Source: a candidate division WOR-3 bacterium
GTDB lineage: Bacteria; Hydrothermota; Tepidihabitantia; SM23-42
Reading direction: 5' to 3'
Assembly (NCBI GenBank): GCA_020343595.1
Contig: CP070802.1
Span: 228,435 to 292,434 of the forward strand
Length of the DNA stretch: 64,000 bases
Shown: positions 1 through 64,000 of the stretch, one piece after another
Position numbering within the stretch: the first letter of the stretch is position 1
Layout of the letters: the number at the start of each line of letters is the position of its first letter
Program-made: the position numbers and the translations under genes
The notes under the pieces: model-generated
What the model saw: only the letters and a program-made list of their open reading frames with translations
What the model was told of the DNA's origin: nothing
The model's database searches: none

Positions 1-381
1 GAACGGAGCAAGAACATTATTGGGACGTGCAGTACTCGGTATCGTGGGAAATGGAGCTGCTTCGAGAAAGTTATCACCAAACGCAATATAGCCGTTCGAA
101 CCAACGAAGAATGAGTTCACCGTGTACCAGTAATAAGGAAAATCGAATCCAATTGAGAATGGTCCTACCACATTGTCATCGCCGAGGCCAGTTACCTGAG
201 TGCCAACCGTCGATATATCAATCCAGTTATAGGTCGGCACCGGTAAAGTCGGTGATGAAGTATCACTATCGACCCAGCGGTAGCCGTAGGCATCGGGGCC
301 GCCGGCACCACGGACGACTGCGGGGGTCGTCGCGGTGAACCCGGAGCCAGTTATTTGAAGAAACAATAATACTATTGCCAT
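1..381 (-). CDS. Secreted protein, N-terminal part (3' end runs off the window start)
   Basis: ATG at 381..379 preceded by AGGAGG (382..390, minus strand). The product begins MAILLLFLQITGSGFTA, which is signal-peptide-like, then PDAYGYRWVDSD. Open to window edge. Confidence 0.5.
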   Translation of the reverse strand, partial: MAIVLLFLQITGSGFTATTPAVVRGAGGPDAYGYRWVDSDTSSPTLPVPTYNWIDISTVGTQVTGLGDDNVVGPFSIGFDFPYYWYTVNSFFVGSNGYIAFGDNFLEAAPFPTIPSTARPNNVLAPF

Positions 382-455
382 ACTCCTCCTTTTTCGCAAT
401 TATACAGGATGCTATTGTGGTGTCAATATTGAAAGGGTGCTCTGGGGTCACGGAT

Positions 456-512
456 TTGCGTATGAAAAAAAGGCGGCAGCCGGATTTGCACCGGCGAATA
501 GCGGTTTTGCAG
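456..512 (-). terminator. Rho-independent terminator downstream of tRNA-Gly
   Basis: On the minus strand, GGCGGCGG...CCGGCTGCCGCC forms a GC-rich stem with an inner CCGG-N7-CCGG hairpin. It is followed by a T7 run (A-run at 456..462 on the plus strand). Confidence 0.5.
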
Positions 513-598
513 ACCGCCGCCTTGCTACTTGGCTATACCGCCTTAACTGTCTGTGGTCAAGATCGTGCACTCAGACAGGACACTCGATCTTGCTCAAA

Positions 599-670
599 AG
601 CGGGAGACGGGATTTGAACCCGCGACCCTCACCTTGGCAAGGTGATGCTCCACCACTGAGCTACTCCCGC
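599..670 (-). tRNA. tRNA-Gly (anticodon GCC)
   Basis: Reverse complement reads GCGGGAGTAGCTCAGTGGTGGAGCATCACCTTGCCAAGGTGAGGGTCGCGGGTTCAAATCCCGTCTCCCGCT. Cloverleaf has a 7 bp acceptor stem, a GTTCAAATC T-loop, and anticodon loop TTGCCAA. CCA is not encoded. Confidence 0.85.
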
Positions 671-788
671 GTGGTATTTAGAGTATATCCGTCATCGAGG
701 AAAAGTCAACAATTCAATTCCCATGTATGAACAGGCAAACCCATACCAGAGAAAGCAGAAAAACTGTTACCCCTGAGACGGTATGTCG

Positions 789-1679
789 TTAAGCCCGAGG
801 GTGGTATAAACGGTGCACTTCTTTTAAATATTCCCGGTCAATATGAGTATATATCTGGGTTGTTGAAATATCCGCGTGGCCCAGGAGTTCCTGGACAACC
901 CGCAAGTCAGCGCCTCCTTCCAGAAGGTGGGTTGCGAATGAATGACGAAAAGTATGTGGTGTCACTTTCTTCTTGACTCCGGACACGACCCAGTAACCCC
1001 GTAATATCTTGAGAAAACCCATACGTGATAGCTTCCTGCCGCGGGCGTTAAGGATCAGAATAGAAGATGTCTTGTTCTTCAGAATGGCTGGCCTGCCATT
1101 GAGGAGATAATTGTCGATCGCGAATCTGGCTTTGTTTCCAAACGGCACCAGACGCTGCTTGTTACCCTTTCCGACAACACTGAGTAGTCTCTCATTCAAC
1201 TGCAAATCACCAAGCTTCAATGAAAGTAGTTCTGAAATCCTCAAGCCAGACGAGTACAGCAGCTCCAGACAAGCCCGATCCCGCAATCCAAGCGGAGTCT
1301 TCTTACTTGCCGCCTCCACGATCGCACTGATTTCTTCCACGGACAGAACGAGTGGAAGTTTGCGCCTCGTTTTCAGCAATTCCAGGTCCATAGCCGGATT
1401 CACGCATATGACTTTACTCTGCATCAAAAATCGATAGAACGTCTTAACGGCTGATATCTTACGATTGATCGAAACGGCACTCAGGTGCATATCCGAAAGC
1501 GAATGTATGAAAGCCCTTAAATCCCGAGGGGTAGCGGACGGCAGTTGCTTACCGGTCTGTTCAAGGAATACATGGAGTTGCTTGAGATCGTATTGATAAG
1601 CGTGTATCGTCGCCAGTTCATCGCCCTGCGCAAGCAGATGATTCTGGAACTCTGCTATGGTATTTTTGTACGTGATCAA
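789..1679 (-). CDS. Site-specific tyrosine recombinase, XerC/XerD family
   Basis: 296 aa. C-terminal catalytic motifs are present: HTFRHSFATHLLEGGADLRVVQELLGHADISTTQIYTHI and R..LGKGNKQR. Confidence 0.85.
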   Translation of the reverse strand: MITYKNTIAEFQNHLLAQGDELATIHAYQYDLKQLHVFLEQTGKQLPSATPRDLRAFIHSLSDMHLSAVSINRKISAVKTFYRFLMQSKVICVNPAMDLELLKTRRKLPLVLSVEEISAIVEAASKKTPLGLRDRACLELLYSSGLRISELLSLKLGDLQLNERLLSVVGKGNKQRLVPFGNKARFAIDNYLLNGRPAILKNKTSSILILNARGRKLSRMGFLKILRGYWVVSGVKKKVTPHTFRHSFATHLLEGGADLRVVQELLGHADISTTQIYTHIDREYLKEVHRLYHPRA

Positions 1680-2896
1680 ATCGGTACGACCAGTCTGCGG
1701 GGGTATTTTGTTAGGTTGACGATCCTGCCCTGCGTTGTGACATGAATTACATCCTCAAGCCTGACACCATAACCCTTCGCCGGATAGTACAAACCAGGTT
1801 CAATTGTGAAAACCATTCCCGGTTCGATGCGAGCCTTATTGGTCTTGAAGATATTGAAGAACGGACTCTCGTGTATATTCAACCCAATACCGTGACCCAG
1901 TGAGTGACAGTACCCGATCTGTGTTCTGGTGTCACTCAAGAAAGTCTGATGTCCCTTCCGCTCGAAAAATTCGCATACCTTATGCTCAATTTCCTTTGTT
2001 CTCCTTCCTACCTTCAACAAGCTGCACGCGTAATCATGTGCACATGACACCGTATCATATAGTGTTTTAACCGCTTTTGGTGCGGAGCCAAAGCAAACTG
2101 TTCTCGTAAAATCAAAGAAATATCCTCCACCAATCTCCTGCGGGAAGATATCGAATACTATTGGTGTACCGACTCTTACCGGCTGGCGATCGCGTCCTTG
2201 GTTATGAGGAATACCTGCATCGCGCCCCTGAGCAACAATCATACCTCCAGCGTCGAAGACACCGTGCTCAAACAACTGCTGCCTAATGATACGCCTGAGA
2301 TCTCCTATCAACAGTTTGCGTCCGCGCCCGGCCATGAGAACTCCCTTACTTGTGCTGCATTTTCGGGCGGTATCCAGCATTACGTTAAACGAACGGACCA
2401 CTGCGTTTCTCACTCTTCTGATCCGTGCAATCTCTTCTGTACCCTTGGTCAGACGTGCCAGAGTAATCAATCCTCGTGCGTTACCATCATGTAATTTCAC
2501 ATTCCTGTTGAATTTCAGTATGTGCTTCATGTATTTATATCCAACTCCCAGGGGAAAATTGCCGTAGAATATGACATTACCCTCAACCTTCAGATCGCTG
2601 AACAATTTCGCAACGAAGAATGCATTTGCCTTCTGGACATCCTTGTATCTCTCGAGAAATTTCTGGCGATCATATTTGTTGATGTTGATCAAGCGGTGAC
2701 CTGATTTTGCCGCAACTTCTCGCTCAATCGGCGTGTGTATAACATAGGCAGGCTTCCCCCGCCTCTTGATAAAGTGTGCGAAGATGTTTGCTCCATTCAA
2801 CAAGTAGTACATATTTGTATCTCGACTAGCATGTCCTTCTGCGTATATCGCATCGACCTTCATTTTCTTCATCAATGCATCTAAATCCTTTTTCAT
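1676..2896 (-). CDS. M24 family metallopeptidase (Xaa-Pro aminopeptidase/creatinase fold)
   Basis: 406 aa. Contains the HSLGHGIGLNIHE metal-binding motif of pita-bread M24 enzymes. 4 nt overlap with the upstream gene. Confidence 0.8.
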   Translation of the reverse strand: MKKDLDALMKKMKVDAIYAEGHASRDTNMYYLLNGANIFAHFIKRRGKPAYVIHTPIEREVAAKSGHRLININKYDRQKFLERYKDVQKANAFFVAKLFSDLKVEGNVIFYGNFPLGVGYKYMKHILKFNRNVKLHDGNARGLITLARLTKGTEEIARIRRVRNAVVRSFNVMLDTARKCSTSKGVLMAGRGRKLLIGDLRRIIRQQLFEHGVFDAGGMIVAQGRDAGIPHNQGRDRQPVRVGTPIVFDIFPQEIGGGYFFDFTRTVCFGSAPKAVKTLYDTVSCAHDYACSLLKVGRRTKEIEHKVCEFFERKGHQTFLSDTRTQIGYCHSLGHGIGLNIHESPFFNIFKTNKARIEPGMVFTIEPGLYYPAKGYGVRLEDVIHVTTQGRIVNLTKYPRRLVVPI

Positions 2897-2909
2897 AGAC
2901 CCAGCCCCT

Positions 2910-3515
2910 TTACTTGATGTACCAACTTGCCAACTTGAAGAAATTCTCGAGTATCAACCGGCCCGCCGGGTGCTCTTCGTCAAATCTTTCCGGGTGAAAC
3001 TGCACCCCATAGATGGGTAACTTCACACTTTTCATGACCTCGATCCTGCAATTCGGAGAGGTGGCAAGTAGTTCGAAATCAAATGGCAAATCGACCACCA
3101 TTTCTTCGTGTGATTCAAGTACCAAAAACTTCTCTGGAAGACCTTCGAAAAGCTCATTATCACTCATTCGCTCTACCATATAGTAACCTTCCACCTTCGT
3201 GTCCATACCGGCAACATCTGCTCCAAAAGCCAGAGACATAAGCTGATGACCAAAACATATCCCAAGCATCGGCTTTTCAGTAGCCCTGATGAAATCCACT
3301 TCGTTGGCGTAGGTATCCATTATGCCGGGCTCAGCAAGTTTGCGCTGCGAACCGGAAAGGACGATCACATCGTAGAGTTTGAATTCTTCCCCAGGAGGGA
3401 TTGCAGAATAATCCTTGATCTCCACTGTGTGAACCGTTATATCCTTCAGAACATTGTACAGCTTCTCGATCTGCGGCGAATTGGGCAAGTAGTTGTCAAT
3501 TATCAACGTTCTCAT
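2910..3515 (-). CDS. Class I glutamine amidotransferase domain protein
   Basis: 201 aa. Has the GICFGHQL catalytic Cys motif and a GVQFHPE His motif. Confidence 0.7.
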   Translation of the reverse strand: MRTLIIDNYLPNSPQIEKLYNVLKDITVHTVEIKDYSAIPPGEEFKLYDVIVLSGSQRKLAEPGIMDTYANEVDFIRATEKPMLGICFGHQLMSLAFGADVAGMDTKVEGYYMVERMSDNELFEGLPEKFLVLESHEEMVVDLPFDFELLATSPNCRIEVMKSVKLPIYGVQFHPERFDEEHPAGRLILENFFKLASWYIK

Positions 3516-4548
3516 CGATCACCTCGAAGAGGGCTTCAACGAGTTTGTCCTCTTTCACTCGTCGTATCTCCTTACCCTTAGCGAAAACGGCACCGACCCC
3601 TTTACCACATGCAATCCCGAAATCAGCCTCACGAGCTTCACCAGGTCCATTAACGACACAACCCATAACAGCAACCTTCATAAAAGGATCATATTTCTGC
3701 AATCGCTTCTCAACGTTTCGCGCTATGCGTTCCAGATCCACGTCACATCGACCACACATCGGGCAGCTAATCAATATTGGTCCTCTTTGCCGTATTCCAA
3801 GTGCACTTAGTATTGCGTAAGCAGCTACAACTTCGTATACCGGGTCGGCGGTCAAAGAAACCCTTATTGTATCACCAATGCCAGAATAAAGAATAATACC
3901 CAATCCCACAGCGCTCTTAACGGCTCCGGATAATGGCAATCCAGCCTCCGTGATCCCTATGTGCAGAGGAAAATCAAATTCCTCATTCAGTATTTTATAA
4001 ACTTCTATGGTCTGACGCACATCAACTCCTTTTGCCGAAAGGACGATCTGGTCGAAATCATTTTCCCGGAATATGGCCGTTGCCACTCTTACCGAGTCGA
4101 CGATGGCATCGACACCAGGATGTCGATATTTCTGCAACACTTCCTTGGGCAGTGAACCCGAATTGACGCCGATTCTTATTGGAACATCATTCAATCTTGC
4201 TTGTCTGATGATCTCTTCGACTCTCCAAACATCACCGATGTTGCCTGGGTTTATTCTTATCTTATCGGCCCCGGCTTTGATCGCACCCAGTGCCAAACGG
4301 TAGTCAAAATGTATATCCGCGATCACAGGTATACTCACCGATGCTTTTATCCGCCTTAATGCTGCAACATCATCACGATTAACAACTGCACAACGAACCA
4401 ATTCACAACCAGCCCTTTGGAGACGTCTGATCTGGCGAACGGTTCCAGCGACATCTGCCGTCTTAGTCTTGGTCATCGACTGTACAACCACTGGATGTCC
4501 ACCTCCGATCCGGAAATCTCCAATACGCACGACTCTCTTCTGTTTCAC
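3496..4548 (-). CDS. ispG: 4-hydroxy-3-methylbut-2-enyl diphosphate synthase IspG (GcpE)
   Basis: 350 aa. Conserved IspG segments: IADIHFDYRLAL, INPGNIG, and CPMCGRC / VMGCVVNGPGE cluster ligands. Confidence 0.9.
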   Translation of the reverse strand: MKQKRVVRIGDFRIGGGHPVVVQSMTKTKTADVAGTVRQIRRLQRAGCELVRCAVVNRDDVAALRRIKASVSIPVIADIHFDYRLALGAIKAGADKIRINPGNIGDVWRVEEIIRQARLNDVPIRIGVNSGSLPKEVLQKYRHPGVDAIVDSVRVATAIFRENDFDQIVLSAKGVDVRQTIEVYKILNEEFDFPLHIGITEAGLPLSGAVKSAVGLGIILYSGIGDTIRVSLTADPVYEVVAAYAILSALGIRQRGPILISCPMCGRCDVDLERIARNVEKRLQKYDPFMKVAVMGCVVNGPGEAREADFGIACGKGVGAVFAKGKEIRRVKEDKLVEALFEVIDENVDN

Positions 4549-4550
4549 CG

Positions 4551-5813
4551 CTATTTCCCGCGACGTATACTTGCCCCAAGTCTACGTAACTTCACTTCGA
4601 ACTTTTCGTAGCCCCGATCCAGATGATATATCCTTCTTACTACTGTCGTTCCCTTTGCAGCAAGACCGGCAAGCACCAGCGCCGAGGATGCCCGGAGATC
4701 CGATGCCATGAGCTGGGTACCGGAGAGTTTCTTTACTCCCTTGATTACAGCAGTATCCCCCTCGATCGTGATATTCGCACCCATTCGCATCAACTCGACA
4801 GCCTGCATAAATCGATTCTCAAATATCGATTCCTTGATCGTACTAGTGCCCGGAATTGTCGAAAGAAGTGCCATGAATTGCGCTTGCATGTCAGTTGGAA
4901 ACCCGGGGTATGGTGCAACAAATATATCTGTCGCTTTCCTCCGTCCCCTACCATCTACTATGATACCGTCTTCTGCTTCCCGTATCACCAGGCCAATCTC
5001 GCGCAGTTTCTCAAGAACACTTGTCATGTGCTCTGACACCGCCCGTTTTACCACGATTCTACTCCTGGTTATCGCCGCAACGGTGGCAAATGTACCTGCT
5101 TCGATACGATCCGGGATGATTTTGTAATTGACACCACTGTGAAAACTATCACAACCGACAACTGTTATTTCGTGACTTCCCTGTCCGCTGATCTCAACAC
5201 CCAGGGCTCGGAGGAAATTCGCAACGTCGACCACCTCCGGTTCTGCCGCAGCCGGACTAATCACAGTTTTCCCTCGTGCTCGACTTGCCGCCAGCATGAC
5301 ATTAATAGTTGCACCAACTGAAGTTCCTTTCGGCCCCTGTAGGTCCACGTTCTGTCCCCGAAGGTTGCGCGCATCGGCGTTAATGTACCCTTCGGTAATA
5401 GAGATCTTCGTACCGAGAGCTGTGAAACCCTTGATGTGCAGGTCAATCGGTCTCGGTCCTATCGCACAACCACCCGGCATTGCCACGCTGGCTCTTTTCT
5501 CGCGCGCAATTAACGCACCCAGGACGTAGTAAGATGCCCGCATCCTGGTGACGATGTCATAGGGTGCTTCCAACCGTTTTACCTTGGGGGTATGTATGGA
5601 AAGCGTATTCCTTTTGAAATCGACACGCGCCCCCAGATGAGTAACAAGTTCTATCATGGTCCGTACATCGAAGACGTCGGGTACATTCTTGAGTGTTACT
5701 TTCTTGTCAGTCAGAAGCGCAGCCGCTATTATTGGTAAAGCGGAATTCTTGGCACCGGATACGTTGACTTCACCCGAGAGTCGTTTGCCTCCCTCGATGA
5801 AAAATCTTGCCAT
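4551..5813 (-). CDS. murA: UDP-N-acetylglucosamine 1-carboxyvinyltransferase
   Basis: 420 aa. N-terminus reads FIEGGKRLSGEVNVSGAKNSALPIIAAALL, typical of MurA. Confidence 0.9.
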   Translation of the reverse strand: MARFFIEGGKRLSGEVNVSGAKNSALPIIAAALLTDKKVTLKNVPDVFDVRTMIELVTHLGARVDFKRNTLSIHTPKVKRLEAPYDIVTRMRASYYVLGALIAREKRASVAMPGGCAIGPRPIDLHIKGFTALGTKISITEGYINADARNLRGQNVDLQGPKGTSVGATINVMLAASRARGKTVISPAAAEPEVVDVANFLRALGVEISGQGSHEITVVGCDSFHSGVNYKIIPDRIEAGTFATVAAITRSRIVVKRAVSEHMTSVLEKLREIGLVIREAEDGIIVDGRGRRKATDIFVAPYPGFPTDMQAQFMALLSTIPGTSTIKESIFENRFMQAVELMRMGANITIEGDTAVIKGVKKLSGTQLMASDLRASSALVLAGLAAKGTTVVRRIYHLDRGYEKFEVKLRRLGASIRRGK

Positions 5814-5857
5814 CGGACGATTATAAGGAAATTGTATCTGATGTCAATCTAAAATCT

Positions 5858-7492
5858 TCATCCGCGCCCAAACTTGTGCGCCAGTTCTTCTATCGTCCAT
5901 CTTAGTACGATCGGACGACCGTGCGGACATGTATAGGGGTTTTCAGTAGCGAACAGCCGATCGATCAACGACTGCATTTCAACTGATGAAAGCTTCTGCC
6001 CCGCTTTGATCGCACCGCGGCACGCGACAACGCGCGCAATCTCTGTTTTTTCCTTGATGAGATCTCCGATTGAGCTGAGTTCACTAAAAATCCCCGCAAT
6101 TTCCTCACGATTTATGCGAGCATCCGAGGGCAGGCTGTCAATAACAATCGTGCGGCTAGAGAACTCTTTGAATTCAATACCCATGTCGGTGAGAGCAAGC
6201 TTCGTTTTCTCGTATACTCTGTATTCTTCCGGAGTCAGATCTATTGTGATGGGAAAAAGGAGACGCTGTGACTGTACCTTGCCCTTCATTATTGACTCAT
6301 AGATTATACGTTCATGTGCAACATGCTGGTCGACGATGATCATCCCGGATTTGGTCTGGGCAAGTATATAGGTCCCGTGGAGTTGCCAGAACTCTTCGGT
6401 GGTACGGCCGGCTTCAGTGCTCTGCCCTTCGCCATACGAAAGAATAGTATCTTGCACAAAACCCTTTGCAGCCACTACGGGAGCAACCTTGTTTTCCGCA
6501 ATAACGTTGTCCAACTGCACAGGCTTCTTGTATATTGTACGCCTGACCACCTGGCACAGCAGATCCACCACATACCTTTCATCTTTCAACTTGACTTCGC
6601 TCTTCGTTGGATGAATATTCGCATCAACGGATTCGGGGTCGACCGTTATGTTCACCGCAAAAGCAGGTGGGTACTGTGGTTCCTGGTATAACTCAAGCAA
6701 CGCCCGATAGATACGGGGATACTTGACCGGCCTGGAATTAACGTATATATACTTGAGTCCATGTCTTTCAGTCAACCCGGGCAGCGATACTACGCCGGCA
6801 ATGCTTATTGCTCCGAGACTGAAATCGACTTCAACCAGTGCATCAGCTACTTTCCTCGGGAATAGCTTCTTAGCTCTCTGGATGACCGATGCGTGCCCCG
6901 GTACATTGAATATCGCTCTCCCATTATCTCCAAGATAGAATGCAATATGTGGGGATATGACCGCGTAACTGCTAATTAGATTTGTGATCAAACGACGTTC
7001 CCAATTAGCCGACTTCATGAATTTCAGCCGGGGTGGCAAATTGTAGAAAAGATCAGAAACTTTTATCCTGGTTCCCCGGGGTCTTTCCGAATCGAGAATG
7101 CGTTTGATCAACCCCCCTTCAGCAATGATCTTAGTTCCTGCCAGGCCATCAGAGGTTTCTATCTCGATTCGAGAAACCTGAACAATACTTGCCAGTGCTT
7201 CGCCACGAAATCCGTACGTCCTGATGCGCTCAATATCATCAAGGGATAAGATCTTGCTGGTTGCATACCTCTCAAGCGCAAGCTGTGCATCTTCTCGTCC
7301 CATACCAGAACCGTCATCGTTGACCAGACACGTTGTCTTACCACCGTTGCTGATCTCGATTTCGATCTTTTTTGCGCCGGCATCGAGTGCGTTCTCCACC
7401 AATTCCTTTACCACTGAAACCGGCCTGGTAATCACTTCACCCGCCGCAATCTTATCGCGTAAATCAGCAGGGAGAACCTTGATCTTAGCCAT
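5858..7492 (-). CDS. mutL: DNA mismatch repair protein MutL
   Basis: 544 aa. GHKL ATPase N-terminus IKVLPADLRDKIAAGEVITRPVSVVKELVENALDAGA and a MutL C-terminal dimerisation region. Confidence 0.9.
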   Translation of the reverse strand: MAKIKVLPADLRDKIAAGEVITRPVSVVKELVENALDAGAKKIEIEISNGGKTTCLVNDDGSGMGREDAQLALERYATSKILSLDDIERIRTYGFRGEALASIVQVSRIEIETSDGLAGTKIIAEGGLIKRILDSERPRGTRIKVSDLFYNLPPRLKFMKSANWERRLITNLISSYAVISPHIAFYLGDNGRAIFNVPGHASVIQRAKKLFPRKVADALVEVDFSLGAISIAGVVSLPGLTERHGLKYIYVNSRPVKYPRIYRALLELYQEPQYPPAFAVNITVDPESVDANIHPTKSEVKLKDERYVVDLLCQVVRRTIYKKPVQLDNVIAENKVAPVVAAKGFVQDTILSYGEGQSTEAGRTTEEFWQLHGTYILAQTKSGMIIVDQHVAHERIIYESIMKGKVQSQRLLFPITIDLTPEEYRVYEKTKLALTDMGIEFKEFSSRTIVIDSLPSDARINREEIAGIFSELSSIGDLIKEKTEIARVVACRGAIKAGQKLSSVEMQSLIDRLFATENPYTCPHGRPIVLRWTIEELAHKFGRG

Positions 7493-7547
7493 TTTCTATT
7501 CTATTGAAGATAGTCATAAAGTCAAGGAATGGACCGCAAGGCTCAAG

Positions 7548-7580
7548 CAAAAAAAAGGCTCGGTCCAGGATTCTGTGGAC
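7548..7580 (-). terminator. Rho-independent terminator after M42 peptidase gene
   Basis: Minus-strand hairpin GGTCCACAGAATCCTGGACC followed by a U8 run (A-run 7548..7555 on plus). Confidence 0.45.
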
Positions 7581-7619
7581 CAAGCCTGTGCTGTTCACAT
7601 TTTATTTATGCAGCGTACA

Positions 7620-8636
7620 TCAGTCAAACCCCCTTATGAAATGTGCAACCAACGTAGCGGTCCGTTCAATATCCTTCAATGAAACTATCTCGATCGGCGT
7701 ATGCATATAACGTAACGGTATATTCAAAACACAGGTAGGTACTCCATCGCGATTGAAAGCGATGTCATCGGCATCAGTGCCGGTCACGCTAGTTACTGCC
7801 TCGACTCGATAAGGTATCTTATATTTCCTGGCCGTTTTCGTAAGCCGGTCGAATAGACTTGGTGGTATGGTGGCACCCCGCAGTATTGTCGGACCGCTAT
7901 TCAACGGGAAGTACTCATACTCTTTTAGACCCGGATGCTCCGCATGAGAGACATCGAGCACGACTCCATAATCAATCGGGAGGCGATATGCATGTATCTT
8001 CGCTCCCATACCGGTGTACTCTTCCTGACTCGTGGCAACAAAATGCACATCCACATTACATTTCTTTCTTGCCAATTTCTTGAGAACCAATATGCCGCAC
8101 GCAACACTCGCTCGGTTATCAAGTGCCTTTACGACACGTAGTTTGCCCGGTAATCTTCCGTACCGCCCGTCAAAGGTAACATAATCACCCACTTGGACAT
8201 CTTTCTTAACAGCCGACGGTTCAAGTCCGGTATCAACAAACAGATCCTCGAGCCGGGGGGCTTTCTTCCGGTCCTCTTTCGATAGAAGATGTGGCGGCTT
8301 TGCAGCGATATAGCCCGTTAGCTTTCTCTTACCGGCTACTATCACCTCCTGGCCTGGAAGGATCCGGGTGTCGGCGCCACCGATCTCACTCAGAAATATG
8401 CGCCCTTCTCCATCAATTCTCGATACCATGTATCCTATCTCATCGGCATGGCATGCCAGCATGACACCGGACTTTCCCCTACCCTTTAGGTGCGCAACGA
8501 CGCTGCCGTCTCTCTCCATTACCGCAGGAATATGAACGGCCTTGAGGCACTGCTGGATCACGGCAGAAACATCACCTCCATACCCGACGCCAGTGGCCAG
8601 AGTTAGTTTCTCTAATAGCCGGTCGAGATAGTTCAT
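7620..8636 (-). CDS. M42 family aminopeptidase (FrvX/glutamyl aminopeptidase-like)
   Basis: 338 aa. M42 architecture with conserved H/D/E metal ligands (ACHADEIGYMV). Confidence 0.75.
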   Translation of the reverse strand: MNYLDRLLEKLTLATGVGYGGDVSAVIQQCLKAVHIPAVMERDGSVVAHLKGRGKSGVMLACHADEIGYMVSRIDGEGRIFLSEIGGADTRILPGQEVIVAGKRKLTGYIAAKPPHLLSKEDRKKAPRLEDLFVDTGLEPSAVKKDVQVGDYVTFDGRYGRLPGKLRVVKALDNRASVACGILVLKKLARKKCNVDVHFVATSQEEYTGMGAKIHAYRLPIDYGVVLDVSHAEHPGLKEYEYFPLNSGPTILRGATIPPSLFDRLTKTARKYKIPYRVEAVTSVTGTDADDIAFNRDGVPTCVLNIPLRYMHTPIEIVSLKDIERTATLVAHFIRGFD

Positions 8637-9265
8637 TACCGACGTCTCCTCGAACGGGAATCGCGCCTACTCTGCATCACCTTTTTTGAAGACTCCTCTT
8701 CAATGCTGCAAAAAACCAGACTACCCTTGTCCGATGTGATCATAGTCTGTACACGGGCATTTACGACCTGGTTCACGTACTTGGCCGAATTCTCAACGAC
8801 AACCTTAACGCCTTCTATGTAACCCACTCCCTCGTTGGTACGCAACCCCTTCTTGAGAACTCTGACGGAAATCATCCGACCCGGAATGAATATCGGCGTC
8901 AGAGTCCTGTAAAGATCCCTGATATCGATGACTCTGACCTTTGGGTATGATTTTGCATGCCTGCAGAGCTCATCCGATGCTGTGAATACCTTTGCCTTCT
9001 TCCTGCTGGCGATATTGAGGACACATATCTCCTCAATCAATCCATTACCTTTGTCCAGCACATATTCGACAGGCACGTTGCTTGCCAGCGTATTGAACAA
9101 CTTCTCAAAATCCGGGCCGCTTGCTTTCTGCACAATATCGTGTACAAGCTGCGGGACGATAACTTTACCCTCAAAAAATCTCTTACTAAACAATTGTACT
9201 ATTCTACCGTCAAGAATACTTGAAGAATCCAGAACATATTTGTTTTCGCGTTTAAAGAAATGCAT
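8636..9265 (-). CDS. PIN and TRAM domain protein
   Basis: 209 aa. N-terminal PIN-like fold (VLDSSSILDGRI) and C-terminal TRAM/OB region. It sits immediately upstream of radA, as in many bacteria. Confidence 0.6.
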   Translation of the reverse strand: MHFFKRENKYVLDSSSILDGRIVQLFSKRFFEGKVIVPQLVHDIVQKASGPDFEKLFNTLASNVPVEYVLDKGNGLIEEICVLNIASRKKAKVFTASDELCRHAKSYPKVRVIDIRDLYRTLTPIFIPGRMISVRVLKKGLRTNEGVGYIEGVKVVVENSAKYVNQVVNARVQTMITSDKGSLVFCSIEEESSKKVMQSRRDSRSRRRR

Positions 9266-9289
9266 TTTTCCTCCTACTCAATCATAGGT

Positions 9290-10624
9290 TCAAACCAAAG
9301 CAATTTTCACGGCCTCTTTCACATCACCGACGCCTACAAGTTCCATATTGAATCTTCCCGCACGTTGCTTACTCTTCTCAGGAATGATTCCAACATTGAA
9401 ACCAAGTTTCTCAGCTTCCTTCAATCTCGATTCAATACCGTAAACAGCTCTTACTTCGCCGCCAAGACCGACCTCACCGATGACCAGCGTTCCCTTTTCA
9501 ATGATTTTGTTCCTTACCGATGAAGCAATAGCAAGAATGAGACCGAGATCGCATCCCGGTTCGTTGATCTTGATCCCACCAACGGCATTGACAAAACAAT
9601 CCATACCATGCACACCGATGCCGACACGCCTCTCCAGTACCGCAAGAAGCATGGCCAGCCTCTTGTAATCAATACCGGTTGCCACGCGCTGCGGATAATT
9701 GAAGGATGCAGGACTGGTCAGTGCCTGCACCTCGACCAACAGTGGCCTCGTGCCTTCCATGACCGACGTTACTGCAGAACCGGATGCGATCGATTCAGAT
9801 ATGAAAAGACTGGACGGATTGGCAACCTCACTCAATCCATGTTCAGTCATCTCGAAGACACCGATTTCATTTGTCGAGCCAAAACGATTTTTCATTGCCC
9901 TCAGGATGCGGTACTGCTGCCCTTTATCTCCTTCGAAATACAGTACCGTATCAACAATATGCTCCAGCGTCTTTGGTCCGGCAATTACACCGAACTTCGT
10001 CACATGACCGATCAACACCGTTGTTATTTCCTGCTCTTTAGCAAATCGCATCAAATCGCTGCCGCATTCCCGGACCTGAGCCACTGAGCCTGGAGCGGAA
10101 GCAAGACCCGTCTTGTATGTGGTCTGTATTGAATCGATCACCAAAAGCTCTGGATTACATGCGCGCGCAGATTCGATTATTGAATCCAGGTCAGTCTCCG
10201 AAAGTAGATCGATGGTAGGATCGACACTGCCCAATCGCTCAGCGCGCATTCGAATCTGGTAAGGCGACTCTTCGCCGCTTGCATATAGGACACGACCTTG
10301 GCCCCGCGCTATGAGCGATGAAATTTGAAGCATCAACGTGGATTTTCCGATCCCTGGATCGCCACCCAGCAAGACCAGCGAGCCCTTAACAAAACCGCCG
10401 CCAAGTACTCGATCCAGCTCTCTGATGCCAATACTTTTCCGTTCCTTATCTGCAAAAGGAATGTCACGGAGTGAAACCGGTGCTGCGGCCTTTGCTTTCC
10501 TTGTCCCCTTGCTCTTCTCAAGTATCTCCTCAACCATTGAGTCATACGAGCCACATTCTGGACATCTACCTAGCCACTTAGGGGCAAAAGCACCACAACG
10601 CTGGCAAACGAATCTTGTCTTCAT
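9290..10624 (-). CDS. radA: DNA repair protein RadA/Sms
   Basis: 444 aa. N-terminal zinc ribbon CQRCGAFAPKWLGRCPECG, a RecA-like Walker A (GGDPGIGKST), the KNRFG motif and a Lon-like C-terminal domain. Confidence 0.9.
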   Translation of the reverse strand: MKTRFVCQRCGAFAPKWLGRCPECGSYDSMVEEILEKSKGTRKAKAAAPVSLRDIPFADKERKSIGIRELDRVLGGGFVKGSLVLLGGDPGIGKSTLMLQISSLIARGQGRVLYASGEESPYQIRMRAERLGSVDPTIDLLSETDLDSIIESARACNPELLVIDSIQTTYKTGLASAPGSVAQVRECGSDLMRFAKEQEITTVLIGHVTKFGVIAGPKTLEHIVDTVLYFEGDKGQQYRILRAMKNRFGSTNEIGVFEMTEHGLSEVANPSSLFISESIASGSAVTSVMEGTRPLLVEVQALTSPASFNYPQRVATGIDYKRLAMLLAVLERRVGIGVHGMDCFVNAVGGIKINEPGCDLGLILAIASSVRNKIIEKGTLVIGEVGLGGEVRAVYGIESRLKEAEKLGFNVGIIPEKSKQRAGRFNMELVGVGDVKEAVKIALV

Positions 10625-10652
10625 ACCGGGAAACAGACAGGGTAAAAGGAGA

Positions 10653-11396
10653 TCAGAAAACCTTTATATTTATGTACTTCTTCGGATTAGCATTAATATC
10701 TTCAATGAGCGCCTTAAGCGCAAGATTGGTTTCCCTTAGTTCGTTATAGAGTTCGTCAGATTTCAGCAGACGGCCAACTGTACCTTCCCCCTTAAAGAGA
10801 ACAGTAAGAGAATCCAACCGGACTGCAAGCATGTCGATCTTACCGACCGGTTCCTCTAACATCGACAGAAGCCGAGTGAGGCTCTTGTTCAAATCTGCAG
10901 AGATCCTGCGCACTGCTTGATCCAGATCAGGTATCTTTATCTTTCCGAAAGTCGTTATCAGACTATCCAATTGGCTCGCCAGAGCTTCCATATCGAGTGA
11001 ACCCCCGGTCCCATAGTAAACATCGGAGGTTTTGTCACTGATTCCGGGAGTTATCTTCACATACTTGTCCGCCCCGACATAACTGACTGAACGAATACTG
11101 AATTCTGAGTCTTCGGGAAGCCGAACGTCACGATCCATGGCAAGGACAACCTGCACTTGACCTTGGTCGATCTGCATTGATTTCACTTTGCCCTTCTCTA
11201 TTCCATAAACGAAAACCGGATCGCCGGTTCTTAACCCCTCGACATCCTGGAAGTATACGCTGGCGTCATAGGTGTTACGGAAGAATACCTTACCGGAAAG
11301 CCACGTGTAAAGGGCAATGAAAACAATAATGCCAACAACAACAAAAATACCAACAAATGTCTCCCTCAATCCTTTAGTCATATAATTCCTTTTCAA
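10653..11396 (-). CDS. mlaD: MCE-family lipid transport substrate-binding protein (MlaD-like)
   Basis: 247 aa. N-terminal transmembrane helix then an MCE domain. Lies in an operon with MlaF and MlaE homologues. Confidence 0.7.
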   Translation of the reverse strand: MKRNYMTKGLRETFVGIFVVVGIIVFIALYTWLSGKVFFRNTYDASVYFQDVEGLRTGDPVFVYGIEKGKVKSMQIDQGQVQVVLAMDRDVRLPEDSEFSIRSVSYVGADKYVKITPGISDKTSDVYYGTGGSLDMEALASQLDSLITTFGKIKIPDLDQAVRRISADLNKSLTRLLSMLEEPVGKIDMLAVRLDSLTVLFKGEGTVGRLLKSDELYNELRETNLALKALIEDINANPKKYINIKVF

Positions 11397-12060
11397 TCTT
11401 TGTCAATTTGGTTATCTTTCCCTTCTTGAGCATGTATATCTGGTCACCAACGGCCTTGGCTGTACTCAAATCGTGTGTCACAACTATGCCGCTATTCTTA
11501 TACCTCTTTTTCAAATCCTTTATAAGAGCAACGACCCTATCTGTCATTATCGGATCGAGCCCGGTTGTCGGTTCGTCATAGAATAAATACCGGGGACCCA
11601 GAGCTAATGCGCGGGCTACGGCGATCAGTCTCTTCATCCCTCCGGAGAGCGATTGTGGATAAAGATCCGCCTTGCCCTCCATGCCGACAACCTCAAGGAG
11701 ATGGCACACGCGCTCTCGAATATCTTTCGATGATAGGTTGGTATGTTCACGCAAAGGCAGCGCGATATTCTCCGCGACATTCATTGAATCAAAAAGAGCA
11801 GTACCCTGGAAAACAAAACCGACTTGCTTCCTTATCTCATATAACTCATTCGCAGTCGCATTCTGTATTGATTTTCCGTCAAAGATAACCTCGCCGCTAT
11901 CGACCGACATGAGACCTAATATCGATTTTAGCAAAACACTCTTTCCTGTGCCAGAAGGTCCTAGAACGACTACCAGAGAACCATCGTCGATGCAGAAACT
12001 CACATCATCGAGTACGACCTGCGAGTTGAAAGACTTTGATAGATTCTCTACCCTGATCAT
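11374..12060 (-). CDS. mlaF: ABC transporter ATP-binding protein MlaF-like
   Basis: 228 aa. Walker A GPSGTGKS, signature LSGGM, Walker B. Confidence 0.8.
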   Translation of the reverse strand: MIRVENLSKSFNSQVVLDDVSFCIDDGSLVVVLGPSGTGKSVLLKSILGLMSVDSGEVIFDGKSIQNATANELYEIRKQVGFVFQGTALFDSMNVAENIALPLREHTNLSSKDIRERVCHLLEVVGMEGKADLYPQSLSGGMKRLIAVARALALGPRYLFYDEPTTGLDPIMTDRVVALIKDLKKRYKNSGIVVTHDLSTAKAVGDQIYMLKKGKITKLTKIEKELYD

Positions 12061-12794
12061 CCGAATATCACTAATGCAATAAGGAAATCAAGCGTCAGTA
12101 TCAGAATCGACGCTGTCACGACCGCGTACGTCGCCGCACGACCAACCTCGCGTGCGCCGCCTCTGACGTTGAATCCGAAATAACAACCGGCGGTTGCGAT
12201 AACTATGGCGAAGAAAAGCGATTTCACCAAGCCGCCAAAGAAATCCTTAGCGTAGAAGAAATGAGTGAGGCCGTAATTAAAGACACCAAATGGAATATCA
12301 AGAAAGAAATGCGCATAAGCTCCGCTGACCAATAGCGCATCTAATTCTGCGATCACCGTGAGCACTGGTAGTGCAATGAAGGTTCCCACTATCCGCGGCA
12401 GACTAAGGAATCTGTGCGGGTTTATCGCCATGATCTCCAGCGCATCTATCTGCTCCGTAACGCGCATGGTTCCGATCTCGGCGGCCATGGATGACGCACA
12501 CCGCCCGCTGACCATCAAGGCGGTTAGAATTGGACCCAACTCTATCATTACCATACGCCCAACCGTCATGCCGAGTATGTATCTCGGCACAGTTCCCGCT
12601 ACCTGATATGAAGTCTGGACTATTGAGACCAGACCGACAAATGCTGCGATTATAAGAATAATAGGCAGCGATCCGATGCCAACTTCGAATACCTGACGCA
12701 GAATCCTGTATCTTGTATGCTTGAGTTGCCAGGGGATAAAAATACTACGAAAGAAGAAGGACGAAAAATCACCTATAGCGCTAAAAAGGTTCAC
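12057..12794 (-). CDS. mlaE: ABC transporter permease MlaE-like
   Basis: 245 aa polytopic membrane protein of the MlaE/Ttg2B family. Confidence 0.8.
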   Translation of the reverse strand: MNLFSAIGDFSSFFFRSIFIPWQLKHTRYRILRQVFEVGIGSLPIILIIAAFVGLVSIVQTSYQVAGTVPRYILGMTVGRMVMIELGPILTALMVSGRCASSMAAEIGTMRVTEQIDALEIMAINPHRFLSLPRIVGTFIALPVLTVIAELDALLVSGAYAHFFLDIPFGVFNYGLTHFFYAKDFFGGLVKSLFFAIVIATAGCYFGFNVRGGAREVGRAATYAVVTASILILTLDFLIALVIFG

Positions 12795-14142
12795 GTTCCT
12801 CCTCGACCAGCTCCTCCTCTCTCAGTGTTAAATTAGCAAACTGAGTGAATTCATTGAAGAAATTCAACTCGATGACACCGGTTGGACCATTCCGCTGTTT
12901 TGCCACAATGATCTCGGCAACGCCCTTCTTCTCGGTCTGTGGATCATAGACTTCATCCCGATAGATAAAGACTACAACATCGGCGTCCTGTTCGATCGCG
13001 CCGCTCTCACGCAAATCAGCCAATATTGGCCTTTTGTGTTCACGGTGCTCTGGCATCCTGGATAATTGGGAAACGACAACCATAGGACAATCCAGTTCTT
13101 TCGCAAGAGCTTTGAGCGATCTCGATATTTCGGAGATCTCCTGTTGTCGGGATACGGTTCTGGCTAATTTGGGGCCTTCCAGTAGTTGCAGATAATCAAC
13201 GATCAACATCTCGATATCATAATCCGCCTTCAAACGCCGGGCTTTGGCTTTGAGTTCGTATATCGATAGCTGGGCAGAATCATCGATCAATATCGGAGCC
13301 TTATCCAGATTACCGGCGGCCGTCGCCAGATTGACCCAATCCTCGTTACGCAACATCCCCCTCCGCAGGTTCTTCAGACTCACCTTCGCCTCGCTGCACA
13401 GCAAACGCTGGACCAGCGCTTCGCCTGACATTTCGACGGAGAAGATACCGGTTGGGACATTATTCCTTATGGCAGCATATGAAGCGACGTTCAGAACGAA
13501 AGCTGTCTTCCCCATTGAAGGTCTTCCGGCAACAACTATAAAATCACCTTTCTGGAAGCCTGACGTTATCTCATCGAGTTCATAGTAGCCGGTTTCGACT
13601 CCTGTAATCATCCGTGCGCCGCGCATCGACTCTGCAGTCTCGATTATTTTGGTAATATAACCCCTGATGCTGATCGGTTCCTTTCGGAGACCTTTCTCTT
13701 TGATCTGAAACACACTGTTCTGCGCATAGTCCACAAGCTCGGCTGCAGTTTGATTATCATCAAAACTGTTCTTCAGCATTTCCATGCCTACCTGAATGAT
13801 GCTTCGCTTGATCGCTTTATCAAGAACGACACGTGCGTGGTGTTCCACGTTCGCCGTCGTTAAGATGTTGCCGACGAGATTAGATAAATATTCAGGCCCG
13901 CCGATTTCATCGAGCATCTTGTTCTGTTTCAGCCAGTCATTCACCGTAACAAGATCCGCGGTTACATTCCGGTTAAACAGATTCAGGATCGCACGGTAGA
14001 TCTTCTGGTTCGCCGCCTGGTAGAAATGCTCCTCGCTGAGAATCTCCATTGCCTTCGGCAGCGCGCTGGGGTCCAGTAAGATCGCACCCAGTACCGATTC
14101 CTCTGCTTCCTGTGAATGAGGGGGTACTCGCTTTTCTTCCAT
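12781..14142 (-). CDS. dnaB: Replicative DNA helicase DnaB
   Basis: 453 aa. DnaB N-terminal domain (SQEAEESVLGAILLDP), Walker A GRPSMGKT, and the RecA-like C-terminal domain. Confidence 0.9.
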   Translation of the reverse strand: MEEKRVPPHSQEAEESVLGAILLDPSALPKAMEILSEEHFYQAANQKIYRAILNLFNRNVTADLVTVNDWLKQNKMLDEIGGPEYLSNLVGNILTTANVEHHARVVLDKAIKRSIIQVGMEMLKNSFDDNQTAAELVDYAQNSVFQIKEKGLRKEPISIRGYITKIIETAESMRGARMITGVETGYYELDEITSGFQKGDFIVVAGRPSMGKTAFVLNVASYAAIRNNVPTGIFSVEMSGEALVQRLLCSEAKVSLKNLRRGMLRNEDWVNLATAAGNLDKAPILIDDSAQLSIYELKAKARRLKADYDIEMLIVDYLQLLEGPKLARTVSRQQEISEISRSLKALAKELDCPMVVVSQLSRMPEHREHKRPILADLRESGAIEQDADVVVFIYRDEVYDPQTEKKGVAEIIVAKQRNGPTGVIELNFFNEFTQFANLTLREEELVEEEREPF

Positions 14143-15315
14143 CTATTTACAAGCCTTACTGTCCATCAAAAGGATACATTCATCGAGAATGCGGTTCGCG
14201 ATCTGCCATTTCGTCTGGTCGCCCAGATCCTCCTTCTCAGAGTTGCGCTTCATCATACTCACAGCAGCTCGTTCTGCACCAATTGCGGCAGGCGTATTGA
14301 AAACGACAATGTCCATGTTTTTTTTGTTCATCTTGTGCTGTGCTCGGGCAAGTTGATCAGAGGTCTCAAGAGAGAAACCGACAACAATCCGTGTTCCTTT
14401 TTCCTTCGTGATCTCCTTGAGTAAATCGATATTTTTCTTGAGACTGAGTTCAAACTTCTCATCATGAATCTTGATGCTACTTTGATCCAGCGGCCTGTAG
14501 TCCCCGACCGCAGCAGCCATTATCAAGCAATCGCACCAAGAGAAATCATTCTTCAGTGCGTCAAGCATCTCAGCCGACGTCCTTACCCTGGTAATATCCA
14601 TACCATCAGGTAACTGGCATGCAGCTTCGCCGACTATAGCCTTAACAGTACCTCCCCGGCAGAATATTGCCTGAATCAACTCGGCCGCCATCAAACCGGT
14701 AGAGCGATTGGTCACAACGCGCACCGGATCTATATCCTCTTCAGTTCGTCCGCCGGTCACAAGGAACTTCTTACCGCCAAGATCTCGGTGTTTATCGATT
14801 ATGGATACTATCTTCTTTCCGATGACCGCTACCGACGGGAATCTACCCCGGCCTATCTTTCCCGAAGCAAGCGCGCCTACGACCGGATCGACAAACCTGA
14901 AACCGTTGTTCTTCAAGATAGCAACGTTCTTCTTCACGATGGGATTATCCCACATGCCTTCGTCCATCGCCGGGACAAAAAGCACAGGCTTCTGACAGGA
15001 GAGTAAAGAGGTTGATAGCAGGTCATCTCCAATGCCGGATGCGGCCTTGCCGAGAATATTTGCGGTTGCCGGTGCCACCACGAGAATATCCGCCCACTCA
15101 CACAGGGTCAGATGCTTGATGCCCGTCGTCAAAACGAACTGATCAACATACACTTCGTAACCGGACAAGGTTTGACAACTCAGCGGGGTAACGAATTCGA
15201 GGGCTGACCGTGTCAGAACAAACCGCACTTCAGCACCCTGTCTCTTCAGCAATCGTGCCAGTTCAAGTGCCTTGTAGGCAGCGATTGAGCCGGTCACACC
15301 GAGCAATACCTTCAT
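14143..15315 (-). CDS. coaBC: Bifunctional phosphopantothenoylcysteine decarboxylase / phosphopantothenate-cysteine ligase
   Basis: 390 aa. Flavoprotein N-domain (LLGVTGSIAAYK) plus a CoaB ligase C-domain. Confidence 0.9.
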   Translation of the reverse strand: MKVLLGVTGSIAAYKALELARLLKRQGAEVRFVLTRSALEFVTPLSCQTLSGYEVYVDQFVLTTGIKHLTLCEWADILVVAPATANILGKAASGIGDDLLSTSLLSCQKPVLFVPAMDEGMWDNPIVKKNVAILKNNGFRFVDPVVGALASGKIGRGRFPSVAVIGKKIVSIIDKHRDLGGKKFLVTGGRTEEDIDPVRVVTNRSTGLMAAELIQAIFCRGGTVKAIVGEAACQLPDGMDITRVRTSAEMLDALKNDFSWCDCLIMAAAVGDYRPLDQSSIKIHDEKFELSLKKNIDLLKEITKEKGTRIVVGFSLETSDQLARAQHKMNKKNMDIVVFNTPAAIGAERAAVSMMKRNSEKEDLGDQTKWQIANRILDECILLMDSKACK

Positions 15316-15497
15316 TCGTTGAACTTTATTTTTGCGCTCAGCAGACGGCGCATGGACTCGAGTACCGGATTCATCTTCTCATCCACAAGGCCCTTGCCCT
15401 GTTCTTCCTTCAATCTGCGCGCCTCGAGCGATGCAACATTGATAGCCTTGTATTTATTCTGAAATTTCTTCCATATTTTCTCAACGGGAACTATCAT
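15312..15497 (-). CDS. rpoZ: DNA-directed RNA polymerase subunit omega
   Basis: 61 aa. NKYKAINVASLEARRLKEE resembles the RpoZ core. It lies immediately upstream of coaBC, a common arrangement. Confidence 0.55.
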   Translation of the reverse strand: MIVPVEKIWKKFQNKYKAINVASLEARRLKEEQGKGLVDEKMNPVLESMRRLLSAKIKFNE

Positions 15498-15541
15498 TGA
15501 ACCTCCTTTTGTATTCTACGCAATTTGCTCTCTGTGTCAAT

Positions 15542-16051
15542 CTAATATTCAAAACCTTCGCGCGCCTTAGTGCCTTTGTTAAAGTAATGTCTAACCTCTC
15601 GGCATTCGGTTATGAGGTCGGCATAAGGCTCAAGCTCTTCAGGCATGTAACGTCCGGTCAGTATCAGCGTGACGTCAGCTGATTTTCGCTTGAATAGTGC
15701 TATGATATCTGCGCTTTCTATCAGGCCGAAATTCGCAGCCACATTGATCTCATCGAGAATCACAATATCATACTTACGGCTATCCACGGCTTCAGAAGCT
15801 CTTGCCAGCCCTGCCCTGGCGAGACGGATGTCCTCTTCATCTGGATTCTCCGGATTCACGAAATCGGGACGACCAAACTGTTCGATCGTAAAGTTGGGTA
15901 ATTTTTTCGCCGCTTCCAGCTCTCCATAGTTGATCTTACCTTTCATGAACTGGATCATCAACACCTTCAAGCCGTGGCCGATGGCGCGCATTGCTTGACC
16001 CAGTGCCGCTGTCGTTTTGCCTTTTCCATTCCCGGTATATATATGTATCAT
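15542..16051 (-). CDS. Cob(I)yrinic acid a,c-diamide (corrinoid) adenosyltransferase, CobO/BtuR type
   Basis: 169 aa. P-loop GNGKGKTTAALG and the conserved IVILDEI and FNKGTKAREGFEY motifs. Confidence 0.8.
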   Translation of the reverse strand: MIHIYTGNGKGKTTAALGQAMRAIGHGLKVLMIQFMKGKINYGELEAAKKLPNFTIEQFGRPDFVNPENPDEEDIRLARAGLARASEAVDSRKYDIVILDEINVAANFGLIESADIIALFKRKSADVTLILTGRYMPEELEPYADLITECREVRHYFNKGTKAREGFEY

Positions 16052-16097
16052 TTTTCGCCCTCTAATTCTCTAGATGGCAGGACCAAACAGAATGCAT

Positions 16098-16802
16098 TCA
16101 ATTCAATAACCTGCAATCACCAGCAATGATATGCTCTATGGCATAGTCGGCACGCATTATGATCAATCCCCCCTGGTGGTCTATATCAAGGACTTTGCCA
16201 ACAACCAACCTGCCCGGCAGTTCAATGCTCACATCACGACCGCGCATAAGTGTATATTCACGCCATTTTGAGAGCAGCGCATCAACTTCTTCATTCTTCA
16301 GCAGACCGTAGTACGTATCAAGAGACTTGCACAGGTTATGGTAGAAGCTCTGAGGGTCAAGATGCTTCTTTGTTTCGATGAATATCGAACTTGCCTTATC
16401 ACGAAGATCATCGGGGAACTGCCGGACATTAAGATTGATGCCCACACCCAGAATGACATTCTCGTCGACGATTTCAGGTAGAATACCCGCAATTTTCCTG
16501 TCGTTGAGTAGTATATCGTTAGGCCATTTTATTTTTGTATCGATGCCGTATCCGGAAAAGGTCTCACAGATCGCAACACCTGCGATGAGCGAGACCAGAC
16601 AGTTCTGATGATGTTTTAGTAAAACCGACATCCACAGGCCGCCCTCGGGCGAATACCACGAACGACCCCTGCTTCCTCGACCAGAGCTCTGTACATCAGC
16701 AACAACTACCGTGCCCTCAGGAGCGTTTTCCAGTATTTGCTTTATGTAGTCGTTTGTAGATCCGATTTCGTTCAATCTGTAGTATTTGCTCCCAACGATC
16801 AT
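16098..16802 (-). CDS. birA: Biotin--[acetyl-CoA-carboxylase] ligase (no N-terminal HTH)
   Basis: 234 aa. BirA catalytic motif QSSGRGSRGRSWYSPEGGLWMSVLL. Confidence 0.8.
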   Translation of the reverse strand: MIVGSKYYRLNEIGSTNDYIKQILENAPEGTVVVADVQSSGRGSRGRSWYSPEGGLWMSVLLKHHQNCLVSLIAGVAICETFSGYGIDTKIKWPNDILLNDRKIAGILPEIVDENVILGVGINLNVRQFPDDLRDKASSIFIETKKHLDPQSFYHNLCKSLDTYYGLLKNEEVDALLSKWREYTLMRGRDVSIELPGRLVVGKVLDIDHQGGLIIMRADYAIEHIIAGDCRLLN

Positions 16803-16818
16803 CGATACTCCGGATACA

Positions 16819-18066
16819 CTACTCTGTCTTCTTGAAGATCATGGCAACGACGGTCTTATCATTCCCACCCATGCTCGAAAGCATACCGTAAGGGCGCTCT
16901 GAACTAATCTCTACTTGATACTCACCGGCCTTGCCCGAAAGTTGATGAACGATATCGACTGCCTGGCGGACACCTGTTGCGCCAGTCGGATGGCCGTAGC
17001 CAATGAGTCCGCCAGAGGTATTCGTAGGTATCAAACCATCAAGGCTGGTATTACCGTCCTTAACAAAATCAGCCCCTTCACCATAACCAGCCAGACCGGC
17101 TGCTTCGACTGCCAGTAGCCCGGCCACAGTAAAACAATCATGTACTTCCAGAACGCCAAGGTCCTTCGGTTGTATACCTGCCCTCTCATACGCGCGCTTG
17201 GCGGCCATTTCACATGTAGTCAGTTTGGTCAGATCAGGCGGTGGCGTGGTCAAATTATCCTGCACCTGGGCGTAGGCGATGACTTCGACAGCATCATTCT
17301 TGCTGACACCGATCTTCTCTAATCCTCGCTCAGATGCAAAGAGCAACCCAGCAGCACCATCAGAGACTTTGGAACAATCAAAAACATTGATGTACTCACA
17401 GAACGCCTTCGGGTTCGGTGATGTCATACCGGTCCCATTGAGATCGCTGTTCTTGTTATGATACTCCTGGGCTTTTGGGTTTTTACGTGCATTCTCAATC
17501 GCATTTACGTACCAGCGGGCCATGCCCGGACGGACTCTATCATATCCGAACTTATCAAAACAGGCACCGGCCCGTTGAGAAAACTGGTCGGGGAAGAAAT
17601 ACGCGTGCCCCTGCTTGCGCTCGCCAGAGTACCAACCTGCTGCTGCCAGGTAATCAGCACCGTACACAGCTTTGACGGTATTCTGGACTTCAACGCCCAA
17701 GCACATTACAACATCGGCAATGTCCGCAAGCACGGTCTTAACCGCAGCAGCGAGAGCCAAGCCGCCTGAATCGCATGCCCCTTCAACACGCATACACGGT
17801 TTGTACTGAAACGTATCGTGAACCATCGGAAAGAATCCGCCAAGGTTACCCTGATGACAGAATCTCGAGGCTATGAAATTACCAATGATACCTTCATCAA
17901 TGTGTTCGGGATTACTTATCTGTTCGATCACTCCGAGTCCAGCTTCTTTGATGTAGTGTTCAATACCTGGACGTGGCTTCTTGGGATGAAATTCCTTTCT
18001 CCCCGTACCAAGCGAGACCGTGTAGAAACCGGAACAGGCATACACCTTCTTTCTGAAAAATGACAT
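16819..18066 (-). CDS. Thiolase-like protein (SCP-x / DUF35-associated thiolase family)
   Basis: About 415 aa. Thiolase fold with an active-site Cys region, and C-terminal GYGHPTGATG plus HDCF motifs. The likely start is the ATG at 18066 (MSFFRKK) with a GGAGG RBS 6 nt upstream. The track ORF extends to 18096. Confidence 0.75.
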   Translation of the reverse strand: MSFFRKKVYACSGFYTVSLGTGRKEFHPKKPRPGIEHYIKEAGLGVIEQISNPEHIDEGIIGNFIASRFCHQGNLGGFFPMVHDTFQYKPCMRVEGACDSGGLALAAAVKTVLADIADVVMCLGVEVQNTVKAVYGADYLAAAGWYSGERKQGHAYFFPDQFSQRAGACFDKFGYDRVRPGMARWYVNAIENARKNPKAQEYHNKNSDLNGTGMTSPNPKAFCEYINVFDCSKVSDGAAGLLFASERGLEKIGVSKNDAVEVIAYAQVQDNLTTPPPDLTKLTTCEMAAKRAYERAGIQPKDLGVLEVHDCFTVAGLLAVEAAGLAGYGEGADFVKDGNTSLDGLIPTNTSGGLIGYGHPTGATGVRQAVDIVHQLSGKAGEYQVEISSERPYGMLSSMGGNDKTVVAMIFKKTE

Positions 18067-18212
18067 AAAAACCTCCTTCAAGGAGTAAAAATCCAATAAT
18101 CAAGCAACAAATTCCAAATAATATCCAATTCTCAATACCCAAATTCCCAGACATATGGTCAGAATTCTCGAATTTGACATTTGTTTGTTATTTGCAGTTT
18201 GTGATTTGGGAT
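18067..18212. promoter_or_regulatory. AT-rich promoter region of the thiolase gene, carrying a motif shared with 19557..19688
   Basis: Contains CCAAATAATATCCAA and TTTGTGATTTGGGATTTACTCC. The same blocks recur upstream of the 3-hydroxyacyl-CoA dehydrogenase gene. Confidence 0.4.
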
Positions 18213-19556
18213 TTACTCCAAATAGTTATTTATCGGTCCGTAGAGCCAGAAGAAACCGTTCATGAGGACAGCATTGACATCCTCGCCCGAATTGGCCACG
18301 CCTCTACTCACAAGACCTTCTGCAATATCCTTGGTCTTTTTCAAGAAGGCAGTCGCAAGCTGAGCACCGAGCGTATCCATTGCCGTAATCTTTTCAAAAT
18401 GCTGCCTCAACTTCTCTTCCTTGTTGCTGTCCATGAGCAACCCACGCCAGGGCACAAAGCCGTCGGGCAATGGCCCCAATTTCTTGTCCATTCTCTTTCG
18501 CCACTCTTCGGAAATATGAAAATATTCCTTCTTTCTCAAGTCATAAATACCAACCGGGCGGTTCTTCTCGTATTTTAAGAATCCATCCTTCTGCGACCCA
18601 TCGGCATACTGACCACCAAGCACCTTATACTTGGCCATCCTGTCGATCAATTTGCTTCTCAATGAATCATCAGGAAGGTGTGTACGCATGACCTTCAATA
18701 TACACTGAAAAACGTCAATACCGACGTAGTCGATCAACTGGAATATTCCCATCGGTCTAACGAGAAAATCCTGCGTTATCCTGTTGACGGCATAGACCGC
18801 GCCGGGATAACGGAACTTCGCTTTCAGCCTGTCGACTTCAGCAATCCCGTGAAGCCCATCACGGATGAAATGTCCATTACCGATAAACCCTGATATATCA
18901 TTCGCCGGCACCAATTTCTTACGCAGTCGTTTACCGAGTTCGCCCGCAACAGCTTTCAGCTCCTCCGTAGTGTTCTTTGCCGCGATCACTTCCACCAATC
19001 TTTGAACCACAGGTGGATTGTAGAAATGGTAGCCAATGAGCCGTCCGCCAAGCCCGGCACTGTCATCAAGGTATCCGATCGGAATGCTTGACGTATTAGT
19101 GAGATACAGCGTGTCTTTGCTGCACATCCTATTCAATTTCTTGTATATCTTTATCTTTACCTTCTCATTCTCAAATATTGCTTCGAATATCAAGTGGCTC
19201 TTCGCGGCAATACCGAGATCAGTACTGTAATTCAGAACGCTCGTGGAATCATCAACGAACGCATTGATAATATCGCTGTTCTCGACGAGATCCTTTCTGT
19301 GCCTGTACAGTTCCCTGAGCATAACAGTTGACTTTTCGCCAGCCTTCACAAGTTGAGCCTTCATGTAAGCCCTGAGACCATCAAGTGCCTCTTCGCTTAC
19401 ATCCACCAAGTTGAGCCTATAAATATTGCCCTTGTTTTCAGGTACTAACTTCAGTCTGGCCATCTCTTGTGCAATGAGTACTCCAATACCGCTGCCCATC
19501 TTACCGGCCGCACCGATAATCGTTACGTTCTGAAGCCTCTGATCAAGGTCCATCAA
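18213..19556 (-). CDS. 3-hydroxyacyl-CoA dehydrogenase family protein (long form)
   Basis: 447 aa. N-terminal Rossmann motif IIGAAGKMGSGIG, and the 3HCDH N- and C-terminal domains. Confidence 0.8.
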   Translation of the reverse strand: MMDLDQRLQNVTIIGAAGKMGSGIGVLIAQEMARLKLVPENKGNIYRLNLVDVSEEALDGLRAYMKAQLVKAGEKSTVMLRELYRHRKDLVENSDIINAFVDDSTSVLNYSTDLGIAAKSHLIFEAIFENEKVKIKIYKKLNRMCSKDTLYLTNTSSIPIGYLDDSAGLGGRLIGYHFYNPPVVQRLVEVIAAKNTTEELKAVAGELGKRLRKKLVPANDISGFIGNGHFIRDGLHGIAEVDRLKAKFRYPGAVYAVNRITQDFLVRPMGIFQLIDYVGIDVFQCILKVMRTHLPDDSLRSKLIDRMAKYKVLGGQYADGSQKDGFLKYEKNRPVGIYDLRKKEYFHISEEWRKRMDKKLGPLPDGFVPWRGLLMDSNKEEKLRQHFEKITAMDTLGAQLATAFLKKTKDIAEGLVSRGVANSGEDVNAVLMNGFFWLYGPINNYLE

Positions 19557-19688
19557 ACCTCCTTCCTTATCGAAATATCAAATCACAAGAATCAAAAAAC
19601 AAATAATATCCAAATCACAAATTCAATGTTTCTTTTGGATATTAGTTATTGTGGTTTATTTGTAATTTGGGGTTTGCCTTTTGGGATT
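19557..19688. promoter_or_regulatory. AT-rich promoter region of the 3-hydroxyacyl-CoA dehydrogenase gene with an 11 bp inverted repeat
   Basis: Sense strand: TAATATCCAAA-N21-TTTGGATATTA is a perfect inverted repeat. It shares TTGGATATTATTTG and TTTGTGATTTGG blocks with 18067..18212. Confidence 0.4.
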
Positions 19689-20471
19689 TCATTTCTTATC
19701 CCACTTTGGTTTTCGTTTCTCCAAGAACGCCTTCATACCTTCTTTTGCCTCTTCGGTGGAGAACAGTATACTGAATGCTTCGGTCTCGTATGAGTTGGCT
19801 GTTGTCAAATTGGTATCGACTCCCCGGTTAATGACTGTTTTTGAAAAACGCACGGCCGTAGGACCGACCTCCATGATCTTCTTCGCCATGCTCTCTGCTT
19901 CCTGGATGAGCGCCTCGGGTGCTACAACCTTATTCACGAGACCAACGCGAAGAGCCTCCTGGGCATCGATCATCTCTCCCGTGAATATCAACTCTTTAGC
20001 CTTTGCGATGCCAACAAGTCTCGCGAGCCGCTGCGTACCTGCATGCCCCGGGATTAGCCCCAATTTGACCTCGGGCTGACCGAATTTTGCCTTCTCGGAT
20101 GCAATCCTGATGTCGCACGCCATGGCAAGTTCACATCCGGAACCGAGTGCAAAGCCATTAACGGCGGCGATAACAGGCTTCTCCATATTCTCAATGAAAT
20201 TGAGTACACGTTGACCGATCTGACTGTACTCGCGCGCCTTAATAGAATCCATCTTTGCGAGTCGGGATATATCCGAACCAGAGACAAAGGCCTTGCCCTC
20301 CCCCGTAATAATAACGATCAGCACATCATTATCGTCATTGAACATGTGCATGGCCTTTTCCAGTTCGACAATTGCTTCAACATTGACAGCATTGTAGACA
20401 TCAGGTCGGTTTATCTTAGCATAACCAATCTTATCTTTCTTCTCAGCAACAATGAACTCAAACGACATCAA
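19689..20471 (-). CDS. Enoyl-CoA hydratase (crotonase family)
   Basis: 260 aa crotonase fold. Has GEGKAFVSGSDI and AAVNGFALGSGCELAMACD. Confidence 0.8.
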   Translation of the reverse strand: MMSFEFIVAEKKDKIGYAKINRPDVYNAVNVEAIVELEKAMHMFNDDNDVLIVIITGEGKAFVSGSDISRLAKMDSIKAREYSQIGQRVLNFIENMEKPVIAAVNGFALGSGCELAMACDIRIASEKAKFGQPEVKLGLIPGHAGTQRLARLVGIAKAKELIFTGEMIDAQEALRVGLVNKVVAPEALIQEAESMAKKIMEVGPTAVRFSKTVINRGVDTNLTTANSYETEAFSILFSTEEAKEGMKAFLEKRKPKWDKK

Positions 20472-21049
20472 TCCTCCTTTTTCATTTTGCTCGTCAATTC
20501 ACCTCGGACTACCATCTTAATGCAAGCCGTGGGACAAACATCGGTACATAAACCACAGCCGTAGCACTGATCAACGACAACGTTCAGTTCTCCGTCAACC
20601 ATACCACGTGCGCCAAAGTAGCAAACTTCTGCACACTCACCACAGTGAGTGCAATTATCAAAGTCAGTTGCCTCCCTGTACTTTCCTTTATCGCATTTTT
20701 CATCAGGATTCAAAAAATATCCGCAGCAGTCGTCGCAGCAGAAACAAATACCGGCGACCTTATTTCTATCATTGTCATCACGGAAAGGCCTTACCACGAG
20801 GTGTTTCTCCTTGGCTTCGGCAAAAAGATCAACCATGTCTTTTCTGCTGGCCTCACGCAGTGCCGAACCAGTTCCAGATTCGGGTTCATGTAAGAAAAGG
20901 CATACATCGATCCTGGAGCGAGCACACTCTCCTCTGTGCTCACGGCAACCACAGTTCGATAACCAGTATCTCTGGTTACTCTCGACAATCTGCCAGCCCT
21001 CGTCGCGGGTGGCTACATAGTGAATATTACCTTCGAGGTTTGAGCCCAC
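20468..21049 (-). CDS. Cys-rich 4Fe-4S ferredoxin-domain protein
   Basis: 193 aa. Two CxxCxxCxxxCP motifs (CTHCGECAEVC, CYGCGLCTDVCP) plus an unusual ICFCCDDCCGYF cluster. Confidence 0.55.
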   Translation of the reverse strand: MGSNLEGNIHYVATRDEGWQIVESNQRYWLSNCGCREHRGECARSRIDVCLFLHEPESGTGSALREASRKDMVDLFAEAKEKHLVVRPFRDDNDRNKVAGICFCCDDCCGYFLNPDEKCDKGKYREATDFDNCTHCGECAEVCYFGARGMVDGELNVVVDQCYGCGLCTDVCPTACIKMVVRGELTSKMKKED

Positions 21050-21871
21050 TCAAATCCCCATTTCCTTCTTCTTCCTGACGATGTCTTTCAACATGGACTT
21101 GAATCTCGGTCTTGTCTGCAAGACCCAATTCTCAAAATGCTCCTGGAGGCTCTTTCCGGTCCAGCGATGCCTATTCAGATCGCTGGCATCAAAATAATAC
21201 CCCCTATCAGTCAATCGAGCAGGAGTAAGACATATTGGGCAGCGGAATCGATCGCCGCCAATCCGTTCAAAAACTGAACTGTGATCTACTGGACACTTCT
21301 GTGCCACAGTCGAATCGAAAGGCTCATCCTTAAAATGCACAAGTTTATCGACGAGCACAGAAAGTCCTGCGATGCTCCCGTTAAGCAAGACCTCACCTGG
21401 CCCTGCCCCGTAGAGCACAGTGCTACCTGCGATACGTCTACCCACGGCGAGAAGCATCAGATTCGTGAAAGGTATCTGGAATTGATGCCAATCAGGCAGT
21501 GCCGCAACACCGATGCTTGCTCCTGGGCCGGCAACCTGTGTTTTCATATATCCAGCAATGGCCAGGTATCGATCCAGTAACATCTTCAACTTACCTGGAA
21601 TACCCAGCACATAAACCGGCGCAATGATCAGAAGCCGGTCTGCTTCCTTGATGATATCGAGCAATCTGTACAGGTCATCATCAATCCCGCATTTCTTGTT
21701 CTCCCCGATACACTGCAAACAACCACGGCACTGCTCCAGCCTGAAATTCTTCAGATGTGCAACCTCACCCGAATCCACACCTGACTTCAAAGCATACCGT
21801 ACAGAAAGACGTCCTATGATATCACTATTTCCGTTACGTCTTTCAGAAGCGACTATAGCGAGGAAATGCAT
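21050..21871 (-). CDS. Flavodoxin-like NAD(P)H-dependent FMN reductase (iron-sulfur flavoprotein-like) with C-terminal Zn-ribbon-like extension
   Basis: 273 aa. Has MHFLAIVASERRNGNS and LLIIAPVY, typical of NADPH-dependent FMN reductase. The C-terminus has CPVDH...CPICL. Confidence 0.55.
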   Translation of the reverse strand: MHFLAIVASERRNGNSDIIGRLSVRYALKSGVDSGEVAHLKNFRLEQCRGCLQCIGENKKCGIDDDLYRLLDIIKEADRLLIIAPVYVLGIPGKLKMLLDRYLAIAGYMKTQVAGPGASIGVAALPDWHQFQIPFTNLMLLAVGRRIAGSTVLYGAGPGEVLLNGSIAGLSVLVDKLVHFKDEPFDSTVAQKCPVDHSSVFERIGGDRFRCPICLTPARLTDRGYYFDASDLNRHRWTGKSLQEHFENWVLQTRPRFKSMLKDIVRKKKEMGI

Positions 21872-21888
21872 TACCCACCGGTTGTTGG

Positions 21889-22218
21889 TTATCTGTCCTC
21901 GCAGCCTGTATGGTCGTTGGTCATTTGTCTGCGGCCCTTAAACTTGTTCCACGCCTGGGCTAGCCTGTAGAGCTGACGTGCAGATATATCATAGGTATTC
22001 AGCAATTCATTGCATAAATCGACTTCAATCCTGTATATATCCTTGACATGCTCGAGACTCACTATCGTCTCGTTACACTCAGCCATCGCATCATCAATGT
22101 ACTTCTGAAATCCAGATCTCTGGTGTTTCTTGGCAAAACCCTCAGCGATCAAGCGCGGTATCGCTTTTGAAGATCTGCTGAGTTGGCTATTCAAATCGTA
22201 GCGCTCCTGGTCGGGCAA
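21889..22218 (-). CDS. Four-helix-bundle protein (the so-called 23S rRNA intervening-sequence protein family)
   Basis: 109 aa. LSRSSKAIPRLIAEGFAKK matches the conserved core of this family. Confidence 0.6.
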   Translation of the reverse strand: MPDQERYDLNSQLSRSSKAIPRLIAEGFAKKHQRSGFQKYIDDAMAECNETIVSLEHVKDIYRIEVDLCNELLNTYDISARQLYRLAQAWNKFKGRRQMTNDHTGCEDR

Positions 22219-22393
22219 TTTCGGGAGTATCTTGGTTGCGACAATTATGATGCTTGGTAGGTCTTCTGGTAAACTTCCAAATCCTTGAAACTCTTAATAC
22301 GCCTCTTGCTATTTTCATTCGTCTTTTTCATATAACAACCACCAAAAACAATACTGGCAGCAACACCAAACAACCATAGACAAAAACTATGAG

Positions 22394-22891
22394 TTATGGT
22401 GATTCGTCGATCTCCACGATCGACACAAATGCATCTACCTGTTCGCCTTCTTTGAAGTTGACACTCTTCACAATACCATCAACCGGCGAACGGAGTTCAT
22501 TCTGCATTTTCATGGCTTCGACGATCGCCACTGTATCACCGGGTTTAACCTTACTGCCGATCTTCACCGGCAGTTTGACAAGTAACCCCGGCATAGAAGA
22601 AGCAATGACATTGTCTTTTCGCTGTCCCGGCCCTTCTGAACCATATCGTGCACCGCTGCTCAACTCAAGAGTGTAGTATTCGCCTTCGAGCGAGATATAT
22701 ATTTTCTTTTTATCCCGCGCAAAAGGCATTCTGTAATTCTTGTTTTTTATCCTGAAGCTGATCGCGTTTTCGTGCATTGTCAATTCTCTAACCTTGAAAC
22801 GCCGGTCACCTATTGTCACGATTATTTCGTCTTCGCCCTTTTGGACATCAGCGGCATATGCTTTATTCAAACACAGAAAGTTATATTTCAT
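22394..22891 (-). CDS. Biotin carboxyl carrier protein: a stand-alone C-terminal piece of an acyl-CoA carboxylase alpha subunit
   Basis: 165 aa. Biotinyl domain with EAMKMQNEL, preceded by a BT-like linker region of about 90 aa. Confidence 0.75.
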   Translation of the reverse strand: MKYNFLCLNKAYAADVQKGEDEIIVTIGDRRFKVRELTMHENAISFRIKNKNYRMPFARDKKKIYISLEGEYYTLELSSGARYGSEGPGQRKDNVIASSMPGLLVKLPVKIGSKVKPGDTVAIVEAMKMQNELRSPVDGIVKSVNFKEGEQVDAFVSIVEIDESP

Positions 22892-22897
22892 ATGGCG

Positions 22898-24409
22898 TTA
22901 TTCATGAATATCTCTGCACACTTCCCAATCTCCGATCTCATGCCAAGGTGTTGTCGACCGTAATATTTCATCTTCCTGCCGCAGGATTCTCTCCCCGTTC
23001 CTTCCTGTCATGGCTATCAGTGAAGCCGCGGTTATTGCGGCATGAATACTGTCATCGGACATACGCAGATCCGCCTCATTATCATCAATGAAATGAGTAT
23101 GGTAATCGCCCGCAGTGAATTTTGGTGTCAACATGATACGTCTCAGGTAACCAAGATTTGTTTTGATCCCCAGTATCACATAGTAACTCAGTGCATCGGA
23201 CATTCGATTAATCGCCGACTCGCGGTCCTCTGCCCATGCTATCAACTTCGACAATATCGGATCATAGTGCGGTGGAACATCCCATCCCTGGAATATTCCA
23301 GAATCAATCCTCACACCCGGACCGTTCGGTTCATCCAGATATAGTATCTTCCCGGGAGAAGGCAAGAAACCGTTCTCTGGATCTTCAGCATAAATCCTCG
23401 CTTCGATCGCATGGCCGCGCTGCTCGACCGCGTCTTGCTGAAAACCTATCTCCACCCCAGCTGCGATCATTATTTGCTGGCGGACAAGGTCAATTCCCGT
23501 CACCATCTCGGTAATTGGATGTTCAACCTGCACCCGGGCATTCACTTCAAGAAAGTAAAAATTGTGGGTCTCATCGAGCAGGAATTCTACGGTACCAGCG
23601 TTGGTATAATCCGATGCCTCGATGACCCTCTTCGCTGCTTCGCCCATACGCTGACGCAAATCCACATCGAGCGCAGTCGAAGGAGTTTCCTCTACTATCT
23701 TTTGATGGCGTCTCTGTATCGAGCATTCCCGCTCGAACAGATGCACCGTATTTCCATGTTTGTCCCTCAACACCTGAAATTCGATGTGACGTGGCCTTTC
23801 GATATATTTCTCGAGATAGACAGTCTCATCGCCGAATGCGCTCTTTGCCTCTCGCTGCCCGGCTTCAATGCTGTTCTGAAGCTCTTTCTCGGTGCGAACG
23901 ATACGCATGCCTTTGCCACCACCGCCCATCGAAGCTTTGACAATCACCGGGTATCCCACCTCAGCGGCAATATTCTTGAAGGAAGCATAGCCCTTTTTTG
24001 CAATTTGCATACCCGGTATAATTGGAACACCCACCTTCGTAACGGTATTGCGCGACGCAACCTTATCGCCGACCAGTGCAAGTGCCTTCGAGCCGGGACC
24101 TATAAAGATAATACCACTATCTTCGCATGCCCTTGCAAATTTTGGATTCTCGGCAAGAAAGCCATATCCTGGGTGTATCGCGTCTGCATTTGAGGCTTTC
24201 GCCAGATCGATAATCGCTTGGATATTCAAATAACTGGACTGAGGAGGAGGATCCCCCACGAGATACGTTTCTTCCATATACCGCAGATGCTTGGAATTCT
24301 CATCCGCACTTGAGTATATTCCAACCGGGCAGATACCGAGTTCCCTGCATGCCCTGGCTACCCTGATAGCAATTTCGCCACGATTCGCAATTAATATCTT
24401 CTTAAACAT
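22898..24409 (-). CDS. Biotin carboxylase subunit of an acyl-CoA carboxylase (candidate methylcrotonyl-CoA carboxylase alpha, split form)
   Basis: 503 aa. N-terminus KILIANRGEIAIRV, an ATP-grasp domain, and GGGGKGMRIV. Confidence 0.9.
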   Translation of the reverse strand: MFKKILIANRGEIAIRVARACRELGICPVGIYSSADENSKHLRYMEETYLVGDPPPQSSYLNIQAIIDLAKASNADAIHPGYGFLAENPKFARACEDSGIIFIGPGSKALALVGDKVASRNTVTKVGVPIIPGMQIAKKGYASFKNIAAEVGYPVIVKASMGGGGKGMRIVRTEKELQNSIEAGQREAKSAFGDETVYLEKYIERPRHIEFQVLRDKHGNTVHLFERECSIQRRHQKIVEETPSTALDVDLRQRMGEAAKRVIEASDYTNAGTVEFLLDETHNFYFLEVNARVQVEHPITEMVTGIDLVRQQIMIAAGVEIGFQQDAVEQRGHAIEARIYAEDPENGFLPSPGKILYLDEPNGPGVRIDSGIFQGWDVPPHYDPILSKLIAWAEDRESAINRMSDALSYYVILGIKTNLGYLRRIMLTPKFTAGDYHTHFIDDNEADLRMSDDSIHAAITAASLIAMTGRNGERILRQEDEILRSTTPWHEIGDWEVCRDIHE

Positions 24410-24486
24410 CTTTTCTCCGAAAAAAATAGATTCAAACGGATTCGATCAGATTCAACGGAATAACGATCAGTTTGCATCGACATTCA

Positions 24487-25287
24487 TCAGCCTGAATCTG
24501 AATCCCATCTGGGTTTACGTTTTTCCAAAAATGCTGCCATGCCTTCCTGGCCTTCCTCAGAGACGCGTATTTGCGCAATGACCTCGGCCGTATACCTCTT
24601 TACCTCATCGTATGACATTTGAGGAACCTTGCGCAGCAGTTCCTTACACGTTGTTATGGCGCTTGGTCCGCTGGAGATTAGTTGCGTCAGGTATTGATCG
24701 ACCAGCGCATCAAGCGTCTCGAGTTCGGTCACGGCATTGACCAGTCCGGCGGTCAGGGCTTTTTCTGCAGAAAGCCTTTCTCCGGTCAGAAAAAATTCAC
24801 GGCATTTGCCCTCGCCACATTTCTTCACGACATACGGCGATATACAGGCCGGTATTAAACCGAGTTTGACCTCACTGAAACTAAACTTGGCACTGCGCGC
24901 TGCAACTGCAATATCGCAGACAGCTACAAGCCCTGTGCCACCACCTATCGCCGCGCCATTGACTCGAGCGATTGTCGGTTTTGGACACGAATATGCCTTG
25001 TATAGCATATCAGACAGTTCAAGTGATTCTTTCAAGTTGTCGTCATATGAATAGTCCTTGACTCGACGCATCCAATTCAAGTCAGCACCGGCACAGAATG
25101 ACTTACCCTCGCCGGTCAGGACGACTGCACGCACCTCTGTTTGTGCCGCCAGACGGTCAAAGGTCTCTGCCAGTTCGCCGATCATTACGTCATCGAAGGC
25201 ATTATGCACTTCGGGACGGTTGAATGTCACCACAGCAACATTCTCTTTCACTTCATAGCGTATTGTTTTGAATTCTTTTTCCTGCAT
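24487..25287 (-). CDS. Enoyl-CoA hydratase/isomerase family protein (candidate methylglutaconyl-CoA hydratase)
   Basis: 266 aa crotonase fold (GEGKSFCAGADL, VNGAAIGGG). The function is inferred from the adjacent carboxylase genes. Confidence 0.7.
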   Translation of the reverse strand: MQEKEFKTIRYEVKENVAVVTFNRPEVHNAFDDVMIGELAETFDRLAAQTEVRAVVLTGEGKSFCAGADLNWMRRVKDYSYDDNLKESLELSDMLYKAYSCPKPTIARVNGAAIGGGTGLVAVCDIAVAARSAKFSFSEVKLGLIPACISPYVVKKCGEGKCREFFLTGERLSAEKALTAGLVNAVTELETLDALVDQYLTQLISSGPSAITTCKELLRKVPQMSYDEVKRYTAEVIAQIRVSEEGQEGMAAFLEKRKPRWDSDSG

Positions 25288-25324
25288 GACAAGTACCTCT
25301 AGATATCAAACAAAGAGCGTATTA

Positions 25325-25672
25325 CTAACCGGCTTCTCCCTTTGTCTTGGTAATTACAGGTTCTATCAGCAATACCCAGGCCGGTTTTTTGGCGCGTGAA
25401 CGATGCCTAGTGCCCTTCTTCACGAGGAATCCTTCGTTCTCCCTGATCTCGGTGGAACCCTTCTCCGTATCAATGTATATCTTACCTTTTAGCACGAAGA
25501 AAAACTCGTCCTCATTGAGATGCATGTGCCATTCATACGCACCGTCGATCTTTGCGACTCGTAGTGCGGTATCATGGACATGCAGTATATCCCTGGGTTG
25601 CCAAGGCTCCTTGATCTCCTTGATGATCTTCCTTAGACTGATCTTCGCCACACTACCCCCTTTTTGCAACAA
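25325..25672 (-). CDS. Cupin domain protein
   Basis: 115 aa with a cupin metal-binding motif (HVHDTALRV...WHMHLNEDEFFFVLKG). Confidence 0.6.
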   Translation of the reverse strand: MLQKGGSVAKISLRKIIKEIKEPWQPRDILHVHDTALRVAKIDGAYEWHMHLNEDEFFFVLKGKIYIDTEKGSTEIRENEGFLVKKGTRHRSRAKKPAWVLLIEPVITKTKGEAG

Positions 25673-25766
25673 ACATCCAAAAATCCAAAATTACTAAATA
25701 CCTAAACCTGATGGGTTTTTAGGTATATAGGAATTTAGGCATTTAGGTATTTGGAAATTCATCGGA
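25673..25766. repeat. Intergenic TTTAGGYA / TRCCTAAA repeat element (family A), copy 1
   Basis: CTAAATACCTAAACC on the left. TTTTTAGGTATATAGGAATTTAGGCATTTAGGTATTTGG on the right, as tandem 8 bp units. Lies upstream of the cupin gene. Confidence 0.6.
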
Positions 25767-27374
25767 TTACATTCTGAATACGCCGAATTTGTGGTCGGGA
25801 ATCGGCGCATTAAGCGACATAGAAATTGCCAGGCCCAATATTACTCTCGTGTCTTTGGGGTCGATTATACCATCATCCCAGAGCCGAGCCGTCGAATAGT
25901 ATGCACTCGATTCATAATCGTACTTTGCCAATATCGGTTTTCTGATCTCCTCGATCTCCTTTTTCGTTGGTTTCCTTCCTTCTTTTATCAACGACCGGAC
26001 TTTAATATCGGTCAACACGCCTGCCGCCTGCTCACCGCCCATGACACAAATCCTTGCTGTAGGCCACATCCAGAGCAACCGAGGATCATATGCACGACCG
26101 CACATGCCGTAGTTACCGGCACCGTAGGAATTACCGATGATAATCGTGAACTTCGGCACCTGGGCATTTGCCACAGCATGTATCAATTTCGCGCCATCCT
26201 TGGCAATACCCCCATGCTCATAACGCTTACCGACAATAAACCCTGTGATATTCTGAAGAAAGAGAATCGGAATTTTCCTAACCGCGCACATCGAGACGAA
26301 ATGCGCTCCCTTCTGTGAAGACTCAGAAAATAACACACCGTTGTTGGCAAGAATACCGACCGGATATCCCATGATCCTGGCGAAGCCGCATACCAAAGTT
26401 GTGCCGTAGAGTGATTTGAATTCGTGAAACTCGCTGCCGTCAACGATGCGAGCTATTATCTCACGCACATCAAACGGCTTCCTCAGATCGCTCGGGATAA
26501 TACCGTAAAGCTCAGAAGGATCGTAAGCAGGTTCCACCGGTCTTGAGCGGTCGAGAGGATATTTCTCTGATTTCGCCAGGTTTTCCATGATGTTTCTCGT
26601 CATTTCCAGAGCATGCTCATCATTGACCGCGAAGTGATCGGCAACTCCTGAGATACGGCAGTGAACATCGGCGCCTCCCAAATCCTCTTCGCTGACGACT
26701 TCTCCCGTTGCCGCCTTTACCAGAGGCGGTCCGCCAATGTATATCGTGCCTACGCCCTTGACGATCACCACCTCGTCGCTCATCGCAGGCTGGTAGGCAC
26801 CGCCGGCCGTGCAGAAACCAAGCACTACTGAAATCTGAGGTATGTTATCGGCCGACATACGTGCTTGATTGAAGAATATTCTTCCGAAGTGATATCTATC
26901 GGGGAACGTACCGACCTGGAGCGGAAGGAATATCCCACCCGAATCAACGAGGTAGATGCACGGCAGTCGATTCTCAATGGCGATCTCCTGGGCGCGGATA
27001 TGCTTCTTGATCGTCTCAGGAATATAGGTACCGCCTTTCACTGTCGCATCATGCGCAACAACCATCACCTCACGGTCATGGACAACGCCAATACCAGTGA
27101 TGATCGCAGCTGAGGGATGTTCATTCTTATACATATCCCATGCCGCAAGGTTGCTCAGTTCGAGAAACGGAGTATTAGGGTCGAATAACTGCTTGAGCCT
27201 GTCACGGACAAACAACTTACCCCGTTCTGCATGCTTTTTGTGCATATAATCAGGACCGCCTTCTCTCACCTTTACGAGACGCTCCTTCAGAGTGCGTACA
27301 GCTTCTTCCATAACAGATCTATTCTTCTTAAAATCTGCGCTCTGCGTACTTATCTTCGACTCAATTTTATACAT
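25767..27374 (-). CDS. Acyl-CoA carboxylase carboxyltransferase subunit (methylcrotonyl-CoA carboxylase beta-like)
   Basis: 535 aa. The N-terminus, with [28 protein letters not shown], resembles MCCase beta / geranyl-CoA carboxylase beta. Two crotonase-like carboxyltransferase domains. Confidence 0.8.
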
Positions 27375-27516
27375 AAATCACTTAAAGGATCCGGGTTACG
27401 CTGGACGGTTACGAAGCCCGTTTCGTTCGACGGTTACGTCTGCACATCAGTCACAACGTTACCGCGATCCGACAAACGATACGGGCATCGTTGCCTTAAA
27501 CCGTGCAACGTTGCCT
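27375..27516. repeat. GC-rich intergenic repeat element (family B), copy 1
   Basis: Shares ACGAAGCCCGTTtCGT.cGACGG, ACGGTTACG and ACGGGCATCGTTGCC blocks with 33394..33534. Contains small hairpins (AACGAT-ACGGGC-ATCGTT). Lies in the 5' region of the carboxyltransferase gene. Confidence 0.6.
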
Positions 27517-27903
27517 TCATATTAGTATTGCCTTATATCCGTAGCATATGATGCCAGTGTGTCCTTCGGTGTATAGTTTTCGGAAAACAAATTTCACTTT
27601 CTTACCGATCTCGAGTTCGTTCGGTTTGCAATCAACAACCTGTGTCGTGACTCTGACGCCGTTATCAGATTCAACAATGGCCACGCTATAGGGCACTTCC
27701 GTCTCAAAATCCTTTGGAGCAACTCGGATTGTCGTGAAGGTCAGTATCTTTCCATAGTCTGAAACCTTTTCTCCCTTGAAGTCTCGGGATCCGCAATTGC
27801 AGACCATACGCGGCGGAAAAGCAACGCGGCCACAGCCACTGCATTTTGCAGCCTCAAGTCGATATCTCTGAGGCATTTCTCTATGATATCTTGGTGATGG
27901 CAT
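27517..27903 (-). CDS. DUF35 Zn-ribbon / OB-fold protein (partner of archaeal-type thiolase and HMG-CoA synthase)
   Basis: 128 aa. Zn ribbon CSGCGRVAFPPRMVCNCGS followed by an OB fold. It lies directly upstream of the thiolase and HMGCS genes. Confidence 0.75.
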   Translation of the reverse strand: MPSPRYHREMPQRYRLEAAKCSGCGRVAFPPRMVCNCGSRDFKGEKVSDYGKILTFTTIRVAPKDFETEVPYSVAIVESDNGVRVTTQVVDCKPNELEIGKKVKFVFRKLYTEGHTGIICYGYKAILI

Positions 27904-28037
27904 TAAACCTCCTAAACAAAGAATAAATTCCTAAATCCGTCCGAGACGGACCAAAATACCTAAATTCCTAAACCTGCTTTAGGCATTTGTAAAAACGTGA
28001 TGTACTGATTCCTGTATCCACTAACCATTTAGGTATT
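27904..28037. repeat. Family A repeat element, copy 2 (with hairpin core)
   Basis: AAATTCCTAAATCC-GTCCGAGACGGAC-CAAAATACCTAAATTCCTAAACC, then CTTTAGGCATTTG ... CATTTAGGTATTTTAGGCATTTG. Lies upstream of the DUF35 gene. Confidence 0.65.
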
Positions 28038-29186
28038 TTAGGCATTTGTAAATATATGTACTACCGACGAGGCACCTGAACCACCCATATTCTGTGTTAA
28101 ACCGATTTTTGCGTTCTTGACCTGACGTTTTTCAGCCTCGCCGCGCAGTTGTTCAACGACTTCCACAACCTGTGCGACTCCAGTAGCACCGACCGGATGT
28201 CCTTTCGATTTCAGCCCGCCCGATGGATTAACCGGAATTTTGCCAGTCAACGAAGTATGGCCTTGTTCAGTGAACAAACCGCCCTTTCCTTTGTCAACAA
28301 AACCGAGTTCCTCGATAATGCATATCTCTGCGATCGAGAAGCAATCATGTACTTCGGCAAGGTCTATGTCCGACGGTTTGAGACCAGCCATCTTGTATGC
28401 CGCTTCAGCCGATTGTTTGACAGATCCGAGTGTGGTAATATCCTCACGCGCATGGAGAGCAAGCGTATCTGTGGCCGCGCCAGTGCCAATCACTTTCACG
28501 GCGGGCTTATTCACTTTCTTAGCGATGTCCATCGATGCCAGAAGCACACACGCCGCACCGTCTGAAACAGGAGAACTGTCGAGTACGGTAAGCGGGTCTG
28601 CCACCATCGTTGCCTTGATGACTTGGTCTACCGTAACTTCACCCCTGAACTGTGCGTTCGGATTGAGCGCACCGTTGTGGTGATTTTTTACCGAGACCAT
28701 AGCAAGCTGCTGCCTCGTTGTACCATATTTATGCATATGTGCCCTGGCGATCATTGCATACAAACCCGGGAACGTTACACCGTGGTAAACTTCATATTCT
28801 TGGTCAGCGGCTGTAGCCAGCGCGTATGTGACATCTGCACCATCGGTCATTTTTTCCACACCGCCAACCAGTACTACATCACTATGACCGGAAGCCACCT
28901 CAAATAGACCAAGGCGGAATGCCATGCCGCCCGAGCAGCAAGCTGATTCAACTCTCACCGCAGGTATTTGAGGTGTTCCGAGATAATCTGCCATCAATGC
29001 CCCGACGTGTTCCTGCCCCACGAAGAGACCAGGAGTCATAGAACCAACATACATCGATGAAATACGGTCAACACCTGCATCATCGATAGCTTTCAGCGCC
29101 GCTTCTACGAAAATATCTCTTAGAGACTTTTTCCATAGTTCACCGAATTTCGTCATACCACAACCAATTACCGCAACCTCACGCAT
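28038..29186 (-). CDS. Acetyl-CoA C-acetyltransferase (thiolase, archaeal type)
   Basis: 382 aa. N-terminus [13 protein letters not shown], and C-terminal GHPVGATG and HDCFS motifs. Confidence 0.85.
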
Positions 29187-29220
29187 ATCTTACCCCCTTT
29201 GAACACTGAATTCAGTGTAA

Positions 29221-30267
29221 TCAGTCATTCATTATGATCTTACCACGGAATTTGGCATAATGACCGTAGTCCAAGTAGATACGATTCGTTTCCAGCATAT
29301 CTCTCACCTTGTCAGCTTTGTCCCGTACTTCATCTATTCTTTCAGTAACCTTGAAAATAAACGCATCACTACCGGCACCAGAACCGAATGACACAAGAAG
29401 GATCATGTCGCCTTTCTTTGCAATATCGAGCGTTGCCGAAAAGCCTGTTGGTGAAGAACCTGAATATGTATTACCCATGAGTGGGACTACCCAACCCGGT
29501 TCGAGTTGTTCCCGCTTGAAACCAAGTTTCTTGCCGACGGTCAAAGGGAATTTTCCATTTGGCATGTGAAAGACGGCGTAATTGAAATCAGAGGCTTTTA
29601 ATCCGCTCTTCTTTAGGATCCCTTCACCCGCACCCAATATATGCTTGAAATATGCAGGCTGTCCAGTGAATCGTCCACCGTGCAAGGGATAGAAAGCTCC
29701 CTCGCGGCGCCAGAAATCAGGCGTATCGGTCGTATAAGAGTAAGTGTGCAGCAGTTCAGCAACGATCTTGTCTTTACCGAATATGAAGGCTGACCCGCCT
29801 GCGGATGCGCTGAACTCAAGAGCATCGCCCGGGGCGCCTTGCGATGTATCAGCACCAATCGCCAGTGCATACTTCATCTGATCTGCGCTGACAAGGCTGA
29901 AGGCTACGAACATAGCCTCGGTACCTGCCTTGCAGGCAAATTCATAGTCAGCAATATGCACCTCCGGTACAACACCAAGGGCTTCGGCGACGACCGTACC
30001 GGACGGCTTCACTGCGTATGGATGAGACTCCGAACCAATATATACTGCGCCGATATCCGCTGGATCGATCTCAGCCCGACGCAGTGCATTTCTGGCAGCC
30101 TCTACCGATATCGTGATCGTATCTTCGTCAAGAGCCGGGACTGTTTTCTCCTTCAGCAATAGACCTCTGCGTACTGCTTCTGCATCACGACCCCATTGCT
30201 TGGCGATCTCATCAACCTTTATTCTGTACCTTGGCAGGTAAGAACCATATCCAACAATACCAACCAT
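29221..30267 (-). CDS. Hydroxymethylglutaryl-CoA synthase (archaeal type)
   Basis: About 348 aa. Starts [22 protein letters not shown], which matches the archaeal HMGCS N-terminus. ATG at 30267 with a GGAAGGAGG RBS. The track ORF extends to a TTG at 30303. Confidence 0.8.
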
Positions 30268-30371
30268 CAAACCTCCTTCCAAAGACAAAGACCTAAATTC
30301 CAAAAGTCCTAAACACCTAAACGAAGCGACTACAGTCTTTTAGGCATTTAGGCATCTAGGTATTTAGGCAT
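30268..30371. repeat. Family A repeat element, copy 3
   Basis: GACCTAAATTCCAAAAGTCCTAAACACCTAAACG ... TTTTAGGCATTTAGGCATCTAGGTATTTAGGCATTT. Lies upstream of the HMG-CoA synthase gene. Confidence 0.6.
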
Positions 30372-31778
30372 TTATGTTTTCTCAAGTGCTTGTTCCAGAT
30401 CGGCTATCATGTCGTCTGGATGTTCGGCGCCTATACATAGTCTTATCAAATCTGCAGGAATACTTGCCATAGAACGGAGATCCTCACCCATCTGCTGATG
30501 GGTAGAGATCGAGGGGATCGTGGCCACCGACTTGATCCTCCCCAAATCGGTCGCGCGCCAGATACGCTTCAGATGATCGAAGAAAGCACGCGCCGCCGAA
30601 ATACCGCCTTTTAGTTGAAATGACATCAAATGACCGTATCTGTTCACCGGTTTCTTGTACTGGTCGTCGTATTCCGCGTCAACGAGCCAAAGGTACTTGG
30701 CCGCAACGTTGTGAAGGGAATGATTTCTTAAACCCAAATAATTGACGGCCGAAACCTTCGAATGCCCTTCAAGGAACTCCGCGACTTTCATTGAATTCTG
30801 ACTCAGAATATCCATTTTCGAACGCAAGGTCCGAATATCATTGAGGGTAAGAATCGCCTGCATCGGGGACAAACACCAACCGACATCCCTGTTCGGCAGC
30901 AGTTTGATGTATGTAGCAAAGTCCTCTCTCAGCTCATCATTGTCGATATTAGTAACGATATGCTTGCGCGCAATCACAGCTCCCGCAATACAGAAACCAC
31001 TTGCAGTCAGCGTTTTGGTAACGGAATGTACAACTATATCGGCGCCCAATGAAATCGGACGTAGTAGTGCCGGCGTGGCGATAGTCGTATCGAATATTGC
31101 GGGAATCCCGTGTTCATGTGCGAGGTCAATTACTTTTTTTAGGTCGAAGAACGATAAACCAGGATTTGAAGGCAGCTCTCCGAAAAGAAAGCGCGTATCA
31201 CTATCAATCTTGGACGCCCACTCATCAATGTTGTTGGGTTCAACAACCCAGCGGCATTCGATCCCACGATCCTGCATCTTACGGATATTGAACTGCTGGA
31301 ACGTACCTCCGTATATTTGGGCGTTAGAAACAAAATTGATGGGCTCGGTCGATTTCTTAGTGCTCTTGACGAGAAAAGGATCAGTGGCGCTCGCTATTGC
31401 GGCCATACCTGATGATGCCGCGCAGCATCCGGTCTCACCATCAAAGCCGTACCCCTCGAGCAAAGCCAGAGTAGCTTCGAGATAACCCATGGACGGGTTA
31501 TGAATTCTGCTGTATGTCCACGATGGTATAAGATAAGCCAGTGCCGCTTCCATCTCATCGCTATCACGGAAGGCCTGAGATGAACTCATATATACTGGCT
31601 CGATGATAGAACCCTGGTTATTCTCTATTGCCTCCTGCACAGAGTACGCGCCATGCACCGCTATTGTATCGAATTTCCATTTCTTCACTTCCTCGTCGAT
31701 GTACCGGCGGTGCGCGGCAAGAGCCTTCTTGGCATTGTCTACGTATTTCTGTACGCCCTCATTCATATTATCCTCCAT
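30372..31778 (-). CDS. Cys/Met-metabolism PLP-dependent enzyme (O-acetylhomoserine sulfhydrylase-like)
   Basis: 468 aa. Fold-type I transsulfuration family. PLP-Lys motif SVTKTL. Confidence 0.7.
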   Translation of the reverse strand: MEDNMNEGVQKYVDNAKKALAAHRRYIDEEVKKWKFDTIAVHGAYSVQEAIENNQGSIIEPVYMSSSQAFRDSDEMEAALAYLIPSWTYSRIHNPSMGYLEATLALLEGYGFDGETGCCAASSGMAAIASATDPFLVKSTKKSTEPINFVSNAQIYGGTFQQFNIRKMQDRGIECRWVVEPNNIDEWASKIDSDTRFLFGELPSNPGLSFFDLKKVIDLAHEHGIPAIFDTTIATPALLRPISLGADIVVHSVTKTLTASGFCIAGAVIARKHIVTNIDNDELREDFATYIKLLPNRDVGWCLSPMQAILTLNDIRTLRSKMDILSQNSMKVAEFLEGHSKVSAVNYLGLRNHSLHNVAAKYLWLVDAEYDDQYKKPVNRYGHLMSFQLKGGISAARAFFDHLKRIWRATDLGRIKSVATIPSISTHQQMGEDLRSMASIPADLIRLCIGAEHPDDMIADLEQALEKT

Positions 31779-31813
31779 AATGAGTCAAAACTACCGATTT
31801 CATCACGCAGTTT

Positions 31814-32983
31814 CTATATTTTTCTCAAGGCCAGGTCCAGATCATCGATGATATCATCCGGGTGTTCAAGACCAACGGACAGGCGTACGAATCCTGGCTT
31901 GATACCGCTTTCAAGAAGTTCACTTTCGCTGTAACCGGAATGAGTCATTGATCCAGGATGCTCGATAAGAGTATCGACGTCGCCGAGACTGACCGCGAGA
32001 GTACATAATTTGACCGAATTCATGATCGCCTTGCCGGCCTCCTTACCACCTTTAACATCAAAGCCGACCATTCCCCCAAAACCATTCATCTGTCGGCAAG
32101 CAACCTCATACCCGGGGTGTGATTCCAGCCCTGGATAATAGACGTGCTCGACCCTGTCGTGCTTCGTTAGAAATTCAACGATCTTCTGGGCATTTGAACA
32201 ATGCCTATCCATGCGGACAGCAAGGGTTTTCAATCCCCGCAGTATCAACCAGGCATTGAACGGAGATAGGGAAGCGCCTATGTCCTTTGCTCTCTTCCAC
32301 ATGTTCTTGACGAAATCCTGTGTACCAACGACAACACCGCCAATGATATCACCATGACCGCCAAAGTATTTCGTCGCGGAATGGACAACGATATCGGCAC
32401 CCAATCCGATCGGTCGTTGAAGGTACGGGGTGGCAAAAGTATTATCGACACAGAGCGGTATCCCTTTGCTGTGTGCCGAATCCACACATCGAGCGATGTC
32501 AATGATCTTCAGCGTCGGATTGGCTGGAGTCTCAATGAACAAGAGTTTCGTTTGTTCATTGACCGCTGCTTCCACCTGATCGATATCAGTTGCATCAACG
32601 AATGTTACCTTGATGCCAAGATCCGGCAACACGTTTTTAAAAAGTGTGTATGTACCGCCATAAATGGTATCGTCTGACACAACATTCTCTCCCGATTTCA
32701 CGGTCGATACCACAACATTGAATATCGCCGCGAGCCCGGATGCGAAAACCGAACCTGCCTGCGCCGATTCTAGAAGAGCGATCTTCGAGGCAAGAAGTTC
32801 GATCGTTGGGTTGCTGATCCGCGTGTAGATATGTCCGGGTTCCTCTCCTTTGAATAACCGCGCACCGTGGTCGGCATCACGGAAGACAAAAGTAGACGTT
32901 TGGTAAATCGGTGGCGATAATGCCCCCGTATGTTTGTCAGGATGCTGCCCGCCGTGGACAACATCTGTTTCGATATGCATCAC
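31814..32983 (-). CDS. Methionine gamma-lyase / cystathionine gamma-synthase family PLP enzyme
   Basis: 389 aa. Has ETDVVHGG, YTRISNPT, and the PLP-Lys motif SATKYFGGHGD. Confidence 0.8.
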   Translation of the reverse strand: MMHIETDVVHGGQHPDKHTGALSPPIYQTSTFVFRDADHGARLFKGEEPGHIYTRISNPTIELLASKIALLESAQAGSVFASGLAAIFNVVVSTVKSGENVVSDDTIYGGTYTLFKNVLPDLGIKVTFVDATDIDQVEAAVNEQTKLLFIETPANPTLKIIDIARCVDSAHSKGIPLCVDNTFATPYLQRPIGLGADIVVHSATKYFGGHGDIIGGVVVGTQDFVKNMWKRAKDIGASLSPFNAWLILRGLKTLAVRMDRHCSNAQKIVEFLTKHDRVEHVYYPGLESHPGYEVACRQMNGFGGMVGFDVKGGKEAGKAIMNSVKLCTLAVSLGDVDTLIEHPGSMTHSGYSESELLESGIKPGFVRLSVGLEHPDDIIDDLDLALRKI

Positions 32984-32988
32984 ACCTC

Positions 32989-33393
32989 CTAATCTCTCTC
33001 TTCCCGCTGGCTTAATTCAATCAGAACACCACCGGTTGAACGAGGATGAACGAACGCGATTTTTGCAGCGTGCGCGCCCTTACGCGGAATTTCATCGATC
33101 AATATAGCTCCTCTATTCTTAAGATCTTCCATCGATTTTTTGATATCTTCGACTTCAAAACTTAGATGATGCAACCCCTCTCCCCGCTTCTCAATGAATT
33201 TGTGGATCGTGCTGTCTTCACTCGTCGGTTCGAGGAGCTCAACGGTCACCCCTCCGACATCCAGCATTGCCACTCTCACCTTCTGCTCAGGTGTCTCTGA
33301 GATCATTTTCAAACTGAAACCGAGAAGATCACGCCAGATTCTGAGCTGATTCTCGATATCCTTAACAGCAATGCCTATATGTTCGAGTTTCAT
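32989..33393 (-). CDS. mce: Methylmalonyl-CoA epimerase (VOC/glyoxalase family)
   Basis: 134 aa. MKLEHIGIAVKDIE...GEGLHHLSFEV, typical of Mce. Confidence 0.75.
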   Translation of the reverse strand: MKLEHIGIAVKDIENQLRIWRDLLGFSLKMISETPEQKVRVAMLDVGGVTVELLEPTSEDSTIHKFIEKRGEGLHHLSFEVEDIKKSMEDLKNRGAILIDEIPRKGAHAAKIAFVHPRSTGGVLIELSQREERD

Positions 33394-33534
33394 ACTATAA
33401 AGATCGGAAAACGGTTCTCGGATACGAAGCCCGTTACGTCGGACGGAAGACGGTAACGTTTGTCCGGACGGTTGCCGTAACCTTTTGAGCCGAAACGGGC
33501 ATCGTCACCCATAACCTGTGATTCCTGTCTGCTC
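33394..33534. repeat. GC-rich intergenic repeat element (family B), copy 2
   Basis: ACGAAGCCCGTTACGTCGGACGG, GACGGTAACGTTTGTCCGGACGGTTGCCGTAACC and GAAACGGGCATCGT are collinear with copy 1. Lies in the 5' region of mce. Confidence 0.6.
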
Positions 33535-34830
33535 CTATATAAGTTTCCTCTTCTTTGCTGCTTCTTCCAGTTCGGCTCGGAAGTTCGGGTGAGCGATCTC
33601 GATCAACGATTTTGCCCTTTCATTCAGATTCTTACCGTGCAAGTTCGCGATACCGTGTTCGGTGACAATGTAATGGACATCAGCTCGCGTCGTAACCACT
33701 CCTGCTCCGACCTGCAGGGTAGGCACGATCTTAGAAATGGTATCATTCTTTGTTGAAGAAGGAAGTGCAATGATCGGCTTGCCACCCTTAGACTGTGCAG
33801 CACCACGTATGAAGTCCACCTGCCCCCCGAATCCAGAATAGATACGCGTCCCGATCGAATCAGAACATACCTGTCCAGTAAGATCCACTTCAATTGCCGA
33901 GTTTATCGCGATCATCTTCTCATTCTGACCTACTATGAACGGATGGTTAGTATAATTCGTTGGATGTGTTTCGAATATCGGGTTGTTATCAATGAAATCA
34001 TAGAGATCCTTGGTGCCAAAATAGAAAGTAGCAATCACCTTGCCAGGATGCAGTGTCTTCTTCGAACCCGTAATCACACCAGCATTTATCGCTTCAATGA
34101 GGCCATCGGAAACCATCTCGGTGTGAATACCTAGATCCCTCTTGCTGAACATTGCCTTCAGCGCGGCGTTGGGAATGCCACCTATACCGAGTTGGAGAGT
34201 GCAACCGTCATCGACAAGACTCGCTATGTATTCGCCTATCTTTTTCTCTACTTCTGTAAACGGCGGTATGTTCAGTTCAGGAAGTTCGTCAGATACCTCT
34301 ACGAGCTTTGCAAACCTCGACACGTGAAGAAAGGAATCACCAAGAGTTCTCGGCATGCGATCATTTACCTGGGCAACGACTATCTTCGCTGTCTCAGCCG
34401 CGGCCTTCGACGCAAGACATTCAACACCCAGACTCACAAAACCGTGTTCGTCTGGCGGCGATACATGCAGAAAAGCAACATCGAGCGGCAATAGATCCTT
34501 GTAGAAGAGCGTCGGTATCTCATACAAGAACACCGGTGTGTAATCCGCCCGGCCGTCATTGACCGCAGTACGGTCGGCCGGGCCAACGAAGAGCGAATTG
34601 TGCCTGAAATGCGGCTCCATACCTGGTTTGGAGAGAGGGTCGTCACCGAGTAGAAGCACGTGAGTTATCTCAACATTACTAAGTTTATCCTTCCGCTGCG
34701 CCAGTGCTTCGGTCAACCGAAAGGGTGTAGCAGCATTGCCACTAACATAGACGCGGTCCTTACTTTTCACGACAGATACGGCTTCCTCGAAGGAGCACAA
34801 TTTGGCTTTATAGTCGTCGAACCAGCTCAT
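33535..34830 (-). CDS. Acetyl-CoA hydrolase/transferase family CoA-transferase (4-hydroxybutyrate/succinyl-CoA:acetate type)
   Basis: 431 aa. Has both the N- and C-terminal domains of the AcH/Cat family. Confidence 0.75.
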   Translation of the reverse strand: MSWFDDYKAKLCSFEEAVSVVKSKDRVYVSGNAATPFRLTEALAQRKDKLSNVEITHVLLLGDDPLSKPGMEPHFRHNSLFVGPADRTAVNDGRADYTPVFLYEIPTLFYKDLLPLDVAFLHVSPPDEHGFVSLGVECLASKAAAETAKIVVAQVNDRMPRTLGDSFLHVSRFAKLVEVSDELPELNIPPFTEVEKKIGEYIASLVDDGCTLQLGIGGIPNAALKAMFSKRDLGIHTEMVSDGLIEAINAGVITGSKKTLHPGKVIATFYFGTKDLYDFIDNNPIFETHPTNYTNHPFIVGQNEKMIAINSAIEVDLTGQVCSDSIGTRIYSGFGGQVDFIRGAAQSKGGKPIIALPSSTKNDTISKIVPTLQVGAGVVTTRADVHYIVTEHGIANLHGKNLNERAKSLIEIAHPNFRAELEEAAKKRKLI

Positions 34831-35915
34831 GGCAGGAACTCCTTCTTTATTACCCCTTTCTCGGCGTAAAGACCATTGGCAAGTGCCTTGCTCTGCTTCA
34901 GCGCTTTTTCAAAACCGAGTTCCGTGATCATCTTAAGATAAGGAAAAGCACTCGATGTCAATGCATGGACTGCTGTCCTCGCGATCAGAGATGTTGCGTT
35001 GGGCATACAGAAATGGATGACATCATCGACCGTATAGATGAACTTTCCGCTCGGCGATATCTTGGCAGTTTCGACACATCCACCCTGGTCGATAGAGAAA
35101 TCGATTATTACCGAACCTCTGCGCATCGTCTTAACCATCTCCTTCGTCACAAGGGTCGGCGACCGTTTCCCTCGCAACAAGACTGCCCCGATCACAACGT
35201 CAGCAAATTTGATGAGCTTCTCGATATTATGTCTGGTAGCAAACATGGTCGTGACTCGCATATTGGCCGTGTGACAGGCAAGGTGATCCAGTTTGCTTCG
35301 ATCGATATCGAGCACATAAACATTAGCGCCGATCCCGGCAAACGTCTTTGCGGCGTTACAGCCCAGCGTACCACCGCCCAGTATTATGACCTCGGCCGGT
35401 GGAATACCTGCGATACCGCCCAGCAATATACCACGACCGCCGCGCGGAGATTCCAGTAACCTCCCGGCTATTTGTACCGATAACTTACCTGCCATTTCGC
35501 TGAACGGTATGACTATGGGCAGCCGGCCATCAGGCTGCTGCACTATTTCGTAGCCAACAAGCGTGACCTTCTTATCCGAGATTGTTTTGACGAATTCCTT
35601 ACGTGCCGTGATCAGATGGATGAATCCCATGATCACCTGGCCCTCCTTGATAAAAGGATATTCATCCTGCTGGGGTCTTCTAACCTTGAGCAGAATCTCT
35701 GCACGCCGATATGCTTCCTCCTTAGAATAGACTACGGTCGCACCGGCTTTTTCATAGTCGCCATCCGAAAAACCTGCGCCAACCCCTGCTTTGCTCTCGA
35801 CATAAACCTTGGCGCCGCATAGTATCAATTCCTGGGCGCCCATTGGCGAAAGACCAACACGGTATTCATCGGTGCCCTTGAATGGTGGTATCTCCTTAGG
35901 GACCCCAAACTGCAT
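34827..35915 (-). CDS. ald: Alanine dehydrogenase
   Basis: 362 aa. AlaDH/PNT N- and C-domains, NAD motif VIILGGGTLGCNAA. Confidence 0.8.
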   Translation of the reverse strand: MQFGVPKEIPPFKGTDEYRVGLSPMGAQELILCGAKVYVESKAGVGAGFSDGDYEKAGATVVYSKEEAYRRAEILLKVRRPQQDEYPFIKEGQVIMGFIHLITARKEFVKTISDKKVTLVGYEIVQQPDGRLPIVIPFSEMAGKLSVQIAGRLLESPRGGRGILLGGIAGIPPAEVIILGGGTLGCNAAKTFAGIGANVYVLDIDRSKLDHLACHTANMRVTTMFATRHNIEKLIKFADVVIGAVLLRGKRSPTLVTKEMVKTMRRGSVIIDFSIDQGGCVETAKISPSGKFIYTVDDVIHFCMPNATSLIARTAVHALTSSAFPYLKMITELGFEKALKQSKALANGLYAEKGVIKKEFLP

Positions 35916-35950
35916 GTATCCTCCTTGTTTCTATCAAGTTCTGCTAAAAT

Positions 35951-37501
35951 TCAAAAGATCTGCTTTTCTTTGAATTGACCATAGACACCGCGCAAGACAT
36001 CAGATATTTCACCAACAGTGGCATAACTCCTGACGCAATCGATGATCGCATCCATAAGATTATCGCCTAATATCGCCTTCTGACGGAACACTTCCAGTAG
36101 TTGTTTCACCTCACTGTTATTCCTCTTCCTCCGAATCCGATCTGTCCTTGCCTTCTGCCTACGGACAGATTCAAGTGCGACTCTCATCGTTCTGTATCTC
36201 TTAACCGACTTGCCATCCGAAAATTTGTTAACACCAATGACATTAACCTCACCCTGCTCCATCGCCCTCTGATGCTCATACGCACTTTTGTGTATTTCCT
36301 TCTGGAAATAACCGTTGTCAATGGCACTCACCGATCCTCCCATCCCCTCAATCTCCTCCAGATAACGATTGACATCGGCTTCCAATCTGTTGGTCAATGA
36401 TTCGACGTAATAGGAGCCCCCTGCCGGGTCGATTACATTCGGGACATTACTCTCATAGGCAATGACCTGTTGGGTGCGTAGTGCAAGGCGTACTGCATCC
36501 TCGGTCGGCAGTGAGAGTGCCTCATCATAGCTGTTTGTATGAAGGCTTTGCGTACCGCCAAGCACTGCAGCCAGCGCCTGGAGTGTCACTCTGACCGCAT
36601 TGTTCAACGGTTCCTGTGCGGTAAGTGACGACCCTGCGGTCTGGGTATGGAATCTCAGCATCCATGACTTCGGGTTTTTTGCGCCGAACCCTTCTTTCAT
36701 TACCCTCGCCCAGATGCGCCTCGCCGCGCGGAATTTGGCTATTTCCTCGAAAAAATCAACGTGAGCGTTGAAGAAGAAGGAAAGCCGCGGCGCGAATTCA
36801 TCAACGGCGAGGACTCCTCGGTCGATCACTGCTTTCACATACGAAATACCGTTTGCCAGAGTGAAAGCAACCTCCTGCGTAGCCGTCGACCCGGCTTCTC
36901 TTATGTGATAACCGGATACGGAGATCGTATTCCACTTCGGCAGATGCCTGCTGCAATACGAGATAATATCAACCGTCATACTAATTGACGGTAAGGGCGG
37001 AAATATGTAAGTACCGCGCGCGATATATTCCTTGAGTATGTCATTCTGCACCGTTCCTTCCAGGACGGCCGGACCGATACCTTTTTTCTCGGCAACCACA
37101 ATATACATAGCAAGAAGAATCGCGGCAGTAGCATTGATAGTCATGGACGTGCTTACCTTATCAAGCGGTATACCTTCGAACAGTATCTCCATGTCGGCAA
37201 GGCTGTCGATCGCCACACCGGTCTTTCCGACTTCGCCCTCGGATAGAGGATTGTCAGAATCATAGCCCATCTGTGTCGGCAAGTCGAATGCAACGGACAA
37301 ACCGGTCTGGCCATGAGCAAGCAGGTATTTGTATCTTTTGTTTGACTCCTCAGCCGTACCGTATCCCGCATACTGGCGCATTGTCCAGAGCCTACCGGTG
37401 TACATGGAAGGATAAATGCCACGGGTGAAAGGAAATTCACCGGGTTTTCCCAGATCACGATCGTGCACGAATTCCTTCAAATCATCAGGATAATATATCA
37501 T
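35951..37501 (-). CDS. Methylmalonyl-CoA mutase family, catalytic (N-terminal) subunit, copy 1
   Basis: About 516 aa. [51 protein letters not shown] is the hallmark of acyl-CoA mutase TIM-barrel domains. No B12 domain is fused. The ATG at 37501 is likely the start; the track gives GTG at 37522. Confidence 0.85.
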
Positions 37502-37531
37502 GATAACCCACCAAAAACCCACATAGCATCC

Positions 37532-38023
37532 TCACTCGATAACAAGGAGTATATCACCGGTATTCACCGTCTGCCCTTGTTTGACGTTGATCTTCTTGAG
37601 CAAACCATCGCGCACCGCCTTTATTTCATTCTGCATTTTCATGGCTTCAACAACGAGCAGCCCGTCTCCGGTCTTGACTGAATCACCCTCTTTCGCAACG
37701 ACTTCTATTACCAGTCCGGGCATTACCGCTTTCACCGCCAATTCCTTTTTGTGCGCCAGTTCCGGGCTCGCCGTTATCATACGCTGCACTTGCTCATCGA
37801 CAACATTGACTTCATATGACTCTCCATTCACGAGTACCCGATCGTCAGATTCAACGACGACAGCGAATGGTTTGTCTTTAACAATAAGCATCAATTGAGA
37901 AGCCTGTTCATGGGCGACTTCGACGCGTACTTCCTCACCGTTGAGGAATACGATAAAACGGTCATCCTCTTTCCTGACATCCACACGGAATTCCTTCCCG
38001 TCCACATCAACGACGTATGCCAT
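37532..38023 (-). CDS. Biotin carboxyl carrier protein
   Basis: About 164 aa from the ATG at 38023, one nt after the stop of the upstream biotin carboxylase. Biotinyl domain with EAMKMQNEI. The longer track ORF would overlap the upstream gene by 77 nt. Confidence 0.75.
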   Translation of the reverse strand: MAYVVDVDGKEFRVDVRKEDDRFIVFLNGEEVRVEVAHEQASQLMLIVKDKPFAVVVESDDRVLVNGESYEVNVVDEQVQRMITASPELAHKKELAVKAVMPGLVIEVVAKEGDSVKTGDGLLVVEAMKMQNEIKAVRDGLLKKINVKQGQTVNTGDILLVIE

Positions 38024-38024
38024 A

Positions 38025-39524
38025 CTAACCTCGATCAAACATCGCTTTCCGTCCCGACATTTTCCATGGATTAGCGGTCTTAGCGTCCTTATGTTGCGCA
38101 ATTTTCACGCGCTGCTCGCTCAAAACTCGGGCAAGCACCGACGAAATCGCTGCCACATCATGGTAATGCTTTTTATATTCGATCTTCTTCAATACCTTAT
38201 CGATAAAGGTAGTATCATAGTCGCCCTCGACGAATTTTTCATGACCCATGACCAGAATATGGAACGGTATTGAAGTCTTTATCCCTCTGATCACATATTC
38301 ATTCAACGCCCTCCTCATGCGTACAATGGCATCCTCTCTTGTTGGAGCCCATACGAGTAATTTGGCGACGAGTGGATCGTAGTAGATGGGAACATCAAAA
38401 CCCTCATAGATTCCACTATCGACTCTCACGCCAATGCCACCGGGCTCGATCAGCTCAAGAATTTTTCCGGTGGATGGTGCAAATTCGTTCTCGGGATCCT
38501 CAGCAGAAATGCGGCATTCGATCGCGGCGCCGGTCATGCGTATTTTGTCCTGTTCAAGGCTCAATCGCTCTCCAGAGGCTATCTTGAACTGTTCCTTCAC
38601 GATATCAATGCCGGTTATCAATTCGGTGACCGGATGCTCAACCTGTAAACGCGTGTTCATTTCGAGAAAATAGAAATTCCTATCTTTATCCACCATGAAT
38701 TCCACTGTACCGGCGTTATTGTACTTCGATACCTTCACGGCTTTGACCGCTGCCTCGCCCATCCTCGCCCTCAACTCCGGGGTCATCACGGTGGACGGGG
38801 ACTCTTCTATCAGTTTCTGATGACGTCTCTGTACGGAACACTCGCGCTCAAACAAATGAACGGCATTGCCATGATTATCGGCGAGGATCTGAAACTCAAT
38901 GTGCCTTGGAGATTCCAGGAATTTCTCGATGAATATCGTCGGATTACCGAAAGCCGATCTCGCTTCACCCATTGCCTGTTTCATCGCACCGCCCAGGCTC
39001 TTCTCATCGCGAACGACGCGCATGCCCTTTCCACCACCACCACCGGCAGCTTTGATAAGCACCGGGAATCCGATTTCCGCAGCGATACTACGGGCATCAT
39101 CCTCTTTTTCGACTGGTCCATCGCTCCCCGGAATAACGGGGATATTCGCTTTGCTCATCGTACGCTTTGACTCGATCTTGTCGCCGAGCAGTTCGACCGC
39201 CCGACTGTTCGGGCCAATGAACACAATGCCACTCTTCTCGCAGGAACGTGCAAAGCCAGTGTTCTCGGCCAGGAATCCATACCCGGGATGGATTGCTTCT
39301 GCACCCGATTTCTTTGCCACCTGAATGAGTGTATCCACCTTGAGATAGCTTTCGGTCGCCGGAGCACCGCCAATACAATACACTTCATCTGCATACCGCG
39401 TGTGCAGAGCGTTCCGATCGGCATCGGAGTAAACAGCAACCGACCCAATACCCATCTCCCGGCATGCCCTCAGCACCCGGACCGCAATCTCACCTCGATT
39501 GGCAACTAATATTTTTTTAAACAT
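38025..39524 (-). CDS. Biotin carboxylase subunit (candidate propionyl-CoA carboxylase alpha, split form)
   Basis: 499 aa. KILVANRGEIAVRV, ATP-grasp domain, GGGGKGMRVV. Confidence 0.9.
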   Translation of the reverse strand: MFKKILVANRGEIAVRVLRACREMGIGSVAVYSDADRNALHTRYADEVYCIGGAPATESYLKVDTLIQVAKKSGAEAIHPGYGFLAENTGFARSCEKSGIVFIGPNSRAVELLGDKIESKRTMSKANIPVIPGSDGPVEKEDDARSIAAEIGFPVLIKAAGGGGGKGMRVVRDEKSLGGAMKQAMGEARSAFGNPTIFIEKFLESPRHIEFQILADNHGNAVHLFERECSVQRRHQKLIEESPSTVMTPELRARMGEAAVKAVKVSKYNNAGTVEFMVDKDRNFYFLEMNTRLQVEHPVTELITGIDIVKEQFKIASGERLSLEQDKIRMTGAAIECRISAEDPENEFAPSTGKILELIEPGGIGVRVDSGIYEGFDVPIYYDPLVAKLLVWAPTREDAIVRMRRALNEYVIRGIKTSIPFHILVMGHEKFVEGDYDTTFIDKVLKKIEYKKHYHDVAAISSVLARVLSEQRVKIAQHKDAKTANPWKMSGRKAMFDRG

Positions 39525-39657
39525 TATTACTCTTTGGTCATTTGATTATGGCTATTTGTCATGGCAGCCGGTATTGTCACACGTTGTTGGTCTATGTAAC
39601 CACATCATATGACAAAGTACCAAACAGGCAACCACGCCAAACAACATAAAACTAGTT

Positions 39658-41205
39658 TCATAGTGGTATATTCCCATGCTTCTTGGGCGGATTTGAATCG
39701 CGCTTGTTTTCTATGATTTCCAGAGACTCGATGATGCGCGCTCTTGTTTCCGACGGACGTATTACCGCATCGATATAACCCTTACTGGCTGTGACGAACG
39801 GGTTGGCGAATTTCTGAGTGTACTCATCAATAAGTTTCTTCTCCAGTGCCTTTGGATCTTTGGCCTCTTTCAACTGCTTCCGGTAGAGAATTTTCACAGC
39901 TCCATCAGGCCCCATCACGGCAATCTCTGCGCTCGGCCAGGCGAAATTAACGTCGGCCCGGGTATGTTTGGAACTCATAACACAGTACGCACCGCCATAC
40001 GCCTTACGGGTGATGATTGTGATTCTCGGTACAGTAGCCTCACAGAATGCGTAGAGCAGCTTGGCCCCGTTCTTTATAACCCCACCCCACTCCTGGGCCG
40101 TGCCGGGAAGGAAACCGGGGACATCCACGAACGTAATGATCGGAATATTAAAGCAGTCACAGAAGCGGACGAATCGTGCGCCCTTCATGCCCGAGTTCCT
40201 ACCCAGGACTCCCGCAAGGACTGCTGGCTGATTCGCCACAACCCCAACGGCTTTGCCATTGAAACGAGCAAACCCGACAATCAAGTTCGGCGCATAATGC
40301 CTGTGCACTTCCAGGAATTCTCCGCTGTCAACGATCTTTTTGATGACCTCAAGCATGTCATAGGGTTTGTTCGGGCTGTCCGGTATGATCGTATCGAGGC
40401 TCTTGTCCATACGATTCGGGTCATCAGTTGGTTCAAGAGATGGCGGATCTTCAAGATTGTTCTGCGGTATGAACGAAAAGAGTCTTTTGAGGAGCTCAAT
40501 ACATTCAAGCTCTGAATCTACCGCGAAATGCGCAACGCCAGATTTTTCATTATGCACCATCGCCCCGCCGAGTTCGTCATAAGTAACATCCTCATGTGTT
40601 GCGGCCTTAACGACATCAGGTCCGGTCAAGAACATGTAAGAACCAGCAACCATGATAATGAAATCGGTCATCGCTGGCGAGTACACTGCACCACCAGCAC
40701 AGGGACCCAGCACCGCAGATATTTGTGGAATGACACCCGAAGCGAGCACATTACGAAGAAATACATCCGTGTAACCAGCAAGACTATCAACACCCTCCTG
40801 AATGCGTGCCCCGCCCGAATCCTTCAAACCGATGATTGGGCATCCCATCTTCATTGCCAGGTCCTGCAATTTCACTATCTTACCGGCATAAGCCAAAGAC
40901 AGAGAACCACCGAACACTGTGAAATCCTCAGCGAAAATACACACCACGCGTCCATTTATCCGCCCGTAACCGGTTACAACACCATCGCCCAGTACTCGGT
41001 TCTTATCAAGACCGAAATCAGCACAACGATGGGTTACGAACTTATCGGTTTCTCTGAACGTGTTCTTATCGAGTAACAGATCTATGCGTTCACGTGCGGT
41101 CAACTTACCCTTATCATGCTGGGCTTTTATTCTTTTCTCGCCACCGCCGAGCAGCGCTTCCCTCTCGAGGTCCTCGAGGTTCTTGAGCCTATCCTCACCT
41201 TTCAT
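39658..41205 (-). CDS. Propionyl-CoA carboxylase beta chain / methylmalonyl-CoA carboxyltransferase
   Basis: About 515 aa. Carboxyltransferase N- and C-domains. ATG at 41205 (MKGEDRL) with a GGGAGG RBS. The track start at 41217 is a GTG inside the RBS. Confidence 0.85.
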
Positions 41206-41311
41206 TAATCCTCCCACTTCACTGAATCACCGTATACTACAGCACCGGTGATCATAAGACTACTCGACTGCAAGACAGCAAAAACCATCCAGGTTGATAA
41301 CACCATTATCA

Positions 41312-42220
41312 TCATCCAGAAAGCCTTTTCTTTCTCCATCGGCCGGATTTCTTTGCAGTTTTCTTTCGTTTCTGTACAACGCCTTCACCGCCGACCACTT
41401 CAACTTTCAAACTTCCCTGGCGTTCCCTCAAGCGTGCAAAAACGATCTTCGGGTCGTGCTCGAATACTAACAAGTGGTCTTCTCTGACGGCATCCTCGAC
41501 TATTTGCTTCTTCCGTGCGATGAGATCAACCGGATACAGGTCATAGCTGGTCAAGTAGTGCGGCTTAAGATGATATACCGTAGGGATGATATCACCGAGA
41601 TAGAGCGCACTGCCGTTACCGCCATCGATCAAGACCGACTGATGACCCAGTGTGTGGCCGTTGGTGAGCAAGACCTTTATGCCGCGCACGATCTCAAAAT
41701 CCCCATCAACAAATTCAACCTGTCCGGCAGCTTCCAGCGGCAGAAAATCACTGGCCCGGTAACTGGACCTCGTCCTCTCATCCGTATTCTGCGCGCTAAA
41801 CCATTCCTGTTGCTGTATGAAGTACTTTGCATTCCCGAAGGTTGGAAGATACTTGCCGCCACTGTTGGACGTATTACTCCCACAGTGGTCAAAGTGGAGA
41901 TGCGTATTGATCACATAGTCGATATCTTGAGGCTTCACTCCATATCGGGCCAAGGATGCGATCAGATTCACATCACGATCAATCTTATATACCTCTCTCA
42001 GCTTTTTACTGAATTTATCGCCGATCCCGGTATCTACAAGTATGCACTTGCCATCGGCCTTGATCAGCAGGCAATTCACCGCAAGCTTTATCCTGTTCTG
42101 TCCATCTGAAGGAGAAACTTTATCCCATAAAACCTTGGGCACAGCACCGTACATTGCTCCGCCGTCGAGCCAGAAGTGCCCGTCGGATATTGGGTACAAT
42201 TCAAATTTACCAAGCTTCAT
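41312..42220 (-). CDS. MBL-fold metallo-hydrolase
   Basis: 302 aa. Has the HxHxDH motif (NTHLHFDHCG). Lys/Arg-rich C-terminal tail. The start codon abuts the stop of the upstream B12-binding gene. Confidence 0.7.
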   Translation of the reverse strand: MKLGKFELYPISDGHFWLDGGAMYGAVPKVLWDKVSPSDGQNRIKLAVNCLLIKADGKCILVDTGIGDKFSKKLREVYKIDRDVNLIASLARYGVKPQDIDYVINTHLHFDHCGSNTSNSGGKYLPTFGNAKYFIQQQEWFSAQNTDERTRSSYRASDFLPLEAAGQVEFVDGDFEIVRGIKVLLTNGHTLGHQSVLIDGGNGSALYLGDIIPTVYHLKPHYLTSYDLYPVDLIARKKQIVEDAVREDHLLVFEHDPKIVFARLRERQGSLKVEVVGGEGVVQKRKKTAKKSGRWRKKRLSG

Positions 42221-42700
42221 CTATTTCTTTCTTTTCTTGGTGACTCTTTTCTTGACGGATCTTTTCGCGCGCCGCGATGGCTTTTTTGGCTCCGAAGTAT
42301 TGCTTCTTATCCAATCCACGATCTCACTGGTCGGTGTTCCGGGGCCAAAAAGCATGCGGACACCAATTCGCTGAAGCTTTTTCATGTCATCAATCGGGAT
42401 TATGCCACCACCTATCACCAATATGTCAGTAGCTTTCTTTGCCTTGAGCAACTTCAAGACCTTGGGGAATATCGTCATATGTGCGCCGGATAGAACCGAG
42501 AGTCCGATGACTTGCACGTCCTCCTGCACGGCTGCTTCGACGATACTCTCGCACGTCTGATGAAGTCCAGTGTATATTACTTCCATCCCTGCATCACGCA
42601 GCGCAGCAGCAACAACTTTTGCACCCCGATCGTGTCCATCAAGGCCTGGCTTGCCAACCAAAACGCGAATCTTACCTCTCATAAGACCTCCTGACGACAA
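42221..42700 (-). CDS. Methylmalonyl-CoA mutase B12-binding (C-terminal domain) subunit
   Basis: 159 aa. Cobalamin-binding DxHxxG motif ([11 protein letters not shown]) and a Rossmann-like fold. Lys-rich C-terminal tail of about 25 aa. Confidence 0.8.
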
Positions 42701-42732
42701 TTCCGAATTTCGAAATTCGAATTGCGAAATTT

Positions 42733-44364
42733 CTAGAATATGATCGGCTCATGATATATGCCATATTCTTCTTTTAATGTATTACACATTTCTCCAATAG
42801 TTGCGTACTCACGCACGCAATCTAAAATCCTTGGCATCAGGCTCTCACCATCTTCTGCCGCTTTCCGAAGCATACGCAATTTTTCTCTCACACGCTTATT
42901 GTTCCTTTGTTTTCTGAGTTTCCTGAGTTCCTGTATTTGAACCTTTTCGACCTGTCGCGATATCTTGAGTATCTCGATCTCTGGCCTTTCTTCTTCCTCG
43001 AAGACATTTACGCCAACATGATATTTCTGCTTCCGTTCCAATGCTTTCTGATATGAGTACGCGCTACGGGATATTTCCTTCTGAAAAAACCCTTTCTCAA
43101 TAGCGGGTATCACACCACCCATCTTGTCAATCTTGGTAAAGTATTCGTAGGCACCCTTCTCCAGTTCATTCGTGAGTGATTCCACATAATAAGACCCACC
43201 CAGAGGATCAATCGTATTAGCCACACCAGATTCATAGGCCAACAGCTGCTGCGTACGCAAGGCTATCTTCGCCGACTTCTCCGTTGGCAGAGCGTATGTC
43301 TCATCCATTGAATTAGTGTGAAGAGACTGAGTTCCACCGAGCACTGCTGAAAGTGCCTGATACGCGGTACGAATAATGTTGTTCTCCGGCTGTTGTGCCG
43401 TCAACGTGCATCCGGCAGTCTGGGTATGGAAACGCATCAGATAGGAACGCGGATCTTCTGCGTTGTATTTCTCGCGCATCATACGAGCCCATATCCTCCG
43501 TGCCGCACGATACTTTGCGATTTCTTCGAAGAAATCAAGATGTGCGTTAAAGAAGAACGATAGACGCGGCGCGAATTTATCAACGGAGAGACCTGCCTTG
43601 ATTCCGTGCTCCACGTACGTGAAGCCGTTCTTAAGAGTAAAGGCGAGCTCCTGGAGCGCAGTAGAACCCGCCTCCCGGATATGATAACCCGAGATCGATA
43701 TCGTGTTCCACTTGGGAACATGCTCACAACAATATGCAAGAATATCGGAAATGATCTTCATTGACGGACCGGGCGGGTAGATCCACGTCTTCTGTGCCTG
43801 GTATTCTTTCAGCATATCGTTCTGTATCGTGCCGGTCAGAATCCTCGGAGGAAGGCCTTGTTTCTCTCCTACTGCAATATACATCGCGAGTAGCATTGCT
43901 GCCGGAGGATTGATCGTCATGGAGGTGGAAATCCTGTCGAGCGGGATCCCTCTGAAGAGTATTTCCATATCGCGTAGACTGTCTATGGCAACACCACATT
44001 TGCCAACTTCGCCGCGGGAGAAGGAATCGTCCGAATCACGCCCGTAAAGTGTCGGAAAATCAAATGCAACAGACAGACCGGTCTGGCCATGCTTCAACAA
44101 ATACTTGTAGCGCCGGTTAGTATCCCTGGCAGTGCCGAAGCCAGAGAATTGTCGCATTGTCCAGAGACGGCCCCGATACATATTCGTGTATACACCCCGC
44201 ACGTACGGAAACGCACCCGGATATCCAAGGTCTCTATCGTATTCTATATCAGCAATGTCATCCGGTGTATACAATACCCTGACCGGCAGACCGGAGACGG
44301 TCGTAAATTCCACCTGCCTCTCCTCACACGACTTCACTTTCTCATTCCATTCTTCTTTTTTCAC
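42733..44364 (-). CDS. Methylmalonyl-CoA mutase family, catalytic subunit, copy 2
   Basis: 543 aa, paralogous to 35951..37501 ([50 protein letters not shown]). Confidence 0.85.
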
Positions 44365-44373
44365 CCAAACCTC

Positions 44374-45339
44374 CTACCGGCTACCCCTGATAATTCTTCG
44401 AGCGATTTTCTTTGCAACTCGATAGGGATTGAGCTGACGTTTGTACATGCTTTCCATCAGTTGTTTTATTTCATTCTCGGGAATCACCTTCTTCTGCAAG
44501 TGTACCCTTATCCTCCGTTCAATCAGCTCATGCATGCGTAGCAACAACTTTTTCTTTCGCTCCTGCTCCAACTTTCCCGTCTTTGTCAGATGTTTCTCGT
44601 GTGACTCAAGAGCCAGAACAAGTTCTTCTATACCTTCATCCTTTATTGCAGTTGTCTTCAGGATCGGGAGGTCCCACCCGGCCTCTTTTTCTCTCATTTC
44701 GAAAGCGAACTTCAGTTCGCTTACGAGACGTTCAGACCCCTCACGGTCGCCTTTATTGACAACCATGATATCGGCAATCTCCAGCAGTCCCGCCTTCATG
44801 GCCTGAATGCTATCGCCGGATTCGGGAACCAATACGACGATGGTTGTATCACAAACCTGCGCAATGTCCAGTTCTACCTGTCCGACACCGATCGTTTCGA
44901 TGAGAACATAGTCCATACCCGCGGCATCGAGCACAAGGGCTACGTCCTTTGTTGCCTGTGCCAGGCCGCCCATGCTGCCGCGCGACGCCATGCTCCTGAT
45001 GAATATATTATCTTTTAATGCAAGATCGGTCATGCGTATCCGATCGCCCAGGAGCGCCCCGCCGGAGAAAGGCGAACTAGGGTCGACTGCTATTATACCA
45101 ACCTTCTTATCGCAACCAAGGAGCCGCTTCGCGATTGAAGTGACCAGTGTCGATTTTCCTGCTCCTGGCGGACCAGTAATACCAATATGGAAGGAACGCC
45201 CGGTATGGGGAAAGATGCTTTCCAGGAGATCCTCACCCTTACCATCCTCCACGGCGCTGACTATCCTGGCAATGACCCTCTTGTCGCCCTTTAACAGACT
45301 CTTGATATCATTCATGCAGACAGCCCGGAAGCGCTCCAT
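44374..45339 (-). CDS. meaB: Methylmalonyl-CoA mutase-associated GTPase MeaB/ArgK
   Basis: 321 aa. P-loop GITGPPGAGKST and the G3E family motifs. Confidence 0.85.
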   Translation of the reverse strand: MERFRAVCMNDIKSLLKGDKRVIARIVSAVEDGKGEDLLESIFPHTGRSFHIGITGPPGAGKSTLVTSIAKRLLGCDKKVGIIAVDPSSPFSGGALLGDRIRMTDLALKDNIFIRSMASRGSMGGLAQATKDVALVLDAAGMDYVLIETIGVGQVELDIAQVCDTTIVVLVPESGDSIQAMKAGLLEIADIMVVNKGDREGSERLVSELKFAFEMREKEAGWDLPILKTTAIKDEGIEELVLALESHEKHLTKTGKLEQERKKKLLLRMHELIERRIRVHLQKKVIPENEIKQLMESMYKRQLNPYRVAKKIARRIIRGSR

Positions 45340-45357
45340 CGAGCGGGATCATACTCT

Positions 45358-47220
45358 TCATTGACGAATGGATCCACGACCACTTGCCTCCGTTCCTTTG
45401 ATCTTCACCAGGAGAAAGTCAAGCGAACCAGCAGCGCCACCGTCTGAATGGCCAGCCACGAAAAGATCACCGGTTCGACTGAAATAAACCGCATTCGCCC
45501 ACTCGGTACCATGCCTACTGATTGCCTTCTCCCAAATAACGGAACCTTCGGTATCGAGCCCGGTTATGTACAAATTATTGTTATACGTTCTCCTATCATC
45601 TTCGGTCGGCCTGACCATTTCCTTTGTCATACCAACAATCACATAACCATCGTTACCAGACTGACATACTGCATTGCCATATTCATAAAAAGGCTTGTTG
45701 CCGAACGATGTCAGCCACTCTTCATTTCCCATCGAATCGGTCTTGACGACAACCACGTCCATCATATCGTTGCAATCAGAGTATCCGGTTAATATCCAAC
45801 CACCATCCACGGCAGGCGAAGATCCCTTACACCAATCAAATCCATGACCGTGCTCACCTGGTGCATTGTAGTGTCGTGACCACTCCCTTTTACCAGAGGA
45901 GTCTATCTTAGCCAGATAGAAATCAGTGTTCGAGCTAAAGCTCCCGCTGGTCGCCGTTATCACACAACCGCCATCTTCAGTAGCGTGAACAGAATTTGCC
46001 ATGTCAATTCGCCAGCCGCTGTACGTATTCGACCAGACAGTATTCCCCGCTGCATCAATCTTAAGCAGATATATATCTTCCTCGCTGACACCAAATGAGT
46101 GAGTGAAACCACATACGTAGAAGTGCTTGTCGCCAGCACGGCATATTGCAGTTCCGACATCCCAACTCCTGCCGCCAAATGTCTTTGACCATAATTCATT
46201 TCCTTCGTGGTCGATCTTCAGCAAATAGAAATCCTTGGATCCAGCACCAAACGAAGTGGTGTAACCGAGAACCAAAAAACCGTCATCAGTCTCCGCGCAT
46301 GCATTGCCATATTCTGTCCCTGCCCCGCCGAAGCGCTTGGACCAGATCATGTCGCCGCCGGCATCGGTCTTGACAAGCAAAATATCCGCGTCCGGCTCGC
46401 CAGGAGCAAAGGTATAACCAACCACAAGAATGCCGCCGTCGCGTGTCGTGCACGAAGCACGGGCACCATCGGCACCGCCGCCGCCGTAGTTTTTGGCCCA
46501 CACAATATCTCCTCGGTCGAAATCTACATCCATCTCCTCGACGTATCCAGCGGACAGGTTACCCTTGTGACCCCGGTTCTGATTTTTTTCAATAACGGTC
46601 GCGACTGCCATCACATTCGCATAGTTGTAGTATTGTCCCCGCGCGCTGGTGATGATGTTGCCATCGATAGTCGGAGGATTGTCGTTCCGCGGACGTCCGA
46701 TATAATTGGCTCCAGCGTCGATGTACTCTTGACGGAATCTCGGTGACCCGACGATGAATCGTCCCCGTATGATATCAGCCGCGGCCAGTGCACGGACTCC
46801 GGCACAGGTAGCAGAGAGCGGCAACCCGTAGTACGCAGCCCGCCGGATGAGACGCATGGCTTCAGGACTATCTATTATATCGCCCACCGGGTGTTCAACC
46901 GGAGCGGCATTGCCGGTCGACGGTGCAATTATCAAACCGTCGTAGTATCCAATGTCTTCAAGGTCTTCAATGTTTCTGTCAGGAATTAGCGAAAAGACCT
47001 GACCGTGGTTGGCAAACCACGGGCACGGTACTATGCTGTCCAGGACGCCAGTATGGGTCACATTCCACCCGTATTCTTCAATAACATCACTCAGCAGATA
47101 ATAATTCGCTCCCAGGTTGCGCGGCGTCAAGATCAAAACATTGATGCCGCTGTCGTGCCGGGGCGCGCAAGAAACAAAAATCAAAACGATCAAACATACC
47201 GTCAAATAATTTCGGGTCAT
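45358..47220 (-). CDS. Lipoprotein with an N-terminal DJ-1/PfpI-like domain followed by about 7 beta-propeller-type repeats
   Basis: Signal peptide with a lipobox (LIVLIFVSC). DJ-1/PfpI-like region (GLIIAP, ATCAGVRALAAA). Seven 50 aa repeats of consensus GYT.SFG.G..D.YLLKID..GN..WSKTFGG. ATG at 47220 with a GGGGGTGA RBS. The track start is 47235. Confidence 0.6.
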   Translation of the reverse strand: MTRNYLTVCLIVLIFVSCAPRHDSGINVLILTPRNLGANYYLLSDVIEEYGWNVTHTGVLDSIVPCPWFANHGQVFSLIPDRNIEDLEDIGYYDGLIIAPSTGNAAPVEHPVGDIIDSPEAMRLIRRAAYYGLPLSATCAGVRALAAADIIRGRFIVGSPRFRQEYIDAGANYIGRPRNDNPPTIDGNIITSARGQYYNYANVMAVATVIEKNQNRGHKGNLSAGYVEEMDVDFDRGDIVWAKNYGGGGADGARASCTTRDGGILVVGYTFAPGEPDADILLVKTDAGGDMIWSKRFGGAGTEYGNACAETDDGFLVLGYTTSFGAGSKDFYLLKIDHEGNELWSKTFGGRSWDVGTAICRAGDKHFYVCGFTHSFGVSEEDIYLLKIDAAGNTVWSNTYSGWRIDMANSVHATEDGGCVITATSGSFSSNTDFYLAKIDSSGKREWSRHYNAPGEHGHGFDWCKGSSPAVDGGWILTGYSDCNDMMDVVVVKTDSMGNEEWLTSFGNKPFYEYGNAVCQSGNDGYVIVGMTKEMVRPTEDDRRTYNNNLYITGLDTEGSVIWEKAISRHGTEWANAVYFSRTGDLFVAGHSDGGAAGSLDFLLVKIKGTEASGRGSIRQ

Positions 47221-47248
47221 ACCGTCACCCCCCATGCAACAAATCCGA

Positions 47249-47737
47249 TCAGTCTATCTCCTCAAATTCACCGGTTTTTTTATTCTTACGCACTTTGTCC
47301 CAGTAGAAATAGCGTCCGTTCATCACCACATATATCCCGTGCGGCAGGGTCTGTACAAATGCCAGAGCACTGCCCAGATTGAACAAACCATCCGAACTGC
47401 CAAAGGTATAGGGCACCATTGCACCGGTAAGCACAACGGTCTTGTCCTTGACGTGTTCGGCGATCACCCGTGCCGTATCGACTATCGTGTCGGTACCGTG
47501 CGTAATAACGATGCGCTCTTCCACAGCCTTCTTACAGTTCCGCGCGATCGTCTCCCTGTCTTCATCGCTTATCTCACGGCTATCCACCATCATCAGAGTC
47601 CTTACATCGACTGCTACGCGGCACCTGCCCAGCATCAAAGTATGGGGAACGTGGGTTTCCTTGAAATATAGTTCGCCGGTCAGTTCATTGTATTCTTTGT
47701 CAAAAGTACCACCGGTGACGAAAATTCTTATGTTCAT
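47249..47737 (-). CDS. Asparaginase-domain protein (short, N-terminal asparaginase fold only)
   Basis: 162 aa. Has VTGGTFDKEY and VITHGTDT motifs of the L-asparaginase N-terminal domain. Confidence 0.6.
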   Translation of the reverse strand: MNIRIFVTGGTFDKEYNELTGELYFKETHVPHTLMLGRCRVAVDVRTLMMVDSREISDEDRETIARNCKKAVEERIVITHGTDTIVDTARVIAEHVKDKTVVLTGAMVPYTFGSSDGLFNLGSALAFVQTLPHGIYVVMNGRYFYWDKVRKNKKTGEFEEID

Positions 47738-47740
47738 GAT

Positions 47741-48259
47741 TTACTCAGTACTCATCGCCTCACGTAAGCGCCCCCGTACTCCACCGGCAACCACTGCCAT
47801 CACAATCGACAGGACCACACCTATCTCTTCGTCTGTGATTTTCTGCTGCTTGGCGACGCCAAGTAGATTCTTCATTCACGTGGGGCAGCCATTTGCCAAT
47901 GCCGCTGCTATCTGGATCAATAGTGTAGTGCGGGCATCAAGCACATCATTCTGCTTCGCCGATTCGAAAAAATCAGAAAATTTCTTCTTCTGAACATCAG
48001 GTATCGAACCTGTTTCTTTGCGGTGGAGGATGCTGCATGCAGAAACTGCCATGACCAAAGAAAGAACAGTACCCGTATGTTCTTCTGTAAAACCTTTTTC
48101 CCTGGCAACTCCAAGGTAGTATCTCATTCACGATCCGCAGCCAAAAGAAGTCGCCGTCGCAAGGTGGAGCATAAGAGTGGTATCCTCCCCGAGCACCTTG
48201 TTGTAACGGGCAGATTCATAGAATGACGTGTATGCTTTGTTCTGTTTATCAGGCAACAC
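47741..48259 (-). CDS. Tandem AhpD/carboxymuconolactone-decarboxylase-like protein with two in-frame TGA codons; probable selenoprotein with Sec at both sites (CxxU x2)
   Basis: GTG start at 48259, 5 nt after a GGGGAGG RBS; stop TAA at 47743..47741. A 173-codon frame is open except for TGA at 48130..48128 and at 47878..47876. Domain 1 reads ...ATATSFGCGS-[TGA]-MRYYLGVAREKGFTEEHTGTVLSLVMAV. Domain 2 reads ...IAAALANGCPT-[TGA]-MKNLLGVAKQQKITDEEIGVVLSIVMAV. Each TGA replaces the second Cys of the AhpD-family CxxC motif. The track shows only the middle piece (47876..48127). Confidence 0.6.
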
Positions 48260-48298
48260 TTTCACCTCCCCACAAAGACGCGTTCGGTCAAACAGATT

Positions 48299-49777
48299 TT
48301 AATCAATCTCGCCCATTTGATCGAGGATCGCTTGTGCAGGTTCTGCTCTAAATCCATTTGGTGCGAGTTCGAGATATCTCTGCAAGTAATCCCTGGCCAG
48401 ATCACTTTTGTTCATTCCATGGTAGATCTCACCGAGCATGTAATATGGATGCGCAAATTCCTCATCCAGTGAGATTGCTTTTTCATAGTGGCGGATCGCC
48501 TGCTTGATATCGCCCTTTCGGAAATAGGCCTCCGCCATGCTGTCGTATGAATTAGGATCATCCGGCGACTTCTCTACCAGTCTACGGAAAGCCCTTATTG
48601 CATCGTCATACGCCTCGACGCCAATCTGACAGTAACCGAGCATGTTATACTGTCTGCTGTTCTCTGGATCAAGTTCTATTGCCTGTTTGTATCTCTCAAT
48701 CGCAGGATAGTATGCCTGCATTTCATAGTACGCAGATGCCATGCGCCGGTGAGCATCCGCATTCCGAGGATCTGAAGTAATGACACTCTCTGTCTCGATG
48801 ATTACGTCCAACAGATCGATGAATCTCTCATCGTCAATACCACCCAGTCCATAGGGGTAAGCCCCTCGACTTGTCTTGATCATTTCGCGTAGGGCAACAG
48901 CATCACCGGTTCTTCGAAAAGCAGTCAGTTCCTTTTGAAACCTGGCAGCATGTTCCAACCCCGTCTTCTGCTTCTTTTCAATTACCAGATCAAACCCTTC
49001 TTGAGCCTCTTCGAAGCGACCAGACTGACTCAATTCTACGCTGTTCTTGAATATGGAATATGGCTTCCAGTCGTAACCAAGCTGCGATACCAGAAGATCA
49101 GCGTGTTCCGCGCGAACCTGTTCTGCATAAGCAGACAGCGGATATCTGTCTACAACCTTCGCAAAATCATTCGCTGCTTCTACCGGTTCGTTCATTTCGA
49201 GACGGATGCGGGCCATTTCAAACTGGTATTGCGGTGCCCACAGGCCGTCAGGATCTCTTTCCAGAGAGCTTACATAAAATCTTACAATACTAGCCTGGTC
49301 GCCGAGCTTTCGATAACTTGCCAATAGCCGTGAGGTGAAAACTGGGGTCCAGTCTGCTGCCAGTTCAGAATGAAAAGGCTCGTTAAGTCTTTCGAGTGCA
49401 GATTCGTAGATTCTGACCGCATCCTCCCATTTCTCCTGCTTCTCATAACACAAACCCAGACGGTCAAAGGAAAAGATCTCCCAACCACTATCACTATGCT
49501 TGCTCAGGATATTCTGATAGACGATCGCTGCCTTATGGTAGTCCTGTTTTATGGTGTAGTAAATATTGGCGATCGCCCATTTGGCTGCAGGTGCGAGATG
49601 GTGGTCAGGATTCTCGTGTAAAAAATATTCATAGGCCTTCAGGGCATCGTCGTATCGTCTATTTTCAAGAAGCTTGTTGGCTTCGTCGAATACATTGAGA
49701 CTGTCCTCTTCTGCTACACCTGAGGAGACCAGGACAAGAAAGCACAGACATATCATCAACACAGATCTGTTAATCAT
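48299..49777 (-). CDS. Secreted tetratricopeptide-repeat protein
   Basis: 492 aa. N-terminal signal peptide, then multiple TPR-like helical repeats (AL.AYE.., AI..Y..A). Confidence 0.7.
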   Translation of the reverse strand: MINRSVLMICLCFLVLVSSGVAEEDSLNVFDEANKLLENRRYDDALKAYEYFLHENPDHHLAPAAKWAIANIYYTIKQDYHKAAIVYQNILSKHSDSGWEIFSFDRLGLCYEKQEKWEDAVRIYESALERLNEPFHSELAADWTPVFTSRLLASYRKLGDQASIVRFYVSSLERDPDGLWAPQYQFEMARIRLEMNEPVEAANDFAKVVDRYPLSAYAEQVRAEHADLLVSQLGYDWKPYSIFKNSVELSQSGRFEEAQEGFDLVIEKKQKTGLEHAARFQKELTAFRRTGDAVALREMIKTSRGAYPYGLGGIDDERFIDLLDVIIETESVITSDPRNADAHRRMASAYYEMQAYYPAIERYKQAIELDPENSRQYNMLGYCQIGVEAYDDAIRAFRRLVEKSPDDPNSYDSMAEAYFRKGDIKQAIRHYEKAISLDEEFAHPYYMLGEIYHGMNKSDLARDYLQRYLELAPNGFRAEPAQAILDQMGEID

Positions 49778-49878
49778 AAATGCCCACCTCTGTCATAACG
49801 TTATTCTCCCGAAGGTACCTGTGCTCCAAGCATAGGGCTGCGCTGCACCGTTCGGATAACACTGAAAGCAGTGGCCGA

Positions 49879-50634
49879 TCACTTGATCACCCCTAAAGAA
49901 ATCAATATGAATGAAGGCCCGTTCACTACTGCATGCATTATAATGCCGATCAGAATATTCTTTCTCTTTTGCACCACATACGGCAGAATTAGCAAAACGG
50001 GCAGCAACAATATCAGCAGATCCACGCCAAAACAAACGTGAAAGACGAACCACAAGGCGGCGTTCACCAACCATGCAAATCTTCCAAAGGCAAGTTCCTG
50101 TCTCGGCAGAATATACCCCCTCCACAGGATCTCTTCACCAACAATATTGAAGAAGAAGAAAGGCACCCATATCAACAGCAGTAACCGTTCCGTACCCTTG
50201 AGTGGCTCGAAATGCAGGAAAGGAGCCGAAGTATCAATCGGGCTGATGCCGGACCATATCGACAGCAGTCTCCATGATCCCATGACAATCCCGGTGACGA
50301 GCATAATGCCTATCAGACCACCGAAGAGCCAGCGCCAATCCGTCTTAGTCAATCTAACGAGACGAAATCGCACAGCCATAGTCGTCAGATTACATTCATA
50401 CCCGTCTCTCTTGAACAGAAATATCGCCAGTACGAAGAGAGGCAGGAAAAGAAACAAACCTCCAAACATGAACCATGTAAGAACCGGATGGATATTATAT
50501 GTTCTGTTGAAGTACGGGATGAGAACTCTGGTAACAAAATAGAAAACCACCGTTGGGATACCAAATAGCAGCATTGACTCGGGTAATCTCATCGGCTTCA
50601 TTTTGCTATCGTATACTACTTCGCTATTCATCAC
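49879..50634 (-). CDS. CPBP family intramembrane metalloprotease (CAAX protease-like)
   Basis: 251 aa membrane protein with EEILWRG and FxxxH motifs. Confidence 0.7.
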   Translation of the reverse strand: MMNSEVVYDSKMKPMRLPESMLLFGIPTVVFYFVTRVLIPYFNRTYNIHPVLTWFMFGGLFLFLPLFVLAIFLFKRDGYECNLTTMAVRFRLVRLTKTDWRWLFGGLIGIMLVTGIVMGSWRLLSIWSGISPIDTSAPFLHFEPLKGTERLLLLIWVPFFFFNIVGEEILWRGYILPRQELAFGRFAWLVNAALWFVFHVCFGVDLLILLLPVLLILPYVVQKRKNILIGIIMHAVVNGPSFILISLGVIK

Positions 50635-50957
50635 TTCGACAGGCTATCTTCGGAGCGGATCTGATTGTAGTGTTCTTCGATCACTGTATTGTCCCCTGGA
50701 TCGAGTAGCATCTGAAATTCCTGCCACAGCCGTTCGATCTCTGGCTCGGCGTTGACAAGTTCAATGCCGCGTCGGTACGCCGCCTCATCCTGATACCATT
50801 GTATTTCCAGCCACTGGCATGGATCATCCACTTTCTGTAAATGGACAACCCTGTATGTAACATGCTTCTTGTAGATGCGATCTGCCCGCTCCTGGATATC
50901 GAGAAAGTCTTTTATCTTGCTCGGCTGAATGCGGTAGCGGTATACTTTCACATACAT
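50631..50957 (-). CDS. Hypothetical protein (possibly ABM/Dabb-like small alpha+beta fold)
   Basis: 108 aa ORF, translationally coupled at both ends (overlaps of 4 and 1 nt). I cannot support a specific family. Confidence 0.4.
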   Translation of the reverse strand: MYVKVYRYRIQPSKIKDFLDIQERADRIYKKHVTYRVVHLQKVDDPCQWLEIQWYQDEAAYRRGIELVNAEPEIERLWQEFQMLLDPGDNTVIEEHYNQIRSEDSLSK

Positions 50958-51961
50958 TATTGCCTTCCGCTACCTGCGTTCTCTATCAACACCCTCAGAT
51001 TTCTTTGAAGTAGATCGTAACTGTCGAGCATGCTGACCTTACTCAATTTCTCGGTGGTCTGAGCAGGAAGCCGATCCTGTGGCACGCCATCAAGTATCAG
51101 CTTTGTCTCTTCCTCAGAAAATTCTCCGCCAGGCATGAGCCAGCGTATGTACTCCTTGTTGGCCGGGCATACATCCTGACAAATCATGCAGCCGATAAGG
51201 CAATTATGCCATGCCGGTTCGATCCATTCTGGAAATTCGTCGGGCCCTTCGTTGAAGAAAGTCAGGCATCGCCCGGCATTGATAAGAAAACGCTCTGAGC
51301 TGATCGCTTTCGTGGGACATTTCTTCACACACGCGGTGCATTCCCTGCACTGAGCCATTGCGGCGGCTTCTCCCCAGGATTCTTCTCCGCACGGCATATC
51401 AGAAAAATACACCCGTAACCTGAAATAGCTTCCCCAACCATCAATGTACGTGACGTTGTTGCGCCCGTATCGGGCAAGGCCGCTTCGAACTGCCAGGAGT
51501 TTTGCCGGCAACAGTGCCTGATTGATACTGTAACCCTTTTCGTGCAATAAATTTGAAATGATCCTGAGAATCGCCGCATCCGTATCATACACGTATGTCG
51601 GTGGAATAATACCGTAATATTTCTTTGCACCGTATGTGAATTCCATGCTCATCTTGGGTTGCTGCGCGGCTGTGATTATGATCGACCTCGCAGCCGGGAG
51701 CTTTGTGGATGGATCGAAATCCCATGCGAGGCCATACCGCGCCACTATTTCGTTATAAAAATCTCTGTCCAGACCACCCTCATTAAGGAGCCGGTCGTAT
51801 TCGCTGCGCAGCTCAGACAAATGGTCGGTTGAAACAACCAGGCCCTTGAATCCGTCTTGCTTGAGTCGCTTTTCTAATGCCCCAACTCTATTATCTGCTT
51901 TCATAACTATCGTTTGGTCCGCTAATTTCGTTAAAAGCGTTAGGTTCGCTAATTTCGTCAT
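50957..51961 (-). CDS. Epoxyqueuosine reductase QueG-like 4Fe-4S protein
   Basis: 334 aa. C-terminal CRECTACVKKCPTKAI, then GRCLTFFNEG and IGCMICQDVCPANK, which resembles the QueG double-cluster region. Confidence 0.5.
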   Translation of the reverse strand: MTKLANLTLLTKLADQTIVMKADNRVGALEKRLKQDGFKGLVVSTDHLSELRSEYDRLLNEGGLDRDFYNEIVARYGLAWDFDPSTKLPAARSIIITAAQQPKMSMEFTYGAKKYYGIIPPTYVYDTDAAILRIISNLLHEKGYSINQALLPAKLLAVRSGLARYGRNNVTYIDGWGSYFRLRVYFSDMPCGEESWGEAAAMAQCRECTACVKKCPTKAISSERFLINAGRCLTFFNEGPDEFPEWIEPAWHNCLIGCMICQDVCPANKEYIRWLMPGGEFSEEETKLILDGVPQDRLPAQTTEKLSKVSMLDSYDLLQRNLRVLIENAGSGRQ

Positions 51962-52060
51962 TACCGTCAGCCTCTAAGGACACGCTTTTGGCCGTCCGAA
52001 AGAACGGCGAAAATAACGAAACTAACGGAAACAACAATAACAACGTCATATGCAAATAGA

Positions 52061-53755
52061 TCAACCTCTTTGAGCCTTTTCGATCTTGGCCCACGTGTCA
52101 CGCAGCGAGACTGTCCGGTTGAAAACCAGTGATCTTTCCGTCGATTCCGGGTCAACGCAGAAATAGCCGAGACGTTCGAACTGGTAACGGCTGCCAACGC
52201 GCGCTGTACTCAAACTCGGCTCGAGCTTACAGCCGCTCAAAACTTCCAGCGATCTGGGATTCACATTCGCCCGGAAATCCTTTCCCTCACCGTCAACCTC
52301 ATCCGGAGCCCCTCTTGTGAACAGACGATCGTACAACCTGACTCCTGCATCGATGGCGTCAGGTGCCGAAACCCAGTGCAGGGTTGCCTTTACTTTTCTG
52401 CCGTCAGGCGAATCACCGCCCCGGGTCTTAGGGTCGTAGGTGCAGCGAAGTTCGACGGCCTTACCATCCTTGTTCTTCTTCACGTCAACGCACTTCACAA
52501 AATAGGCATATCGCAATCTCACCTCTCTTCCCGGCGCGAGACGGTAGTACTTGGGCGGTGGTTCTTCCCGGAAATCATCCTGTTCAATATACAGGACACG
52601 GGAGAATGGGACCTTGCGCGTACCCATGCTCTCATCTTCGGGATTGTTTACGGCATCTAACTCTTCCGTCTTTCCTTCCGGGTAGTTATCGATCACCACT
52701 TTTAGCGGACGCAGGACTCCCATCACGCGCGGTGCATTTCTGTTCATGTAATCACGTACGAAGTGCTCAAGCTTTGCAATTTCGATGACGCTCTCTGCCT
52801 TGGCAACACCGATGCCTTCACAGAAATTACGGATCGATTCCGGAGGATAACCACGCCTGCGCATACCAGCGAGGGTCGGCATTCGAGGATCATCCCATCC
52901 CTTAACAAAACCTTCTTCGACCAATTTGCGTAACTTGCGTGTGCTCGTGATAGTGTAGCTGAGGTTGAGACGGGAGAATTCAATCTGCTGGGGATGGTGG
53001 ACTCCCAGATTATCAAGGAACCAGTCATACAAGGGGCGGTGATCCTCGAATTCCAGAGAGCACAGCGAGTGAGTGATCCCTTCGATCGAATCCGACTGAC
53101 CATGAGCCCAATCATAGGTCGGGTAGATACACCACTCATCGCCGGTCCGGTGGTGGGTAGCGCGGAGTATCCGGTACATCACCGGGTCACGCATGTTCAT
53201 GTTACCCGCTGACATGTCTATCTTCGCGCGCAATACTTTGCTGCCGTCAGGGAATTCACCTTTCCGCATTCTTGTGAACAATTCAAGATTCTCCTCGATT
53301 GTCCGGCTGCGAAACGGACTGTCCCTGCCCGGAGCAGTCAGGGTGCCGCGGTACTCACGAATCTGTTCGGCACTCAGATCGTCGACGTACGCCTTGCCTT
53401 TCTTTATGAGATCGATGGCCCAGTCATATAGTTGCCCGTAGTAATCCGAAGCATAGTATTCACGGTCTTTCCAGTCAAAACCTAACCATCGGATATCTTC
53501 CTTTATCGAATCAATGTACTGCTGCTCTTCACGTGTCGGATTCGTGTCGTCGAACCTTAGATTACATAACCCGTTGTATTTCAGGGCAATGCCGAAATCT
53601 ATGCAGATCGCTTTGGCATGGCCGATGTGCAGATACCCGTTGGGTTCAGGCGGAAATCTGGTGTGCACACGGCCTTCGTATTTACTGGTGCGTAGATCTT
53701 CTTCAACTATCTCTTCGATAAAGTTTGTCGGTTTGCTTCTACGATCTTCCTGCAA
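52061..53755 (-). CDS. glnS: Glutaminyl-tRNA synthetase
   Basis: Class I HIGH motif ([15 protein letters not shown]). [13 protein letters not shown] aligns with the GlnRS N-terminus. C-terminal anticodon-binding barrels. The likely start is the TTG at 53755, after GGGAGAG. The track ORF begins 17 codons upstream at 53806 and would overlap the upstream gene. Confidence 0.8.
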
Positions 53756-53768
53756 ATTATCTCTCCCG

Positions 53769-54455
53769 TTAACTAAGCTGAATGGCAACGCTGCACACAT
53801 CATCACCCTTCAGCACGCTCTTCAGCAACTCGACCCTGACCGGGCGCTGAAGTATTTCTTCCCATATACCCTTGTAGTATCCGGCACCGCAATAGCAATA
53901 CGTGGATGAAATATTCGGACCGGTCATCAGCGAGTCACGGATCCTCGGACAGTGGCAATAGATCGCTCTCTTTTTCACTGGGTCTGCCTCCTCCAGATAT
54001 TCCTTTATATAGGCGCTCTTGGGGATTTTAGTAGCAATTATTCTGGCTCCATCCCTCACGCCCGCAAGACCCCATCCTCTATCCACTATATCTGCAATCA
54101 TACCATCACTCAGATTCAGGCCGTCCTTAAGAAAGGAAACAAATCTCTCCTGGAGCATGCCTATCACCTGGTCTGTGTCTCCTGTTTCTTCGTACCGTTT
54201 TCTTACATCCTGCAGATCATTCTTCGGGTATTGGCATGAACAACCGGTCATTATCCGTCTGCTCGTCTCGGCTTCGACGAGTTCATCGAGTCTGTCCATT
54301 GCTCCTTTGGACCACTCGATGACCTTATCCCGATCCGTACTATCAGAAAATCCCTCACTTCCGGCCATGACCTTCTTGCGGATTTCGGCGTTCGTCTCAC
54401 CTTCTATGCAGACGCCGAATTTTTCGAGCCAGGTCTTCTCAAAATCGGTTGGCAT
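53769..54455 (-). CDS. Hypothetical Cys-rich protein
   Basis: 228 aa with several Cys pairs ([18 protein letters not shown]). No family recognised. Confidence 0.45.
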
Positions 54456-54478
54456 ACCTCACACCGTCTGTGATGCTA

Positions 54479-55966
54479 CTATTTAAATTCAAATCTCGCC
54501 TTAAAATGGCGCAGAGGCAACTCCCGTCCATACGTAACCTTCACCCCAGGGATTTCATTCCGGCAATTATGCAGCACTCTCATTGCTTCAGCCACTGCAT
54601 CCAGATCTTGCTTTTCGTACCTCAAACGCGGTACCGCAAAACGAACGAAATTAACTTCCGGGAAGATGTCGACTTTCTTGACTCTATCGAAATGTCCAAA
54701 GGTAAAATATCCAAGTTCACAGGCTCTGTGACCGTACGCGGCGAGTAGAACGGCACATAGAGCAACTCCTCCGAAATCATCCGGTCTCATCTTCGTACCT
54801 TCAAAAAACTTATCGACATCAACGTATACAGCATGACCGCCCACCGGCATTACGACCGGAACGCCTCTGCTGCACATACCTTCGCCGAATTCCCGTACCT
54901 GGTTGATACGATAAGCCAGATATTCTTTATCGGTAACCGCCGCTAATCCAGATGCCAGCGCCATGATATCACGGCCTGATAGACCACCATAGGTCGGATG
55001 GCCTTCTTTTAAAATCTGGTAATCGAGCAGCACGCCCGGTATCTGCGGGTATTTCTTCACAAAAAGACCATCTGCCTTCAAGAACAGACCACCGCCCATA
55101 TTCGTTAGGCCATCTTTCTTGAAGCTGATCGTGAAGCCGTCAGCATGCGAGAACATTTCGTGCACTATATCCTTGACTTGCTTGCTCTTGTAGCCATGCT
55201 CGTGTTGTTGTATGAACCAGGCATTCTCGGCAAAACGGCATGCATCAAAGAAGAAAGGAATTTTATACTGATGAGCCAACGAGGATACTGCTCTAATGTT
55301 CTCCATTGACACGGGCTGCCCACCTGCCGTATTGTTGGTTATCGTCAAGTAAATGAGTGGTACCCGGTCACGGGCTTCCTCGAGCAGGCTCTTCAACTTC
55401 ACAACATTCATATTCCCCTTGAAGTGAAAACCCAAGTCGCGGTCAGCCAACTCATCGCAAAAGAGATTCAGCGCCTGCATTCTATTCGCTTCAATATTCG
55501 CTCCCGTCGTGTCAAAATGTCCATTACTCGGAACAATCATGTTCTGGCCCAGCCTGCCGACCTGCGTGAAAAGAGCATCTTCGCTTGCTCTCCCCTGATG
55601 GAAGATAAAGGCATTCGGCTCGCCCTTGCCGGGCTCGTTGAAGAAGACTTCTCCAAAGGTGGTCCGTATTTGGTCCTTGAGAGCAAAGTAACCACGGTTG
55701 GAACCGTATGCCTCATCACCCATGTGAAGGGCGGCCCACTGTTCATTGGTCATTGTCGTCACTCCTGAATCCGACAGCAGATCGCAACCGGTTATCATTT
55801 CCGATGGAAAGAAGAAGACATTCAAACCGACCCTTGCCAAAACCTCTGCCCTTTGCTCGGCAGTGAAAGCTTTCTTCTTTTCCACCGAGTGGTTGAAGTA
55901 AGGCCTAGGAATCGAACCGAGTTCCTTTTCGGAAGCTAACTTGTTCAGCAGCGATTTCAGCTTCAT
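54479..55966 (-). CDS. Beta-eliminating lyase (tryptophanase / tyrosine phenol-lyase family)
   Basis: 495 aa with the PLP-Lys motif SFKKDGLTNMGG. Overall TnaA/Tpl-like length and motifs. Confidence 0.8.
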   Translation of the reverse strand: MKLKSLLNKLASEKELGSIPRPYFNHSVEKKKAFTAEQRAEVLARVGLNVFFFPSEMITGCDLLSDSGVTTMTNEQWAALHMGDEAYGSNRGYFALKDQIRTTFGEVFFNEPGKGEPNAFIFHQGRASEDALFTQVGRLGQNMIVPSNGHFDTTGANIEANRMQALNLFCDELADRDLGFHFKGNMNVVKLKSLLEEARDRVPLIYLTITNNTAGGQPVSMENIRAVSSLAHQYKIPFFFDACRFAENAWFIQQHEHGYKSKQVKDIVHEMFSHADGFTISFKKDGLTNMGGGLFLKADGLFVKKYPQIPGVLLDYQILKEGHPTYGGLSGRDIMALASGLAAVTDKEYLAYRINQVREFGEGMCSRGVPVVMPVGGHAVYVDVDKFFEGTKMRPDDFGGVALCAVLLAAYGHRACELGYFTFGHFDRVKKVDIFPEVNFVRFAVPRLRYEKQDLDAVAEAMRVLHNCRNEIPGVKVTYGRELPLRHFKARFEFK

Positions 55967-55975
55967 AACATGCTC

Positions 55976-57181
55976 TCACCCATCCTGGTTTTCGTTCACT
56001 GACTCGTACAGAAGCTCAGAAATATCCTTAACCTCAATATCCAGATTCATCGCCTTCACGGTCTCTTCGAACATCTGAAGGCAGTATGGACATGCAACCG
56101 CGATAACCTCGGCACCAGTATCGACCAACTGTTTCACACGTATGTCGGCCATGCGCTCACCCTTGGGCCAGTCGATCCAGAGCGCCCCGCTTCCCGCACC
56201 GCAGCAAAGGCTCAGGTTGCGCGAGAAATCCTCAACCTCCAGTAATTCCAGACCAGGGATACTCTTGAGGATATTCCTCGGTGGATCGTAAATGCCACTC
56301 TGACGTCCGAGCGTACACGGGTCGTGGTATACTACTTTCTTCTTCAAACTCTTTTTCGGGACTATTTTCCCGCGCTCGATGCAGTCCCACAAAAATTCCG
56401 TAGCATGTACCGCCTTGAATTCGCCGCCGAAATCCGGATATTCCTTCTGAAAAGTCACGAGACAGTGAGGCGAACTGACGAGCGCCATCTTCACATTAGC
56501 CTCCTTGAAGCCATCGATGTTAGATCGGGCAGTCTCTTCGAAGACCTTCTCGGCACCAACCCTACGGATGGCCTCGCCGCAGCAACTCTCCTTTTGTCCA
56601 AGAATGCCGAAAGAAACACCGGCACGCTTGAGCAACCCGGCCGTAGATCTTGCGACGTTCCTGATCCTGTTATCGTACGAAGGCAAGCAGCAGGCGAAAT
56701 ACAGCATCTCCATATTCTCCGAATAATCGCCGATAAGGAGTTCTTTCGCCCAGTCACCACGATTTTCACGCGGCTCACCGAGTGGATTTCCTACGTTGTG
56801 AATCTTCTGGACAACGGATTTGAGGTTCTCCGGATAGGAGCCAAAATCTACCAGAATCCTCCGTGCCGACCGCAGGATATGAGGCATCTCCACTCCCAAC
56901 GGACATTGATCAACGCAAGCCTCGCAGCCGACACAACGGTAGATCTTATCGACTTCCCTGGCCAACTCATCCTTGTCCTCACTGCTCGCGATAAGACCAA
57001 GTACCGTTTCGAGGGGAAACCTGAACACAAGAAACTCATATGTTCCCACTTGAAACCAGGGACATACGCTGGCACATTTGCCGCATTGATAGCACTTGTA
57101 GGCATCAACCGCGCCCATTTCCACAAGAGCATCCCTGATCTCTGGGTTTATCTCCGCGACTATGTTCTTTTTATTCGCCAA
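55976..57181 (-). CDS. HdrD/GlcF-like Fe-S oxidoreductase (2x[4Fe-4S] ferredoxin domain plus two CCG domains)
   Basis: 401 aa. CYQCGKCASVCP and CVGCEACVDQCP, followed by two CCG-type Cys-rich domains (CCGEAIRR, CCGAGSGALW). Confidence 0.75.
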   Translation of the reverse strand: MANKKNIVAEINPEIRDALVEMGAVDAYKCYQCGKCASVCPWFQVGTYEFLVFRFPLETVLGLIASSEDKDELAREVDKIYRCVGCEACVDQCPLGVEMPHILRSARRILVDFGSYPENLKSVVQKIHNVGNPLGEPRENRGDWAKELLIGDYSENMEMLYFACCLPSYDNRIRNVARSTAGLLKRAGVSFGILGQKESCCGEAIRRVGAEKVFEETARSNIDGFKEANVKMALVSSPHCLVTFQKEYPDFGGEFKAVHATEFLWDCIERGKIVPKKSLKKKVVYHDPCTLGRQSGIYDPPRNILKSIPGLELLEVEDFSRNLSLCCGAGSGALWIDWPKGERMADIRVKQLVDTGAEVIAVACPYCLQMFEETVKAMNLDIEVKDISELLYESVNENQDG

Positions 57182-60100
57182 GGATAACCTCCACCATTTT
57201 TGAAATCTGCTTTTCGACCAGATTCTTCTGTTGTGAAGCTCCGCTCGGACACGCTGCTACACAACATCCGCATCCCATACACAGTGCTTCGTTTATTCTT
57301 ACGATATTCTTTTCCTCATCGATCTCTCGCGCCTCGTAGGGACACGTAACAACGCACATTTTGCAGCCACTACACATTTCCTCATCGATCACAACGACCA
57401 TCGGTTCGGCGGTCAATTCCTTTTTGGAGAACATTTCGAGTGCCTTGGATGCCGCCGCCGATGCCTGAGCAACACTCTCGGGAATATCTTTCGGCGTCTG
57501 AGCACAACCGGCGAGGAAGAATCCAGGCACGAGGGATTCCACCGGCCGTAATTTTGGATGAGCCTCATTGAAGAATCCATGGATATTTGTCTGTATTCTG
57601 AGTTTCTTTGCCAAATCGGATGTCTCCATTGAAGGCACCACTGCCATCGACAACACCACCATATCACACTTGACCTTGAGTGGACGGCCGGTCAGCGTAT
57701 CAGTGCTCCACACAATAAGGTCTTTGCCGTCTTTAATTACACGCGACGGCTTACCGCGGATGTAAAGCACATTCTCTCCTTCCTTCGCCCGCATGAAGAA
57801 CTCTTCATAGTCTTTTCCCGCCGTCCTTATGTCTATCGAAAATACTACTGCTTCACCATCGGGCACACGTTCCTTGTACAACAGGGCATGTTTCGTGTTG
57901 TACATACAGCAGATCTTTGAGCAATACGGGAGATGGTGTTCCGGATCACGCGAACCGGCGCATGATATGAAAGCAATTCTCTTTGGTATGCTATTGTCGG
58001 ATGGTCTACGAATCTCGCCTTGCGTGGGTCCGGAAGCAGACAGCAGACGTTCAAACTGAAGGCCATCTATCACATCTTCATACCGGCCCGCACCGTACTC
58101 ACGGATCTTCTCGACCGGGTACAGCTCGTAACCGGTAGCGACGATCACGGCACCAACCTCTTCTTCCACCAGTTCATCCTCCATGCCGTGCACTATCGCA
58201 TCTTGTTCACAAGCCTTCTCACACTCACCACATTCAGTGCATCCTCCACAGGCGAAACAGCGTAAAGCCTCGATCTTGGTCTGTTCGGCAGTCAGCCCCA
58301 AATTAACTTCATCGAAATTGCCAGTCCGATCGGCAGCAGAGAGTGTGCGCACCTCCTGCCGTAAATTATCCTTGATGGTTCTCGGCAGGATTATATTCTT
58401 AACCGGTTCGGTCCTCGCCCGGTTCTCATACATGTCGGCGCCATTGAAATATCGATCAATAGAAACCGCCGCCTCCTTACCGTCGGCGATCGCCCAGATT
58501 ACCGTATCTGGACCCCGTACCGCGTCACCTCCGGCAAAAACACCCGGTATCGACGTTTGCTTTGTAGTATCATCAACGACAATACTACCCCATTCGCTTG
58601 TCTCTATCCCCGTTCCTGCTGGAAGGTAGGACAGATCAGGTGATTGTCCGATGGTTACGACAACGGTATCGACTCCGATCGTAAAATCAGAGCCCGGTAT
58701 TGGCTCGGGACGCCGGCGTCCGGATTCATCAGGCGCGCCGAGTCGCATCTGTATGCACTTCATTTCCTTCAAGGTACCACCACTACCGACAAAAGATATC
58801 GGTGTCGCGAGGAATCTGATTTCAATACCTTCCTTCATTGCCTCTTCGATCTCATCAGGATCAGCTGGCATTTCCGTAAGGGAACGCCTGTAGACGATCG
58901 TCACTTCTTTTGCACCCAGCCTGAGCGCAGTGCGCGCGGCATCGATGGCGGAATTACCACCGCCGACCACGGTAACCCGGGACCCTACTGCGGGCTTTTC
59001 TTCGAGGTTGGCACGGCGTAAGAAATCGATGCCATAGTAGACGCCCTGCAAGTCCTCACCGTCGACGTTCAATCTCCGTTCGACATGCGCGCCGCTACTG
59101 AGATACACCGCATCAAAACCGCTCTTCCGAAGCTTTTCTGGATCTTCGATCCTTTGCCCGGTTACGATCTCAACACCCCATGACTTGATGTAATCGATAT
59201 CCTGTTCGAGCATCTTACGTGGCAACCTGAATTCGGGAATACCTGTTATCAACATCCCACCGGCTACTGGCAGCGCCTCAAAGACTTTTGCTTTGTATCC
59301 ACGTTTCGCCAAGAAGTATGCACAACTCAATCCTGACGGACCGGCGCCAACCACTGCCACCTTTTTCTTACGTTCCTCTGGTTTATCATGTGCCGGCAGC
59401 TGTTCTTCAACATCGGAGATGAACCGTTTTATCGCGCGTATCGACACAGCATCACCGAACTCAGCCCTCTTGCATTCTGATTCGCATGGATGCGTGCACA
59501 CGCGACCGCAGACCGAGGCAAATGGATTGTCCTCGCGCTCAAGAGCGAGTGCCTCCTTGAACTTACCTTGCGATGAAAGCGCGACGTACCCCTGGACGTT
59601 AACACCTGCCGGGCACGCCGTACGGCAAGGAGGTACACCCCTCTTGTCAATCGTGTAGACATTGGGCACGGCCTGAGGGAATGGTCGGTAGATGGCTTTC
59701 CTCTGTGAAAGTCCTGAGTCAAATTCATTTACCATCAATACAGGACACGCCGGATCGCAATCCGCACAGCCATTGCATTTGTTATTATCAACGAAAGATG
59801 CTTTCCTTCTTATCTTCACCCGGAAATTACCGACCGAACCCGCTACTTCTTCAACTTCCGAGTACGTGTAGAGTTTTATCTTTTCATGGTGTGAAACATC
59901 CACCATCTTAGGCGTGAGGATACACTGTGAGCAATCAAGGGTAGGAAAGGTCTCGGACAACTGCGCCATATGACCTCCCACCGACGGGCTTTTTTCAACC
60001 AGCACCACTTCATAGCCGGAATTTGCAATATCGAGCGCCGCCTGAATGCCGGCAATGCCGCCGCCGAGCACAAGTGCTCTTGTGTTAACCGGGATCTTTG

Positions 60101-60503
60101 CTGGTTCTAAAGCATCATTGTATTTGACCTTCTCAATCGTTGCCTTTATGATCCCGCTCGCTTTTCTCGTCGCCTCCTTGCCATCATCGTGGATCCAACT
60201 GCACTGCTCCCTTATGTTCGCCATCTCCAGGAGGTATGGATTAAGACCGGCATCCTGTATGGCCCGTCGGAACGTAACCTCGTGCAGCAACGGGCTGCAT
60301 GAGGCAACCACGATAGCATCAAGTTTCTTCTCCCTTAGCTTCTCCTTGATCATTACCTGACCAGGATCTGAACACAGGTACTTGTAATCCTCGCAGTGCT
60401 CTACCCCAGGATGCGTGCTGATATCCTTCACCAATTGCTCGATATCCACCTTAGTGCTAATATTCCTCCCACAGTGACAGATAAAGACGCCTATTCTCTT
60501 CAT
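57171..60503 (-). CDS. HdrA-like flavoprotein with N-terminal MvhD-like domain and inserted GltD/NfnB-like NAD(P)H-binding module
   Basis: 1110 aa. HdrA FAD motif VLGGGIAGIQAAL...FPTLDCSQCI. Inserted module with GAGPSGLSCAYFLA and VVGGGNSAIDAA, like the glutamate synthase small subunit. C-terminal CFACGGCTECGECEKAC. Two terminal 4Fe-4S motifs, CSGCKMCVVTCP and CMGCGCCVAACP. Confidence 0.8.
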   Translation of the reverse strand: MKRIGVFICHCGRNISTKVDIEQLVKDISTHPGVEHCEDYKYLCSDPGQVMIKEKLREKKLDAIVVASCSPLLHEVTFRRAIQDAGLNPYLLEMANIREQCSWIHDDGKEATRKASGIIKATIEKVKYNDALEPAKIPVNTRALVLGGGIAGIQAALDIANSGYEVVLVEKSPSVGGHMAQLSETFPTLDCSQCILTPKMVDVSHHEKIKLYTYSEVEEVAGSVGNFRVKIRRKASFVDNNKCNGCADCDPACPVLMVNEFDSGLSQRKAIYRPFPQAVPNVYTIDKRGVPPCRTACPAGVNVQGYVALSSQGKFKEALALEREDNPFASVCGRVCTHPCESECKRAEFGDAVSIRAIKRFISDVEEQLPAHDKPEERKKKVAVVGAGPSGLSCAYFLAKRGYKAKVFEALPVAGGMLITGIPEFRLPRKMLEQDIDYIKSWGVEIVTGQRIEDPEKLRKSGFDAVYLSSGAHVERRLNVDGEDLQGVYYGIDFLRRANLEEKPAVGSRVTVVGGGNSAIDAARTALRLGAKEVTIVYRRSLTEMPADPDEIEEAMKEGIEIRFLATPISFVGSGGTLKEMKCIQMRLGAPDESGRRRPEPIPGSDFTIGVDTVVVTIGQSPDLSYLPAGTGIETSEWGSIVVDDTTKQTSIPGVFAGGDAVRGPDTVIWAIADGKEAAVSIDRYFNGADMYENRARTEPVKNIILPRTIKDNLRQEVRTLSAADRTGNFDEVNLGLTAEQTKIEALRCFACGGCTECGECEKACEQDAIVHGMEDELVEEEVGAVIVATGYELYPVEKIREYGAGRYEDVIDGLQFERLLSASGPTQGEIRRPSDNSIPKRIAFISCAGSRDPEHHLPYCSKICCMYNTKHALLYKERVPDGEAVVFSIDIRTAGKDYEEFFMRAKEGENVLYIRGKPSRVIKDGKDLIVWSTDTLTGRPLKVKCDMVVLSMAVVPSMETSDLAKKLRIQTNIHGFFNEAHPKLRPVESLVPGFFLAGCAQTPKDIPESVAQASAAASKALEMFSKKELTAEPMVVVIDEEMCSGCKMCVVTCPYEAREIDEEKNIVRINEALCMGCGCCVAACPSGASQQKNLVEKQISKMVEVILGE

Positions 60504-60505
60504 GG

Positions 60506-61480
60506 CTACTTTTTCACTTCCAGTATCTTGCTCTTCAATACCGGCAAGACCTTGAAAAGATCGTCGACGATACCGTAGTCGGCTTCGTTGAAGATTGGTG
60601 CATTCGGATCCTTGTTGATGGCGATTATTGTATCGGAATTCTTCATCCCCGCGATGTGTTGAAATGCCCCCGAAATACCGATCGCAATGTAAAGCTTCGG
60701 CTTGACGGTCTTTCCCGAAGATCCAACTTGCCGGTCCTTGGGCAGCCAGTTCGCATCAACTATCGGCCGTGAGCACGCAACGACGCCACCGACAGCACTG
60801 GCAAAATCCTCGACCATGGACAGATTCGCTTGCTCCTTTATACCACGGCCAATACCGACGACCACATCGGCTTTAGTGATATCAACATCCCCAACCGCTG
60901 CTTCGACATATTCTATGAATCTCCTGTACTCGGGCTGGCTCGTGAGCGGTGCATCTATTTTCTCGATCTCGGCAGAGAGGCCACCGTCTTCTGCCGGACA
61001 AGTGCCGCTCCGCAATGTCAGCATATAGTGAGGACCCTGGGCCAGTCTCAGATGGGCATCCATCTTACCATCATACAGCTGACGTGTCACCCTGATACCT
61101 CCATCCACGACTTCCACTCCTATACAGTCGGTGGTGAAAGGAATACCGAGTTGGGTCGCAAGCGATGGGCAGAAATCTATGCCGAACGCGGTATTACCAA
61201 TAATGGTCAGAAAAGGGCTCTCCTTCTTGACGACGGCAGAGATCGCCTCCTGATATACGTCGCCGTTGAAATCCTTGAAAACTTCATGGTCAGCAACGAC
61301 AAGACGATGAACGTGTTTCTTGATATCTTCCTGGAGGTCATCGGTATTATGACCCAGCAACACGCCAATCAATTTCGCATTGGTCTTTTCTGCCAGTTTT
61401 CTCCCGAACGTCATCAATTCGTACGTGATGTCTCTGACTACTCCCTGACGGTGTTCAACCACTGTTAGAATATCAGCCAT
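60506..61480 (-). CDS. etfA: Electron transfer flavoprotein alpha subunit
   Basis: 324 aa. ETF alpha FAD-binding C-terminus (LYIAIGISGAFQHIAGMKNSDTIIAINKD). Confidence 0.85.
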   Translation of the reverse strand: MADILTVVEHRQGVVRDITYELMTFGRKLAEKTNAKLIGVLLGHNTDDLQEDIKKHVHRLVVADHEVFKDFNGDVYQEAISAVVKKESPFLTIIGNTAFGIDFCPSLATQLGIPFTTDCIGVEVVDGGIRVTRQLYDGKMDAHLRLAQGPHYMLTLRSGTCPAEDGGLSAEIEKIDAPLTSQPEYRRFIEYVEAAVGDVDITKADVVVGIGRGIKEQANLSMVEDFASAVGGVVACSRPIVDANWLPKDRQVGSSGKTVKPKLYIAIGISGAFQHIAGMKNSDTIIAINKDPNAPIFNEADYGIVDDLFKVLPVLKSKILEVKK

Positions 61481-61490
61481 TATTCCCCCC

Positions 61491-62261
61491 TTAGATCAGT
61501 CCCTTTTCTTTGATTATACCTGCGGTTCTCGTCGCAACTTCATCAGTGTTACCGCTCATAATCTCGGCTCTCTTTCCAACGGGTGGTATGAAAAGTTCTT
61601 CGAGTGTGCTGTTGGTCTTGGCTTCAAGAGCAATGTCGCTCTTACCCACAACCTTGATCTCTTTTGCAGCCGCTCTGCGTATCGCGATCAACGACGCATA
61701 ACGTGGTTCATTGATGCCGGTTTGCACGGCAAAGACTGCCGGTAATGACATCTGGAGATGCTCGATCAAACCGCCCTCAAGTTCACGATTTACATCAGCC
61801 TTGCCGTCAGTTATGTCCACCTTGCTCACCAAAGTCGCGTGAGGCACGCCGAGCATTTCAGCAAGTACCGGACCCACCTGGTAATAACTATCGTCGGTCG
61901 CCACGCAGCCGGTGAATATCGCGTCGAATTTTGTGTCTTTTATCACCTCTTTTAGCAATGCGGCGGTCTTGAATCCATCCAGATCCCCGAAATCCTCAGC
62001 CTTTATCCTGATTGCACTGTCAGCTCCCTTTGCCAGAGCAATACGAAGGGTATCTTCAGCATCAGCTATACCGAGGGAAACCGCAGTTATGGTCCCACCG
62101 AATTTCTCTTTGAGAAGGATCGCCGCTTCGAGAGCATATGTATCTGCCTCGTTCATATCGAACGTCAAACGATCCCTGACTATATCCTTGCCCGTTGCAT
62201 CAACCTTGACCTCGGCCTCAGCGGTCTGGGCAACTCTCTTAACGCAGACGATCAGGTCCAA
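61491..62261 (-). CDS. etfB: Electron transfer flavoprotein beta subunit
   Basis: 256 aa. ETF beta N-terminus MDLIVCVKRV, and conserved AVSLG and DAIFTG segments. Confidence 0.85.
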   Translation of the reverse strand: MDLIVCVKRVAQTAEAEVKVDATGKDIVRDRLTFDMNEADTYALEAAILLKEKFGGTITAVSLGIADAEDTLRIALAKGADSAIRIKAEDFGDLDGFKTAALLKEVIKDTKFDAIFTGCVATDDSYYQVGPVLAEMLGVPHATLVSKVDITDGKADVNRELEGGLIEHLQMSLPAVFAVQTGINEPRYASLIAIRRAAAKEIKVVGKSDIALEAKTNSTLEELFIPPVGKRAEIMSGNTDEVATRTAGIIKEKGLI

Positions 62262-62405
62262 AACAACCTCCTTCCTAAAATCAAATTCCTAAATCCGCCT
62301 GATGCGGCCAAAATACCTAAACTACCTAAACATGTAAGCAGCCACCATAAATGTCTCAACAACTTACCGCCCTTTAGGTATTTAGGATTTTTGGTATTTA
62401 GTTAT
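62262..62405. repeat. Family A repeat element, copy 4 (with hairpin core)
   Basis: AAATTCCTAAATCC-GCCTGATGCGGC-CAAAATACCTAAACTACCTAAAC ... CTTTAGGTATTTAGGATTTTTGGTATTTAG. About 60 nt are collinear with copy 2. Lies upstream of etfB. Confidence 0.65.
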
Positions 62406-63551
62406 TTATCTCGTAAGTTCTCTCGCGATAACGATCTTCTGGACTTCAGATGTACCCTCATATAACTCCAGGATCTTGGCGTCGCGGTACAGTCTTTCCA
62501 CTGCGTAGTCCTTTGAATATCCATAGCCGCCGTGTATTTGAACCGCCTTCCTGACCACATCAACGGCAATATCAGACGCATAGTATTTTGACATCGCCGA
62601 TTCCTTGGAGAACCTCTTCATACCTTTGTCTTTGCAGTAACCTGCATAATGGACTAAGAGACGTGCCGCCTGGATCTGAGTTGCCATTTCAGCCAGCATT
62701 GACTGGATCATTTCGAAGTTACATATCGGTTGTCCGAATGCTTTACGCTCCTTCGAATACTTCACTGCTTCATCCAGAGCAGCCTGAGCAATACCGACTG
62801 CCTGCGCGCCTATATCGATACGCGAAACATCGAGTGTGTTCATACATATCTTGAAACCATCGCCTTCATTAGCAAGGAGATTCTCTTTCGGTACTTTGAC
62901 ATCCTCGAAGATCAATTCGCAATTTGCCGTCGCCCTAATGCCCATCAGGTCTTCATGATTCCCGAGACTGAAGCCGGGTGTGTCGCGCTCGACCACAAAG
63001 GCGCTGATCCCCTTGTGTTTCAGTTCCCTGTTGGTATAGGCAAATACAACAAATGTCCCGGCCTCACCGCCGTTGGTGATGAAACGTTTTGTCCCGTTAA
63101 GGATGTAGTGGTCGCCTTCCAACCTTGCCGTCGATTCCATGGCGGCGACATCCGACCCCGCATTAGGTTCGGTAAGACCAAACGCACCGACTCTTTCACC
63201 ACTGCACAATGGCGGTAGATACTTCTTTTTCTGTTCTTCGTTACCGAACTGTGCTATCGGATATGTAGTCAACGAATTGTTCACGGCAACAATCACGCCG
63301 GTCGAGGCACAAGCACGGGAAATCTCCTCGATTGCGATAGCCAGTGACACAAAATCGAATCCGGAACCGCCGTATTGCTCTGGGACAATCACACCGAGTA
63401 AACCCAACTGCGCCATCTTTTTTATAGTAGCCCACGGGAACTCCCTGGATTTATCAATTTCCGGTGCCAGCGGTGCCAATTCACTCTGCGCGAACTTGCG
63501 TACTTCTTCCTGAAGCATCTTCTGATCATTGGTTAAATCAAAATTCATCAA
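62406..63551 (-). CDS. Acyl-CoA dehydrogenase (butyryl-CoA dehydrogenase-like)
   Basis: 381 aa. ACAD N-, middle and C-domains. C-terminal YEGTSEVQKIVIAR, and catalytic Glu region. Confidence 0.85.
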   Translation of the reverse strand: MMNFDLTNDQKMLQEEVRKFAQSELAPLAPEIDKSREFPWATIKKMAQLGLLGVIVPEQYGGSGFDFVSLAIAIEEISRACASTGVIVAVNNSLTTYPIAQFGNEEQKKKYLPPLCSGERVGAFGLTEPNAGSDVAAMESTARLEGDHYILNGTKRFITNGGEAGTFVVFAYTNRELKHKGISAFVVERDTPGFSLGNHEDLMGIRATANCELIFEDVKVPKENLLANEGDGFKICMNTLDVSRIDIGAQAVGIAQAALDEAVKYSKERKAFGQPICNFEMIQSMLAEMATQIQAARLLVHYAGYCKDKGMKRFSKESAMSKYYASDIAVDVVRKAVQIHGGYGYSKDYAVERLYRDAKILELYEGTSEVQKIVIARELTR

Positions 63552-63689
63552 ACCTCCTTAATCGTTGAAATCTCAAAATCCAAAATTCAAATCTCAGATG
63601 ATGGACATATCTCAAAACCCAAACGCTTTTTGTCCATCGTGATTGGTTTGATTGGTAATTTCTTGTTATTTGGACCTTTGTGATTTGAT

Positions 63690-63714
63690 ATTTAGGCAAG
63701 TCACTTGCCTAAAA
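63690..63714. repeat. Perfect palindrome built from two family A units (TTTAGGCAAGT-c-ACTTGCCTAAA)
   Basis: 11+1+11 nt perfect inverted repeat overlapping the stop codon of the partial ACAD gene. Lies upstream of bcd. Confidence 0.55.
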
Positions 63715-64000
63715 TTTGTCTGGCAATGACGATCTTCTGTATCTCGCTCGTTCCCTCACCGATCTCCATGAGTTTTTCATCCCTTATGAAACGCTCAACA
63801 GGATATACATCAGTCATGCCCAGTAATCCGTGAATGTCGATCGCCATGCTAGCCGCTTTCATACCAACTGTCGAGGCATAGTACTTGGCCATCGCAGCCT
63901 CCTTGACGTACGGCATACCAGCATCTTTCAGGGCAGAAGCCTGGTATACAAGCAAACGCGCGGCTTCGATATCCGTTGCCATCTCCGCGATCATTGACTG
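63701..64000 (-). CDS. Acyl-CoA dehydrogenase, C-terminal part (5' end beyond window end)
   Basis: The frame is open to the window edge. Its C-terminus, IGEGTSEIQKIVIARQILGK, is paralogous to the upstream ACAD. Confidence 0.7.
   Translation of the reverse strand, partial: QSMIAEMATDIEAARLLVYQASALKDAGMPYVKEAAMAKYYASTVGMKAASMAIDIHGLLGMTDVYPVERFIRDEKLMEIGEGTSEIQKIVIARQILGK

What the first reader, a model, noticed from the sequence alone, without database searches (positions are those of the whole stretch)
55976..64000. bcd, etfAB, HdrA-like (with GltD/NfnB insert) and HdrD-like cluster: candidate soluble electron-bifurcating or confurcating acyl-CoA oxidation module
Two acyl-CoA dehydrogenase genes and etfB/etfA are immediately followed by a 1110 aa HdrA-type flavoprotein. 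That protein carries an MvhD-like N-terminus and an inserted NAD(P)H-binding glutamate-synthase-beta-like module. A 401 aa HdrD/GlcF-like protein with two CCG domains comes next, overlapping it by 11 nt. No membrane anchor is evident on the HdrD-like protein. This architecture suggests that electrons from acyl-CoA oxidation via ETF are combined with a low-potential donor or acceptor on HdrA-like FAD. NAD(P)H would be the third partner, and a disulfide-type cofactor would be handled by the CCG domains. The physiological partners are unknown.
Basis: inference. Interest (0 to 1): 0.6.

Follow-up and report, generated by a model that had tools for sequence, protein, structure and literature searches.

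The report
ETF-linked HdrA/HdrD electron-bifurcation module
An uncultured WOR-3 bacterium carries a conserved operon that joins butyryl-CoA-type dehydrogenases and their electron-transfer flavoprotein to a soluble heterodisulfide-reductase-like pair with a built-in NADPH module, which probably lets fatty-acyl oxidation or reduction be coupled to ferredoxin without a membrane or quinones.

Summary
On the minus strand lie acd (partial), acd, etfB, etfA, a 1110-aa HdrA with a ~468-aa NfnB/GltD-like insert, and a 401-aa soluble HdrD-like protein that overlaps it by 11 nt.

The source is a candidate division WOR-3 MAG.

The Etf link is not accidental. In 17 of 17 species-representative genomes with a ≥59%-identical HdrD and enough flank, etfBA lies next to hdrA-hdrD; 16 of 17 also have acd.

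The HdrD-like protein is BamD-type. It has S-P-H-C instead of C-P-x-C, and the His/Trp/Tyr that fill the heterodisulfide pocket in Geobacter BamD. A 2026 preprint shows BamD docks ETF as high-potential acceptor. So the CCG domains are most likely an ETF-docking wire, not a disulfide site.

The NADPH insert is optional. Orthologous operons carry a plain 650-aa HdrA, or an HdrA split by a NuoEFG-like NADH module.

Best reading: a soluble HdrA-type bifurcating/confurcating NADPH:ferredoxin/ETF(acyl-CoA) oxidoreductase. It would be a functional analogue of Bcd-EtfAB with the bifurcation moved to HdrA.

Direction, ferredoxin as partner and internal wiring are inferred. I found no paper describing this module. 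It is a new variant of a known kind.

The parts
63701..64000 (-). 3' end (C-terminal ~99 codons) of an upstream acyl-CoA dehydrogenase gene that runs off the window
   Evidence: The translation ends ...GEGTSEIQKIVIARQILGK*, a typical ACAD C-terminus. Orthologous loci carry three tandem acd genes.
62406..63551 (-). Short-chain (butyryl-CoA-type) acyl-CoA dehydrogenase, 381 aa
   Evidence: Pfam finds Acyl-CoA_dh_N, _M and _1. The best PDB hit is the Bcd of the C. difficile Bcd-EtfAB complex, 5ol2_C, E 2.5e-132. The nearest NCBIfam model is AcrC at 502 bits, below its 640 cut-off.
61491..62261 (-). EtfB, 256 aa
   Evidence: Pfam ETF. The best PDB hit is the non-bifurcating W3A1 ETF beta, 1o94_C, E 4.7e-40. 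It has the NEPRYASL recognition loop and lacks the GRQAIDGDTAQVG motif seen in the bifurcating references.
60506..61480 (-). EtfA, 324 aa, no N-terminal ferredoxin domain
   Evidence: Pfam ETF plus ETF_alpha; PDB hits.
59640..60503 (-). HdrA-type protein, residues 1-288: N-terminal [4Fe-4S] domain, first part of the thioredoxin-reductase-like FAD domain, and the first cluster motif of the inserted ferredoxin domain
   Evidence: Aligns to 5odc_A 5-291. CHCGRNI, GGGIAG, DCSQC and CNGCADCDPACP are conserved.
58236..59639 (-). NfnB/GltD-like insert (residues ~289-756): two [4Fe-4S] motifs, FAD site, NADPH-type site
   Evidence: Pfam Fer4_20 plus Pyr_redox_2. PDB hit 5jca_L at E 2.5e-94. The insert is absent from the 76%-identical plain HdrA of L018, where window 1-287 and 757-1110 align to 1-287 and 298-651.
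58881..58976 (-). NAD(P)H-binding fingerprint VTVVGGGNSAIDAAR...VYRRS (GxGxxA plus RR)
   Evidence: Present in the window sequence. Every sequence that matched the pattern has A and RR: 60 of the 120 listed HdrL homologues plus 11 HdrL loci.
57171..58235 (-). HdrA-type protein, residues 757-1110 plus stop: second cluster motif of the inserted ferredoxin domain, rest of the FAD domain with its [4Fe-4S] and the conserved Lys871, and the C-terminal 2x[4Fe-4S] ferredoxin domain
   Evidence: Aligns to 8rvu_a 301-655 and 5odc_A 293-648.
55976..57181 (-). Soluble BamD-type HdrD-like protein, 401 aa: two cubane motifs plus two CCG (non-cubane cluster) domains
   Evidence: Pfam CCG x2 plus Fer4_8. EtfD 9ojn_A at E 3.8e-54. 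No TM segment. Cys/Ser/His pattern.
56462..56473 (-). S237-P-H239-C240 motif that replaces the CxxC of CCG domain 1
   Evidence: Aligned to EtfD C581-P-H583-C584. Ser in 61 and His in 64 of the 67 aligned sequences; S, H and C together in 60 of 67.
54479..55966 (-). Tryptophanase-family beta-eliminating lyase, 495 aa; a possible further operon member whose role in the module is unknown
   Evidence: It starts 9 nt after hdrD. It passes the NF009709 cut-off. It is conserved directly downstream of hdrD in 12 loci.

Best explanation
The cluster encodes a soluble, membrane-independent redox complex of the HdrA family, in which ETF takes the place of the heterodisulfide.

Proposed electron path:
1. 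Acyl-CoA dehydrogenases exchange electrons with a (probably one-FAD) EtfAB.
2. EtfAB docks on the non-cubane Fe-S clusters of the BamD-type HdrD-like subunit.
3. The two cubane clusters of that subunit wire the electrons to the [4Fe-4S] cluster next to the FAD of the HdrA-type subunit.
4. The HdrA-type subunit also carries a built-in GltD/NfnB-like FAD/2x[4Fe-4S] module that binds NADPH.
5. It keeps the 2x[4Fe-4S] ferredoxin domains through which HdrA enzymes talk to ferredoxin.

The most likely overall reaction is reversible: 2 NADPH + Fd(ox) + enoyl-CoA <-> 2 NADP+ + Fd(red) + acyl-CoA. This has the same stoichiometry as clostridial Bcd-EtfAB, but the flavin-based bifurcation sits on HdrA (or on the NfnB-like flavin) instead of on the ETF beta-FAD.

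Shown here:
- Domain content.
- Solubility of the HdrD-like subunit.
- BamD-type residues.
- Conserved synteny.
- NADPH-type fingerprint.

Inferred:
- Complex formation.
- ETF docking, by analogy with BamD, EMO and EtfD.
- Ferredoxin as third partner.
- Bifurcation itself.
- Physiological direction.
For: 1. Synteny.
- Of 17 GTDB species-representative genomes with HdrD >=59% identical and >=6 kb of upstream sequence, 17 have etfA and etfB, and 16 have hdrA immediately adjacent. The 17th has hdrA behind a ~240-nt gap. 16 have acd.
- The same order is seen in metagenome contigs from Neomarinimicrobiota and Cloacimonadota.
- Start/stop overlaps between hdrA and hdrD recur: 11 nt here and in L004, 8 nt in L007 and L008.

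2. The HdrD-like subunit is of the ETF-docking type.
- Its best solved relative is the ETF:menaquinone oxidoreductase EtfD (E 3.8e-54), against 1.9e-11 or weaker for HdrC and HdrB.
- His239 aligns with the cluster-ligand His583 of EtfD.
- Ser237, His239, Trp335 and Tyr366 match the Cys-to-Ser change and the His230/Trp325/Tyr356 that the BCRII preprint reports for BamD. In a BamD-like comparator next to a fused HdrA dimer and an AOR-family gene, these columns fall at residues 230, 325 and 356.
[quoted passage not shown] The EMO preprint shows an EMO-EtfAB structure.

3. The HdrA core is intact. It keeps the N-terminal cluster, the CSxC pair, the Lys aligned with 5odc_A K409, the cluster next to FAD, and the C-terminal diferredoxin domain.

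4. The insert is NfnB-like with a conserved GxGxxA plus YRRS fingerprint.

5. An independent NADH module (NuoE/F/G-like) is inserted in the same HdrA domain in the same operon in other lineages. A Flx-like NAD-binding set sits beside HdrA and BamD-type HdrD in Acidobacteriota. So an NAD(P)H module recurs with this HdrA/HdrD pair.

6. 2-oxoacid:ferredoxin oxidoreductase genes adjoin HdrL or HdrA/HdrD in other contexts. This points to ferredoxin as a partner.

7. EtfB lacks the motif shared by the bifurcating references and is closest to a non-bifurcating ETF. The bifurcating flavin is therefore more likely on the Hdr side.

8. The ACAD is closest to Bcd of a bifurcating Bcd-Etf complex.
Against: - There is no experimental datum for any member of this operon family.
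- The NAD(P)H module sits in the inserted ferredoxin domain. In methanogen HdrA and in BamE this is the low-potential output arm. A 2025 study of archaeal type III HdrA reads this as NAD+ replacing ferredoxin as acceptor. If so, the third partner is not ferredoxin.
- About half of the orthologous operons have a plain HdrA with no NAD(P)H module. NADPH is therefore not essential to the Etf-HdrA-HdrD core.
- Some genomes have EtfBA-HdrD with no HdrA nearby.
- The ETF type is not settled. The family consensus VCIKRVPQT...DDxYxQVGP partly resembles the bifurcating motifs.
- Direction is ambiguous. The NADPH fingerprint and thermodynamics favour enoyl-CoA reduction. The surrounding branched-chain acyl-CoA catabolic genes favour oxidation.
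- The ETF-BamD precedent is a preprint, based on a 7.9 A subtomogram map plus enzyme assays.
Confidence: 0.5

Rival explanations
1. Canonical HdrA wiring with NADP+ as the 'low-potential' acceptor. The GltD insert replaces the ferredoxin site, ETF/enoyl-CoA is the high-potential acceptor, and an unidentified mid-potential donor feeds the N-/C-terminal domains. That donor could be an MvhD-linked hydrogenase or formate dehydrogenase, or a flavodoxin-like carrier encoded elsewhere.
For: The insert lies between the two cluster motifs of the inserted ferredoxin domain, which is the ferredoxin-reducing arm of methanogen HdrA and of BamE. The archaeal type III HdrA study proposes a repurposing of the Fd site for NADH. 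HdrL in other loci sits next to MvhD and [NiFe] hydrogenase genes. Many WOR-3 MAGs encode MvhADG.
Against: No MvhD/FlpD, hydrogenase or FDH gene was found among the annotated neighbours in the window or in any of the Etf-linked loci. With H2, formate or reduced ferredoxin as donor, both acceptors (about -320 and about 0 mV) are downhill, so bifurcation would serve no purpose. A donor near -180 mV is not evident.
Confidence: 0.2
2. Non-bifurcating chain. HdrL-HdrD is simply an NADPH:ETF oxidoreductase that feeds a soluble NADPH-dependent enoyl-CoA reductase system, without ferredoxin coupling, like the non-bifurcating acryloyl-CoA reductase-Etf of C. propionicum.
For: NADPH to ETF/enoyl-CoA is strongly downhill and needs no coupling. 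The nearest NCBIfam models for the ACAD and EtfA are the acryloyl-CoA reductase subunits, though below their cut-offs.
Against: The full HdrA apparatus is conserved: N-terminal cluster, CSxC, Lys, and two ferredoxin domains. So are plain-HdrA operons that lack any NAD(P)H site. Such conservation is hard to explain for a simple wire. All characterised HdrA complexes bifurcate (established knowledge).
Confidence: 0.15
3. The ETF itself is the bifurcating unit (Bcd-EtfAB type, two FAD, NADH-dependent). HdrL-HdrD would be an accessory Nfn-like ferredoxin/NADPH balancing enzyme that merely shares the operon.
For: The ACAD is closest to Bcd of bifurcating complexes. The EtfB family consensus (KRVPQT, QVGP) partly resembles the bifurcating motifs. 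The insert is NfnB-like.
Against: EtfB lacks DGDT and scores best against the AMP-binding W3A1 ETF. The HdrD-like subunit has the ETF-docking BamD/EMO signature rather than a free-standing Nfn partner, and no NfnA-like gene is adjacent. hdrA-hdrD is tied to etfBA in 17 of 17 loci even when the Nfn-like insert is absent.
Confidence: 0.1
4. A genuine (hetero)disulfide reductase. The CCG domains would reduce a thiol cofactor or a DsrC-like protein disulfide, and the Etf/Acd adjacency would be incidental.
For: CCG domains form the catalytic site in HdrB. HdrL-HdrABC of sulfate reducers has been proposed to act on DsrC.
Against: One of the ten canonical Cys is replaced by Ser. His, Trp and Tyr occupy the positions that block the heterodisulfide pocket in BamD. 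HdrB and HdrC similarity is marginal (E 1e-4 to 1e-11) against 3.8e-54 for EtfD. Synteny with etfBA is conserved across phyla.
Confidence: 0.03

Closest known systems
BamDE with ETF (BamOP) in class II benzoyl-CoA reductase of Geobacter metallireducens (bioRxiv 10.64898/2026.04.10.717634)
   Same: An HdrA-type flavoprotein is paired with a soluble HdrD-like subunit. That subunit has the Cys-to-Ser change and the His/Trp/Tyr-filled pocket. ETF is the high-potential partner, and an NAD(P)H module belongs to the system.
   Different: BamE is a fused HdrA dimer without a GltD insert. NADH and reduced ferredoxin enter through separate BamGHI plus MvhD-like BamF. The low-potential output goes to the tungsten enzyme BamBC. 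None of BamB, C, F, G, H or I is present here; acd genes are. HdrD identity to BamD-like comparators is about 42%.
ETF:(methyl)menaquinone oxidoreductase EMO / EtfD (DUF224; M. smegmatis 9OJN, S. aciditrophicus EMO)
   Same: The cytoplasmic HdrC+HdrB-like module is homologous (E 3.8e-54). It has the His ligand on the proximal non-cubane cluster and a variable distal cluster. It is genetically linked to etfBA and beta-oxidation.
   Different: EMO/EtfD has an N-terminal five-helix haem-b membrane domain and delivers electrons to quinone. The window protein has no membrane segment and is instead translationally coupled to HdrA.
Electron-bifurcating Bcd-EtfAB (Clostridium, Acidaminococcus)
   Same: The predicted overall reaction is the same. 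The ACAD is most similar to these Bcd proteins (5ol2_C, E 2.5e-132). It is soluble and quinone-independent.
   Different: There the bifurcating flavin is the beta-FAD of ETF and no Hdr proteins are involved. Here EtfB lacks the motif shared by the bifurcating references, and the Hdr pair is added.
HdrL / type III HdrA (Desulfobacterium autotrophicum, Syntrophobacter fumaroxidans, ANME-1)
   Same: HdrA has a ~470-500-aa GltD/NfnB-like module inserted in the inserted ferredoxin domain. Function is uncharacterised.
   Different: The described examples sit with MvhD, HdrBC, FdhB or POR genes, not with etfBA/acd. The ANME examples are reported with GxGxxG, whereas the window has GxGxxA plus RR. Some HdrL proteins are ~1500-aa double-HdrA fusions.
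MvhADG-HdrABC and FlxABCD-HdrABC
   Same: The HdrA core is the same (E ~1e-203 to methanogen HdrA), as is the three-terminal bifurcation logic with an HdrB/C-type high-potential arm.
   Different: There is no hydrogenase, MvhD or Flx subunit here. HdrB and HdrC are fused and remodelled into a BamD-type protein. The NCBIfam HdrA equivalog cut-offs are not reached.
NfnAB (NfnSL) transhydrogenase
   Same: The insert is homologous to NfnB/NfnL over its FAD, NADPH and two-cluster parts (E 2.5e-94).
   Different: There is no NfnA partner. About the first 45-50 residues of NfnB are not covered. The module is embedded in HdrA.

Membership tests
HdrA (bifurcating heterodisulfide-reductase flavoprotein) | N-terminal domain with a four-Cys [4Fe-4S] site (CxCGxNI...) | tested here: met
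   CHCGRNI, ASCSP and REQCSW align with 5odc_A and 8rvu_a.
HdrA (bifurcating heterodisulfide-reductase flavoprotein) | Thioredoxin-reductase-like FAD domain with GxGxxG, a CSxC pair, a conserved Lys at the flavin, and an adjacent [4Fe-4S] cluster | tested here: met
   GGGIAG, DCSQC, K871 aligned with K409 of 5odc_A, and SCAGSRD...YCSKICCMY are all conserved. That this Lys is the N5-contacting one comes from my recollection of the HdrA structure paper; the BCRII preprint states only that such a Lys is conserved.
HdrA (bifurcating heterodisulfide-reductase flavoprotein) | Inserted ferredoxin domain (two CxxCxxCxxxC motifs) and C-terminal 2x[4Fe-4S] ferredoxin domain | tested here: met
   Both motifs of the inserted domain are present but separated by the ~468-aa insert. 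The C-terminal domain is intact.
HdrA (bifurcating heterodisulfide-reductase flavoprotein) | Orthology to CoB-CoM heterodisulfide reductase HdrA (NCBIfam equivalog cut-off) | tested here: not met
   HdrA2 model 809 bits against a 1100 cut-off. HdrA models 618 and 595 bits against 1300 and 1400.
HdrL / type III HdrA | GltD/NfnB-like FAD/NAD(P)H module inserted within the inserted ferredoxin domain | tested here: met
   The insert spans residues ~289-756, between IDK(R) and the second cluster motif. It is absent from the plain orthologue L018.
HdrL / type III HdrA | Co-location with an mvhD gene, as in the described HdrL loci | tested here: not met
   No FlpD/MvhD hit among the neighbours examined in the window or in the Etf-linked loci. 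Small ORFs of the window were not scanned exhaustively.
BamD-type soluble HdrD-like (non-cubane-cluster) protein | Two cubane [4Fe-4S] motifs plus two CCG domains, no membrane segment | tested here: met
   C30/33/36/40 and C83/86/89/93; CCG x2.
BamD-type soluble HdrD-like (non-cubane-cluster) protein | Cys-to-Ser change in the distal cluster, His ligand on the proximal cluster, Trp and Tyr filling the heterodisulfide pocket | tested here: met
   S237-P-H239-C240, W335 and Y366. In the BamD-like L059 protein the same columns fall at 230, 325 and 356, the numbers given for BamD. They are conserved in 60-64 of the 67 aligned sequences. Geobacter BamD itself was not available for direct alignment.
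BamD-type soluble HdrD-like (non-cubane-cluster) protein | Binds ETF at the non-cubane clusters | not testable with these tools
   Only indirect evidence: etfBA is adjacent in 17 of 17 close loci.
Class II benzoyl-CoA reductase (BamBCDEFGHI) | Tungsten AOR-type BamB with BamC, MvhD-like BamF, and HydBC-like BamGHI in the cluster | tested here: not met
   None of these domains occurs among the genes of the window that were scanned. For contrast, L059 has an AOR-family gene next to its HdrA/HdrD pair.
EMO / EtfD (ETF:menaquinone oxidoreductase) | HdrD-like cytoplasmic module homologous to EtfD | tested here: met
   9ojn_A at E 3.8e-54 over residues 75-396.
EMO / EtfD (ETF:menaquinone oxidoreductase) | N-terminal haem-b membrane domain (five TM helices) | tested here: not met
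   401 aa in total, with no 19-residue window above 1.18 on the Kyte-Doolittle scale.
Bifurcating Bcd-EtfAB (group 2 ETF) | Bcd-type short-chain acyl-CoA dehydrogenase | tested here: met
   5ol2_C at E 2.5e-132 and 4l1f_A at E 1.6e-122.
Bifurcating Bcd-EtfAB (group 2 ETF) | EtfB with the VPDT and GRQAIDGDTAQVG motifs shared by the two bifurcating ETFs aligned (CarD 6fah_B and A. fermentans 4kpu_B) | tested here: not met
   The window has VCVKRVAQTA and TGCVATDDSYYQVGP. Both bifurcating references have KQVPDT and GRQAIDGDTAQVG. The family consensus is intermediate. That these motifs define the class is from my recollection of Garcia Costas et al. 2017, which could not be fetched.
Bifurcating Bcd-EtfAB (group 2 ETF) | Second FAD instead of AMP in EtfB | not testable with these tools
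   Requires cofactor analysis.
NfnAB | NfnB-like large subunit together with an NfnA (PyrK-like [2Fe-2S]/FAD) partner | tested here: not met
   NfnB-like sequence is present, but no NAD_binding_1/DHODB_Fe-S gene is adjacent. Such a gene does occur next to HdrD in the Acidobacteriota loci.

The most novel reading that the evidence does not exclude
A previously undescribed class of soluble HdrA-based flavin bifurcation/confurcation complexes uses ETF, and through it any acyl-CoA dehydrogenase, as the high-potential partner. It is widespread in uncultured anaerobic phyla: WOR-3, Neomarinimicrobiota, Cloacimonadota, Gemmatimonadota and others.

Its ferredoxin arm has independently acquired different NAD(P)H modules: GltD-type here, NuoEFG-type elsewhere. 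It would give quinone-free fermenters and syntrophs a way to oxidise acyl-CoA by confurcation with reduced ferredoxin, or to conserve energy from enoyl-CoA reduction, without EMO, quinones or a bifurcating ETF.
Probability: 0.45. Interest if true: 0.75.

Novelty: new variant of a known kind. Interest (0 to 1): 0.62.

Why it matters
Re-oxidising ETF that has been reduced by acyl-CoA dehydrogenases (about 0 mV) is the hardest redox step in anaerobic fatty-acid and branched-chain amino-acid degradation.

The known solutions are:
- membrane EMO/EtfD with (methyl)menaquinone and reverse electron transport;
- the bifurcating Bcd-EtfAB run in one or the other direction.

A soluble Etf-HdrA-HdrD complex would be a third solution. 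It is conserved in several abundant but uncultured phyla of sediments and digesters. If real, it would change how ATP yields and H2/formate fluxes are modelled for them.

It would also extend the very recent finding that BamD-type Hdr subunits use ETF rather than a disulfide, from one specialised aromatic-ring reductase to a general module.

The three operon variants (plain, GltD-insert, NuoEFG-insert HdrA) offer a natural series for dissecting how HdrA is wired.

Tried and rejected
- Looking up the exact 1110-aa protein in the contig index found nothing. The source was identified from the protein search instead.
- The classification paper for bifurcating ETFs could not be fetched. The ETF type was judged from pairwise alignments to solved ETFs and stays inconclusive.
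- Literature searches were run for an Etf-HdrA-HdrD or WOR-3 description of this module. They found only HdrL/type III HdrA, EMO/EtfD and BCRII.
- The promoter/terminator scan gave counts at or below the shuffled expectation and nothing in the intergenic gaps.
- Rfam found nothing in 53-64 kb.
- Plus-strand ORFs overlapping the genes (for example 56324-57187 and 60830-61468) have no Pfam match and are treated as spurious.
- I considered whether the pair is a true BamDE of a benzoyl-CoA reductase. Rejected: there are no BamB, C, F, G, H or I genes, and HdrA is a single unit with an insert.
- I considered a membrane EMO. Rejected: there is no TM segment.
- Structure prediction and fold search were not run. 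The sequence matches were already unambiguous, and the BCRII coordinates are not in the PDB copy (one search returned no BamD chain).

Full report
**What is there**

The 64-kb window has a uniform negative GC skew, and nearly all its genes are on the minus strand. At its right end, read in the direction of transcription, lie these genes.

- The 3' end of an acyl-CoA dehydrogenase gene, 64000..63701.
- A complete acd, 63551..62406, 381 aa.
- etfB, 62261..61491, 256 aa.
- etfA, 61480..60506, 324 aa.
- A 1110-aa HdrA-type gene, 60503..57171.
- A 401-aa HdrD-like gene, 57181..55976, with a TTG start that overlaps the previous stop by 11 nt.

The gaps are 144, 10 and 2 nt, then the 11-nt overlap. 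A tryptophanase-family gene starts 9 nt further on, and a DUF6144 gene 23 nt after that.

Pfam, NCBIfam and PDB sequence searches confirm each assignment with very small E-values. No Rfam family matches the region, and the antisense ORFs have no Pfam match. The 1110-aa protein is 100% identical to a protein of a candidate division WOR-3 MAG on a 2.37-Mb contig. Only one acd gene is complete in the window.

**Anatomy of the large protein**

- Residues 3-288 and 755-1110 align end to end with methanogen HdrA (5odc_A, 8rvu_a; E ~1e-203).
- The N-terminal cluster motif, the FAD fingerprint, the DCSQC pair, the cluster beside the flavin and the C-terminal diferredoxin domain are all kept. So is the Lys that aligns with K409 of 5odc_A.
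- Residues ~289-756 are an NfnB/GltD-like module with Fer4_20, an FAD site and an NAD(P)H site (5jca_L, E 2.5e-94).
- The module is inserted exactly between the two cluster motifs of HdrA's inserted ferredoxin domain.
- A 76%-identical orthologue in another WOR-3 genome (L018, 652 aa) lacks the insert. Window residues 1-287 and 757-1110 align to its 1-287 and 298-651.
- The nucleotide fingerprint is VVGGGNSAIDAAR...VYRRS (GxGxxA plus Arg-Arg). By the classical rule this points to NADPH. Every sequence that matched the search pattern has it: 60 of the 120 listed HdrL homologues plus 11 HdrL loci.

This architecture is not new in itself. It was named HdrL in Desulfobacterium autotrophicum (PMC2702500). 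It has also been described as HdrA9-11 or 'type III HdrA' in ANME-1 and Bathyarchaeota (PMC9012536; PMC12054007). None of these has biochemistry. More than 8000 database proteins match at E<1e-50.

**Anatomy of the small protein**

The protein has two cubane motifs and two CCG domains. It has no hydrophobic segment (maximum 1.18, against seven segments in a control membrane protein).

Its best solved relative by far is the cytoplasmic part of mycobacterial EtfD, the ETF:menaquinone oxidoreductase (9ojn_A, E 3.8e-54). HdrC and HdrB reach only 2e-11 and 5e-4.

In the EtfD alignment, the CxxC of the first CCG domain reads S237-P-H239-C240, against C581-P-H583-C584 in EtfD.

Three recent structural papers bear on this.
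- In EtfD and in Syntrophus EMO a His ligates the proximal non-cubane cluster, the distal cluster is variable, and ETF docks there (PMC13083937; bioRxiv 10.64898/2026.08.18.745454).
- In Geobacter BamD, the soluble HdrD-like subunit of class II benzoyl-CoA reductase, a Cys-to-Ser change remodels the distal cluster, and His230, Trp325 and Tyr356 fill the heterodisulfide pocket.

In my alignment of 67 sequences (the window protein and 66 homologues), window residues S237, H239, W335 and Y366 are conserved in 60-64 sequences. In a BamD-like comparator these columns fall at residues 230, 325 and 356. That comparator sits next to a 1023-aa fused HdrA dimer and an AOR-family gene.

Longer relatives show the EMO pattern (C-H-G, 672 aa) and the EtfD pattern (746 aa) instead. 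The window protein is thus a BamD-type subunit. An ETF-docking electron wire is the better reading.

**Is the Etf link real?**

A scan of one genome per GTDB species with the HdrD-like protein returned 67 loci. I searched them with the window's proteins.

| HdrD identity to window | Loci with >=6 kb upstream | etfA + etfB | hdrA directly adjacent | GltD insert | acd |
|---|---|---|---|---|---|
| >=59% | 17 | 17 | 16 (the 17th after a 240-nt gap) | 9 | 16 |

These loci come from WOR-3, Neomarinimicrobiota, Cloacimonadales, Gemmatimonadota and unclassified MAGs. Gene calls on metagenome contigs show the same order and the same start/stop overlaps.

Conversely, HdrL homologues at 56-63% identity sit in other contexts:
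- with HdrBC, MvhD, fumarate-reductase-like genes and [NiFe] hydrogenase;
- with 2-oxoacid:ferredoxin oxidoreductase;
- with fumarase and citrate synthase.

So the conserved unit is acd-etfBA-hdrA-hdrD. The GltD insert is a variable accessory. By identity of the HdrA core, insert-bearing and plain versions are intermixed.

**Two further variants**

- In L025, L029 and L071 the same operon has hdrA split inside the inserted ferredoxin domain. The pieces are an HdrA N-half fused to a NuoE-like [2Fe-2S] domain, then a NuoF-like FMN protein, then a NuoG-N-like Fe-S segment fused to the HdrA C-half. This is an independent insertion of a different NADH module at the same place.
- In Acidobacteriota, a BamD-type HdrD sits with HdrA, a Fer4_22 protein, a PyrK/NfnA-like NAD-binding protein and POR genes, without Etf.

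An NAD(P)H module and ferredoxin-linked enzymes thus recur around this HdrA/HdrD pair. Some genomes have only etfBA-hdrD.

**Type of ETF and ACAD**

- EtfB scores best against the AMP-binding, non-bifurcating W3A1 ETF (E 4.7e-40, against ~2e-29 for bifurcating CarD and Acidaminococcus EtfB).
- It has the NEPRYASL recognition loop.
- It lacks the GRQAIDGDTAQVG and KQVPDT motifs that both bifurcating references show.
- The family consensus (VCIKRVPQT, TDDxYxQVGP) is intermediate, so this test leans towards non-bifurcating but is not conclusive.
- The ACAD is closest to the Bcd of the C. difficile and A. fermentans complexes and to mammalian SCAD.

**Context**

The window from about 16 to 45 kb encodes the following:
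- thiolases and an HMG-CoA-synthase-like protein;
- a 3-hydroxyacyl-CoA dehydrogenase and two enoyl-CoA hydratases;
- two biotin carboxylase/carboxyltransferase sets;
- two MCM-like mutases with MeaB;
- a CoA-transferase;
- two Cys/Met-type PLP lyases;
- an alanine dehydrogenase.

This is short- and branched-chain acyl-CoA metabolism linked to amino acids. The same neighbours follow the module in Neomarinimicrobiota. A methylcrotonyl-CoA-carboxylase-like set follows it in Cloacimonadota. A review of WOR-3 genomes cites a reactor MAG that expressed no quinone- or cytochrome c-dependent respiratory enzymes (PMC12542636).

**Mechanism**

The best-supported model is a three-terminal HdrA-type device.
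- Terminal one: ACAD to ETF to the non-cubane clusters of HdrD, then its cubanes, then the cluster next to the HdrA FAD. This rests on synteny, BamD-type residues and structural precedent.
- Terminal two: NADPH at the GltD-like flavin, wired through its two clusters into the split inserted ferredoxin domain. The domain content is shown; the wiring is inferred.
- Terminal three: ferredoxin at the remaining ferredoxin domain. This is inferred from thermodynamics and from POR/VOR neighbours in related loci.

With enoyl-CoA/acyl-CoA near 0 mV, NADPH near -320 to -370 mV and ferredoxin near -450 to -500 mV, NADPH is the only sensible mid-potential partner (established redox values). The overall reaction then equals that of Bcd-EtfAB, with the bifurcation moved from ETF to the Hdr side.

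Open points:
- The NAD(P)H module sits on what is the low-potential output arm in methanogen HdrA and in BamE. In BCRII the NADH module enters through the MvhD-like side instead. So either the roles of the arms are swapped, or the NfnB-like flavin is itself a bifurcation site sharing the ferredoxin arm, or NADP+ is the 'low' acceptor and an unknown donor exists (the rival model).
- Plain-HdrA operons lack any NAD(P)H site.
- Direction is unresolved. The NADPH fingerprint and energetics favour enoyl-CoA reduction. The three acd paralogues and the catabolic neighbours favour acyl-CoA oxidation by confurcation with ferredoxin reduced at the preceding 2-oxoacid step.

**Comparison and novelty**

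Each part belongs to a known kind: HdrA/HdrL, BamD-type HdrD, ETF and Bcd-type ACAD. ETF as partner of a BamD-type subunit has a single, very recent precedent in a specialised aromatic-ring reductase.

The combination acd-etfBA-hdrA(L)-hdrD, its wide distribution in uncultured phyla and its three NAD(P)H-module variants were not found in the literature I could search. The WOR-3 genome survey interprets Hdr genes only as Mvh-Hdr.

I rate it a new variant of a known kind, of clear interest to people working on electron bifurcation and syntrophy. It rests entirely on comparative inference.

Noticed in passing
L025 5108-10035 (also L029, L071): The same etfB-etfA-hdrA-hdrD operon, but hdrA is split inside the inserted ferredoxin domain. 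The pieces are HdrA 1-256 fused to a NuoE-like domain, then a NuoF-like FMN protein (617 aa), then a NuoG-N-like Fe-S segment fused to the HdrA C-half. This is an independent NADH-module insertion at the same domain as the window's GltD insert.
   Followed up: partly
L030-L048, e.g. L033 3000-11200: In Acidobacteriota (Sulfomarinibacteraceae/Thermoanaerobaculales), the order is POR beta/gamma, HdrA (~700 aa), two ORFs without Pfam hits, a Fer4_22 protein, a PyrK/NfnA-like NAD-binding protein, then a BamD-type HdrD. No Etf lies within 10 kb.
   Followed up: partly
L034, L040, L041, L045, L046, L050-L052; L049 (WOR-3 bin1061 chromosome): etfB-etfA-hdrD with no hdrA within 10 kb. L041 is a stand-alone three-gene unit. 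L049 has acd x3, etfBA, hdrD and the tryptophanase-like gene. What a soluble BamD-type HdrD passes electrons to in these genomes is unknown.
   Followed up: partly
window 54479-55966 and 53769-54455 (minus strand): A tryptophanase-family lyase passes the NF009709 cut-off. It starts 9 nt after hdrD and is conserved directly downstream of hdrD in 12 loci. A DUF6144 gene follows after 23 nt. No obvious link to the redox module.
   Followed up: partly
window ~16000-45400 (minus strand): A large acyl-CoA metabolism island: two thiolases plus an HMG-CoA-synthase-like gene, a 3-hydroxyacyl-CoA dehydrogenase, two enoyl-CoA hydratases, two biotin carboxylase/carboxyltransferase sets, two MCM-like mutases with MeaB, a CoA-transferase, two Cys/Met PLP lyases and an alanine dehydrogenase. 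Part of the order is shared with a Neomarinimicrobiota contig (L008).
   Followed up: partly
window 63691-63713: A perfect 10-bp palindrome (TTTAGGCAAG tca CTTGCCTAAA) overlaps the stop codon of the upstream acd, in the 150-nt gap before the next acd. It could be an operator or an attenuator-like hairpin.
   Followed up: no
P0030, P0088, P0118 (1470-1674 aa homologues): Longer HdrL relatives lack the HdrA N-terminal domain, carry the GltD insert and add a second thioredoxin-reductase-like HdrA unit. They are BamE-like double HdrA proteins with an NAD(P)H module.
   Followed up: partly
L004 7402-7863: A Uma2-family endonuclease gene is inserted between etfA and hdrL in an otherwise syntenic operon.
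   Followed up: no
window 52061-53806 and 50957-51961: The glutaminyl-tRNA synthetase ORF, if started at its first GTG, overlaps DUF6144 by 38 nt, so the real start is probably later. A 334-aa Fer4_16 protein (epoxyqueuosine-reductase/dehalogenase-like) follows.
   Followed up: no
window 45358-47235: A 625-aa predicted secreted protein with a DJ-1/PfpI domain, followed by a long repetitive Gly/Asp/Trp-rich region with no Pfam match.
   Followed up: no
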